Shown here: in pieces, positions 1-64,000 of the stretch
How positions within the stretch are numbered: the stretch's first letter is position 1
Layout of the letters: each line of letters opens with the position of its first letter
From: Dendrobates tinctorius
Taxonomy: Eukaryota
Reading direction: 5' to 3'
NCBI RefSeq assembly: GCF_039654945.1
Contig: NW_027361924.1
Span: forward strand, 9,920,001 to 9,984,000
DNA: 64,000 bases
Made by a program: the position numbers and the translations under genes
The notes under the pieces: generated by a model
Database searches by the model: none
Told to the model about the DNA's origin: nothing
The model's input: the letters and a program-made list of their open reading frames with translations, nothing else

Positions 1-974
1 GTGGAACCTATTTCTCAAGGTCTGGAATCCTTGGAGAGAATAACATCCAAATACACAACTAGACTTGGCTTTGCAGCTTTCCCCTTAACCGTTTATGACT
101 TATAGAAAAGGCCTTACCAGAACTCATAACTAACATTGGGTGTTTACTTGAGAAGGATGTTTCAAATTGGTTCTTCATATTAATAGTAAGCACTGTATGG
201 CTGAACTCCTGCTGTCTATCCTTCCCCTACCCCTGTCTTGTCTTTTTTCTTGTATGTCTAATTTGTTATTATAAATATAATAATATATGCTCCCTTGCAT
301 GGGAGAATGGTTATTGTTTTTGTGTTTTCATATGATGTTTCAAATAAAACTTACTGAAACTAAAACATTTTATGCAGCCCAATTGATACCAATGAACTAT
401 GATGGCTCACCACATAAAAAAACAAGACAGTGTAAAAGCAAAGATCACAATGAGGTGGGAAAAAAAAGAAAATCAACTGAAGATGATTACTTTTCTCTCA
501 TCCTCCTCTTCAACTTCTGACCCAGCTGCCAGGGATTTTGCAGTGAGGTAGAATTGTAGTTCTAATGATGACTCATGCAGAGAAACAGACTTCCTGTTTC
601 TACATAGAGCTTAGAAAGACTCAGATAGACAGTTTTTAATCACGTGATGTCATAGACCTAATAGAAAATGCAAGGATTAACTGAGTAGAAGAGCAAAATA
701 AGCAAATTTAAGTAGTGATACATAATATGGTGGCTGCAATATAATATGAGGATACAATTTTTGATGGGAGGAATGCTTCTTTAGAAATTTAATGAAAAAA
801 ACATACTTAAAAAACAAAAGTTAATAAAATGATCCAAAGTTTCAACAGACAAAAAAATATTATTAATTAAATAAAAAAGTTGTGCATTTTTTGCTTTAAA
901 AATTGCATGTTAGGTATAACCCTAATCATAACCTTTACTTCCAAATTCTGGTTATGCTCAAATTAAGAGGTTAA

Positions 975-1029
<55 letters not shown>

Positions 1030-2240
1030 CATTTATATAGCACCATTTATTCCATGATGCTTTACATGTGAAAAGGGAAATATAGACAAGTACAATAAAC
1101 ATATGCAAGACAAGGGACACACAAGTACAGAAGGAGAGGGGACCCTGCCCGCGAGGGCTCACAGTCTACAGGGATGGGTGAGGATACACTAGCAGAGGGT
1201 AGAGCTGGTTGTGCGACGGTTCAGTAGACTGAGGATCATTGCAGGCTGTAGGTTTGCCGGAAAAGGTGGGTCTTCAGGTTCTTCTTGAAGGTTTCCATTG
1301 TTGGTGAGAGTCTGATGTGTTGCGGCAGAGAGTTCCAGAGTAGGGGGGAAGCACGAGAGAAGTCTTGTATGCAGTTGTGGGAAGATAAGGGGGAGTAGAG
1401 AAGGAGATCTTGAAATGATTGAAGGTTGCATGCAGGTAGGTACTGGGAGACCATGCCACAGATGTATGGGGGAGACAGGTTGTGGATGGCTTTGTATGTC
1501 ATGGTTAGGGTTTTGAACTGGAGCCTCTGGGCAATAGGAAGCCAGTGAAGGGCCTGGCATAGGGGGAGGCTGGGGAATAGCGGGAGACAGGTGGATTAGT
1601 CAGGCAGCAGAGTGTAGGATGGACTGGAGTGGTGCCAGAGTGCTGGAGGGGAGGCCAGAGAGTAGGAGGTTGCAGTAGTCGAGGTGGGAGATGATAAGGG
1701 CGTGCACTAGTGTTTCTGTGGTTTCATGATTGAGGAATGCGTGGATCCGGGAAATATTTTTGAGTTTTAGGCGGCAGGAGGAGGAAAGGGCTTGGATATG
1801 TGGTTTGAAAGAGAGGGCAGAGTTGAGGATCACCCAAAGGCACCGAGCATGCGGGACTAGGGAAAGCAAGCAGCCATTGACAATGATGGATAGGTCTGGT
1901 GGAGGGGTAGAATGAAATGGGTGAAAGATTATGAATTCTGTTTTGTCCATGTTCAGTTTGAGAAAGCGAGCAGAGAAGAAGGCTGAGATAGCAGACAGAC
2001 ATTGTGGGATTTTGGTCAGTAAGGAGGTGAGGTCGGGTCCAGATAGGTAGATCTGCGTGTCATCAGCGTAGAGGTGATCCTGCAAACCGTGGGATTCTAT
2101 GAGCTGTCCCAGGATGAAGGTGTAGATGGAGAATAGTAGGGGTCCTAGGACTGAGCCTTGTGGAACACCGACAGACAGGGTGCGAGGTGAGGAGGCGGTG
2201 TGTGAGAGGGCGACACTAAATGTTCGGTCTGTTAGGTCAT
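975..2240 (-). mobile_element. 5'-truncated L2 (CR1/L2 clade) LINE with (AAT)n tail
   Basis: ORF 1600..2289 has RT motifs [16 protein letters not shown] and YADDTQIY plus the C-terminal L2 domain ([12 protein letters not shown]). The 3' end reads as (TAT)n at 975-1028 on +. Same family as 47850-49608. Confidence 0.9.
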
Positions 2241-2508
2241 ATATGTTGTAAAACAATTTTGGAAACTTTTCTTGTCTTTTCATTGTCACTAATTACTTCA
2301 AATCTCTCTCTCTGTCTTATTTAAATAGTGTAATCTTCTGCAGTGTGTAAAATGATGATGCACATTTTTGCAAATTTTGTGAAATTTTCTCTTGAAGTCG
2401 ATTCGTGAAAAAATTATTCCATCATCTCCCATTGAGACACATTATAACCCTATCAAAATCGGTTAAACAATTGGTTATAATACGTCTATTTCACGACCTT
2501 CTAGAGTC

Positions 2509-3429
2509 ATGGAAAATCACACATTCAATTTCTTCACTTTGACATTTTCTACACTTGCGAGCAATAGGTCAATTTTATCGGTGATCTTTACCCTAATATA
2601 CTTGACCGGAGTGATGGTAAATTTTACCATTGTCATAGTAATATACTGGGATCGGCACTTGCACACCCCCATGTATCTATTCCTAAGCAATCTGTCCTTC
2701 ATTGATATTTGCTACACAACCACTACAGTCCCTAATTTGATTCACATGCTACGTAGCGGGAATTATAAGCTGTCCTTTATACAATGCTTTGCCCAGTTGT
2801 ATGTCTTCAGTCATGTCGTCACTACGGAGGACCTACTGCTCTTCATTATGGCTTATGATCGATATGTCGCCATTTGTAACCCTCTACGTTATCACAGTAT
2901 ATTGAGTAAGAAGAACTGTATCCTGTTCATGACTGCTATCTGGGTTTTCGGGGGCTTCAATTCAATTCTTGCTACGTTGACCACTTCTATAGTCCCAATG
3001 TGCTACTCTAATACAATTGCGCAATTCTTTTGTGAATTGAAAGCATTTGCCAAAATTTCCTGCCCCAATGCTGGTTTCCAATTACTTGCATACATGGAAG
3101 TAATATGTGGTGTAAGCCTTTTTCTTACCAGTATAATATCCTATATCAAGGTGATCATCGTTATCTTGCATATTAGATCTAAAGATGGGAGAAGAAAGGC
3201 TTTCTCCACCTGCTCGTCCCACCTCATAGTCCTCTCCATGTATTATGGCGCCTGGACGTCTGAGTATATTATGCCACCATTTAGGCAGACCCAAGTCTTC
3301 GAACTGACCCTTTCGATTTGGTATGCAGCCATTACTCCCATGTTAAACCCTCTGATATACAGTGTACGGAATAAAGATGTAAAGCGGGCTCTACTGAAAA
3401 TGATGGGGGGCAAAGTAAGGAATGAATAG
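2509..3429 (+). CDS. Olfactory receptor, class II (gamma-type), intact, 306 aa
   Basis: Motifs LHTPMYLFL, MAYDRYVAICNPLRY, FFCE, KAFSTCSSHL, PMLNPLIYS; N-glycosylation site NHT; pyrimidine-rich ...ttctag acceptor just before the ATG. Confidence 0.97.
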   Translation: MENHTFNFFTLTFSTLASNRSILSVIFTLIYLTGVMVNFTIVIVIYWDRHLHTPMYLFLSNLSFIDICYTTTTVPNLIHMLRSGNYKLSFIQCFAQLYVFSHVVTTEDLLLFIMAYDRYVAICNPLRYHSILSKKNCILFMTAIWVFGGFNSILATLTTSIVPMCYSNTIAQFFCELKAFAKISCPNAGFQLLAYMEVICGVSLFLTSIISYIKVIIVILHIRSKDGRRKAFSTCSSHLIVLSMYYGAWTSEYIMPPFRQTQVFELTLSIWYAAITPMLNPLIYSVRNKDVKRALLKMMGGKVRNE

Positions 3430-3745
3430 AGAGAGACATAATGAAAAAAAACAAAATTAAAACGTTTTCTAAGCAAAATGTCGAATTTTAGGATCTATCA
3501 ACTTTTTATGTATATATGTAAGAAAAAATATGCACCAAGATAAAGAAAAACTACTGTATATATTCAACTATTGAAGAATCATTACTTTAGTTTTCTTATT
3601 GTAATTAAACTATCTTTTTTTACCCCCTTTACAACCAGGCGATATTCCGTTTTTTCATTTTTGTCTTTTTCTCCCATTATTCCATGACCCATAGCTTTTT
3701 TTATTTCTCCATCCACACAGTTATATGAGGGATTGTTTTCTGTTA

Positions 3746-4164
3746 GGGTGGTTTCACATTAGCGTTTCAGGGCGCAGCGATGGCCTGCGCACGGCTGCCG
3801 CTAAGCCCCGCCCCCTGCCGTGCCTCCTCCGGTAGCTCCGCCTACCGGCGCATGACGCTGCATGTGTCCTGCGTCCCCTATCTTTATCACTGGGGATGCA
3901 GGCCGTGCGCAGTATGCGTTTGGTGGCACAGGCGCCGAGCGCAACCAAATTGCAACAGGTTGCGTTTGGCACTGGTCGGCGCACTGTCAAAAGGACGCAT
4001 GCGCCGCCAAACGCATAATGTGCACGACCTGCGTTCCCAGTGATAAAGATAGGTGATGCAGGCCGGTAGGCGGAGCTACAGGAGGAGGCGCGGCAGGGGT
4101 GTGGCTTAGCAGCGGCCGTGCGCAGGCCGTCGCTGCGCCCTGAAATGCTAATGTGAAACCACCC
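3746..4164. mobile_element. Palindromic Harbinger/Tourist-like MITE
   Basis: TIR gggtggtttcacattagc ... gctaatgtgaaaccaccc; TTA TSD at 3743-3745 and 4165-4167; long imperfect inverted arms; GC/CpG rich. Confidence 0.85.
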
Positions 4165-5024
4165 TTAGACAGTGGGAAAAAATTCCAACTGCCATGAAAT
4201 CGCAAAAAAAGTACAATTTAATAATAGCTATATGAGTTTTTTTATTTACCACGTTCACTATGCAATAAAACTGACCTGATAATATGATTCTCCAGGTCAG
4301 TATGATTACGCAGATTCCAAACATGCATAGGTTTTTTTTAAGTGGTGAAAAAAAATCAGAAATTTGCAAAAAACAGAAAAAAACTTTTGGCTTGGCTTGT
4401 GTCGCCATTTTCCAACACCGGGAACACTTTAAATTTTTGGTGATATGGAGCTGTGCGAGGGATTATTTTTGTGCCCTTAGCTGCTATTTTGAGGTTGATA
4501 CAAGCTTTTGATCATCTCTTATTACATTTTATTGCAGTGTTCCTGTGGCCAAAAAAAACATAATTCTGGCATTTCAATTTTTTTTCTCGTTATATCTTTT
4601 ATGGATCAGATTAATTTATTTTATATTTTGATAGATCGGGTGTTTCTGAAAACAGCACCACCAAATATGTGTATTTTTTAAATTGTTTTATTTTTAACCC
4701 TTTCATGACCTCAGCTTTTTTTGGATTTGCGCTTTCATTTTTCACTCCCCTTCTTTCCAGAGCCATAACCTTTTTATTTTTCCATCAATATGGCCATGTG
4801 AGGGCTTATTTTTTTTTGCGGGACATGTTGTACTTTTTAACAACACCATTGGTTTTACCATGTACTCGAAAATGGGGGGAAAAATTCCAAGTGCGGTGAA
4901 ATTGCTTAAAAGTGCAATCCCACACTTGTTTTTTGTTTGGCTTTTTTCGCTAGGTTCACTGAATGGTAAAAACTACCCTGCCATTATGATTTTCCAGGTC
5001 ATTACAAGTTCATAGACACCAAAC

Positions 5025-5475
5025 TTTACAAGCAAGGAGGAACAACGAGTATATGTTGCCAATAACTTCAAAAAGAAAACAGATCTCCAATCCTTCCAAA
5101 ACATGTGCCAAACGATATAGTGGGATCAGATAAATAAGTATTTACAGCATAATAACTACCTAGTACACATCAACCACTATGCCGTTACAAGTATATCATG
5201 TAGTACTATGTACAAATAAATAAACATATCAGGTGCTGTGACTGCCTTAACTCACAAAGTGTTATGCCACTACTTATAAATCATACAGTACTATATATGG
5301 GTAAATTAACATTTCCAGTGCTGTGACCGCCTCCGAACCACAAAGTAATATGCCGCCACATATGCATCACATAATGCGTCATAAAAGAAGAAATAGTGAG
5401 GAATAATTACCCATAGATGTGCGAGAAGTCCCGTCCAGACCCAGGTAATATACCCCGATGCGCGTTTCGCGTACA
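5025..5475 (-). mobile_element. Probable Penelope-like element terminal fragment
   Basis: Minus strand reads gcgaaacgcgcatcgggg at ~5452-5470, the GAAAC-palindrome half of a PLE hammerhead. It interrupts the host MITE right after catagacaccaaac. Confidence 0.45.
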
Positions 5476-5649
5476 CAGGATGTCAGCGACCAGTAAGAGG
5501 TTAATGGGGTTTTATGGGTTTATTTTATTTTTCATATTTATAAAAACTTTTTTTGGACATTTCACTGTATTTAATAGTCCCCTTAAGGGATTTGAAGCTG
5601 CGATCATATCTGATCACTTGTGCTATAGATACAGTACATCATCATTGCT

Positions 5650-5959
5650 ATGTACTGTTGCTGCATTGTGCGCAAACTTGGTGAAGAACTACAGGAAACA
5701 TCTGACCTCTATAATTGCAAACAGATTTCTGTACCAAATATTAAGTGCTCTTTTTCTATTGTATCAGATACTTATTTCATGAAATAAAATGAAAATTAAT
5801 TATGCAGCAATCACACAATGTGATTTTTTTGTTTAATTTTTAGATTCTGTCTCTCACAGGTGAAGCGTACCTACAATAAAAATTACAGACCTCTCCATTC
5901 TTTGAAGGTGGGAAAACTTACAAAATCAGCAGTGTATCAAATAGTTATTTTCCCCACTG
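5650..5959 (+). mobile_element. Tc1 transposon 3' fragment
   Basis: Transposase C-terminus (CANLVKNYRKHLTSIIANR) followed by a right end ...ccccactg and TA. Confidence 0.75.
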
Positions 5960-7436
5960 TATGAACGCCTACTAAATGCTTGATTTCTCAAAAGTATCAT
6001 AATATCTGCCATGGGGTCATCAGCAGAGTTTCAACTGTCATGGCAACCCATCGGTGCCTTAACTTCTTGCCACTTCCAAAAATTTTCTAGCTTGTTCATG
6101 AAAACTCATTTATACAGACATAATATAGCTGAATGCAGGTCATTGGACCCAGATCAACATCACTAAGGCCTCCTTCACACATTCTGGTGATTCCTGTATT
6201 CCTGTATTCGTCATCACCCCGATGTAACTATTGTTCACAGATGAGTCTCCAGTAGAGCAGCTTGGTGAGCTTTCTTTCTTTTCCTTTGGTAGATATGATT
6301 TGTGCTTATTTAAGAAAATATTGAAAATTTAACAAAAAAAAATTTTGCAAATTTCAATTTTTATGCCATTAAATCAGATAGTTAAACCACACGAAATAAT
6401 TAATAAATAACATTTCCCACATGTCTACTTTATAATAGCATAATTTTTTAAACATAATTCTTTTTTTGTTAGTAAGTTAGAAGGGCTAAAAGTTTATCAG
6501 CAATTTTTCCAAAAATATTTATGAAAACTTCTTTTTTAGGGACACAGCACATTGGAAGTGACTTTAAGGGGCTATAAGACAGAAAACACCCAAAAGTAAC
6601 ACCACTTTAAAAACTGGACCGCTCAAAGTGCTCAAAACCCCAATCAAGAAGTATATTAACCCATGACGTGCATCACAGGAATTAAAACAATGTGGAAGGA
6701 AAAAAATAATTTTAATTTTTCCCTCATAAATGTTGCTTTAGCCCCAAATGTTTCATTTTCACAAGGATAAAAGGACACAATGGACCCCAAAATTTGTTCT
6801 GAAATTTCTCCTGAGTACTCTGATACCCCATACTAGGTGGAAAACTACTGTGTGGCTGCAAGGCAGGGCTCAGAACAGAAGGAGCACCATTTGACTTTTG
6901 GAGCTCAAAATTGGCTGGAACAAAAAGCCTGGCTATCACTTAAAACCAAGCTCCCAGTGATGACCATGCGGACACAACTCCTGTGCCTTCATGATGGCCA
7001 GGATTTACTGGTACGTCCATTTGTTGGAACGCACTTCAACTAAGAGGGAAGAGCTCTTTGTCTAACTCCTCCCTCCTCCACCGCCCCCCCAAATAGAATC
7101 ATATCAGTAGCAACAGTCATCTTGATCTCAGTAATTTAAACATCTGTAAGGCATTGATTAAGGTATCTAAAATAAAATCAACCATGCACACTAAATAACG
7201 CCCTTAGGGGCTTCTTATAATTGAAATTTTACATTTATAGATGAGCAAATTACAGTAAAGAGAATAAAATATAAATAATATCTTAATTACCAAAATGTTG
7301 GTTCTTCTCTCTGTAGAAAATCCCACAGCAAATTGTAGGTTCGTCACTAAATATATAAATAAATATATTGTCTTGAAATAAATGCACTCAAAGCGAAATT
7401 ACGCTCAGAGGTGAGATGATTCTAATATATAATATA

Positions 7437-7949
7437 CAGTTGTGGCCAAAAGTATTGACACCCCTGCAATTCTGTCAGATAATACTCAGTTTCTTCCTGA
7501 AATGGTTTGAGAGAAAGCACTGGAGACTTCTAAGGTGGCCAGCAATGAGTCCAGACCTGAATCCCATAGAACACCTGTGGAGAGATCTAAAAATGGCAGT
7601 TTGGAGAAGGCACCCTTTGCCAAAGAAGAATGGTCTAAAATTCCAGCAGAGCATTGTAAGAAACTCATTGATGGTTACCGGAAGCGGTTGGTCGCAGTTA
7701 TTTTGGCTAAAGGTTGTGCAACCAATTATTAGGCTGAGGGTGCCAATACTTTTGTCTGGCCCATTTTTGGAGTTTTGTGTGAAATGATCAATGTTTTGCT
7801 TTTTGCTTCATTCTCTTTTGTGTTTTTTCATTTAAGACAAATTAAATGAAGATAATAATACCAAAGAATTTGTGTTTGCAATCATTTTCAGGAAGAAACT
7901 GAGTATTCTGACAGAATTGCAGGGGTGTCAATACTTTTGGCCACAACTG
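7437..7949 (+). mobile_element. Internally deleted Tc1 element
   Basis: TIR cagttgtggccaaaagtattgacacccctgc at both ends; TA TSD; transposase motif WPAMSPDLNPIEHLW and C-terminal EEWSKIPAEHCKKLI. Confidence 0.93.
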
Positions 7950-8963
7950 TAATTGTAGAAAATGATCTAAAATTACTGAAGCGATATTGTAAGCTATTGT
8001 AAGGTAATACTAATTTAATCAAAAAGTTTAAGAGATTCAACTAGGTTGTTGAAAAACTAGAAATTGTATTTTTATTTTTACTTAGCATTTTTTAATTTTA
8101 GCATTTATATTCTTATGTTTTGTGTTGGAATGCAATTTTCTATAATAGGAAAAAATCTTATGACTTATGGATAAATATTAGCTATAACCTTAAATATAAT
8201 TGTACTTTGTTTCTTTATAAATCATTTGCTCTGACCGACCAAATTTATCTTTGCATGTTTCTCGTCAGATTTTACAAATCACATTTCATTTTTTAAAGTG
8301 TATTTTAGAAATTTTCTTTTCGATGCTAAGCCACTGGCAAAAATACAATTTTCCCATTTTTTTGGTATTTATATTTTTTGGTGTAAAACAAAAAATAAAG
8401 GCAACAAAATGTTTGTGAAAATCAAAAATTACCGTAGGTAAAAACTACAACCTAACAGATACCTTAGTTTGAAAATAAATTTTAAAATAAAGGAAAATTT
8501 CAGACATCTTTCCAAAGCTAATTAAAGCCTCTCTGCCTCAGTTATAATCACTTTTAAGTCTGAAGTTAAAGATTCACAGATGAGTCTCCAGTAGAGCTAG
8601 CATCATGTAGAAATGTCCATACATGGATACATGGCTAGTATCAGTTGCCAGCTGACTTCACATTTGCTTTACAGCTCTACCAATTTTTCCATGTTCCACA
8701 GGGGAAATATCCATGCCTGGTAGTGACTTATTTCGTGCCTTGTGTTGCCGATCTTCCTTTCTCCAGTGACTGGTGTAAGAAGACTATCGGTCTTCCCTTA
8801 TTTGGCTTGGTCAACTTTAAACAAATGTAATTTTCCTCATCCCAAATGAGTGAACTTGTCTTCTTTAACCGCATTATGTAACTTCGCGAATCTGAAAAAA
8901 ATTTAACTTAAGTAAAATGTTTATGAAGCTCTAAAATGATTGACTTTCTTTTAGTCGAACCTC

Positions 8964-9896
8964 ATGGAAAATCACACATATCAATACTTTGTGCTAACCT
9001 TTACTACACATGAGGAGAATAGGCCATTTTTATCTTTTTTCTTTGTCCTTATATACCTGATCGGAGTACTTGCTAATTCAGCCACCATTATCGTAGTATA
9101 TTATGATCGGCACTTACACACCCCCATGTATCTATTCCTGTGCAATTTATCCATTGTTGACCTCTGCTACACAACGTCCACTGTTCCCAAGTTGGTTCAC
9201 ATGTTCCTCAGTGGTGTCTACACCTTGTCTTTCACCCAGTGCTTTGTCCAGATGTACTTCTTCAGCCATGTTGTCACTACGGAGGACCTTTTGCTCTTCA
9301 TTATGGCTTATGATCGATATGTTGCCATTTGTCACCCTCTATATTATCACCGAATGTTGAGTAAGAAGAACTGCATCTTTTTCATGGTAGTTGTATGGAC
9401 CACTGGATTTCTTAACTCACTTTCCTTAACATTGACGACATCTTACATCCCATTGTGTTATTCTAATACAGTCACACAATTTTTTTGCGAATTCAAAGCC
9501 TTTGCCAAAATCGCCTGTCCCAATGCTGGATTCCAGCTGTTCACCTACATGGAAGCTGTAATTTTTGGTTTTGGCCCCTTTTTGTTCAGTATATTATCTT
9601 ATATTAAGGTCATCGTTGTGATCTTACATATTAAATCTAGTGATGGGAGAAGAAAGGCTTTCTCCACCTGCTCGTCCCACCTCATAGTTCTCAGCATGTT
9701 CTATGGCACATGGATGTCCGTATATATAATGCCACCATTAAAAGATCCTCGGGTCTTTGAATTAACCCTATCTGTTCTGTATTCAACCATCACTCCCATG
9801 TTAAACCCTCTGATATTCAGTGTACGGAATAAAGATATAAAGATGGCTCTAATTAAAATGGTGAAGCACAAAATCAGAGGGAGTCAATCTTTATGA
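8964..9896 (+). CDS. Olfactory receptor, class II (gamma-type), intact, 310 aa; close paralog of 2509..3429
   Basis: LHTPMYLFL, MAYDRYVAICHPL, KAFSTCSSHL, PMLNPLIFS; acceptor ctttcttttag shortly before the ATG. Confidence 0.97.
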   Translation: MENHTYQYFVLTFTTHEENRPFLSFFFVLIYLIGVLANSATIIVVYYDRHLHTPMYLFLCNLSIVDLCYTTSTVPKLVHMFLSGVYTLSFTQCFVQMYFFSHVVTTEDLLLFIMAYDRYVAICHPLYYHRMLSKKNCIFFMVVVWTTGFLNSLSLTLTTSYIPLCYSNTVTQFFCEFKAFAKIACPNAGFQLFTYMEAVIFGFGPFLFSILSYIKVIVVILHIKSSDGRRKAFSTCSSHLIVLSMFYGTWMSVYIMPPLKDPRVFELTLSVLYSTITPMLNPLIFSVRNKDIKMALIKMVKHKIRGSQSL

Positions 9897-10499
9897 CTAC
9901 ATTGTTAATTTTTTTTGCAAGATGTCCTTGGACATGTTATGTTACAGAACCTTAAAGGGCTATTATTATGTTATTAAATAGCTTTAGTTAGACAGCAGAA
10001 AAGTAAGCACATTTGCAATTGACTTTATTTTAGAATCTTCTTTCAATAACCCACAATGACTGCTTTTTTCTTCCATAGCGTACAACTTGTTTCCAAGGAG
10101 CTCAGCCACTAATACCTGGCAGAGTGTGCACAGTAGCTACATTTCCGTAGATGAGTTAACTCCTAACATTCCAGTCAGCTCCCTTTAGCCTTTTGTTTTC
10201 CATTTAAAGTCAGCTGCTGACATCCCTCCCACTCTCTCTCATCTCCTGACCAAGGTGCTCTTATCAGACCTGTACAATCTCCAGTTACTGGCCTCCTGTA
10301 TGGGTGGTTTCCAGTGTAGTTCTCCTAATTATGAATCTTACTTTCCTGAGCTGTGTGCTTGTTCATTAATGTGTCGTAGCAGGGTGAAGCTCATGGATCA
10401 ACATTGTAACTCAAATAGTAGTGTGCATCCCACCCCCAAGCAACCATAAGCTCTTATTTGGATAGTCAATCCTGTAAGTTTTCTTATTGTCATGTTGTT

Positions 10500-10960
10500 G
10501 TTGGTACCATTGGGATAATATCATTGATTTTCACTGTAGAAGTTTAATCAAATATGCCAAATAGATTGCTTGATGCCCCCTTGGCTTGGCCAAGAGGTTT
10601 GAAGCACCGTCCTGCCCACAAATTATACATGCCTCTACCTTCCTCACTGATGATTGACAGTTCTGACCAGCCAAAGGTTTCCCTGCAGACAGTGGCCACA
10701 TAATGCAAGCTAGTGCCATCAACCACCACTTAAGGGAGGCAGGGAGATGCAAAAACAGTGGACGGAACAGTGCTCTGAGACATTTGTCCACACCGAGTGT
10801 GCTGAAAAAACCTAATCAGCATTATAAATTAAACTTCAACTTCTGCAGAACTGAGAATATTTTTACAACATTAACTTTGCCTTTTTTTCGAGGGGTAATG
10901 TACTCCACAAGGCAGTGTCAAATTTGGTTGATAGACTACCCTAAAAGGAGGAAATTTCTA
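10500..10960 (-). mobile_element. Possible degenerate L1/Tx1 ORF2 C-terminal fragment
   Basis: Broken-frame peptides resembling the L1 Cys-rich end (DKCLR, IMWP, LFGIFD). Weak. Confidence 0.3.
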
Positions 10961-11298
10961 GAATTATTATAGAAAATTATTTTAATACTTTGCTTAATAT
11001 TTTTTTATTTCAATTCTGATTCCCAAATATTGCAACCAAAATAAAATTATCTCTTATAATAGGAAGCAATTAAATGGGTTTTACATATTTCATAAAAACG
11101 CAACCAAGAGCCAGTAATGAGTTAGGAAAAAAATCAGTAATAACAACATGTACAGCATGTAATCATTGGCTCCAGCACTCTCAAGAATAAATTGTGGCAT
11201 ATGATCACTCCATTTGACTGAAGATGCATTGGATTGGATAAGTTAATATGGTGTTTTCTTATTTAACCTATTCCCTGCTCTTGGCATGGAATAGGTTA

Positions 11299-11505
11299 AA
11301 TCATAGAATCATAAAATCGTCGTAGAGTTGGAAGGGACCTCCTGGGCCATCTGGTCCAACCCCCTGCTCAAAGCAGGTTTCGCTAAATCATCCCAGACAG
11401 ATGTCTGTCCAGTCTCTGTTTAAAGACTTCAATTGAAGGAGAACTCACCACCTCTAGTGGCAGTCTGTTCCACTCATTGATCACTCTAACTGTCAAAAAG
11501 TTTTT
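11299..11505 (-). mobile_element. CR1 LINE 3' end
   Basis: ORF2 terminus FLTVRVINEWNRLPLEVVSSPSIEVFKQRLDRHL and an (ATTCTATG)-like tail (tcatagaatcataaaatc on +). Confidence 0.9.
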
Positions 11506-11679
11506 TTGACAGTTTTTTGACCTCTCACCACTCCAGTTGGAACACACTGAGCAGAGCTCGAGAACACGGCTGCCTGTGACATCATTAAGGTTACCACCAG
11601 TCACTGCAGCTGCGGTCTCACACTCAGATCAGTGTTTCCCTGTTACTTGCCACAGGTGAATTTGAATTACTATCACATG

Positions 11680-11916
11680 GTTGAAACAAAGTTGTTTACC
11701 CACAATTTTTGAAAGGTGACAACAATTTTGTCCTGCTCATTTTGGGGGTTTTGTGTGAAATTATATCCAATTTGCCTTTTTTTTCTGATTTTGGGGTTGT
11801 TCCGACACACACAAAGGAAATAAATACAAAACATGTGGCACTGCAATAATTTTCTGGGTAAAATACTTAATTTTCCTGAACAATTTCAAGAATGCGAACA
11901 CTTTCGACCATGGCTG
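11680..11916. mobile_element. Tc1 terminal fragment
   Basis: Tc1-type end sequence (aaggtgacaacaattttgtc ... gaacactttcgaccatggctg). Confidence 0.6.
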
Positions 11917-12100
11917 TTGTTTTTACCATATTCTACGGCACCTGGATGTCTACATATCTAACGCTACAATTAGAAGATCCGCAGGTCTTAGAAACAACTT
12001 TTTCTATTCTGTACTTTATCATTACTCCCACCTTAAATCTGCTGATATACAGTGTACTGAAAAAAAATGTAAAAAGGGGTCTGATGAAACTGGCGAAGAT
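11917..12100 (+). pseudogene. OR pseudogene remnant (TM6-TM7 only)
   Basis: VFTIFYGTWMSTYLTLQLEDPQVLETTFSILYFIITPTLNLLIYSVLKKNVKRGL aligns with TM6-7 of the 8964 OR. The upstream part is replaced by Tc1 sequence. Confidence 0.85.
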
Positions 12101-13583
12101 CAGACACGGAGTGGAACTCAGTCAACCATTAAGAACAAACGCTTTGCTTTGTTCAAAGAAATCTTTTGACATGATATGTGATAGACCCTTTGGACCAGTT
12201 TTGATCCACTAAAATGGAATCTCTGCCAAATAATTACAGTGATTTCAGGAGGATGTAGAAAATGTAGAAAAAATAATAAAAAAATACCTCAAAATAAATT
12301 TTTGACTGTTAAAGCAAAAAATTGTTTCCTTCTCGTTGTTTTAGTAAAACTATGCAGTGTATGGGGTAAAGTAGTATTTCGGAATCTGAAGGTTTTATTG
12401 AGTCTTGATCCTTTACTTCTCACTGCGCTGGAACGAATTTCTGAAGTCTGAATTTGAAACAATGTGCTGCTGTCCTAATTACCTTCCACATCAAAGTGGG
12501 ACCTGAATGAGAAGACCAGTAATGGTTCTAACGACGGTCTTTAAACAAATACTTAGGTTCTATGCACATTCATTTCAAGATTCCCGTTACAGGTATAAAC
12601 ACGTAAGTTTTCCAAAAACTAGGAGAATTTTCCATGACCGGTTCTGGCTATGCCTTACTTATTGACCACAATGTTTAAAAAAGTGTACAGTGCTGCCCAG
12701 CGTCAACATCAATATACAGTGGCAACCAGACAAGGGTATTGTGAATTTCTTGGCCAGTACTCAAATGCTACTTTTTCTTAATGCCACGACATTGTGGGGG
12801 CCTAGAAATCACAAGAGGTTCCATTGAAGTGCCAGCCAAGAAAGTTCTCACTTCCCTGCATGCCACGAAAAACTAACGTGAACTCCAAACTAGGGTCATG
12901 TAAATCATTTTGCTCAACACTAATACCAACATTTACCAACCTAAAAGGGAAAAGAATGTACCCTATTTTGACCTTTATTAGTTGTCTAGAATACCTTGAC
13001 CATATCTGACGTGTAGACTGAGAGCTTCTCAATATAACTGAGATCTTTGCCAAATATAAGGCAGTGTTCATGTAGCCAAAAGAAAAAAGTTCTTACAATA
13101 TTTCTATTTTCAGCTGAAAAAAGCTGAATGGAGTGGAGGATTTAGTGTGCCAGGGCTATTCTTCTAGACAACGCAATGGACGAGGATTTCTAGTGAAGCC
13201 AGATGCCTTACTAAAATGTACAGGTCTGATCTGAACTTCTGCTGCAAGCTTTCAGATTTTCCACTTGGACAAGGTCAAAATCCTGAAATTTTCCAAAAAG
13301 CTTTGTAGATGGTATCAAGACTTTTAGCATCACCCAGAGAATTCCTTGCCTTCTTGCCACATCATAAGTTTTCCAGGTTGTCCATCAAGACTGTACGACC
13401 GTTGGGACTCTGTATGGGTGGTTACATAAGTGAAAAAATTTTCATGAGCGTTGGTGTAATTGACCAATATTTATCACATGTCAGTAGAGAAAAAAAGAGC
13501 ACAGTGAAATCTGGCTTCAAAAATACTTTATGTTATAAATTGTAGCACCTATGTTTGAAGAAAACTGTACTTGTCTATATTAA

Positions 13584-13956
13584 AGAGGACCTTTCACCAA
13601 GTTTTTCATGTTGAACAATGTAAAAGCAGCTACAGAGTGGAATAAAATGTTTTTTCTTCTTTTTTACTTCGCCTCTCCGTTGCAAAGATATTAGTAATCA
13701 AATTATCTAGCACCTAATGAGTTAACTTTTGTTAAGTTAAGTGGGTGTTACCAGATACTTTTCACTGGGGGCGTATACTTCTCCCTGACAACACCCACTT
13801 GAACTGAGCAAAATTTAGCTTATTAGGTGCCAAATACTTTGCAAATACTTCTACATCAGAGTGGTGAAATTAAATAATAAGTTTACTTCCGTTTTGCAGT
13901 CACTATTTCATCATGTGCCCAGTTCAACATGAAAAATTTGGTGAACGCTCATTTTT
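13584..13956. mobile_element. T2/Kolobok-type TTAA MITE
   Basis: ttaa-agaggacctttcacc...catgttgaac with inverted counterpart gttcaacatgaaaaatttggtgaacgctc. Confidence 0.6.
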
Positions 13957-14007
13957 AAAATTTAGTTATACAACAGCCACTTATGTGAGGTATTTCATTG
14001 GTCTTAA

Positions 14008-14733
14008 CCGCTTCACGACATTTGACATATATTTATGTCATATGTCATGTCCCTGACTTTGATATGGGCTCACACATCAAACCTGCTTCTTTCCCAACAG
14101 ATGATGGCTGATTTAAACAGTCATCATGTGCCTTTAACAGCCGTGGGTGGCACTGAGCTCCATCTGCGGCTGTTAAGCTGTTAACCTGTTAAATGCCGCT
14201 ATCAATTTCTGACAGCGGCATTTAACATGCGCCCATCAGCGCGCCCAGGACATGATCACGTAGAGCCAATGGATTGCCATGAAAGTTGTGTGTCTACTGA
14301 TGACCTCCGTGCTTGTCATGCCAACTCTCCTGTGATAGTCAGTCTATGGCCAGAGTTCATAAGAGATCGTGATTTCAGAAATACATAAAAGTGCTGATGC
14401 ACTGCTACCTTTAATACAAGCAATCAGATGATTGCAAGTTCAAGTCCCCAAAGGGGACTTTCAAATGTAGTAAAATAGTAAAAAGTAAAACAAAGTTTTA
14501 AAACATTTGAAAGAAATAACACAAACGTTCACCCCCCTTTTTTTGCAATATCAACTCACTTGCAATTTTTTTCCTGCTTTTCAATGCATCACAAGGTAAA
14601 ATGAATGACGTCATTCAAAAGTACAATTTTTCCCGCAAAAAAACAATATGTGGATGGAAAAATAAAAATGTTATGGCTCTTGGTAGAAGCAGAGAAAAAG
14701 ATCAAAAACTGAAAATAGCTGGGGATGAAGGGG
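14008..14733. mobile_element. Non-autonomous piggyBac-like element
   Basis: ttaa|ccgcttcacgac ... gatgaagggg|ttaa; resembles the reverse complement of 59338-60900. Confidence 0.75.
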
Positions 14734-17123
14734 TTAAAGAGGTTGTCCAGTTTATTCAACAAAATGACTAAACAAAATATGCCATCAATAAATGACTTAC
14801 TGTTTAAATCGGGTCTTTATTTTCCATATATTTTTTTAAAAAAAATGTTGACAGTATTTTTTAGACTCGTACATTTTTTAGACTTGTACTTTTTACCTTT
14901 TTGGAAAGTTTTCAGCATGCTCATTATCATCAGAGGCAGGATTATAGTAACAAGTAACACCTCTATTCCCAGCTGATAACTCAGTTTGTACCAATAAGGT
15001 GCTTTCACAGCTCATTAGATGCCTCAATATACTGAAACAACAGGAAGTAAGAGTCTAAAATAAAAAGAGTAGCCGCTGTGAATGGACCACAGATACGGAC
15101 ACACGCACGCCCATTGTATTCAATTGTGGTGTCCCCATTTCACAAGGACCATCTGTTCCTGTGAAAAACCCTAATACATGTCCTTTTTGTTGTGCGCATG
15201 GACACTCACAGAGCTTTGCTTAACCTTTACTGGTTAGTTTATGGGGGACCCCAGAAAAAAAATCAGTGAAGTAAGCAGTGGAACAGCTGGCAGTGACCAA
15301 CGTTAACCTCTATGATGTCACTGCTTGTCACTAAATCTGGGCAAGTTGGAAGAACGAGGCTAAGTGCCAGATTTAGCACATCTTATGGATGCACCATACC
15401 GGGGGTGGCTGAGAGCTGATGCTCTTAGCCTGGGAGGGGGGAATATCCATGGCCCCTTCCTAGGCTATTAATATCAACCCACAGCTGTCTGTTTAGCCTT
15501 TGCTGGTTAGCATTTATAGGGGGACCTTCATGATTTTTTTCTGGGGTCCCCGGTAAGCCAATCAGTAAAGGTTAAGCAAACAGCTGTGAGATGTTATTAA
15601 TAGGCTGGGAACCTTTTGAGATATTGTCTATTTTCCCAGATTACTAACATCAGCCCCCAGCCGACGGCTTTCCCTCTGCTGGTTATGAAAATTACGTGGG
15701 AGCCCACGACTTTTTTATTTATTTCTTTATTTTACACACAATGTACACAGCGGGTTCTAAATAAAACTCCCATCATTGTCACCTGGTCACGCTGATCTCA
15801 GAGAGACCAGGCGACAATGATGAAAGCGGTTTTCAGCACCCTGGGCCTGGGAAAAGCTAACTCTACTGCTGTTCTCAGGCGCCAGTATGCATCACACAGA
15901 CACACGGATGGCACATGGACAAGAAACATGGACACACGGATGGCACACGGACAAGAAACATGGACACACGGATGTCACATGCATGCCACCTACGTACGTA
16001 CATACCGATGGAACATGGACACAGACCACGGATCTCACCAGTACTGTTTTTTTTCAGTACAGGAATCACCAGGACTTGTGCAGGAGGCCTAACGTAAAGT
16101 TTTGCCTAAAATGGGTCATCACTTTCTGATGACACATTCCCTTTAAAAATAACAACGAAGGCTTTGCTCTCTCACTACTTCTCCTGCACCAGTTCCCTGC
16201 CGCAGCCTTTGTTATATATGGCTGCCACACCAACATCACATGAGAGCTGCAACCGATCACTTGTTTCAGCAGTCTCATTTTGTCTACTTTAATATCAACA
16301 CTGAGCCAAGTGATTGACTGCAGCTGGTACACAATATCGATGTGATGTCACCGGTGAAACCATATCATCAACGAAAGGAGATAACTGCAAACTTTGTAAA
16401 CTTTAAGTACAGAAAGTCAATGAAGAAAAAAAATAAAAATTAAACAAAAAAATATGTTTTAAACCTTTAATGACCATAGTGTTCGGCAATTTTGTGAATT
16501 TATGTATTGGTTTTATTTTTGCTTATTATTATGTGTACATAATAAAAGCTCTTTTATAACTTTTTAAAATTTACTCAAATATTAACTAAATCTTATTCTT
16601 ACAATTATCCTGAGGCTCCAAAGAAAAGAAGATGAAAATCGCACTTGTAGTTTTGCTCTGTGACATTTAACATCCCTGATGTGAAGCAGCATTTCCCATG
16701 TGCCGCTGAGCTCCTGCGGACGGGGTTCTGTCGCTGCTCACACCTATGTTATATAAACTCTTCCTTCCATCTGGTAATTTGCTGTCTTTATTTTGTGCAA
16801 GTCAAAGTTTATTCCAGGTAAGAAAAGATGAGGGAAATTGCAAGAGGGGAATTCAATGTACCAACCCGACGCAAAACCAGACAGTGGAGGAGATATTAGG
16901 AAGATCAAAATATCCATCCCAAAGAAAATGGGCACAAGAACATCAAAATGGGAGTATAGAGAAGTAGAAGAAGCAAGCCTGGTCTGATATATGTTATGTT
17001 CCTCTACAGGTGCTTGTTTGTAACTTAGTTTAGGAAGAGATGACTCTATGCTGCATTATGGGAAGAGCACAAGTAGTGGTAGAATGATGTTCTGGACAAT
17101 GTTTTCTCGGGAAACCTTGCATC

Positions 17124-17354
17124 TAGAGATGAGCGAGCCCAAACTTTAAAGTTCTGGGGGGTAAACTCTGAACACGGACATCTACAGGAATACAGAGATA
17201 GAATTCTATGTTCCATAGTTCTGTTTTTTACAGATTTCAATGGGGTTTGGGTTCAGGTTCAAGTTTAGGTACAGTTCTTGTACCCGAACCAAACTTTGGA
17301 GTAAAGTTCGGTCGGGCACCTGAACTCAAACTTCCACGGGTCCACTCATCCATA
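17124..17354. mobile_element. Short palindromic MITE (tagagatgagcg... type)
   Basis: Inverted termini gatgagcgagcc / ggtccactcatc with internal gaac/gttc repeats. Confidence 0.55.
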
Positions 17355-17559
17355 CTTGTGTCCTGTTGTCACGTAGATGTAACAAGTTTCTAAAAATTGT
17401 ACAGACCAAGTGCCGATCACCTCTTTACCAAGTTGCCCAATAATAGTGATCATTTTCAGTAGACAAGGCACCCTGCCATTAGGGCCAATTTCAACCCAAG
17501 GCTGAAATTTTAAAGGGTGTCCAACTTCAACCATTAGTGAAGCCTGGTCTCGACAAGCA

Positions 17560-18130
17560 TTCCCTTCAGCTTATCGAGACCAGACACAGGTGAGAAATAG
17601 GAATAGGAGAGGCAAGGGATGTCTCAGGGCAATATTTTAAAAACCAGTGGTAGTAATGAAGAAGTTCTGGGAGCTGGTCTATGGATATGATCAGTTTCCA
17701 GCTGGAGTGAACTAAAAGCAATATCCTTCTAACCTGAACATCTAAGATGTTCTGCAACATGAATGCACAAGACAGATTGGTTATTTCAGCCAGGCAAAGC
17801 CTCATTCAGAATCAAAACGCATCGCATACCTTGTATGGAACAAACAAGTATTAGAAGATACATTATTCCAAAAAATCTTTTATTGTCACTTGCAATCCTG
17901 TGAGCATCACTGCTGCCATCCATCACCCTTCTTTCTAAGATATGCACTGAGAAAATCTTGGTCAAGAACGATTTGGGGAACATATCAAAACGATTATGGT
18001 GACAAATTATCTCCAAATTCCCCAATGCTCAAGATGGTCATCTGTGGGTTGTGTTCGAAAAACAAGTCGGAACCATGGAAGGTGCACCAAAAAACTCATA
18101 ATCTGCTGTTGTCACCATCAGACATCTTGT
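17560..18130 (-). mobile_element. Degenerate L1/Tx1 ORF2 fragment
   Basis: Peptides FPKSFLTKIFS and LPELLHYYHW resemble post-RT L1 motifs (IPKSFFKKI; GGLxLPxxxxYY). Confidence 0.45.
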
Positions 18131-18523
18131 GGAATCCCAAGCACACTTTTGGCAGCACTTGTGGGGCATACAACATTTCTCTTTGTTAGAATACTAGTGT
18201 ACTTCTAAGATGTATTGTTTGTGCTCCTTGCCTAGGTTATATGATATATTTGATTTATAGGGAAATGGAGAAATCAAAATGTTATGGCTTTTGGAAGAAA
18301 GGGAGGAAAAAAATGCAAGCACAAAAATGAAAAACTGCCCGATTCTTAAGTGGTTAAGCACAATTTATTACGAATGACTTTGCTTTTTTTTGTATAAGAT
18401 GTAATGCCAACTGGAAAAAGACAAAGTACGGGATGTTTGATTGTTTATTATTTTTGGTAACTTTTGCTTTTATTCCTAGATTTACCATCTGAAATATCTT
18501 TTATCTGACTGTTTGACTACAAA

Positions 18524-19453
18524 ATGGATCTGAAGAACCAAACACTTGGTGACAATTTCTTCATTCTTCCTTTCTTCCTCCACTCTGAGGAGAATTTCCT
18601 AATTACCACTGGTTTTGTCTTAATTTATGTCTTTGGCCTGGTGTGGAATGGAGCAATCGTCATGGTCATTATTGTGCACTCTCAGCTACACATTCCCATG
18701 TACCTATTCCTCTGCAATCTATCGTTGGTAGATATGTCCTACACAACAGTCACAGTCCCTAAGCTGCTAGACATCTTACTTTCTGGAGACAACATTATGT
18801 CCTTCCTGCAGTGCTTGTCCCAGATGTTCTTCTTCGCTCTTATGATAAGCGCTGAGGTAGCTATGTTGACCATCATGGCTTATGATCGATACATTGCTAT
18901 ATGTATCCCACTACATTACCAATATATTATGAGTAGAAGGAAATGTATTTGGATCCTGGTATTGGCCTGGGGATCTGCTGCTCTAAATTCAATCTTCTTG
19001 ACCTGTTTTGCCATAACCACAACATGGTGTCACTCCAAGGACATCCAACATTTTTACTGTGATGTCAAAGCTTTGGCCAAGATCTCCTGCCCCAGCTTGG
19101 CATTCCATGCAGCTATCTTTCTGGATACACTTTTACTTGGGTTCCTCCCATTCACTATAAGCTTAATGTCCTACATCAAGATTCTCAAGGTCATCTTAAG
19201 CATTGTTTCCAGTGAGGGCAGGAAAAAGGCCTTCTCCACATGCTCATCTCACCTGACTGTTCTTCTCTTCTTCTACGGGACGGGAGTCTGTGTCTACATT
19301 AGACCACCAACCCAATACAAGGAGGAACCAGAACAGGTCTTCTCTGTACTATACACCATAGTAACGCCCGCCTTAAACCCCCTCATCTACAGTTTACGCA
19401 ATAAAGAAGTAAAAGAAGCTTTAATAAACCTTCTGAGGATTAAGTCAAAATAA
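18524..19453 (+). CDS. Olfactory receptor, class II (gamma-type), intact, 309 aa
   Basis: LHIPMYLFL, MAYDRYIAICIPLHY, HFYCD, KAFSTCSSHL, PALNPLIYSLRN; NQT glycosylation site; upstream acceptor ttttattcctag. Confidence 0.97.
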   Translation: MDLKNQTLGDNFFILPFFLHSEENFLITTGFVLIYVFGLVWNGAIVMVIIVHSQLHIPMYLFLCNLSLVDMSYTTVTVPKLLDILLSGDNIMSFLQCLSQMFFFALMISAEVAMLTIMAYDRYIAICIPLHYQYIMSRRKCIWILVLAWGSAALNSIFLTCFAITTTWCHSKDIQHFYCDVKALAKISCPSLAFHAAIFLDTLLLGFLPFTISLMSYIKILKVILSIVSSEGRKKAFSTCSSHLTVLLFFYGTGVCVYIRPPTQYKEEPEQVFSVLYTIVTPALNPLIYSLRNKEVKEALINLLRIKSK

Positions 19454-19714
19454 AAAATAGAATCAATGACTATTATGGATGAGAGTACAAGCTGGAGGAC
19501 CCCTACTAATCCCAAGATGATACTGTCAGAACTGATCCTAAAATATGTAAAGATCATCAACTCATCACAATGTTTCTTCATAGTTAATCACCGCAATGGT
19601 AAATCTAGGAATAAAAGCAAAAGTTACCAAAAATAATAAACTATCAAACATCCCAGTTGTCATTACATCTTATACAAAAAGAAAAACAAAGTCACTCGTA
19701 ATAAATGGTGCATT

Positions 19715-20652
19715 ACTGCTTAAGCTTTGGGCAATTTTTCATTTTTTACGCTTTCATATATTTCCTCCCCTTCTTCCAAGAGCCAAAACTTTTTGATTCC
19801 TCCATCCCCATAGCCATACGAGGATTTGCTATTTGCAGAACGATTTGCACCTTTAAATAACACCATTCATTTTACCATTCAATGTATTGAAAAAAATGAA
19901 AAAAAAATACCCAAATGGAATGAAATATGGAAAAAAAAAATTAATTCTGCAATTGTTTGCTCGGTTTTGTTTCTAAAATGTACGGTACATTATATGGTGA
20001 AAATGACCGGGAACGTGATTTTCCAGGTCCGTATGATTACCATGAGGCCAAACCTATTAGGTTTTTTCATTATTTTAGTGTCTTAAAAAAATTCTGAACT
20101 GTGTTAAAAAAAATCACATTTTACTATATGGATTAACTGTCTTTATATTTTGTTTGATAAGCTCCATTTTTACCAACCAAATATGTTTTTTAATTACATT
20201 TTTTACAACATTTTATTTTTTACATTATGCTGTTCCCCATTAAGAACCTTTGTTTTATGTATTATAATACTACAGTATCTCAGTATATGATGTAAATGTT
20301 GTTCTCCTATGAAGCTCAGCCTGTTGCTGGTCTTCACAGGAGGACCAAGATGGCTACTAAGAGGGCCTTCTGCAAGCCTTCATCTGCCAGAATAACCCAT
20401 TCATTTAAATGCAATAATCATTGATCGGCATGTAAATGGTTAAACATGCCACAATAACCCATTCATTTCATTGATCGGCATGTAAATGGTTAAGCATCCA
20501 CAATAACCCATTCATTTCATTGATCAGCATGTAAATGGTTAAACAGCAGTGATTGGCATTATCTCCGCTGCTCCTGATACAGATGACAACTATCTAGCCC
20601 CCTCTAAAGATGCAGATCCCAACATGGGCCTCCAATTACATCTATTACGGGG
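19715..20652. mobile_element. Degenerate piggyBac-like non-autonomous element with an internal short triplication
   Basis: Similar to 59338-60900; ends ...gggg|ttaa; three copies of aataacccattcattt...gcatgtaaatggttaa at 20390-20545. Confidence 0.55.
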
Positions 20653-23600
20653 TTAACGCTATGCAATAGATCTACTTAATGTCTTGTATTGTGATTTATT
20701 GACTTAAATCTCTGGGATTAACAGTCCACTGGGCCATTCATTCACATCCTTCCCGATTGAGTAATATTTACCAATAGAGTTAATTCCCAGATGCCTCCTT
20801 GTAGCCTCGAGTCTTTAATCTGTCTAAAATGGTCCTTTTTTTAGGAGAATCCCGAAACCCTTGGGTGCTAATACTAGTGAGGATCCCTTTAAAAAGAGTG
20901 ATCTCCATGACTCTCGGAAGAGTGCACAGATCTCTTGGGTGCCACTAAGATTTCCCCTCCCACCCCAAAATCATCAGAAGCATCCAAGGAAACATTCAGG
21001 AGGCATGGAAGAGAAGTGTAGGGGCATTAAAATGTTGTCAAGAGAGGATAGAAGAGGCCTGGGACCACAAGTTATGGGTGGAGAAGGCTCGGTCGAGCCA
21101 CTGACTAGCAAGCTTGGACCCTGTAGTGCCGTCCAGTCTTGCAGTATGAATGTGTGTGCTGTCAGCTAGAGTAATTAACTCCCCATCTTGGCCAACTGGA
21201 CAGCACCACACCCTACAAAAGGTCCCAGCTTCCTTCTGGAAGCTGCCAGAAATAGTTTTGCTTACCTAGTTCACACACCCTGATTTTCAGCTCCTGTTTT
21301 CTAATGGATTTTCCTGTTTCTGACCTCTGTTTGTTTACCGACCGTTCATCCTGCCAGCCTGCTCCACCAAACAGCAGCCGACACCGTGGCCCCAGTCCAG
21401 GGTTCCCCATGTAACTCCAGGTCCCTGTATAGAAGTTAAGGGGTGAAGACCAGGGCAATCCCTGTGATCTGGTAAATGAAGTGGCTAGCGTCAAGTCTAT
21501 TGTTTGTAGCCATTTTTGAAGCTGAGAGACGATTATCAACAGTGACCCCCAAATACCTAATATGTGAAGAGCTGGACTACAATTATTTGAGAGCAAATAC
21601 AATTGAATTAAAAGGGGCGTTTCTGGTTGTTTTGGTCTCAGAAAACGAACAATGGATGTAAATGTAATATAGGCCTTGAAATAGAATAAAATCCACAGCT
21701 CATGACCATAAGCATAAATGACGAGGACATGAAAGTGACGTGAGATTCATAGTAATAGATAAATCTCTGATTTTTATTTGATGAGAGGGCTATATAATCC
21801 CCCAATGTAGAGACACCCCAGAAATCCCCCCATAGTGTGTAGACTGCAGCTATAAATTAAGGCGGTATTTCTTGTAGGTAGGATTCACCCTGTATTATAT
21901 GATATATTAAGGTGCAGAGAGGGCTCACACTTCCAAAATGTAAGAATCTAGAGTGAGAAATAGTCTTTAAGGATATCGGCGTGAAAACAAGAGATCAGTG
22001 CAACAGTGTGAGAGGTAATCTTATGGGGGCACTGTGTACAGGTAATCTTATGGGGGCAGTGTGTACAGGTAATCGTATGTGGGAATAATGTAGAGGTAGT
22101 CTTATGTTAGCACTGTGCAGAGGTAGTCTTTATAGGGGAATCAGTGGCTCTGTTCGGTGGTAAATTAGTTGCCACTGGTCAGAGAGCTGTGGTTACCACG
22201 GTGGCAGATGATAGCATGAGCCAGCAGCTGTGACCATCAGTAAAAAGGTTACCGGCAGTCACAGGCATCAGCTAAAGAGAGAGTACTAATCTCATCAGCA
22301 TAGTCCTGCTGTCGCTGATAACATGGAGACCAGGTGCCGCTGATGGGAGTATTCATCAGCCAACCCTCTGCTACGAATAAATAAATAATTTTAAAAAATT
22401 ACATCGGGTCCCACAACGTGTTTTTAAATTATTTAAATGAATAATTTTAAAAAACGGTGTGGGGTCCCCCCATTTTTTACAACCAACCAAGCTAAAGCAG
22501 ACAGCCGTTGGCTAATTTTCTAAGAATGGTAAAGGGCCAATATCCCTGCTCAAAAATAGCAGCCCGCGGCCGCCCCAGGACTTTTTCTTATGCAGCGGTG
22601 CCGTGAGGTCACCGGGGTTTATCAGCTATGAACTCTGGTGACATTTCTCATAGGAGCTCAGCGCTACACACTGCAAGAGCATTATTACACTTCGGTCTCA
22701 CTATGAGCTGGCTGGCGTGGATAGAGGTCACATCACTGATGTGACTGCTGTCCAAATCATCCAGATCTTCATGAAACAGATAGGGATTATCTTCACCTCA
22801 GACAAGAGATTTTTTTTTGTTTTTTTTACAGGGGACATGAGCATCGGTGGATTAGGAGTAAAGGTGAGTATTATGGCTATTTATTATTTTCTGTCTTTTA
22901 CAGGTGACATGGGCTTCAATGGATTTGGCATAAAGATGAATATAACTGTACAGCAGTCGATATGAGTTTGTCAATAGCTTCTGTGCTATACATAGGTAGC
23001 AACCAAGATGTCAGAGGCTAAGCAAGACAGTGTTGACTTATGTGAGCTGCACTGTGCTCCCCAACAAAACTCTGCCTTTCTTCTCACTTTTAATTTTTGT
23101 GAGAGGTGAGACAGAAAGTGCCCCCTGTAAACAAAAAAGAAAACACCAACATTATAATAAATGTTCTCTGTTTACGCTTTTTTCAGCCTTCACTAGAGTT
23201 AGGGTTAGGGGTAAAATCATAAAATACCATATATACTAGTGTATAAGCTGAGATTTTCAGCACATTTTTTGTGCTGAAAACGCCCCCCTCAGACTATACA
23301 CGAGTCATTGTCCCAGGGAGTCAGCGGGGGAGGGGAAGCGGCAGGAGCCGGAGGCTGTTACATCATACTCACCCACTCCTGGCGCGATCGCTGCAAATCC
23401 TCCCTGCATCTCTCTGCTGTCCCGGCGAGGCAGCTTCTTCCTGTGCTCACATGGCACCGCTCATTAAAGTAATGAATATGCACGCATCTCCACTCCCAGA
23501 GTCGTGGAGCACATATTCATTACTTTAATGAGTTGTACCACGTGACCACTGAACACAGGAAAAAGCTGCCTCGCCGGGACAACAGAGAGATGCAGGGAGG

Positions 23601-23664
23601 ACTTGCAGCAACCGCGCCAGGAGTGGGTGAGTATGACAAGGGGAGCCATGCCAAGCGAAGCCGA

Positions 23665-24446
23665 GCCATGCATACACAGGGGAGGGTGGAGGAGCCATGC
23701 ATTCAACAGGGGGAGGACGGAGGAGCCGTGCATACAACAGGGAGAGGATGAAGGAGCCATGCATACAACAGGGGGAGGATGAAGGAGCCATGCATACAAC
23801 AGGGGGAGGACGGAGGAGCCATGCATACAACAGGGAGAGGACGGAGGAATCATGCATACAACAGGGGGAGGACGGAGGAGCTGTGCATACAGCAGGGAGA
23901 GGATGCAGGAGCCATGCATACAACAGGGGAAGGATGGAGGAGCTGTGCATACAACAGGGAGAGGATGAAGGAGCCATGCATACAACAGGGGGAGGATGAA
24001 GGAGCCATGCATACAACAGAGGGAGGACGGAGGAGCCATGCATACAACAGGGAGAGGACGGAGGAGCTGTGCATACAACAGGGGGAGGATGAAGGAGCCA
24101 TGCATACAACAGGGGGAGGACGGAGGAGCCATGCATACAACAGGGAGAGGACGGAGGAGCTGTGCATACAACAGGGAGAGGATGGAGGAGCCGTGCATAC
24201 AACAGGGAGAGGACGAGGAACCATGCATACAACAGGGGGAGGACGGAGGAGCTGTGCATACAACAGGGAGAGGATGGAGGAGCCATGCATACAACAGGGG
24301 GAGGACGAAGGAGCCATGCATACAACAGGGGGAGGACGGAGGAGCTGTGCATAGAACAGGGAGAGGATGGAGGAGCCGTGCATACAACAGGGAGAGGACG
24401 GAGGAATCATGCATTCAACAGGGGGAGGACGGAGGAGCTGTGCATA
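23665..24446. repeat. 31-bp G-rich minisatellite (gcatacaacagggggaggacggaggagccat), left part
   Basis: About 25 tandem units. It lies inside an element whose left end (~23225, ccatatatactagtgtataagctgag) resembles a pogo/Tc-like TIR. Continues at 30863-30990. Confidence 0.95.
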
Positions 24447-25618
24447 TGTGGGGAGGAGGACCCCCATATAGTGATTGGGCCGGAACCAGGGGGACCGCCA
24501 TCAGGGTTATTGAAGAAACCACATCAGGGGAATTACAAAGGGAGACATGCGATTGAAGTTGTCAGGGCAACAGGGGGCGGGGCGAGGGTAAAAGGAGCAG
24601 GGGACGCGCTGAGGTGGCAGTTAGAGGAGAGCCTGACAGGAGAGAGAGAGCCGTGTGGCAGAGGGAGGACTGTGGCAACTGACGGTGTGAGGAAGAGAGA
24701 CAGGCAGGAGACTGTCAAAGGAAAATTGGAGACTGACCGAAGAGCGACGCGTAAGAGACTCTCCCCGGGATTCCCTCCCCGCAGACATTCAGAAAAAGTG
24801 ACACCCGCTGATTCCCTCCATGGTGTGACAGGACCGGGATCTCAGGCGACCTCTGCGACGAGAGAGCAATCCGGTACAGTGGCCAGGACACTGCCCCCCT
24901 GTCTTCTCCCACAGCTGCGGCCCCGTCATCACCGACCTCAGGGGACGCCACCTCGCTATAGGCGGCCGCAGAGCCCCGTCCCGGTTACTGAGGGGACACT
25001 GAGCAGAGTTTGTTAACGTTTATTTTTTTTTGAAACTGCGTCATGACCTGGCTGGGGAACGAGCGCCTCTAAACGGACGCCTGGGAGATTTTCCCCCCGA
25101 ACAGTCTCTTCAGGGCCTGTTGTGCCCCACCGTTCCCATTTCTTCAGGGCCTGTTGTGCCCCACCGGTCCAGCTTCTTCAGGGCCCGTTGCGCCCCACCG
25201 TTCCCATTTCTTCAGGGCCCGTTGCGCCCCACCGTTCCCATTTCTTCAGGGCCCGTTGCGCCCCACCGTTCCAGTTTCTTCAGGGCCCGTTGCGCCCCAC
25301 CGTCCAGTTTCTTCAGGGCCTGCTGCGCCTCATCGTTCTGGTTTCTTCAGGGCCGGACGAGCACAAGTCCTTCCGGGAAATCGTGGTTCCACATCTGCAA
25401 CCCCTGAGTGGTCGTGAACTCGAGCGACGCCCGGAAGGCTAAGTGCATTATAGAACCCTTTTTGTTTTACGAGTCCCTGCGAGGACAAATAGGTGTTTCC
25501 CCTTTGTTTGTTTGAAGCAGTTTAGCCCTCGCGGCTTTAAACTTATAAAAGTTTATTTCACCCCACATTCAGTCTCGTGTCTCGTCACTGCATCCTGTGA
25601 GCCTGCTCGAACCCTACA
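24447..25618 (+). repeat. 5' LTR (1172 bp) with an internal 33-34 bp tandem array
   Basis: Near-identical to 29657-30862; array tcttcagggcccgttgcgccccaccgttcccatt at ~25107-25352. Confidence 0.97.
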
Positions 25619-25620
25619 CT

Positions 25621-25638
25621 TGGCGTAGTCGGCAGGAT
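25621..25638 (+). promoter_or_regulatory. Primer binding site complementary to tRNA-Ser
   Basis: tggcgtagtcggcaggat is the complement of the vertebrate tRNA-Ser 3' end (...ATCCTGCCGACTACG-CCA), 2 nt after the LTR. Confidence 0.9.
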
Positions 25639-26551
25639 GCAGTCTCCGAGCGCGGACAGTGGTGGCTCCGAACATGGGGGAGCTGTAAGCTCTGTAAATA
25701 ATGAGGGTCCCCGTACCAGCATTTCATTGGGGGCCATGCTGAACAACCTGCCTAGATTCTCTGGCTCAAATACTATGCTATGGAGCTGGACAGAGCGGAT
25801 GAGGGGGCTTTTTTGGATGCACCCAATGACCCCTGACCTGGAAGCTGAAGTGGCACTCATGGCCCTAGACGGGGAGGTGCGGAGGTCAGTAATGTTGAAA
25901 CCTCTGGGGCACCGCAACACTTTTGAAAAGGTGTTGCAGATAGTGGAACAGACCCACGGGGATCCCACTAATGTGGGAGAGTTAAGGACCCGTCTGTTTA
26001 GCCGGATGCAGGCAGAGGGGGAGACGATTACTCAGTATATGAATGTACTCCAAGAGTTGCATACGGCTATTGAAAGAAAAGACGGGGTAGGGGTAGGACC
26101 TGTTGACATTACCCTACGTGACCTACTGGTGACTGGACTGCGAGATCCACTGATAAAGCAGGCATTACGGGAACAGATCAGAATGAATCCCCAAATAGAC
26201 TTTTCAGAAGTGGGAAGTCAGGCACGGGTTCGGGAGCAAGAGCAGGGGATGGCGGTCCCCGTGGGGAAGGTCCGAGGTGTGGAGGCCTCCTCAAACACAG
26301 TTGAGGAACCTCAATGGGTGGAGGAGATGAAGCGAGAATTGAAAAATATTAAGAGCGAGTTGGCTGAAGTAAAGAGAAGAACCGAACCGGAGACTGGGCG
26401 ACCCAGTGTTAATCCCGGTCCCTGGGGGTCACGCTCTCCGCGGGGTGGTCAATCTCTACCGGCCCGGTGTTATGAGTGTGGAGAACCAGGCCACTTCACC
26501 CGAGAGTGTCCGCGGCGTGGGAGATACCCACCCCGGCGGCCATTAAACTAA
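25637..26551 (+). CDS. gag: Gypsy Gag, intact, 304 aa
   Basis: Capsid-like region (RMQAEGETITQY) and CCHC knuckle CYECGEPGHFTREC; ends at slippery-like A TTA AAC TAA. Confidence 0.9.
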   Translation: MQSPSADSGGSEHGGAVSSVNNEGPRTSISLGAMLNNLPRFSGSNTMLWSWTERMRGLFWMHPMTPDLEAEVALMALDGEVRRSVMLKPLGHRNTFEKVLQIVEQTHGDPTNVGELRTRLFSRMQAEGETITQYMNVLQELHTAIERKDGVGVGPVDITLRDLLVTGLRDPLIKQALREQIRMNPQIDFSEVGSQARVREQEQGMAVPVGKVRGVEASSNTVEEPQWVEEMKRELKNIKSELAEVKRRTEPETGRPSVNPGPWGSRSPRGGQSLPARCYECGEPGHFTRECPRRGRYPPRRPLN

Positions 26552-27118
26552 AGGGCTCCGGGCTGGGGGGACGCTGCTCGGAGCCGAAAACCACAACTAG
26601 GGGTGGTGGAAGTCCCGAAGATTTGGTAGCAAAGTGTCCTGAAGTTTGGGCAGAAGTAGAGGGCCGGGCCGTCCGGTGTCTGGTGGACACGGGGTCACAA
26701 GTAACCACTATGCCCGCAGCGTACTTTCAACAAAACTTTCCGGAGGCAGCAAGGCCTCAGTGGGACCCATGATTAGACTAGTAGCCACCAACCAACTGCC
26801 GGTTCCGGTTGCCGGGGTAGTGTGGGTGCAGGTGACGTTGTGCGGTAAACTCCTCGGCCGCAGAGGGGTGGTGCTGACTCAAGGAGAAGCTGATCAACGA
26901 CACCCCGTCACCCTAGGCATGAATATCTTAAAAGAGTTTGGTAACCTGTTGCTTAATGATCCCACACAAAGGACACTGAAGCAGTGGGGTTCTCGCACAG
27001 CTCAGGGACAGGTATTCCAGCAGCTGGTGCGAGGTGCGCGGGTGCATCGGGACTGCCAGGAGGGTGAGGCTCTGGGCAAGGTCATCGCGACAGCGGCACC
27101 CCTGCTTGTGCTGCCTCC
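26548..27118 (+). pseudogene. Gypsy aspartic protease, frameshifted near 26760
   Basis: CLVDTGSQVT in ORF 26476..26772 continues in another frame (IRLVATNQLPVPVAG...VTLGMNIL) in ORF 26646..27134. Confidence 0.85.
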
Positions 27119-30100
27119 TTCGAGGACCACCTGAAGCGGTTGGGACAGGTACTCAGCCGGCTGCAAAAGTACGGGTTGAAGGTGAAGCCTCAGAAATGCC
27201 ACCTATTTCGCTCTCAGATTGAGTATCTGGGTCATGTCGTTTCGGCAGAGGGTGTGAGGCCATCCCGGGAGAAGATTGCTGCTATCCAGGAATGGCCTAC
27301 CCCCGAGACGGTGAAAGACGTGCGGGCTTTTCTGGGGTTAGCTGGATATTACCGTCGTTTCGTAAAGAATTTTGCATGTCGAGCTCGAGCCCTGCATGAC
27401 CTGCTGAAGGGGGCTCCCGCTGGCGCCAATGGGCGAAAAATCCAGTGGCAACACCCTCAGGAAGAGGCCTTCCGAGATCTCAAGGCTGCACTCTCAGATG
27501 CCCCAGTGTTGGCTTATGCGGATTTCTCTCAGCCGTTCATCCTGCACACTGACGGGAGTCTTCACGGGCTAGGAGCTGTGTTGTCACAGGTTCAGGATGG
27601 CCGGGAGAGGGTGATCGCATATGGAAGCCGTTCACTCCATGACTCCGAGCGTAACCCTGACAATTACAGCTCTTTTAAGCTCGAGCTCCTCGCAGTGGTG
27701 TGGGCTATGACGGAGAGATTCGCAGAGTACCTAGCAGGCTCCGAGGTGGTAGTGCGAACTGACAACAACCCACTGGCTCATTTGGAAAACGCCAAGTTGG
27801 GGGCTTTGGAGCAGCGATGGGTGGCCCGAATGGCGAAGTATAATTACAAGATTATTTACAAAAGAGGGGCCGAGAATGTTCATGCAGATGCTCTCTCTAG
27901 GATTCGACATACAACTCCTGGACAGAATCGAGACGAAAAATTAGAAGGAGAGGAAATACCGTTCGCTCTTACTGCTGCCGTGCTCACCAATGTTGATGCA
28001 AAAGTATCTTCCCCAGAGGCCCACAGGGGCATCCTGGAACAATCTCGTGATAAGTGGATACAACAGGAACAAGAAGATGAAGAAGTTGGACTTCTCCGGA
28101 AATGGGTCGCCGCTGGTCAATTACCCACTGATACTCAACGACAAGCTTTGACCCAAGACCTGTCGCTGATGCTGCGACAATGGGAGAGACTGATTATCCG
28201 AAAGGGACTACTGTACCGTAAAATCACTTCGCAAACAACCTCAACGACTGTTTGGCAGATGGTTACGCCCGGAGCACAACTACACGAACTGGCTCGAGAG
28301 GCTCACGAAAAAGGGGCCCACTTTGGAGTCAAAAAGACTTTGCAATGGTTACAACAGAAAGTTTATCACCCCCGCTTTTCGGCTGTTGTGGAAGAAGTTT
28401 GCCGTACCTGCCGCTTATGTGAATTGGCCAAACCGCCTGCTCAGAGGGCCGCAACACAGACGATTGTGACTTCAGAACCCTTTGAGCTCCTGACGGTGGA
28501 TTATCTGCACATTGGTCCCGCATTCCAGGGATACGAACACTGCCTCGTCATGGTGGATCATTTCACCAAATTCGCTGTGGTCACCCCTACTCGAGACCAG
28601 ACCGCGGAGTCAGCCGCCTCCGCAATTTGCAGAAACTTTATACAAGTGTACGGCTGTCCTCAACGTATACATTCCGACCAGGGAGCATGTTTTTTGGGGA
28701 AAGCTATGGAGGAACTACACCATCTTTATGGGATTGATAAATCCAGGACCACACCATATCACCCGCAAGGGAATGGGGCTTGTGAGCGATTTAATCGGAC
28801 ATTGATTCAAATGCTACGCACTCTGGAGAGTGACAAGAAAGCTTGTTGGCCTGAATATGTTTCTGAATTAGTGTGGGTTTATAATAATCGGGTACATCGA
28901 GTAACGGGCTATACTCCTTATTTCCTGCTGTTCGGACGAGAGGGTAAAGGGATCACGGAGATAGAGTTGGACCCCGAAGAGCCTCGGCCCTGGACCGGAG
29001 TGTCGTCTTGGGTCCGAAATCATCGCCACAGGTTGCAAACTCTTCACCGAATTGTACATACCAAACTTCAAGACTGGGAACACCCAGGGAAGAATACAAC
29101 CTCCCCTCCCTATCTCCAAAGCGGGGACCGTGTGCTTGTACTAGATCAACGCCCCCAGAATAAACTGGAGTCATGTTGGGAAGAGAGTCCTTATCGGGTA
29201 CTACGCCGTATCCATCCAGAAGGACCTGTGTACGAAATACGGCCCGAGCAGGATGAAACACTGCCCACCCGCATTGTGCATCGTAATATGTTATGCCCGT
29301 GTATTTCCACCGACCCGAAGCAACTGGAACCTGTCCCGAAGACATCCGAACCGGAGTCCATATGCTGGGACTCGGACGACGAGGATTTCACTCCAGTTCG
29401 CAAGGGCCCTCCACCCAATAATGAGCCAGTTGACACAATTAACCCACCGGCATCTTGCAGCCCACCGACGCCCACCACCCCAGAAGATTCCACCCCAGTC
29501 GAGCTTAGACGCTCCGAGCGGTCAACAGCCGGCAAACCCCCCGAACGGTATGAACAAGACCAGTTCGTATGGCAACAAATATTGACACCTTTACAGGCCA
29601 ATCTCAATAGACTAACACCCTCGCCCGAGGACTGGCGAGCTTACAGGGTGGGGGAATGTGGGGAGGAGGACCCCCATATAGTGATTGGGCCGGAACCAGG
29701 GGGACCGCCATCAGGGTTATTGAAGAAACCACATCAGGGGAATTACAAAGGGAGACATGCGATTGAAGTTGTCAGGGCAACAGGGGGCGGGGCGAGGGTA
29801 AAAGGAGCAGGGGACGCGCTGAGGTGGCAGTTAGAGGAGAGCCTGACAGGAGAGAGAGAGGCGTGTGGCAGAGGGAGGACTGTGGCAACTGACGGTGTGA
29901 GGAAGAGAGACAGGCAGGAGACTGTCAAAGGAAAATTGGAGACTGACCGAAGAGCGACGCGTAAGAGACTCTCCCCGGGATTCCCTCCCCGCAGACATTC
30001 AGAAAAAGTGACGCCCGCTGATTCCCTCCATGGTGTGACAGGACCGGGATCTCAGGCGACCTCTGCGACGAGAGAGCAATCCGGTACAGTGGCCAGGACA

Positions 30101-30226
30101 CTGCCCCCCTGTCTTCTCCCACAGCTGCGGCCCCGTCATCACCGACCTCAGGGGACGCCACCTCGCTATAGGCGGCCGCAGAGCCCCGTCCCGGTTACTG
30201 AGGGGACACTGAGCAGAGTTTGTTAA
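27119..30226 (+). CDS. pol: Truncated Pol: RT C-terminus, RNase H and integrase, reading through into the 3' LTR
   Basis: FEDHLKRL..., LHTDGS, NYSSFKLELLA, ADALSR, HHCC zinc finger, IHSDQG, YHPQGNGACERFN. No YxDD motif present. Confidence 0.9.
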   Translation, partial: FEDHLKRLGQVLSRLQKYGLKVKPQKCHLFRSQIEYLGHVVSAEGVRPSREKIAAIQEWPTPETVKDVRAFLGLAGYYRRFVKNFACRARALHDLLKGAPAGANGRKIQWQHPQEEAFRDLKAALSDAPVLAYADFSQPFILHTDGSLHGLGAVLSQVQDGRERVIAYGSRSLHDSERNPDNYSSFKLELLAVVWAMTERFAEYLAGSEVVVRTDNNPLAHLENAKLGALEQRWVARMAKYNYKIIYKRGAENVHADALSRIRHTTPGQNRDEKLEGEEIPFALTAAVLTNVDAKVSSPEAHRGILEQSRDKWIQQEQEDEEVGLLRKWVAAGQLPTDTQRQALTQDLSLMLRQWERLIIRKGLLYRKITSQTTSTTVWQMVTPGAQLHELAREAHEKGAHFGVKKTLQWLQQKVYHPRFSAVVEEVCRTCRLCELAKPPAQRAATQTIVTSEPFELLTVDYLHIGPAFQGYEHCLVMVDHFTKFAVVTPTRDQTAESAASAICRNFIQVYGCPQRIHSDQGACFLGKAMEELHHLYGIDKSRTTPYHPQGNGACERFNRTLIQMLRTLESDKKACWPEYVSELVWVYNNRVHRVTGYTPYFLLFGREGKGITEIELDPEEPRPWTGVSSWVRNHRHRLQTLHRIVHTKLQDWEHPGKNTTSPPYLQSGDRVLVLDQRPQNKLESCWEESPYRVLRRIHPEGPVYEIRPEQDETLPTRIVHRNMLCPCISTDPKQLEPVPKTSEPESICWDSDDEDFTPVRKGPPPNNEPVDTINPPASCSPPTPTTPEDSTPVELRRSERSTAGKPPERYEQDQFVWQQILTPLQANLNRLTPSPEDWRAYRVGECGEEDPHIVIGPEPGGPPSGLLKKPHQGNYKGRHAIEVVRATGGGARVKGAGDALRWQLEESLTGEREACGRGRTVATDGVRKRDRQETVKGKLETDRRATRKRLSPGFPPRRHSEKVTPADSLHGVTGPGSQATSATREQSGTVARTLPPCLLPQLRPRHHRPQGTPPRYRRPQSPVPVTEGTLSRVC

Positions 30227-30862
30227 TGTTTATGTTTTTTTTGAAACTGCGTCATGACCTGGCTGGGGAACGAGCGCCTCTAAACGGACGCCTGGGAGAT
30301 TTTCCCCCCGAACAGTCTCTTCAGGGCCTGTTGTGCCCCACCGTTCCCATTTCTTCAGGGCCTGTTGTGCCCCACCGGTCCAGCTTCTTCAGGGCCCGTT
30401 GCGCCCCACCGTTCCCATTTCTTCAGGGCCCGTTGCGCCCCACCGTTCCCATTTCTTCAGGGCCCGTTGCGCCCCACCGTTCCAGTTTCTTCAGGGCCCG
30501 TTGCGCCCCACCGTCCAGTTTCTTCAGGGCCCGTTGCGCCCCACCGTCCAGTTTCTTCAGGGCCTGCTGTGCCTCATCGTTCTGGTTTCTTCAGGGCCGG
30601 ACGAGCACAAGTCCTTCCGGGAAATCGTGGTTCCACATCTGCAACCCCTGAGTGGTCGTGAACTCGAGCGACGCCCGGAAGGCTAAGTGCATTATAGAAC
30701 CCTTTTTGTTTTACGAGTCCCTGCGAGGACAAATAGGTGTTTCCCCTTTGTTTGTTTGAAGCAGTTTAGCCCTCGCGGCTTTAAACTTATAAAAGTTTAT
30801 TTCACCCCACATTCAGTCTCGTGTCTCGTCACTGCATCCTGTGAGCCTGCTCGAACCCTACA
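29657..30862 (+). repeat. 3' LTR (1206 bp)
   Basis: Differs from the 5' LTR by about 5 substitutions, a 1-bp indel and one extra 33-bp repeat unit. Confidence 0.97.
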
Positions 30863-30990
30863 CATACAACAGGAAGAGGATGGAGGAGCCATGCATGCAA
30901 TAGGGGGAGGACGGAGGAGCTGTGCATACAACAGGGAGAGGACGGAGGAGCCATGCATACAAAAGGAGAAGGACGGAGGAGCCATGCATA
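30863..30990. repeat. 31-bp minisatellite, right part
   Basis: Same unit as 23665-24446, split by the gypsy insertion. Confidence 0.9.
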
Positions 30991-31636
30991 CAGGGAGAGA
31001 GAGAGAATGTTTTAAGGCATTTTTATTACTTACTGCAAAGTCAAAAGTTTCCATACATTTCATTAGTTTTTGGTACCATTGCCCTTAACCCCTTAACAAC
31101 CACTGATATGCCTTTTAATGGCGGCAGTTAAGAGTCCTTATTTCTCAGCACCGCTTTTTAACGGCGCTGAGAAATAGATGTGTAGCGTCCCTCCAGCGTC
31201 AGAAAATCTCTTGGATCTCGGCTACTTGGGGGTAGCTGAGACCCCAAGAACATGATTGGGGTCGGTTTTTACTGTCCCCAGTCACATAATGGCAGTCATT
31301 CACGGAATAACGACGATCACAAAAAAAGGCCAGTTTTCCATTCATTTCTCTCTCCTCTGATATAATCTAGCATACCAGAGTGGAGAGAAATGGGGTCCTC
31401 TGAGCCGCCCCCCCTGCTACCTCTGCCATTCCCGGACCCTCCGGCTCCATCCCAAAGCCCTCTGCATCATCTTCTATAAGAAAATGGGCAGTGTGCCCAC
31501 TGAGATCTGCCGGCCAGTACCCAGCAACAATAGGAGATTTTTCCTCTTGGTTCATTTTCATCGCTCTGATAGACCCAATCACAGTGATCAAAATTAAAAA
31601 AAATAGTAAATCAAACCCCCCTTTACCACCCCCTTA

Positions 31637-32134
31637 GGCCGGTTTCACATTAGCGCTTTTTAAGCGCACGCACGGCCGGGGGTAGCTCCGCCCCCGAGCC
31701 GGCTCTCTGCCCGGCGTGCCCGCCCCTTGCTTGTAGCGCCGCCTACTAGCGGACAGCGGCACCTGCGATCGGCGCACCCTATCTTTAGCATAGGGTGCGC
31801 AGATCGTGCGCAGGCCGTGCACTAGTTGCGCTTTGACCTGCGCAGCGCACTTTTGACGGTGCGCCGTGCGCGCCAAAATCCAAAAAGTTTGATTTTGGCG
31901 CGCACGGCGCACCGTCAAAAGTGCGCAGCGCAGGTCAAAGCGCAACTAGCGCACGGCCTGCGCATGATCTGCGCACCCTATGCTAAAGATAGGGTGCGCC
32001 GATCGCAGGCGCTGCTGTCCGCTAGTAGGCGGCGCTACAAGCAAGGGGCGGGCACGCCGGGCAGAGAGCCGGCTCGGGGGCGGAGCTACCCCCGGCCGTG
32101 CGTGCGCTTAAAAAGCGCTAATGTGAAACTGGCC
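31637..32134. mobile_element. Near-perfect 498-bp palindromic Harbinger-like MITE
   Basis: ggccggtttcacattagcg ... cgctaatgtgaaactggcc; TTA on the left flank; mirror ORFs on both strands nearly identical; ~10-nt loop near 31885. Confidence 0.9.
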
Positions 32135-32179
32135 TGTTAGATAAAAATGAAATAAAAAATATTTTTTTTCCATTCTTTG

Positions 32180-32465
32180 CAGTTAGGGTTGGGACTAGGG
32201 TTTAGGTTGTGTTGGTGTTAGGATTGTGTTGGGGTTACGGTTGAGGTGTTGGGTTGTGTTGGGGTTAGGTTTGGGGATGGGGTTAGGGTTGTGTTGGGGT
32301 TACAGTTGTGTTGGGGTTACGGCTGTGGTGTTGGGGTTAGGGTTGAGGTTGGGGTTACAGTTGTGTGGGGTTAGGATTGTGTTGGGGTTACGGTTGTGGT
32401 GTTGGTGCTGGGGTTAGGCTTGAGGTGTTAGAGTTGTGTTAGAGTTAGGTTTGTGGGTGGGGTTA
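32180..32465 (+). repeat. Degenerate TTAGGG/GT-rich telomere-like repeat
   Basis: Units ttagggtt, gttggggttac, ggggttagg. Confidence 0.8.
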
Positions 32466-33769
32466 GCCGCAAGCCGCGGTCTTTCCTGCCGGCTGTGACT
32501 GCATGGAGGTGAGTGGGCAGGCAGTGGCGGCTGCGGGTGGGGTCTGGTGTGGGTTTCCCACTGGTGGTACTGCCGAAGGGCCTGGTACCACCAGCAGGTG
32601 CCATATTGGAATACCCATCACTTGGGTATTCCAATATGGCGGTCGGCGTACTTCCGGTGTGGCGAGGTAGATGGGATTCGAGGATGTCCGGACAGAAGTG
32701 GATGATGGACAATTTTAGGTAAGTATATAATAGCTGCCGATTCGGAATGAGAGAACAATCACAGCATTCTGTGAGTGGCTATGAGACTCAGTTCAATCGC
32801 ACCCATACAAGTTGATGGGTGCTAGTAAAATATGGGAGTGCCCTTGGATGTCACCTCAGTGCACTCCCATATATGCCGAGGCAAGCCATGGATGAGATGG
32901 AGAAGTTATTTTCTTCATCTTCTCCGCACCTGTACTGCGATCCTCTCATACGAGAGAATCACAACCCAGTAGCTCTCGACCGCAGCAGAGCAGGAGCCAA
33001 GGGTCATATCGCATCGGATGCCGTACACTGGTGTGATTCCAGCCTTAGAGTCAGTGTCATGCACAAATCAGTCTTTCAGATCACAGCAAACTAAGAGGGA
33101 TAATTTTTGGACCATTTTTTTATTTTAAACACAGTAACTCAAGCGCTATCTACTGGACGTAGCCATCCAAAAAGTGAATATTGACTCTTTAAAGAGTGTT
33201 GTCACATGACTTCAAATAATAAGGCAGACTTAAGACATAGTTTCTACTTTCACTTATCTATCTTAATTCATGTGACGTGACTTGTTAAAGGTTTAAAGGC
33301 TTTTTGAGTTTTTAGACTCCCAGAGGAGCATGGTCTATACATCTCCCTGTGCCAATTTACTGCTCTCCGCAAGGAAAAACGTTATCCTTTGTCCCCCTAA
33401 ATTATAAAAAAAACACGAAGTCTCTCAGCGCTGCGTTATAAAGTGCGCTTTTCCTTGTTGCTGTTGGAGACTTTGTAATCTTGTAATTTGCTGCAAATCA
33501 AATTTTAGCCTCAGAGCGCAATAAGTATTTACAGATTTACTAACAGCGAGCAGACATAGTGAAGAATATACACAGCGTCTCTTAGAAGGTGATAGATCTG
33601 TTTGATATACAAGAATATTAATCTTTATGGACAAAAAAAACCTTTCTCCACTTTGTGTAGCTTTTCATGGAGCGACACCGCCACCTTGTGGTATAATGGG
33701 GGATAGCCTGTGTAAAATCTCCGCACTCCGATACATTACTGCTCAGTGATTTACACTTTTATTATTTCA

Positions 33770-34045
33770 TAACTAAGAGAAGACACAAGTCCATCCAGGA
33801 CAACCAACACCATAATGTGGATTCAGAAGGAGGCAAAAACCTCATGAAGAAGATGCAAATTCACTGATACTAAAGGAAAATACTTACATTTGTCTTTAAT
33901 GTTAATTCTCCTCTGTGTTGTTAACCTTACAATATTTGGTATCATGTGTAAATATTAAAATGTGTTCAGCATGTCACCCACCAGATCACTTATAAATATA
34001 TTACAAAGAGGGTCCAATACTGACCCCTGTGGTATCCACTGTAAC
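33770..34045 (-). mobile_element. Deleted CR1 LINE fragment (RT motif joined to 3' UTR)
   Basis: Minus strand reads degenerate [34 protein letters not shown] (CR1 FADDTK region). CR1-like 3' UTR aagacacaagtccatc...aggcaaaaacc. Confidence 0.75.
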
Positions 34046-34680
34046 ATATGTGTCTCCTCCCATACTGACCCCTGAGATACCCTTCATTTTTAAGTGACCC
34101 CTCTATTACTGACCCCTGGGGAACCCACTGTTATATGTGATGCTCACCAATAGTGACCCCTGTGGAACTCCACTGTTATATTTGACCCCTCCAAAATTGA
34201 CCCCTATGTTTCCACACTCTTACATATGACCCATTCAATACTGACCCCTGTGATACAGTGAAATTATATGTGACCTCTCTAATACTGACCCCCCCCCTTG
34301 GTGCTCCACTGTTATATGTGACCCATCCAATACTGCCCCCTATGGTACCCCACTGTTATGTGTGACCCCTTTTATTGAAACCTCTCTAATACTGACCCCC
34401 TTGGTGCCCCACTGTCATATGTGTCGCCGCCGTTACTGACCCTTGTGGCATCCCACTGTTACATGTGAGCCTTCCATTACATACCCCTGAGGTAACTCCA
34501 CTGTTATCTATGACCGCTCCAGTACTGACCTCTTCTACCTCATTTTTCTATGTGACCCCTCCAATACTGCACCCTATGGTAAGTCACTGTTATTTGTGAC
34601 CTTTCCAATACTGACCCCTGTGGAACCCCACCATTACCTCTGACCCCTCCAATACTAATCCCTGGGGTGATTTCATTACT
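34010..34680. repeat. Degenerate ~42-45 bp minisatellite (old copy)
   Basis: About 15 diverged units of ccaatactgacccctgtggtacccactgttatatgtgacc. Confidence 0.9.
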
Positions 34681-35239
34681 CTAGTGTTTTTGAGGCGGTG
34701 CCATCCTTGCTGCAATAAAGGGAGTCAGTCAATAGGATCAACCGTCAGCCATATGTGCATGTAGGTCATAGACCGCTGAAAAATGTAATGACACCTTGAT
34801 CTCCGCGATCTGATGTCTTATTCCAGAGAAATATATGTTTTTCTTATATGTATATGACCTCTTCCAGACTATGGGGGGGACACTGAGTGGAAGATAACTC
34901 TGCTTCCAGAGCTTATATTACGTGAAGAGAAAGATACCAGTGTGAGACAAGTAACTAACACAGAGCAGGAGAACTGAACTTTGTTTTCTTACAACAGTTT
35001 TTGCAGCTCTTGAGCTCTGCTGAATTGTAACAATATTACACCCTGTCTGCCTGTGAGCTGGAGCCGGAAGATGAGAGGAACCTGCAGATATATCAGGTAT
35101 AGTCACACACAGCTCTGCAGTGAGATCCGGAGAGCAGAGAGCGGCCATTAACACATCACTCCGGTAACACCCCCTTCTCTGTAAAATAAGCTCTGAAGAC
35201 AGAGTTATCCTGCAGTCAACATCCTCTCAATAGCCTGGA

Positions 35240-36900
35240 GAATTGTGTAAATACTGTGCTACTGTAGAGGTCTATGATTATCGCTGTAATCGCACTGACC
35301 CGAAGAATAAAGTCACCTCATCACTAATACCGCACAAGGAACAGCGTAAAAAAATAAATAAAACCAATTCTTCACCTGCTGTTCAATTTTTTATTCTGCC
35401 TCCCAAAGATCGCAGTAAGGCTTTGCGCATATTTATCCTGCGCTCTGCACTGAGCACTTGCATTGGGGATTGTGCTTAATTCTTGCAAAAATGTGATTCA
35501 GACAGAACCTCTGGCAGAAGATTCTCTATAATGAGGCAGATGGAGGCACTGTGCATGCCATCTGACGAGTGATCCGGCAGTGCCCATGATTTTAGGATTG
35601 CAAAAGAGTGCTGTTGGTCACAGTTTTGTGCACGTCTGAAAAGAAGGACACCATTGAACAGAGGCCATAAGGAGTCCAGAGTAACTCTGCTGCCTCATTG
35701 TAGTGAATGGACTCCTCGGGGGTGTCATCTGAATCATGTCACTCAGAGATTTAGATGGAAACCCCAAAGTAAGTGCTCAGCATAGAGCGCCGGATAAATG
35801 TGATCCTAAATGTTATGTAAAATGTTCCCAATAAAAGCTTCCACTCAATCCATAAAAAAGCAAGCCCCACTCAGGTCTGACATCTGTTAATGGAAATATA
35901 GGGGGCTTCCACATTACTGGTGGCACAAAGGCTCTGGAAAAGCGAAATGCCTCCTCACCTGCCAAAAGAAATTCAGCAAATTATCCCAAATTCAAATGCC
36001 CCCCTCCCTTCTGAGCCCCAGTGTGCCTAAACCACATATAGCGCCCACAAGTTTGGCATTTCTGTAGTGATGAGACCCTGCTTAACTTGCTGGTGCATGT
36101 CTCCAGAAGCACAGGCTGGGTATAATGTACTGGTGACTGCAACGTACTGGTCACTACAATGTACTGGTCACTACAATGTACTGGTCACTACAGCGTACTG
36201 GTCACTACAATGGCAGTTTGTAATTTTCACTTGACAACATTCATTGCTGCTAGTTTCCTGAAAATACCCATGGAGTTTAAATTGTCACTACATCTGTAGA
36301 TAAATTCCCCAAGGGGTATAGTTTCCCAAATGGGGTCACTTGAGGGGGGATTCTGCTCTTCTAGCAATTAGGGGCTCTGTATATGGAGTCCGCAAACTTC
36401 TAGGAAAATCTGCGCTCCAGGAGGCAAATAGCACTACGTCCCTCCCGAGTCTCTCCGTATGGCTAAGTAGTACTGTACAGCCACATATTGGGTATTGCCA
36501 CGTTCAGTAGAAATTGTGAGACAAATTTTGTTGCCATTTTTACCCAATTGTGTGAAAATGTAAAATCTAGGGCTAAAACCAAATTTTGGTGGTAAAAATG
36601 TAGTTATTTTGTCTTCACTGCTCAATGGTATAAAATTCTGTGACACACCTGTGGTGTCAATATGATCACTGCACCCCTAGAAGAATTCACTGAGAGATGT
36701 AGTGTGTAAAATGGGGTCACTTATGGGGGGGTTCTGCTGTTCTGGCCCCTCATGAGCGCTGCCAGTGGGTCATATCACCTGCAAACCATAACAGTAAAAT
36801 CTGGCGCTCCTTGCCTTCTGAGCTTTGCGCTGTGCCTGAAAAATATTTCCCGATTACATGAAGGGTGTAGGCGCACTCAGCAAGAAATGGGCCTCAGTTT
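35240..36900. mobile_element. Internal remnant of a long non-autonomous DNA transposon with a nested palindromic MITE (~35418-35805) and an 18-bp repeat (36130-36210)
   Basis: Inverted arms atttatcctgcgctctgcactgagcact / agtgctcagcatagagcgccggataaat; (gtactggtcactacaat)n; internal duplications of aaatggggtcactt. Confidence 0.5.
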
Positions 36901-38167
36901 GTTGTAACTTTGTAATCTTCTCATTCACTGCAAATCAAATTTTAGCCTCAGAGAGTAAATAAGTATTTACAAATGTACTAACAGCGAGCAGACATACTGT
37001 AGTGAAGCATATATACAGCGTCTATAGTCAATATTAGTGTCTCTAACCTGGAGTGTAACCATGAAGCCTTTGTCATGATCTGCTTAGTTCATGGGATTAG
37101 GTAGTTCAGAGGTTAATCTGGACAGCCTCACTCTAAGATTCTGGAGGCTTTTTATAGCCTCATTGTGGGCTCATTCCTCGTTGCTTATACTCAGATCCTT
37201 GGCCGAGTGTGTGACCCTGGTGTGCTTTGTGACTGTGATACTTTATGCTTGTTTGGTTTTGATCCGGTTCTGTCCCTGTTATGAGTTCTGCCTGTTCCTT
37301 TTTGTACTGCATTGCTATCTCTGTGTATGACTCATTGCTTACGTTCTGACTATTCTCTGCTTGCCTCTCTGGTACCACGCCACCCTCTCTGTGTATGACC
37401 CCCCCATTTGTCTGACCTGAGTTTCCCTAGTGTCACGTCGGCGGTGGTAGCTGCCGCCGTCCGAGCAGCGGCGGGGCCCGCCGCCGCCTATACTCACCGG
37501 TGCTCACCACGCCGCACTGTGCCTGCCTCCTCCTCGTTCTCATCAGTCAGGCGCGTGCCTGCTTCGTGCGGGCGCCTTAAGCCGCGGGCGCGCGCTCTGC
37601 AAGTCTATTAACCCTGCAGCACCCGCCCAGAAGCCTGAGCGCCCAATCAGCCAGCAGCACGGGGTATATCAGGCGTCTCCAGCATGGTGGAGATTATCGT
37701 GTGCCTTTCCTTACGGTATCCTGGCCAAGTGTTTAGGGGTTTCCCCTTCACACTCTCTCTCTCTCTAGTCCTGTACTCCGTGTCTCCGTCCTGCACTCCA
37801 GTGCCAAGTCCTGTACTCCTTGTCTCCGTCTTGCACTCCAGTGCCCAGTCCTGTACTCCGTGTCTCCGTCCCGTACTCCGCTCTCTGTGCCTGGTCCTGT
37901 ACTAAGTGTTTCCGTCCTGCACTCCACTCTGTACTTCCTACTCCATTCTGCATTCCATTCTCAGTCCTGTACCCCTCACTCAGTCCTTTGAGCCGCCCCT
38001 CTTGGTTCTAGCAGTCGCGGCATCTGTCTTCCGAGGGTCTGCGCCTAACGGCCCCTGTATAGGGGTCGGCACCACCTGGCGCGCTCACCCCCAGGAGCTC
38101 CAGTGCCGCGATCCAGAGGGTCCACTCTCGGACATAACCTACCTGGCAGTCACAGTATAATCAGGCC

Positions 38168-39192
38168 ATGGACCCTGCTAGCGCCTCGGCGGCCACCCAG
38201 AAAGAATTGCTCTTTTTGCGTGAAAATCAAACCAGAATAATGTCCTTTATGAAATCCATGGACACCCGCCTTTCCGCATTACAAACTACCGATCCGGGGA
38301 ATGCCCGTTACTAGCGGGACTCCAGCAGGAGCTCGCGCAGCAGCGTGACGCTCAGTCCCATATTCTGAGCTACATGGCATCCGTGGACTAACGACTCCAG
38401 TCCCTACAGTCCTCTGCTGCCGCTTCAGCTCTACCTCGGGACCCCCTATCCCATCCGCCACCACGCTTGGAGAAACCTCCCAGGTTTAGTGGCGACCCCA
38501 AGTTGTGTCGGGGGTTTTTAAACCAGTGCCGCTTGCACTTCGAGCTCCTACCTCAGCAATACCCCTCTGATCGGGCCAAGGTAGCTTTCATTGTGTCCCA
38601 TCTTGAGGGGGAGGCCTTAGCGTGGGTAAATCCCCTGTGGGAGAGAGATGACCCGGTGGTATCAAGCATCCACAACTTCCTAGATACTTTTCGCAGGGTA
38701 TTTGATGAGCCTGGCCGTGTGGCCTCCACCACTGAGGCTCTTTTCAATCTTCACCAAGGTTCTCTCACCGTAGGACAGTATGCCATCCGCTTCCGGACAT
38801 TGTCCTCTGAACTGGGGTGGAATAATGAGGCTTTGGTTGGGGCCTTTTGGAGGGGATTCTCCGGTAAAATAAAGGATGAGCTTGCCGGCTGAGACACTCC
38901 TACCACTCTGGAAGATCTTATATCCCTAGCTACCCATATAGATTTACGGTTTCAGGAACGCACCCGGGAGTCAGTTAGGGAGAAGAGATCTTTTAGGCTA
39001 TACCAAGCGCCCATTCCCCGCTCTCCGGCATCTTCTAGTAATTCCACTCCCGAGCCCATGCAAGTGGAACGAGTAAGGTTGTCCGAGCAAGAACGCAGGG
39101 AGAGAAGGACGCAGGGCCTATGCCTTTATTGTGGTGGGGCTAATCATTTTGTGCGTACTTGCCCAGTGCGGCCGGGAAACGCCTCCGCCTAG
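38168..39192 (+). pseudogene. gag: sushi-like gag (PEG10/RTL-related) with stops and a frameshift
   Basis: PPRFSGDPKLCRGFLNQC, LHQGSLTVGQYAIRFR, PEPMQV, CLYCGGANHFVRTC; GGGAAAC -1 slippery site at 39174-39180. Confidence 0.9.
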
Positions 39193-42100
39193 GCCAGGTA
39201 AGAGAGGCCTTCCTAGGTGACACCAATTCCTCTCTGCCCCTTACCATTTCGGCTTTAATTGTTTTAGGTCGGGAGCGCACATCTGTGGAGGCGTATGTGG
39301 ACTCGGGTGCGGCTGGTAACTTCATCCGGCTCAAAGAAGTGGACCAGCTCCGGATTCCGGTTGTTACATTAGAGAATCCACGCTCCATCGCCTCCGTGGA
39401 TGGCAAACCACTACCTGAACCCATCACCATGGTCACTGTCGAGGTGGAGATACAAGACAAGTTGGTGTTCTTCACCGAGAAAAAATCGCCTTTTATGTTT
39501 TGCCCAGTTTGTCCCACGCCGTGCTCCTCGGTTTACCCTGGCTTCGCCTACATGAGCCCGTTCTAGACTGGTGTTCCGGGGAGATCCTCCACTGGGGACA
39601 CTTCTGCCATGAACGCTGTCTGTTGCCAGTATCTCACCCAAGTCTGCAGCACGCTCCTATCGATCTTCCTGGGCTTCCTACGGCTTACCACTTGTACGCC
39701 GACGTCTTCAGTAAGAAGGAGGCTGAGACACTACCGCCGCATCGTGCCTTCGACTGCCCAATTGAGCTGATGCCAGGAGCGATTCCTCCCAGGGGAAGAA
39801 TTTATCCTCTGTCTCCGGCAGAAACCGCGGCCATGTCTGAATATATCCAGGAAAACTTGGCTCGGGATTTTATTCGGAAGTCATCTTCTCCTGCTGTAGC
39901 AGGGTTCTTTTTCGTCCGGAAGAAAGACGGATCCCTTCGGCCATGTATTGACTACCGAGGCCTGAACAGTATCACGGTCAAAAATAGGTATCCCCTTCCG
40001 CTGATCCCAGAACTCTTTGATCGCTTGAGAGGGGCCCAGATCTTTACCAAATTGGATCTGCGGGGAGCCTATAACTTGATCCGAATCCGTACCGGGGATG
40101 AATGGAAGACGGCCTTCAATACTCAAGACGGCCATTACGAGTATTTGGTTATGCCTTTTGGTCTCTGTAATGCCCCGGCGGTTTTCCAGGAGTTCGTTAT
40201 TGAGATCTTTCGAGACCTACTCAACTCATGTGTCGTCGTATATCTAGAAGACATACTCATCTTTTCCCCTGACCTATCCACTCACAGAAGGAGTGTTCGG
40301 CTGGTTCTGCAACGTCTACGGGAGAACAGACTCTACGCTAAACTAGAAAAATGTCTGTTCGCGCAAACGCCATTGCCCTTCCTAGGGTATATCATCATGG
40401 ACTCCGGAGTAAAGATGGACCCAGAAAAATTGTCTGCTGTGCTCAAATGGCCACGTCCGGTTGGAGTAAAAGCCATCCAACGGTTCCTGGGTTTTGCGAA
40501 CTATTACAGACAGTTCGTTCCCTTCTTCTCCTCGGTGACCAAGCCCATCTCTGCTTTGACCCGGAAAGGGACCAAACCAAATACCTGGACTCCAGAGGCT
40601 GAAGAGGCCTTTCTTGCCTTGAAACGGTCTTTTGCTACTGCTCTGATTTTACATCAGCCGTTAGTCAATAGGCCCTTCATCCTAGAGGTGGATGCCTCCT
40701 CTACTGGTGTGGGAGCGGTCCTCTCTCAGCCGACAACTTCTGGTCAAGTGGTGCCTTGTGGGTACTTCTCTAAATCATTCTCTCCCGCAGAATGCAATTA
40801 TGCAATTGGAGACCGGGAATTACTGGCCATTAAGATGGCTTTGGAGGAGTGGCGGTATCTTTTAGAGGGGGCAGTTCATCCATTCATAATTTTCACGGAC
40901 CACAAGAATTTGCTGTATCTTCAGTCTGCGCAAAGGCTCAACTCCAGGCAAGCCAGGTGGTCGCTATATTTCCCCCGGTTTGACTTCAAACTTCATTTTC
41001 GACCTGGGGACAGAAGCATCAAGGCAGATGCTCTATCCAGGTCCCTACAGTCACCTGAGGTTGAGGAGGGTTTGTCTCACATCACTGAGCCTGCCAAAGT
41101 TATCACCATGGCGCCCGTGACGCTCTCCCCCATTCCGCCAGGCAAGACCTTCGTCCCACAGAATAAGAGGTCGGAAGTCCTGGATTGGGGGCATTCCTCC
41201 AAGATTGCAGGTCACGTCGGGGTCAAGAAGACCCTTAGCCTTCTTTCGCGCTACTATTGGTGGTCTTCCCTTCGCCAAGATGTGACTGATTTTATAGCCT
41301 CCTGCACGACTTGTGCTCTGAACAAGGTGCCAAGAAGTCTGCTGTCCGGTCTGCTCCACCCTCTGCCTCCTCCTGAAGCCCCTTGGTGACAGATTGGTAT
41401 GGATTTCATTACCGATCTACCACGTTCTTCCGGGTGTACTACCATCTTAGTAGTGGTCGATCGCTTCTCCAAAATGGCCCATTTCATCCCACTGCCCGGA
41501 TTACCTACGGCATCTGAGCTGGCCGAGGTCTTCATACACCAGATCTTTAGGCTTCACGGACTCCCTCAACGAATTGTCTCCGATCGAGGGGTCCAGTTTA
41601 CCTCCCGTTTTTGGAGGGCACTCAGCAAGCTCATGGGTATATCTCTGGACTTCTCCTCTGCATATCATCCTCAGTCCAATGGGCAGGTGGAACGGATCAA
41701 TCAGGTATTAACAGCCTGCCTGCGTCACTTCTCTAACGCCCATCAAGACAACTGGGTGTCTCTTCTGCCGTGGGCAGAGTTCGCCCACAACAACCATCCT
41801 AATGAGTCCACCACCAAAACGCCGTTCTTTGTGGTTTCCGGCCAGAACCCTGGTGTTCCACTACCTTTCTCTACGCCATCTGGTGTTCCCGCAGCAGATA
41901 CCCTCGCTACCGAATTTTCTCAAGTCTGGAAGGAGACCAGAGAGGCACTTGAAAGATCCAGTATTCGGATTAAGAGACATGCAGACAAGAGGCGCAGGGA
42001 TCTTCCGCCATACCAACCTGGCGACAAAGTTTGGCTGTCAACTAAGCATATCCGCTTGAAGATACCTTCTTACAAACTGGGTCCTCGGTACATCGGCCGT

Positions 42101-42443
42101 TCGAGGTTCTGGGACGCATTAACAATGTGGCTTATAAATTGAGGTTGCCGGCTTTGCTTCGGGTCCCTAACGCCTTCCATGTCTCGCTCCTCAAACCTGT
42201 TGTTCTGAATCGGTATCACTCAGTCCCACCTCCTTCCCCTCAGCCAGTAGGGGCCGATAACGTCTTTGAGGTGAAAGAAATTCTTGCCATGAAAAAAGTT
42301 CGGGGGCGTACCCTCTTCCTCATTGATTGGAAGGGTTTCGGTCCTGAAGAGAGGTCCTGGGAACCCAAGGAGAATGTTAATGCTCCTCTTCTTTTAAGGA
42401 GGTTTTTGTCCAACCTCAGGAGAGGGAGACGTAAGGGGGGTAC
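39174..42443 (+). pseudogene. pol: sushi-like pol (PR-RT-RH-IN-chromodomain), disrupted
   Basis: YVDSGAAGNF; RT with YLED replacing YLDD; RH EVDASS; IN VSDRGVQF; chromodomain FEVKEIL...LIDWKGFGPEERSWEP. Frameshifts at ~39450-39500 and ~42100; stop at 41389. Confidence 0.93.
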
Positions 42444-44099
42444 TGTCACGTCGGCGGTGGTAGCCGCCGCCGTCCCAGCAGCGGCAGGGCCCGTCGCCTA
42501 TACTCACCGGCGCTCGCCACACCGCACTGTGCCCGCCTCCTCCTCGTTTTCATCAGTCCGGCGCGTGCCTGCTTCGTGCGGGCACCTTAGGCCACGGGCA
42601 CGCGCTCTGCAGGTCTCTTAACCCTGCAGCGCCCGCCCAGAAGCTTGAGCACCCAATCAGCCAGCAGCACGGGGTATATCAGGCGTCTCCAGCATGGTGG
42701 AGATGCCTGATTATCGTTTGCCTTTCCTTACGGTATCCTGGCCAAGTGTTTAGGGGTTTCCCCTTCACACTCTCTCTCTCTCTAGTCCTGTACTCCGTGT
42801 CTCCGTCCTGCACTCCAGTGCCCAGTCCTGTACTCCTTGTCTCCGTCCTGCACTCCAGTGCCCAGTCCTGTATTCTGTGTCTCCGTCCTGCACTCCAGTG
42901 CCCAGTCCTGTACTCCGTGTCTCCGTCCTGTACTCCAGTGCTCAGTCCTGTACTCCGTATCTCCGTCCTGTACTCCAGTGCCCAGTCCTGTACTCCGTGT
43001 CTCCGTCCCGTACTCCGCTCTCTGTGCCTGGTCCTGTACTCCGTGTTTCCGTCCTGCACTCCACTCTGTACTTCCTACTCCATTCTGCATTCCGTTCTCA
43101 GTCCTGTACCCCTCACTCAGTCCTTTGAGCCGTCCCTCTTGGTTCTAGCAGTCGCGGCATCTGTCTTCCGAGGGTCTGCCACTAACGGCCCCTGTATAGG
43201 GGTCGGCACCACCTGGCGCGCTCACCCCCAGGAGCTCCAGTGCCGCGATCCAGAGGGTCCACTCTCGGACGTAACCTACCTGGCCATCACATCTAGTCTT
43301 TACTCCTTTCTACCTTTGGTGTCGCAGGTCCTGTCTCGGAACTTTCCCTGCAGTATCGGACCCCGGGCTCTCCCGTAGCCTGGGTGAGTTACCCTGCTCA
43401 GCCATGGCAGTCAGCCGGCGCTGACAGGATCCTGATAGCCTTATAATTTTATTTTTTTTTAACTGTGTAACCATCAAGTTCTGTGCCTCTCTCCTGCGTG
43501 TTACTGTCAAGCTTATATGTTCTCAGCCGGCTGTAACTAACAAGCTGAGATGCTTCCAGTGAAATAATACCTGTTCCAGTTCTATGTGTCATTATTAACT
43601 GCGTCATCCTCCACTGTGGCCAATACCACAGTCTACCAGCCTAGCATTCACTGTTGTATATTTAATCAGTGGTCGGATGGCTTTCCCTCCTCCTTGGGTG
43701 TCAGCCATTCTTCAGTTTCTTCTTTACTAGCCACCGGCATGATGTTAGGCCGCTCAGCTTATATGATCATCAAACCAACCTACATGATGTCCTGGTGGAG
43801 CAATGTCCACTGTGGGGCCAGAAGCAGAGCAGGAGCAATTGCCTGCACTGACAGCTCCCGACAGTAATGCATTATCACATAATATTATAACTCAGGTGAG
43901 CATGAGCGCTTGAAGCTTTCCACTTACACAATTATAATTTTTACCTGCAATTGCCAATGGAGGAAACATATTGCATATTGTGAGGCAGTGAACGGAGTTA
44001 TATGCGAGGGTCGTGATGTGTCGTCCAGGATGTGCACAGCAGCATATTGAGGCCGCTGGTGTGCAGGTATAACTGTGATTGCAATGCAAAATAAAAGTA

Positions 44100-44262
44100 C
44101 AGTGGATACGGAAAGTATTCAGACCCCTTTAAATTTTTCACTCTTTGTTTCATTGCAGTCATTTGGTAAATTCAAAAAAGTTCATTCTTTTTCTCATTAA
44201 ATGCAGAATTTAATTTTTCTCATAAATGTAGAATTTTTTGCAAATTTATTAAAAAAGAAATA
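44100..44262 (+). mobile_element. Tc1 left-end fragment in the Gmr1 5' LTR
   Basis: ta|cagtggatacggaaagtattcagacccc; the TA site is present uninterrupted in the 3' LTR. Confidence 0.75.
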
Positions 44263-45461
44263 AGTGATGGCGGGAACAACCCCAATGGATGAAAAGTGGG
44301 GGTGGTGGGTATCCATGGGGAACTCCAGGAGTACCCGACCGCAGAGGTTATATTTTCCACACCATGTTGGGAAATAAAACATGTGGTGCGAGTGGTGAAG
44401 ACCCTTCCATATGGGACTGTGTTGGGAAGAGACTTGCCCCTATTCTGGTCCCTGTGGGAGACCAAGGTTAACTCTCCCAAGCTGAATGTTATTCTGGGCA
44501 CAGAACTCGAAGATCCAGAATCAGAGATACCTGCCATGGGGGTCACCAACCTAGAGACAGAGTGTAACCCCGATAGGTTTCCCCTAGAGGTGGTGGCAGG
44601 AGAGGTCGAGGAGACTCCACCGATCCCCGAGCTGGAAGTGTCCATTGGTAAGTTCGAGACAGCTAAGTTCCAGGATCCCACTCTGGCCAGGGCCCTAGAA
44701 AGAGTGGTAAAGGTAAAGGGAGTGGCTTAGGTGGAACAGCTGGTGGTGCCCCATTCCTACCATTGGGCGTTGCTCGACATGGCTCACACTCACATGCTGG
44801 GAGGGCACTCGGGGCCAAAAATATGCAGGAGCACATACTGGAGCTTTTTTTGGCCTGGGGTGTACGCGGAGGTCCAGAGGTACTGTGACACGTGTCCGGA
44901 GTGCCAACTAACCTCATCCACCATGAACTACCCAAGTCCATTGGTACCTCTGTCCATCATAGATGTACCATTTTAGTGGATAGCAATGGATCTGGTAGGG
45001 CCTATAGTGAAATCCGCTCATGGCCACCAACATATTTTGGTCATAGTGGACTACCCGGTACCCAGAGGCAATACCTCTCCGCCACACCTCAGCAAAACTA
45101 ATAGCCTGCAAGCTATTTGCCATGTTTTGTTGCCTTTGGCAACCTAAGGAGATCCTTACAGATCAGGGGACTCCTTTTATGTCCAAGGTGACCAGGGAGC
45201 TATGTAATCTGTTCCTGATCAAACAGCTACGCACATTGGTGTGCCACCCACAAACCGACGGGTTGGTAGAGAGGTTTAACAAGACCCTCAAATCCATGCT
45301 TAAGAAGGTGGTTTCCAAGAACAAGAGGGATTGGGACATGTTATTACCCTATCTAATGTTCGCTATCCGCGAGGTACCATAAGCGTCCACAATTTTTTCA
45401 CACTTAACTATTGTATGGCGGGCATCCTAGGAGTCTGCTGGAAGTAGCCAAAGAGACATGG

Positions 45462-47800
45462 TGTCATTCCCCTCATGTCTGTTATGCTGCATGAACCCTG
45501 GAGCAGTGTGCACGCGCACCTGATGACTGTTATGCTGCATGATCCCTGAAGCAGTGTACACGCTCACCTCAAGCCAGTTATTCTGCATGATCCCTGGAGC
45601 AGTGTGCACGCGCTCCTCATCTCATGGCTGCCTGCCGTTACTGGTGCGCACTAGTGCGCTACCTCATGGCTATACGCCATTGCTTGTGCGCACATGTGCT
45701 TCATCTCATGGCTGTGCGCCATCGCTAGTGTGCACGCGTACCTCACCATGGCTGCATGCCGTTGCTGTGCGCATGTGTGCTTTACCTCATGGCTGCATGC
45801 CGTTGCTGTGTGCGCACCCTTCTCTGCTCTGCCATGTGGTACTCTCTATGGTCCAGGAGGACCTGATCCAGCAATCCTCTCCTTAATCCTGGAGGACCCA
45901 ACCATGTGATCCTCTCTATGGTCCAGGAGGACCTGATCCAGCAATCCTCTCTTTGGTCCTGGAGGACCCGACCATGTGATCCTCTCTATGGTCCAGAAGG
46001 ACCTGACCCAGCAGTCCGCTCTATGGTTCTGGAGGACCTGACCCGGAAGTTCCCCTCATGGTCCTGACCCGGAAGTGCAGGTGCTAAGGTCCTATATCTG
46101 GTGTCTTGTCTTCGTCTGGTGTCCTCTACCTGGTCCTGTATCTAGTCTTGTGTGCCTTCCCTGTACTCTGTCTTATCGTGCTCCTTTAGCACAAGCTCTG
46201 CTCTTTCCTTCACTCTGTCCTATCGTGCTCTTTTGCACAAGCCTGTTTCCGTACTGTGCCTCGCCGTGCGTTCTGTACGCGCTTTGGCCATGTACTCTGC
46301 TTTAAGCCTTTTCTCTGTATTCTGACCTTCCGTGCTCCTTTAGCACCAGCCCTGTCTTCTACTCTGTGCTTTGCTAAATACCCGGCTCTGTGTTCTGGCA
46401 TACGCTCCACTTTTTCCTTGTACCTGGCTCTGTGCCTCAGCATATATTCCGCTACCTGTCTGTACTCTGCTCTATGTCTCTGACCCGGCTCTGGGCTCTA
46501 GCATACGCTCCGCTTCCCTTTCTTGTACCCGGCTCTGTGCTTCAGTCTACGTTCCGCTCCTTGTTCTGTAATTTGCCTTGCCATGTTTCTTCATGTGCCC
46601 TTTGCACGCGCCTGGCCGTCCCTCACCTGCCTGTTTGTGCCTCAGCCATGCCCACCTTGCTTGTGCCCGCCTGCTTGTGACTCAGCCGTGCTCATCGGCC
46701 ATTGACTTAGCTGTGTCCTCCTGTTGTGCCTCAGCCGTGCTCGCCTCAGTCGTGTCCGCCTGTCTGTTCCTCAGCCCGACCAGCTAGCTAGTGCCCCAGC
46801 CGTGCTCTCTGCGCTTCCTTGCACTCACGCTGCCCCCGCACTGTGCATTGCATGCCCTCTTGGCACGCGCAGGCCCTAGCATGCTCCTTGGCATACTTCC
46901 CTGTGTTTCTCTAAAGCACGCACAGGCCCTACCACGAACTCTGACGTGCCTCCTAGCACGCACAGGCCTTAGTCTGTACCCTGGCGTGCCCTCTAGCACA
47001 CACAGGCCCTAGCCTGAACCCTGGCGTGCCTCCTAGCATGCACAGGCCCTAGCCTGTAACCTGGTGTGCCCCCTAGCACACACCCTGCCTTGCACCCTGC
47101 CTTGGACCCTGGTGTGCCCCCTAGCATGCACCCTGCCTTGAACCCTGTCTTGGACGCTGGTGTGTCTCCTAGCATGCATCCTGCCTTGAACCCTGCCTTG
47201 GACCTTGGCATGTCTCCTAACACGCACCATATCTTGAACTCTGGCGTGCCTCCTTGCCTGAACTCTGGCTTGCCTGCCAGATGCCCGGAGCCTGCCGATC
47301 GCTGCCAGAGGTCCGGAGCCTGATGACTGCGGCCTGATGTCCACAGCCTGATGTCCGGAGCCTGTCGATCATTGCCAGATGTCCGGAGTCCGATGCCATC
47401 TAGCCCTTGCCGGAACCCTGGCGTGCCACCTAGTACATATCATGCCTTGGACCTTAGCGTGCCCACGCACGCACCTTGCTATGTATCACTTTGTCCTTGT
47501 TATCTCGTCCTGAACCTGATTAAACCCTGAGACCACGCTTTATTGAAGAAACCCTGTGACCACGCTTTGTCTTGTCTTGTACCCTGCACGTTCCCTGTTG
47601 CCTGACACTCGCACTTGTGTCTTCCTTGAGCCGGCCATCTGGTTCCAGCAGTCATGATGACTCACCCCCTTGGTCTTGCCCCTGACACTCCCTGTATAGG
47701 GGGTCCTTCCTCACAAGGTCAGCTTGCCCTAGGTGGGTGGGTGCCATGACCCAGAGGGTCCACGCTAATAATCGAATCAGCAGAAGCTGACTCTGTCACA
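45462..47800. mobile_element. 2.3-kb solo-LTR-like element built from several tandem arrays
   Basis: tgtca...tcaca termini, perfect 5-bp TSD CATGG; interrupts the integrase frame at KETW|EQE. Confidence 0.85.
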
Positions 47801-47849
47801 CATGGGAGCAGGAAACTACACCACGTAAAGTGTAATAGAACGCGTGGCC

Positions 47850-49608
47850 ATTACAGAAGATCGACTCTCCACTCTACTCTTAAGATCACATCTCACTACC
47901 TGTGCATTTGACCCGATCCCATCCCACTTCATCCCAAACCTCACCACAGTCTTCATCCCAACCCTAACCAATCTCTTCAACCTATCACTAACAACTGGTG
48001 ATTTCCCCTCAAGCTTTAAACATGCCTCAATCACACCTATCCTAAAAAAAACCCTCTCTTGACCCATCCTCTGTATCTAGCTATCGCCCTATATCACTTC
48101 TCCCCTATGCCTCAAAACTACTGGAACAACACGTCCATCTTGAACTGTCCTTCCACCTCTTTTCTTGCTCCCTCCTTGACCGCTTACAATCTGGCTTCGG
48201 GCCACACCACTCCACTGTATCTTCCCTAACTAAGGTCACCAATGACCTAGTAACTGCCAAGGCCAAGCGACACTACAGACCCTCTCATCTCTTGGTATCA
48301 CAGACTTGGCCCTATCTTGGATCGCACCATACATAACAGACTGGACATTCAGCGTCTCCCACTCGCACACCACCTCCTCACCGCGCCCCCTATCCATTGG
48401 AGTCCCACAAGGTTCAGTCCTAGGGCCCCTGCTCTTCTCCATTTACACCTTCGGCCTCAGACAGCTCATAGAATCTCACGGCTTTCAGTATTACCTCTAT
48501 GCTGATGACACACAGATCTACATCTCTGGACCAGATATCACCTCCCTACTAACCTGAATCCCTCAATGTCTGTCCACTATTTCATCCTTCTTCTCCACTA
48601 GATTTATAAAACTTAATATGGCTAAAACAGAATTGATCATCTTTCCCCATCTCACGCGACCCCCCCAACAGATCTATCTATTAAAGTAAACGGCTGCCCA
48701 CTCTCTCCAGTCCCACAAGCTCGCTGCCTTGGGGTTATCCTTGACACTGATCTCTCTTTCAAACCACATATCCAAGCCCTTTCCACTTCCTGCCAACATC
48801 AACTCAAAAACATTTCACAGATCCGTACATTCCTAAACCCAGAATCTGCAAAAACCCTAATCCATGCCCTCATCATCTTCCACCTTGACTACTGCAACCT
48901 TCTGCTCTGTGGCCTCCCCTCTAACACTCTCGCACCCCTCCAATCTATTCTAAACTCTGCTGCCCGACTAATCCACCTGTCCCCCCCGCTATTCCCCGGC
49001 CTCTCCCCTCTGCCAATCATCCACCTGTCCCCCCTCTATTCCCCGGCCTCTCCCCTCTGTCAATCCCTGCACTGGCTCCCCATTACCCAAAGACTCCAGT
49101 TCAAAACCTTAACCATGACATACAAAGCCATCCACAACCTGAGTCCTCCATACATCTGTGACCTCGTCTCCCGGTACTTACCTGCACTCAACCTCCGATC
49201 CTCACAAGATCTCCTTCTCTACTCCCCTCTTATCAGCTCTTCCCACAATCGCATACAAGATTTCTCCAGCGCATCCCCCCTACCCTGCAACTCTCTACCA
49301 CAACATCTCAGACTCTCGCCTACCATGGAAACCTTCAAAAAGAACCTGAAGACCTACCTCTTCTGACAAGCCTACAACCTGCAGTAACCACCGATCCACC
49401 AAACCGCTGCACGACCAGCTCTACCCTCACTTACTATATTCTCACCCATACCTTGCAGATTGTGAGCCCTCGCGGGCAGGGTCCTCTCTCATCCTGTATC
49501 AGTCGTGACTTGTATTGTTTAATATTACTGTACTTTTATGTATTATGTATACCCCTCCTCACATGTAAAGCGCCATAGAATAAATGATGCTATTATAATA
49601 ATAATAAT
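47850..49608 (+). mobile_element. 5'-truncated L2 LINE with (AAT)n tail
   Basis: [40 protein letters not shown]; tail ataataataat; interrupts the Gmr1 integrase (VIERVA|MQDRIAAV). Confidence 0.93.
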
Positions 49609-49708
49609 ATGCAAGACCGGATTGCAGCGGTCATGCCTATCGTAAAGGAGCATTTGGTGAATGCTCAGGCAGCACGGGCCACGGTCCGTTCTTTTAAAGC
49701 AGGAGATC

Positions 49709-50118
49709 CACCTCCATGCTTAATTGTGCATATTGAAACAGCCACACTGCTAGTTCTCAGAGAGTCCAGTATTTCAGCTGGTGTTATATGTGGGTTTTTC
49801 TTTGCATTCTGAACAATTTTCCGGGCATTTGTCACAGGTCACAGGTGAGGATGTTACCTTTAGTAGCCATTCAAACCCATTTGTGTCGACTTCTGTGCAT
49901 GTTATCAGGCCAAAATCACCAGGGTATGTAAACTTTGGATGTTGTGGATTATCATTATGATTTAAAAAGAGAAAACAGAGTAGTTTGACAATAAATGGCT
50001 CCACCCAACCACTAACCATAAGTGGAGTAAGAGTTTTGGTGTTATCATTCATATTTTCTGAGAAAAGGCCAAGAAAGCAAAAATTCTGCCGGGGTATGTA
50101 AACTTTTGAACACAACTG
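49709..50118. mobile_element. Tc1 terminal fragment replacing the Gmr1 IN/RT junction
   Basis: Tc1 IR/DR-type repeats agggtatgtaaacttt and end aacacaactg|ta. Confidence 0.75.
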
Positions 50119-52899
50119 TAGTCTTGCCCTTTGAACTATATGGGGCATCAGCCATGTTCCAGACGTTGATGGACATAGTGCTGGAACCCCATCGGAAGTA
50201 TGCGTCAGCATACTTAGATGACATCATCACCTTTAGTACTGACCAACATACCCACTTGTCCCAGGTACAAGTGGTAGTAGATTCAAGCCGCAAGCTTGAT
50301 GGAGAATCCTAAGAAATGTGCGATAGGGCTCGAGGAAGCCCTGTACTTGAGTTATATGATCAACCATGGGGTTAAAAAAAAACAAACAAATAAAATCGAG
50401 GCCATTCAGAACTGGCCCTGACCTGCTACCACCAAACAGGTGAGAGCATTCCTTGGAATCGTCAGGTTTTACCGGAGGTTTGTACCTAATTTTTTGGGGA
50501 GCGCAACCCCCCCAACTGATCTCCTCAAGGGAAAGAAGTCGGCCATTGTTCGATGGAACTCCCAGGCGGAGGAAGCGTACCAAACCATGAAGGTGGCACT
50601 GTGCGGACATCCAGTCCTCATTAGCTTCATTGTGCAGATAGATGCCTCTAACGTGGGCCTAGGAGTGGTCCTGTCACAGGAGGTGAAAGGAGAGGAGCAT
50701 CTGGTCACCTACCTAAGTAGGAAACTCACCCCGGCCAAGAGAAATTATAGCGTAGTGGAGAAGGAGTGCCTGGCCATTAAGTGGGCCTTGGAGTCACTAT
50801 GCTATTATTTGTTCGGTTGACCGTTTCGCTTGGTGACAGATCATTCGCCCTTGGTCTGGATGAGGAATGCTTGGGTGACCCGATGGTTCCTGTCCTTGCA
50901 AAATTTGAATTTTACCATGGAACATCGAGAGGGCAAGTCACAGGGAAATGCGGATGCCCTGTCACAGGCCCCCTGTATGGTGACAAATGTTCAACCCCAT
51001 AAGTTTGAACATAGGGGGAGTACATCAGGCAGTGACCTGTGTTATATGCGAGGGTCACTATGTGTCCCCCAGGATGCGCACAGCAGCGTATTGAGGCCAT
51101 GGAAGTGCATTCCAGTCATAGGCATAGCTGTTTTTGCAATGCAAATTAAAAGTAAGTGTTGGTCTTGGGCAAGCTATTTGTCCAAGGTAGATTTAGGAAA
51201 ACCTGTCATGGGCTTTTATTTTTGAAACGGACTACAGGAAGGAAGTGGGTTGGTCCACTTCCTCCCCTGGCCTAGGTTTTCATTGTGGCCTATGGCCACA
51301 GGCTCTCTGTGAAAACCCCTGCAGCAGAGAGTTGGGTGTGTCAGTTATAGTTTTGCAAGAGTGCAGATCAGAAGGCTCTGGAGAGCTCATCCTGTGTGAA
51401 GCAACACAGAGTCAGCGGAGCCAACAGGCCTGGCAGCCCCCAGCGTACACAGCAGTGTAGTCGCTCACAGCAACCGGTCCCAGTTACAGACTGTCTTGTT
51501 TCCCGGCTACGATCTGGAGGATACCGTATGCTGCTTGTGTTGTGTGTTTTGGATATTAAACTATGTTTACTTTGAACTTTCCTGGGTTACTGCCTGTCTG
51601 TCACACTGCACACACCCCTTTGCACTACATTATCTACTTTTATGAAGTTTAATACTAGCAGTCACATTTAGATCCACCCAATGTCTGCCTGCAATCACCA
51701 ATAGGGGGAGCATTCAGAATTTTATCAAGCATTGTAGCATTGTAAATGAAAAACAAGGAGGGGGGTAATGATATCTGTATGCTGAGATCAAAGACGCTCA
51801 TGCTCATAGTCAGTGTTGGATGCGGATGCCAAGATCCCACCAATAACATTGATCATGGGGGCTCACTGTTCTGCTACATGCAAAAAATGTAGGGTTGGGT
51901 CTCTCATTCCTTCACTGTGGCCCACCAGGGGATTTCTCAGTCCTCCTAAAGACCAGTCCGAGCCTGCTTGTAGTCCTATGACCTGTCTCAATTACTGAGC
52001 TTGTAGCCAATGTGGTGACTTCAATTAGAATTTACAGCCCCTCTTATATTATCAGATAATAATATTATTAGATAGATAGATAGATAGATAGATATTACAC
52101 TGTGACATGATATTTGCATCAGTAAAAGTAGAGTTCTGGAAACAAAGCCCGTGTCGTAGCGGGAGAGATGATTAAAACCTCCTGTGACATAATCTAATGC
52201 AATGCAGGGAAATCAGCGATGAAATCTCCACCGACATTAATTAATTCACTAAAGATGAAAAACAAAGTGATAATGTCTTAACAAGCGATTCACACAGGAA
52301 TAATACCTGCTTCACCTGCGGGATCTCGGAGGAGCAATTACTGAGAATCTCTATTTCTGCTACCTGCTTTACCTTCTTGGTAAATGAATTGAACTATAGA
52401 AAAGTTTATTAGATAGTGGAGCAGACATGGTGGGTCTTAAATAAAAGAAAAGTTGTCGTATTATATGATTTAGACACTAAAATAAAATTACAAGTATCTG
52501 TATGTTGATAGGTGACAACTAACATATTAATCAAAAAGCCAGGTTCTGAGATGGTGGTCCCTGGGACCCCCTTTAAAGACTCATTTACAGGTCTGTTTGT
52601 TTAAAACTAAATCTTAGTGGTTACAATTCTTATTAGAGGCCCATGAACTTATTGGTTGCAGTCCACACTTGGAGCTGCCAGTACTTGAACATACTAGATC
52701 GGTCTTTAGAATACCACAGGAACAACTCCCTCCATGAGGTCACCATTAGCTCCATGGAGACCTCTGGGTTGAATTTGGTTCATCCAAACAGCCCAATAGT
52801 CCATTCCAGGCTAATGTCCCACATTAACCATCCAGGACCTAGCTATAGTCTATAGTGATAGCTCTCTCCAAATTGATCTCTTGAGGAATTCCAGATGAC

Positions 52900-53620
52900 C
52901 ATCTCTGCAGCCTCTCCTCAGGCCATGTGTCAGGCTCTCCTTCTTCCACATCAACAGTGCTGCTCTGATGGACAAGCTAACTCTAGCCTCAATGTCACCA
53001 ATGCTCCAGGCCTACTGGGCTCTAAGTCACCAATGCCGTTTGACACACAGGCCCACTTTGGCCTTGTTATCACCAACGTTCCTCCATTGGACAGGCCCAT
53101 TCTGGCTCCAAATCACCTATCCTCTAGTAATGGACAGGCCTACTGGGCTCTAAGTCACCAATGCTGTGTTGACGGACGCACTTTGGCCTTGTTATCACCA
53201 ACATTCCTCCATTGGACAGGCCCATTCTGGCTCCAATTCACCAATGCTCTAGTAATGGACAGGCCTACTCTGGGTCTAAGTCATTAATACTCCTTTGGTG
53301 AACAGACCTACTTACGCTCTACGTCACCAATGCTCTGATGATGGACAGGCCCACTTTTGCCTTGATATCACCAACGTTCCTCCAATGGACATGTCTACTC
53401 TGGCTCCAAGTCACCAACGCTCCAATAATGATCAGGCCCACTTGTTCCTTTATAATAATCCAACTTTTCTTTAAGGGACAGAACTACTCTGGCTCCTTTA
53501 TGAAACAATGTTCTGGTCATGGACTGGCCCACTTTCAGATTATCAACACTTTACTGATGGACTAGTCCTCTCTGGCCTTTATGTCACTAGTGTCCTCCAA
53601 TAGATAGGCTCACCCTGGCC
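52900..53620. repeat. Degenerate ~40-bp tandem array
   Basis: Recurring caccaa(t/c)g.tc...tggacaggcc.actctggc units. Confidence 0.8.
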
Positions 53621-55759
53621 TGCAGGTCACATACCTCCTCAGATGGAAAAATACCAGGTCTAACGCTCTGCAAGGCCAACTTGAAATCACATGCAACCAC
53701 TCCTTTTCCCAGTGACCAGTGTCTCAGTGTTTGATTTCTCTGCAGAGACACCACAGCTCCTATTTAAATCAATTGCGGTTCGCTTTCTCTTGGACTCTGC
53801 TATCCCTTTGCTACTTTGCTATGTGTTTGGTCACTGTTCCCTCCTCTCCGGCACTGATCCGGCTTCTACTCATTTTTCCTTCAATTCCCTCCACTGACCG
53901 GAAGCTATTCTATGGACACCACCCAGGAGCCCCCCACAATGAGGCCCAGATCTCTGTATAGATCCCATAGGGGAGCTCCTGGCTTGTGCAAAGTCAGTTT
54001 TTGGGTAACTTCTCAGTTATTGGACATCCTGACTCTCAGGACTCAGTTTCTTTCACATGAACCATACATGCACTGTGTTACTTCACACAGCCTCACACCA
54101 TGATTTCAGTCCCAATATCAATCTCTCACACACTTTAAACTATGGGATAATCAGGCCACACTTCACATTCCCTCACATTGACAGTATCTCTTTCTTCTCA
54201 CCTTCGTCTTGACGAGGTCCCCACTGTGCCACCCACCCCTCAGACATAGCACAACTGGGCCTTACCTAGGTCTAGTGGCCAACCAGTCCTCACTTTAGAT
54301 CTCTACTGGTTAACAGGGACATGGTTCTTCTTCAGGCCTGAAGAGGACCAAACTACAGCCCACCACGTCACACACCTTACAAGGCTGTCAAGTCTCACAA
54401 CCCCATCAGACAATCATCCATTAGACAACACTTAACTGAACAACAAAAGTGTGAATTTAGGCAAATGCCATCAAAGTGGATGTTCTTGAGATTCGGCTGA
54501 TCTCTGGGGTGGGGCTAAAAATCTCGACATTGGAAACTAAAAAGTTGGGAAGTATGTACACAGAACACTTGATGGCCTTTTGCTTATGGCCCAATATCTG
54601 ACCCGTTAAATAACACAAAGACATGTATACATGGTATATATTTAGGTCAGGAATCCCACTGGAGATAGTAATGACAATGACTGTTTTTCCTCCCCACAAT
54701 GTATAGCTATTGTGCATGCGTGACATCGCGTACTAGTGGTATAGTGGGGAACAGTCTTTTATAGTTTACCATCACTGATACTTTGTTGCAATGTATCAGC
54801 ACAGAAGAGAGACCTTTGTTCACCTCATGAAGGTCTGTCCAGACTAGATGTAATAGTAACTAGAAATGATGTAAATCGAATTCAAATGGAATTTCATGAA
54901 ATTCTCAGGCCATTCAAAAATCCAACAATTTGTCATTCCATTTGTTAGAAAAGAAGGAAAAAATGCCTTCTCACTCTTTACACGTTGCCGAAGATTGCAT
55001 CCGGCATGGAAAGCAGATGTGACTACACACGCAACCACAAAGGTTTCCCATCACTTCCAATCACAAAGGGGCTATCGTAGCCTGTATAAAAGCTGAGGCA
55101 GGGAATGCAGCAGATATTTTTGGGTGATTTTAGGATAGTGAGATGACATCAGAGCTCACAGCTAATTAATAGAAATAGGAAGAGAAAGACCCAAAACATT
55201 AGATAAATACTCAGAACAGTAATGTGCTATACAGCTGCAGCAGTGAAGAAGGTGAGAGTAGTAGTCTGCAAATAAAACACAGGTTCAATTGATAGAGGGA
55301 GAGAGGAATACCAATAGCAGTGCCAGACTGCCAGACTCTTTGTGAGTGATAAGTGATATAATGTTGCTGGCATCCATCCTACATTTAAATTACAACTACA
55401 CAATTTTGTTCTTCATTCTTAATACACTAGAAAGCAGCAGCAAGTCACAGAATAAAAAACTGAAATGAATGACAGTCAAAATTGGTATGTTTGCCACAAG
55501 TAACTGTAATGAGTTTTTGAATTCTCAAAAGTTATAGCATTGTGAAAAAAAAACATTCCAAGGCTAAGAATGTGGGAGTCGCTAGCAGCGGAAGCCCCAC
55601 CAGCACCACTGACATCAGGTGTACTACCAAACACAAGATATAATTGGCCACCTTTGCCAGCAGCAAACGTGTTAATGGGGAGGAAGTGGAATGTATGACA
55701 TATCACTTGTATAAGTAAAAGCATTTTTACGTTACCTCTGACAGTGACAATGTTAGTTA

Positions 55760-56188
55760 GACCATAGTCACACTACCGTATAACACAGCAGAGTGATGTG
55801 CGATAAAACATCACATAGCACTCTACCCAGTGTTATTCTGTGGGACAGCTCAGATCTGTGATTATTATCTCATGCCGATTTGGGATGAGAGAACAATCGC
55901 AGCATTCTGTGAGCGGCATTGAGATTCAGCTCAATCGCACCCATACAAGTCTGAGTGCAAGTGAAACATTGGACTGCACTCAGATGTCACCCCAGTGCAT
56001 TCCGATATATGCCATGGATGAGATGGAGAAGTTACTTTCTCCATCTTCTCCGCACCTGTTCTGCGATCATCTAATGTGAGACAATCACAGCCCAGTAGTA
56101 TAACACTCGGCTCTCGATCGCAGCAGAGCAGGAGCCAAGGGTCATTAGCATATCGCATTGGATGCCATACGCTGATGTGATTCCAGCC
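55760..56188. mobile_element. Harbinger-like MITE; a truncated paralog lies at ~32735-33044
   Basis: tagtcacacta ... gtgattccagcc|tta; internal sequence shared with 32735-33044. Confidence 0.6.
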
Positions 56189-56238
56189 TTAGAGTCAGTG
56201 TCCTGCATAAAACAGTCTTTCAGATTGCAGCTAACTAA

Positions 56239-59200
56239 GGCCCCTTTCACACGTCCAGATATTTCCGGTACCGGAAAAAACGATACCGGAGATATCCGTT
56301 TCCATGTGTCCATGTGTGTAATACGTGCGGCACATGGGTGGCAACTGTGTGCCACTCATGTGTCACATCAGTACCACACGGATGGCTGCCAGGGAAGAAG
56401 CGCCACTGTAAGCGCTGTTCCCGGCGGCAGGTGCTAAATGCTGCTTTCATCATTCTCCTCTGCTCTGACGGCGATCGGCGCGAGCAGAGTAGAATGAATG
56501 AATGAAAAACCCGATATGGGTGCCCCCTATGTTTTTGAACCAACCCTGGCAAACCTCACAGCTGGGGGCTGGTATTCTCAGGCTGGTAAGGGGCCATGGA
56601 TATGGCTCCCCCCAGCCTAAAAACAGCAGCCCGCAGCTGCCCAGAAAAGGTGCATCTATTAGATGAGCCAATTCTGGGGCTTTGCCTGGCTCTTCCCACT
56701 TGCCCTGTAGTGGTGGCAAGTGGGGTTAATCTTTGTGGGCTTAATGTCACCTTTCTATTGTAAGGTGACATCAAGCCCATGGCTTAGTAATGGAGAGGTG
56801 ACTGTCAATAAGACACCTATCCATTTCTAATCCTGTGGTTGTTAAGGGGTTAAATAAACACACAGCTAGAAAAAATTATTTTAATGAATTAAAACACCAC
56901 ACAGTTTTCCCATATTTATTGTACTCCTAATCCAAGCGATGCCCTCGATCTCCTGTAATAAACATAAAATAATAAACCAACAATATACCATACGTGCCCG
57001 TTGTTCTGTCTCACGCTATAATCCATATCTGGTGAATCTGGTGAATAATCAGTTTATAACCGTATCGGTGCTAAGATGTGACTGCCCTGGCTGCAAACTT
57101 CTGGTGAATGAATGAGAAGCTGCGGGTGCAGGCTCAGTAACTTCAGGACTGTGGGAGAATGCCAGTGATGAGGTCACAGCAGTTCAAGCTCTGTCACAGT
57201 GACCTCATCACTTGCATTCTCCCACGGTCCTGAGGTCACAGGAGTTCATGCCTGCAGTGAGCACAGACTCAGTGACGTCACCGCTAGTTACTGAGCCTGC
57301 GCCTGCAGCTTCTTACTCATTCACCAGTAGTTTACAACCGGGGCAGTAGCATCTTAGCACCGCTCCGGTTGTAAACTGTATATCCCCCAGATATGGATTA
57401 CGCCGTGGGACAGAACGACAGACAGGTATGGTATAATGTTGGTTTATTATTTTATGTTTATTACAGGAGATCGAGGGCGTCGCTTGGATTAGGAGTACAA
57501 TAAAGATGGGAAAACTGTGTGGTTTTATTTCATTAAAATAATTTTTTCTTGCTGTGTTTATTTAACCTTTTAACAACTATAGGATTAGTAATGGATAGGT
57601 GTCTTATAGACGCCTCTCCATTACTAAGCCATGGGCTTGATGTCACCTTACAATACAAATGTGACATTAACTCCACAAACATTTACCCCACTTGCCACTG
57701 CTTACAGGGCAAGTGGGAAGAGCCAGTCAAAGCTCCAGAATTGGCACTTCTAATAGATGCACCTTTTCTGGGCAGCTGGGGGCTGCTGTTTTTAGGCTTG
57801 AGGGGCCCATATCCATGGCCCCTTACCAGCCTGAGAATAGCAGCCCCCAGCTGTGAGGTTTTCCAGGTTGGTTCAAAAACATAGGGGGAACCCATATTGG
57901 GTTTTTCATTCATTCATTCTCCTCTGCTCGCACCGATTGAAGGCAGAGCTGGGGAGAATGATGAAAGCCGCATTCAGGACCTGCCGCCAGGGAACAGCGC
58001 TTACAGTAGCGCTTCTTCCCCAGCGGCCATCTGTGTGGTACTTGTCCAGCGTGGATCTGACAGATTTAAATGGATAAGTGAACTTTTTTTCCTTTGGCTA
58101 GGTGCCAAAGTGGGTTGATTGCCCCCGGTGGCCATTAGAATTATTACATGTGGTGTTTCATTCTAAGTTGCCCGGTGGTGGTGAGTGGTATCGCACCTTA
58201 GTTTTAGGGTTAATGTGCTCGCAATTACAAATCAGGTGTTAGGCTCTATAAAAGGGAGCCAGGTGTGTTCAATCACTGGTGGTGATATTGTGTTCGTCAT
58301 TCGGGAAGCAAGCCTGGGTGAGGAAGGAGCTGAACATGAGTCCTGTGCAGCCCAGCCAGAGGGGACGAGTGGCAGCTAGGTGGTTCAAGAAGGGCTGGCA
58401 TGACGTGATGGAGTCACAGTTTATTGTCAGCAGGAAGTGCTTGCATGGCTTGGTGGAGTGACGACAATGGAGAGAGTTGCACTCAGCATGCGGGACTTGG
58501 TTGCTGAGAGCTGGACTCAAGCATGCTTGACTTTTTGGGCAGGAGCTGAACTCATCTTTGGGACTCTGTTAATGGACTGCGGCAACTGGTGGTGGACTCT
58601 GCTCCAAGGCTGCACTATGGTGAAGGATCCAGTTATGGTGATGGATCCGGGTGGAGGAGAAGATGCACGCAGGTGGTGGGCTCTGTTGCTAGGAGCGTAC
58701 GCAACAGAGCAAAGCTAAGTGGTGTTTCCCCTGTATTGTCATTTTCCCTCATGTGTGTTTAGTGCAGTGGTGGGATTAGTTTCCGCACCGACCAATTCCC
58801 TAGTGAGGGTTTAGGGTCAGGGCGAGCTAGGGTTTCTAGGTTCATGTTGGCCGCCCGGTGCGAAACTGGCATAGGGAATGTTAGGAGTGCAGGGACACTG
58901 GCTCAGGGGAGCTCAGGAGGTCTCCACTTCCCTATTCCCTATCGCAGGACCCACCATTGTTAATGTTTCCCAGGTTTCCCTTATTGTTTAAATTCGCCTT
59001 ACTGGAGGTGGGGTTTCCAGACTTGTATATACGTGTAATGTCTAAATTCGCCAGTTGGAGGCGGTATATCCAGCTGCACGTGTTTATTATTTAAATTCGC
59101 CCCACTGGAGGCGGTGTATCCAGGGTCACGTGTGTCATATGGGTTCGCCTTGCGGTACTGGCTGCGTCCAGACACACGTGACCGTGACAGTACTGATGCG

Positions 59201-59301
59201 GCACATGAGCTGCACAAGGTTGCCACACGTGTGCCGCACGTATTACACACACGGACACGGATATCTCCAGTACCGGAAATATCTGGATGTGTAAAAGGGC
59301 C
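56239..59301. mobile_element. Long fold-back Harbinger-like MITE (~1.9 kb plus a nested solo LTR)
   Basis: TIR ggcccctttcacacgtccagatatttccggtac / gtaccggaaatatctggatgtgtaaaagggcc; TAA TSD; ~0.9-kb inverted arms centred near 57200; empty site at 33092. Confidence 0.9.
58043..59189. mobile_element. Solo LTR (1147 bp)
   Basis: tgtcc...tgaca termini; perfect 5-bp TSD GTACT; the MITE arm resumes after it. Confidence 0.88.
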
Positions 59302-59646
59302 TAAGAGGGATAAGTTTTGACCCTTTTTTTTATTTAGCCCCTTAACGACGAGCTGTTTTTGATTTTGCATTTTCATCTTTTGCTCCCCTTCTTCCCAGAG
59401 CCATAATTTTTTCATTTTTTGGTCAAAATGGCTACATGAGGGCTTGTTTTTTGTGGGATGAGTTGTACTTTTGAACAACAGCATTGGTCTTAACATGTCC
59501 TGTACTCAAAAATGGGAAAAAAAATCCAAGTCCTGTGAAATTACAAAAAAAAGTGCAATCCCACAGTTTTTTTTTTTTTATCATGTTCACTAAATGCTAA
59601 AACTGTCCTGTCATTATGATTCTCCAGGCCATTACGAGTTCATAGA

Positions 59647-60013
59647 GTAAAGACTTATTGTGGTCCAATACATACAATGCATGACAAGCGGTGGATACCG
59701 CATCTATCATCCTGAGCACCTAACTAGGACTGGATGGTATGCCTCATATACCTGGCATTATCTTAAGCCAGAGTGCCTATAGATACTGGACTGCTTTCTC
59801 TTGCGGGGTGATCCCCACAATTTCTCAAAATATACATTTTTAGTACATTGAGGAAGGTCTATATGACCGAAACGTTTGTTTATTGTATGTATTGGAACAC
59901 ATTAAATCTTTACACTTCAACATCTGGTGTGTGCCAGGTTTACTACACAAGTTGGTACAGTTTGGGAACCTACTTGAGCACCATCTTTCAGTTGTGCTAA
60001 CACTTCTTCTGCT
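59647..60013 (+). mobile_element. Short Penelope-like/retrozyme-like insert with a minimal hammerhead motif
   Basis: Flanked by a 16-bp duplication attacgagttc(a/g)taga; contains aca-ttgagga-aggtc-tatat-gacc-gaaac-gtt-tgt. Confidence 0.65.
59845..59879 (+). ncRNA. Putative minimal type I hammerhead ribozyme (C3U variant)
   Basis: Core UUGAGGA...GAAA, stem II ggtc/gacc, palindromic stem III AACGTT, short stem I aca/tgt. Confidence 0.5.
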
Positions 60014-61409
60014 ATTACGAGTTCGTAGACACCAAACATGTCTAGGTTCTTTTCTATTTAAGTGGTGAAAAAAAATTCCAAAGTTTATTAAAAAAACATT
60101 GCGTCATTTTCCGATACCCATAGCGTCTCCACTTTTCGTGATTTCAGGTTGGATGAGGGCTTATTTCTTGAATGCCGAGATGACATTTCTAATTATATCA
60201 TTTTGGTGCAGATATGATCTTTTGATCAAAAAACATAATTCTGGGGATTTTAATTTTTTTCTCATTACGCCGTTTAGCAAAGGCGTTAATTCTTTTTTTT
60301 ATATTGATAGATCAGGCGATTCTAAATGTGGCGATACCAAATATGTGTATGTTTGATTTTTTTTATTGTTTATTTTGAATGCGGCGAAATGGGGGTGATT
60401 TGAACTTTTATTTTTTTTTTTTTTAATATTTTTTAAAAAATTTTTTTTTACTTTTTGCATGTTTGAATAGTCTCCATGGGAAACTAGAAACTGCACTTGT
60501 CCGATCGGCTCTGCTACATACAGGCGATAATCAGATCGCCTGTATGTAGCAGAATTGCTGACTTGCTATAAACACCGACCACCAGGCGGTGCTCATAGCA
60601 ATCCAACAGTGACAAACATAGACTTCTGGTTGTCATGCCACGATCACGTGACAAGGTCACCGATGGGCGGGATTTCCAACGTGCTTGCCAGAAGAGTGAG
60701 TTAAATGCCGCTGTCAGAGTTTGACAACGGTATTTAACGGATTAACAGCCGCTGGTGGATCGCAATTCCATCCGTGGCTGTTAGAGGCACATGTCAAAAC
60801 AGATGACATGCCAGGAAAGATGTGGGCTCACCGCCGAAGCCCATATCTAAGGGAGGGAGTCCGACATCAGCATAAATTTATGCCCAGTGTCGGAAAAGGG
60901 TTAAAAAACACTAACTCAAGAGCTATATATTGAAATTAGCAATCTAAAAAGTCAATCATGACCTCAAATAATAAGACAAACTAAAAACTCAATTTCTAGT
61001 TTCACGTAACTATCCCAGGTCATGTGACATGACTTGTTAAAGGTTTAAAGGCTTTTTGCATTTTTAGGTTCCCAGGCAAATTCCAATTTGAAAAGATTTG
61101 ATCATCTCTTATCGCAACAAATCCTCCGCTGTGAGAAGAATGTCAGGATTTCAACCTCAGAGAGTAAATAAGAATTTACAGATTTACTAACAGCGAGCAG
61201 ACATAGTGAAGAATATACACAGCGTCTCTTAGAAGGTGATAGATCTGTTAGATATTCAAAAATATCAATCTTTATGGACAAATAAACCCCCTTCTCCACT
61301 TTGTGTAGCTTTTCATTGGTGTGACACCGCCACCTTGTGGTATAATGGGGGATAGCCTGTGTTAAAGCTCCCGCTCTCCGATATATTACTGCTCAGTGAT
61401 TATTATGTG

Positions 61410-61670
61410 ATAATTAAGAGAAGACACAAGTCCATCCAGGACAACCAACCCCATAATGTGGATTCAGCAGGAGGCAAAAAACCTCATGAAGAAGATGCAA
61501 ATTCACTGATACTAAAGGAAAATACTTACTTTTGTGTTTAATGTTAATTCTCCTCTGTGCTGTTAAACTTACAACATTTAGTATCTTATGAAAATATTAA
61601 AAATGTCTTCAGCATGTCACCAACCAGATCACTTATATATTACAAAGAGGGTCCAATACTGACCCCTGAG
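61410..61670 (-). mobile_element. Deleted CR1 fragment, paralog of 33770-34045
   Basis: Closely similar to 33770-34030; runs directly into the satellite. Confidence 0.75.
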
Positions 61671-64000
61671 ATACCCTTCTGTTATATGTGTGACCCATCC
61701 AATACTGACCCCTGTGGTACCAACTGTGATATGTGTCCCCTCCCATACTGAACCCTGAGATACCCTTCTGTTTCACGTGAGTTCCCTGTTACTGACCTCT
61801 GTGGTACCCACTGTAATATGTGTGACCCATCCAACACTGACCCCTGTGGTACCCACTGTGATATGTGTCCCCTCCCATACTGAACCCTGAGATACCCTTC
61901 TGTTTCACGTGAGTTCCCTGTTACTGACCTCTGTGGTACCCACTGTAATATGTGTGACCCATCCAACACTGACCCCTGTGGTACCCACTGTTATATGTGT
62001 GTGACCCATCCAATACTGACCCCTGTGGTACCCACTGTTATAGGTGTGTGACCCATCCAATACTGACCCCTGTGGTACCCACTGTTATAGGTGTGTGACC
62101 CATCCAATACTGACCCCTGTAGTACCCACTGTTATAAGTGTGTGCCCCATCCAATACTGACCCCTGTGGTACCCACTGTGATATGTGTCCCCTTCCATAC
62201 TGAACCCTGAGATACCCTTCTGTTTCACGTGAGTTCCCTGTTACTGACCTCTGTGGTACCCACTGTAATATGTGTGACCCATCCAACACTGACCCCTGTG
62301 ATACCCACTGTTATATGTGTGTGACCCATCCAATACTGACCCCTGTGGTACCCACTGTTATAGGTGTGTGACCCATCCAATACTGACCCCTGTAGTACCC
62401 ACTGTTATATGTGTGTGCCCCATCCAATACTGACCCCTGTGGTACCCACTGTGATATGTGTCCCCTCCCATACTGAACCCTGAGATACCCTTCTGTTTCA
62501 CGTGAGTTCCCTGTTACTGACCTCTGTGGTACCCACTGTAATATGTGTGACCCATCCAACACTGACCCCTGTGGCACCCACTGTTATATGTGTGTGACCC
62601 ATCCAATACTGACCCCTGTGGTACCCACTGTTATAGGTGTGTGACCCATCCAATACTGACCCCTGTAGTACCCACTGTTATAAGTGTGTGCCCCATCCAA
62701 TACTGACCCCTGTGATACCCACTGTTATATGTGTGTGACCCATCCAATACTGACCCCTGTGGTACCAATTGTTATATGTGTGTGACCCATCCAATACTGA
62801 CCCCTGTGATACCCACTGTTATATCTGTGACCCATCCAATACTGACCCCTGTGGCACCCACTGTTATATGTGTGACCCATCCAATACTGACCCCTTTGGT
62901 ACCAATTGTTATATGTGTGTGACCCATCCATTACTGATCCCTGTGGTACTCACTGTTATAAGTGTGTGCCCCATCCAATACTGACCCCTGTGGTACTCAC
63001 TGTTATGTGTGTGACCCATCCATTACTGACCCCTGTGGTACTCACTGTTATATGTGTGTGCCCCATCCAATACTGACCCCTGTGGTACTCACTGTTATAT
63101 GTGTGTGCCCCATCCAATACTGACCCCTGTGATACCCACTGTTATATGTGTGTGACCCATCCATTACTGACCCCTGTGGTACTCACTGTTATGTGTGTGA
63201 CCCATCCAATACTGACCCCTGTGGTACCCACTGTTATATTTGTGTGCCCCATCCAATAATGACCCCTGTGGTACTCACTGTTATATGTGTGTGCCCCATC
63301 CAATACTGACCCCTGTGGTACCCACTGCTATATGTGTGTGACCCATCCATTACTGACCCCTGTGGTACTCACTGTTATATGTGTGTGCCCCATCCAATAC
63401 TGACCCCTGTGATACCCACTGTTATATGTGTGTGACCCATCCATTACTGACCCCTGTGGTACTCACTGTTATGTGTGTGACCCATCCAATACTGACCCCT
63501 GTGGTACCCACTGTTATATTTGTGTGCCCCATCCAATAATGACCCCTGTGGTACCCCCTGCTATATGTGTGTGCCCCATCCAATACTGACCCCTGTGGTA
63601 CCCACTGCTATATGTGTGTGACCCATCCAATACTGACCCCTGTGGTACTCACTGTTATATGTGTGTGCCCCATCCAATACTGACCCCTGTGGTACTCACT
63701 GTTATGTGTGTGACCCATCCAATACTGACCCCTGTGGTACCCACTGTTATATTTGTGTGCCCCATCCAATAATGACCCCTGTGGTACTCACTGTTATATG
63801 TGTGTGCCCCATCCAATACTGACCCCTGTGGTACCCCCTGCTATATGTGTGTGCCCCATCCAATACTGACCCCTGTGGTACCCACTGCTATATGTGTGTG
63901 ACCCATCCATTACTGACCCCTGTGGTACTCACTGTTATATGTGTGTGCCCCATCCAATACTGACCCCTGTGATACCCACTGTTATATGTGTGTGACCCAT
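61650..64000. repeat. Homogeneous 43-47 bp satellite array, open at the window end
   Basis: About 50 units of ccatccaatactgacccctgtggtacccactgttatatgtgtgtgac with higher-order blocks. Confidence 0.97.

Follow-up and report, generated by a model that had tools for sequence, protein, structure and literature searches.

The window analysed here (64,000 nucleotides of Dendrobates tinctorius DNA; JAYMGB010000258.1:9,920,001-9,984,000 of GCA_039654945.1) lies, together with the tandem array described below, within an olfactory-receptor gene cluster, as indicated by three intact olfactory-receptor ORFs on the plus strand (2509-3429, 8964-9896 and 18524-19453), which match 7tm_4 with E-values of ~1e-43 to 1e-47. 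Olfactory-receptor gene models are the only ones called in the assembly, and there are no records for the array and the ORFs near it. The window also contains two Ty3/gypsy-type elements, one at ~23000-31100 (a 1028-aa ORF that encodes RNase H and integrase, but of the reverse transcriptase, RT, only the tail) and one at 37428-43291 (RT, RNase H and integrase), the latter with LTR-like repeats (37428-38154 and 42441-43291; 88-96% identity). Two L2-like LINE RT copies (1014-2237 on the minus strand and 48331-49609 on the plus strand, both with ...YADDTQIY) are 77% identical to each other, and a 123-aa ORF at 7416-7787 on the plus strand is the remnant of a DNA transposon (match to DDE_3 transposase, E=1.8e-7).

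The far end of the window is occupied, on the minus strand, by a tandem array (array A, 61652-64000), for which TRF gives a period of 47, 51.0 copies and 85% matches, in agreement with the more than 2.3 kb reported at this place in the preliminary description of this DNA. The array continues to the last base of the window and comprises at least 51 monomers, its distal end being located beyond. Pattern search, TRF and monomer spacing indicate that most monomers are 47 bp long, with 43-46-bp variants close to the junction with the flank. The 28-nt core of the monomer has 42 matches in 61699-63981 with up to 3 mismatches (0 expected in shuffles), and the same search of the window returned one extra match, at 34014. 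ORFs on the minus strand of the array carry the repeated peptide QWVPQGSVLDGSH. Higher-order structure is evident from a 186-bp period (TRF) and from repeats of 132 bp (corresponding to an old trio of monomers), ~273-280 bp and 513 bp, revealed by lag identity and self-BLAST, the blocks being 88-97% identical among themselves. Four monomers proximal to the junction (a1, a2, a3b and a3a, 61652-61828, minus strand) stand out as old in the identity matrix.

The junction between array A and its flank is bridged by read-derived contigs at 61494-61708 and 61477-61708 with 0 differences, hence it is not an assembly join; the read runs behind these contigs may come from the assembly's own sample. Folding of monomer dimers gave z-scores of +0.5 to +1.1 relative to shuffles, i.e. 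no propensity for hairpins, and slippage driven by DNA structure was rejected, as the dimers fold no more stably than shuffled sequences.

On its proximal side, array A abuts a decayed LINE RT block on the minus strand (VSQGSVLDPLCNI / ISDLVGDMLKTFLIFS, a stop, DTK). In what we call copy A, this block spans 61547-61681, and monomer a1 contains the first 8-10 of its codons. Beside the first monomer, the minus-strand frames give RRVSQGSVLDPLCNI, YISDLVGDMLKTFLIFS and DTKCCKFNSTEEN, and the block as a whole translates as RRVSQGSVLDPLCNI / (Y)ISDLVGDMLKTFLIFS / DTKCCKFNSTEEN, with breaks due to one frameshift and one stop. The flank thus reads, in register, as the unamplified RT continuation with which the first monomer had been proposed to be contiguous. 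Further away, at 60901-61546 (minus strand), copy A has a low-copy flank that aligns to 33124-33904 and is thereby common to both copies of the locus (see below). It may represent the remainder of the LINE, i.e. the RT beyond this point and the 3' part; tblastn and an RT profile run over all frames of both flanks identified no RT homology past the DDTK in this ~600-bp flank. An out-of-register match of the RT profile in the flanks (E=0.04) was discarded as not credible.

The same flank, junction and array are present again 27 kb away, at 32735-34668 (copy B, minus strand). Array B (34013-34668) consists of 14 decayed monomers of ~44 bp (TRF, monomer list and identity matrix) with a mean pairwise identity of 66%. 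Its consensus has 44 nt and a single open frame, with all 14 codons free of stops. Both arrays are built of head-to-tail copies of a single unit (47 bp x 51 in array A, 44 bp x 14 in array B), and the 47-nt consensus of array A differs from the 44-nt consensus of array B by the loss of one G from the SG codons and by additional CA dinucleotides. Tandem amplification of a ~45-bp piece, as originally put forward, is therefore upheld as to the process but not as to the size, the ancestral unit being 44 bp according to the array B consensus. A degenerate telomere-like array of GTTAGG/GTTGGG variants (32182-32466; periods 6, 17 and 71-82) is located ~270 bp from the end of the copy B flank.

The RT block of copy B (33905-34041, minus strand) reads QWIPQGSVLDPLCNIFISDLVGDMLNTF in frame and continues, after a frameshift, as LIFTHDTKYCKVNNTEEN. 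It lies across the boundary between array and flank (34012/34013) and is better preserved than its counterpart in copy A, with the monomers on its 5' side in the sense orientation. Past the far end of array B, tblastn within the window detected no RT-like sequence, which fits amplification at a 5'-truncated end, an observation made at copy B only.

The flank of copy B (32735-33904, minus strand) is collinear with copy A in BLASTN and in alignments. The corresponding segments, all on the minus strand, are 33502-34012 and 61148-61651, 33124-33323 and 60901-61075, 33091-33125 and 59301-59335, and finally 32735-33095 and 55873-56239, the last pair with 81% identity. The first pair comprises 498 aligned bases with 93.2% identity (K2P 0.072). 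In copy A, insertions (56240-59300 and 59336-60900) lie between the distal block 55873-56239 and the remaining blocks, and the distal block might also be a repeat copy of independent origin; if the 32735-33095 block is an unrelated repeat, the duplicated segment may be shorter. According to summed contig depth, the insertion 59336-60900 holds very high-copy repeats, with values of 10^4 to 4x10^5 at 59500-59651 and 59956-60867, typical of very abundant repeats, and ~1,200-1,600 at 60868-60943. Many contigs skip ~383-421 bp between 59605-59646 and 60014-60057, and the skipped stretch looks like an insertion into an abundant repeat. A third fragment of the flank (125 bp, 36900-37023, minus strand) has the same orientation as 33462-33580 and 85.6% identity to it (BLASTN). 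Both copies and this fragment are thus located within 30 kb and share one orientation, which favours a local duplication over retrotransposition as the probable source of the two copies.

In both copies the junction reads ...GGGGTCAGTATTGGA followed directly by CCCTCTTTGTAATAT..., i.e. the parent fragment is joined in register to the array. The identity matrix also reveals orthologous monomers (a2 and b1, 84%; a3b and b2, 82%; a3a and b3, 78%), each of these values being the maximum of its row or tied with it. Since b1-b3 have orthologues in copy A, at least three monomers predate the separation of the copies. Moreover, the monomers of array B (66%) diverge far more than the flanks of the two copies (93%), which places the first amplification long before the duplication.

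The relationship of the monomer to LINE RT was analysed with the help of an independent element and of a profile. Scanning metagenome contigs for a sequence pattern yielded one locus, whose 698-aa ORF has 788 protein relatives; RVT_1 is present in 120/120 of those listed and an AP-endonuclease domain in approximately a fifth of those listed, hence this locus is a genuine LINE, independent of the frog copies. In tblastn its ORF aligns across the boundary between array B and the flank, over SVWEETHMLQWIPQGSVL-DPLCNIFISDLVGDMLNT (E=4e-7 within the candidate set, 0.003 within the window). The RT profile was built from 104 LINE RT sequences, and for scoring each break in the blocks was bridged by an X. 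Copy B obtained 14.8 bits when read through in this form (best of 2000 shuffles: 8.8) and 11.5 bits in frame, and copy A 8.0 bits read through (best of 2000 shuffles: 4.3); in other words, the score was reached by 0/2000 shuffles for either copy, which goes against the possibility that the flank similarity is a chance short match. The DDT box of copy B falls at the expected profile columns 115-117 (in-frame block IPQGSVLDPLCNIFISDL...HDTK), and according to the profile both copies have the NDL...ADD of the RT block at the correct LINE spacing. Over its whole length, the monomer is collinear with 14-15 RT codons. These comparisons lend good support to an RT origin, and the monomer most probably is LINE RT coding sequence, with homology demonstrable over ~35-45 residues only. 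The alignment with the independent LINE, the RT profile and the open 14-codon consensus of array B all speak for the reading of the minus-strand monomer given in the preliminary description.

Other searches contributed less. Pfam did not report RVT_1 in eight stop-free pieces at E-values up to 10, and a phmmer search of a 42-aa piece against 1.84 billion proteins returned no usable RT match and no CR1; its matches to NHL-repeat proteins were rejected as due to chance, summed over repeats. In the ESM Atlas, RVT_1 is found in 14-24% of the members of the top two clusters (score 0.88), which we take as a lead only. The search for homologous proteins gave no candidates for the 42-aa piece and the array ORF, and only close relatives of the metagenomic LINE when the corresponding region of that element was used; the PDB sequence search with short RT pieces and the search of viral contigs returned nothing.

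As to the parent element, the motif VPQGSVLGP is common to the window's own L2-like LINEs, which have SIYT...YADDTQ and a longer spacer. The motifs NIFINDL and FADDTK and the spacing of the DDTK box in the frog fragment are features that we take to be CR1-like. Judged from these motifs and the spacing, the parent LINE is probably of a CR1-like clade.

The copy number was estimated from read-derived contigs of four runs of one sample, matched to the window at >=80% likeness. Along the flank 60944-61627 the summed depth is ~10-30 in most bins, compared to ~6 for a single-copy contig, and the contigs listed for the flank are one perfect and one ~88% identical. Contig depth suggests that the flank occurs in approximately two copies genome-wide. 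At the first monomers the summed depth is 370-1500, and it is 825-2100 at the bulk-type variant (single-copy contig: ~6), which suggests ~70-350 monomers genome-wide, or 3-16 kb, an order of magnitude, as depth is not equal to copy number. The term "satellite DNA" used in the preliminary description is thus probably too broad as written, and on this rough basis of depth the data suggest a locus-bound minisatellite and not a genome-wide satellite.

Taken together, it is quite likely that the array is a locus-bound minisatellite whose unit goes back to 44 bp of LINE RT coding sequence, multiplied in tandem at the 5' end of a dead, 5'-truncated fragment. The proposed history would begin with a LINE fragment starting within the RT domain, presumably as a result of 5' truncation, whose first 44 bp would have been duplicated head to tail to give a short array. 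This seed array would then have decayed, before a local duplication gave rise to copy B (32735-34668) and copy A (~55873/60901 to past 64000), with the junction retained in both. Copy B would have remained at 14 monomers and continued to decay, and a few monomers of copy A would have been re-amplified into an array of higher-order structure that counts at least 51 units. The units re-amplified in copy A may have been a b1/b4-like unit, grown to 47 bp by CA gain, and the old trio in the form of a 132-bp block. Because the seed array predates the local duplication, array A at 61652 is best interpreted as a later re-expansion and not as the founding event. Since monomer dimers fold no better than shuffles, we assume that the amplification proceeded by ordinary unequal exchange or replication slippage. 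We also presume that the array is neutral; nothing in the analysis suggests a function for it.

In the preliminary description, the array had been proposed to result from amplification in situ, with the founder junction still attached, i.e. array A at 61652 would have been born in place from the truncated end of a CR1 element. The intact, in-register junction and the contigs that bridge it without differences agree with such an origin. We nevertheless consider it improbable, as copy B has the same junction together with a much older array of 14 monomers at 34013-34668, of which b1-b3 have orthologues in copy A, and the contrast between its monomers and the flanks of the two copies places the amplification before the duplication. 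Birth in place could be rescued only if copy B had been duplicated from copy A after that event, and even then the 47-bp array of copy A would be secondary. The claim of in-situ amplification with a founder junction at this position is therefore not sustained.

It could also be envisaged that the array, the RT fragment and the 3' part form a non-autonomous mobile element, retrotransposed by means of the LINE 3' end with the arrays travelling along. In both copies homology indeed stops on the 3' side, with unrelated sequence past it; however, the read-derived contigs contain only ~2 copies at >=80% identity, these copies and the third fragment are confined to the same 30 kb in the same orientation, and neither a terminal repeat nor a target-site duplication was observed, which makes such an element very improbable. 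The conserved motif covers only 8-10 codons of the monomer, and one might accordingly suspect that an unrelated minisatellite happens to neighbour a LINE fragment or that a LINE was inserted into a pre-existing minisatellite. Yet the RT alignment passes from the last monomer across the boundary into the unique flank without a change of frame, which excludes a chance neighbour; in addition, the old consensus is open over all 14 codons, none of the 2000 shuffles reach the profile score and the array is found on the 5' side only. We thus regard coincidence as hardly credible, and LINE insertion into an older minisatellite was rejected, as the RT frame continues into the monomer. The reading that we prefer remains a seed array made from the 5' end of the fragment, duplicated together with its flank and re-expanded in copy A.

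Satellites derived from LINE ORF2, including those from CR1, have already been published, and the kind of repeat described here is known. In chicken, a portion of CR1 ORF2 belongs to the HinfI tandem repeat (Li & Leung 2006, cited in PMC6947457 and PMC9659126), and centromeric repeats derived from CR1-C are known from the same species (reviews: PMC6947457, PMC9659126). According to these citing accounts, the HinfI repeat and the frog array both hold LINE ORF2 sequence in the tandem unit; the HinfI unit, however, comprises the 3' UTR and partial ORF2, whereas the frog unit corresponds to 44 bp of RT (14-15 codons). The frog array also has the parent fragment still joined at its edge, unlike the HinfI repeat as described there, and its LINE is of a putative CR1-like clade. 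L1 ORF2 gave rise to the satellites PROsat of Phodopus roborovskii and Pvc20 of the harbour seal (PMC9659126), so that these tandem repeats, like that of the frog, stem from LINE ORF2 coding sequence. PROsat and Pvc20 originate from mammalian L1 and are listed as satellite DNAs, whereas the frog array is low-copy and locus-bound (~70-350 monomers, a rough figure).

An independent parallel surfaced in a phmmer search: at 2267-4693 of a locus from GCA_977066385.1 (CDRUQA010009902.1; L002), a 59-bp x 41 array is located inside an L2-like LINE and has been predicted as a 615-aa "protein" (P0002), with a unit that encodes a 19-residue RT stretch. RT sequence is found upstream (1642-2267) and downstream (4629-4760, ...YSDDTQLYLS) of this array. 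It shares with the frog array the same RT block in the unit, a length of ~2.4 kb and flanking RT that is still readable, but it belongs to a different LINE clade (YSDDTQLY box) and differs from the frog unit in boundaries and length. Furthermore, the L002 array is internal, with RT on both sides, while in the frog no RT was seen past array B. Arrays of more than 2 kb with different boundaries, in two unrelated clades and two genomes, might indicate that the RT-block DNA of LINEs is intrinsically prone to seed minisatellites. We find this doubtful: L002 was found with a motif-carrying query, which implies a strong ascertainment bias and does not demonstrate a hotspot, and folding against shuffles revealed no hairpin propensity in the frog unit.

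In transposon-derived minisatellites in general (PMC6947457, PMC9659126), expansion by slippage or unequal exchange starts from a short stretch within a dead transposon copy, as presumably in the frog, and the frog array is not fundamentally different from them. Existing knowledge remains unchanged by it, and it may be of use in teaching and in the repeat annotation of the frog genome. What it offers in comparison is a clean and datable case of the birth of a tandem repeat from a transposon within one 30-kb stretch, where an old decayed array and its young re-expanded paralogue can be viewed side by side, together with the source codons and the junction that has been preserved.
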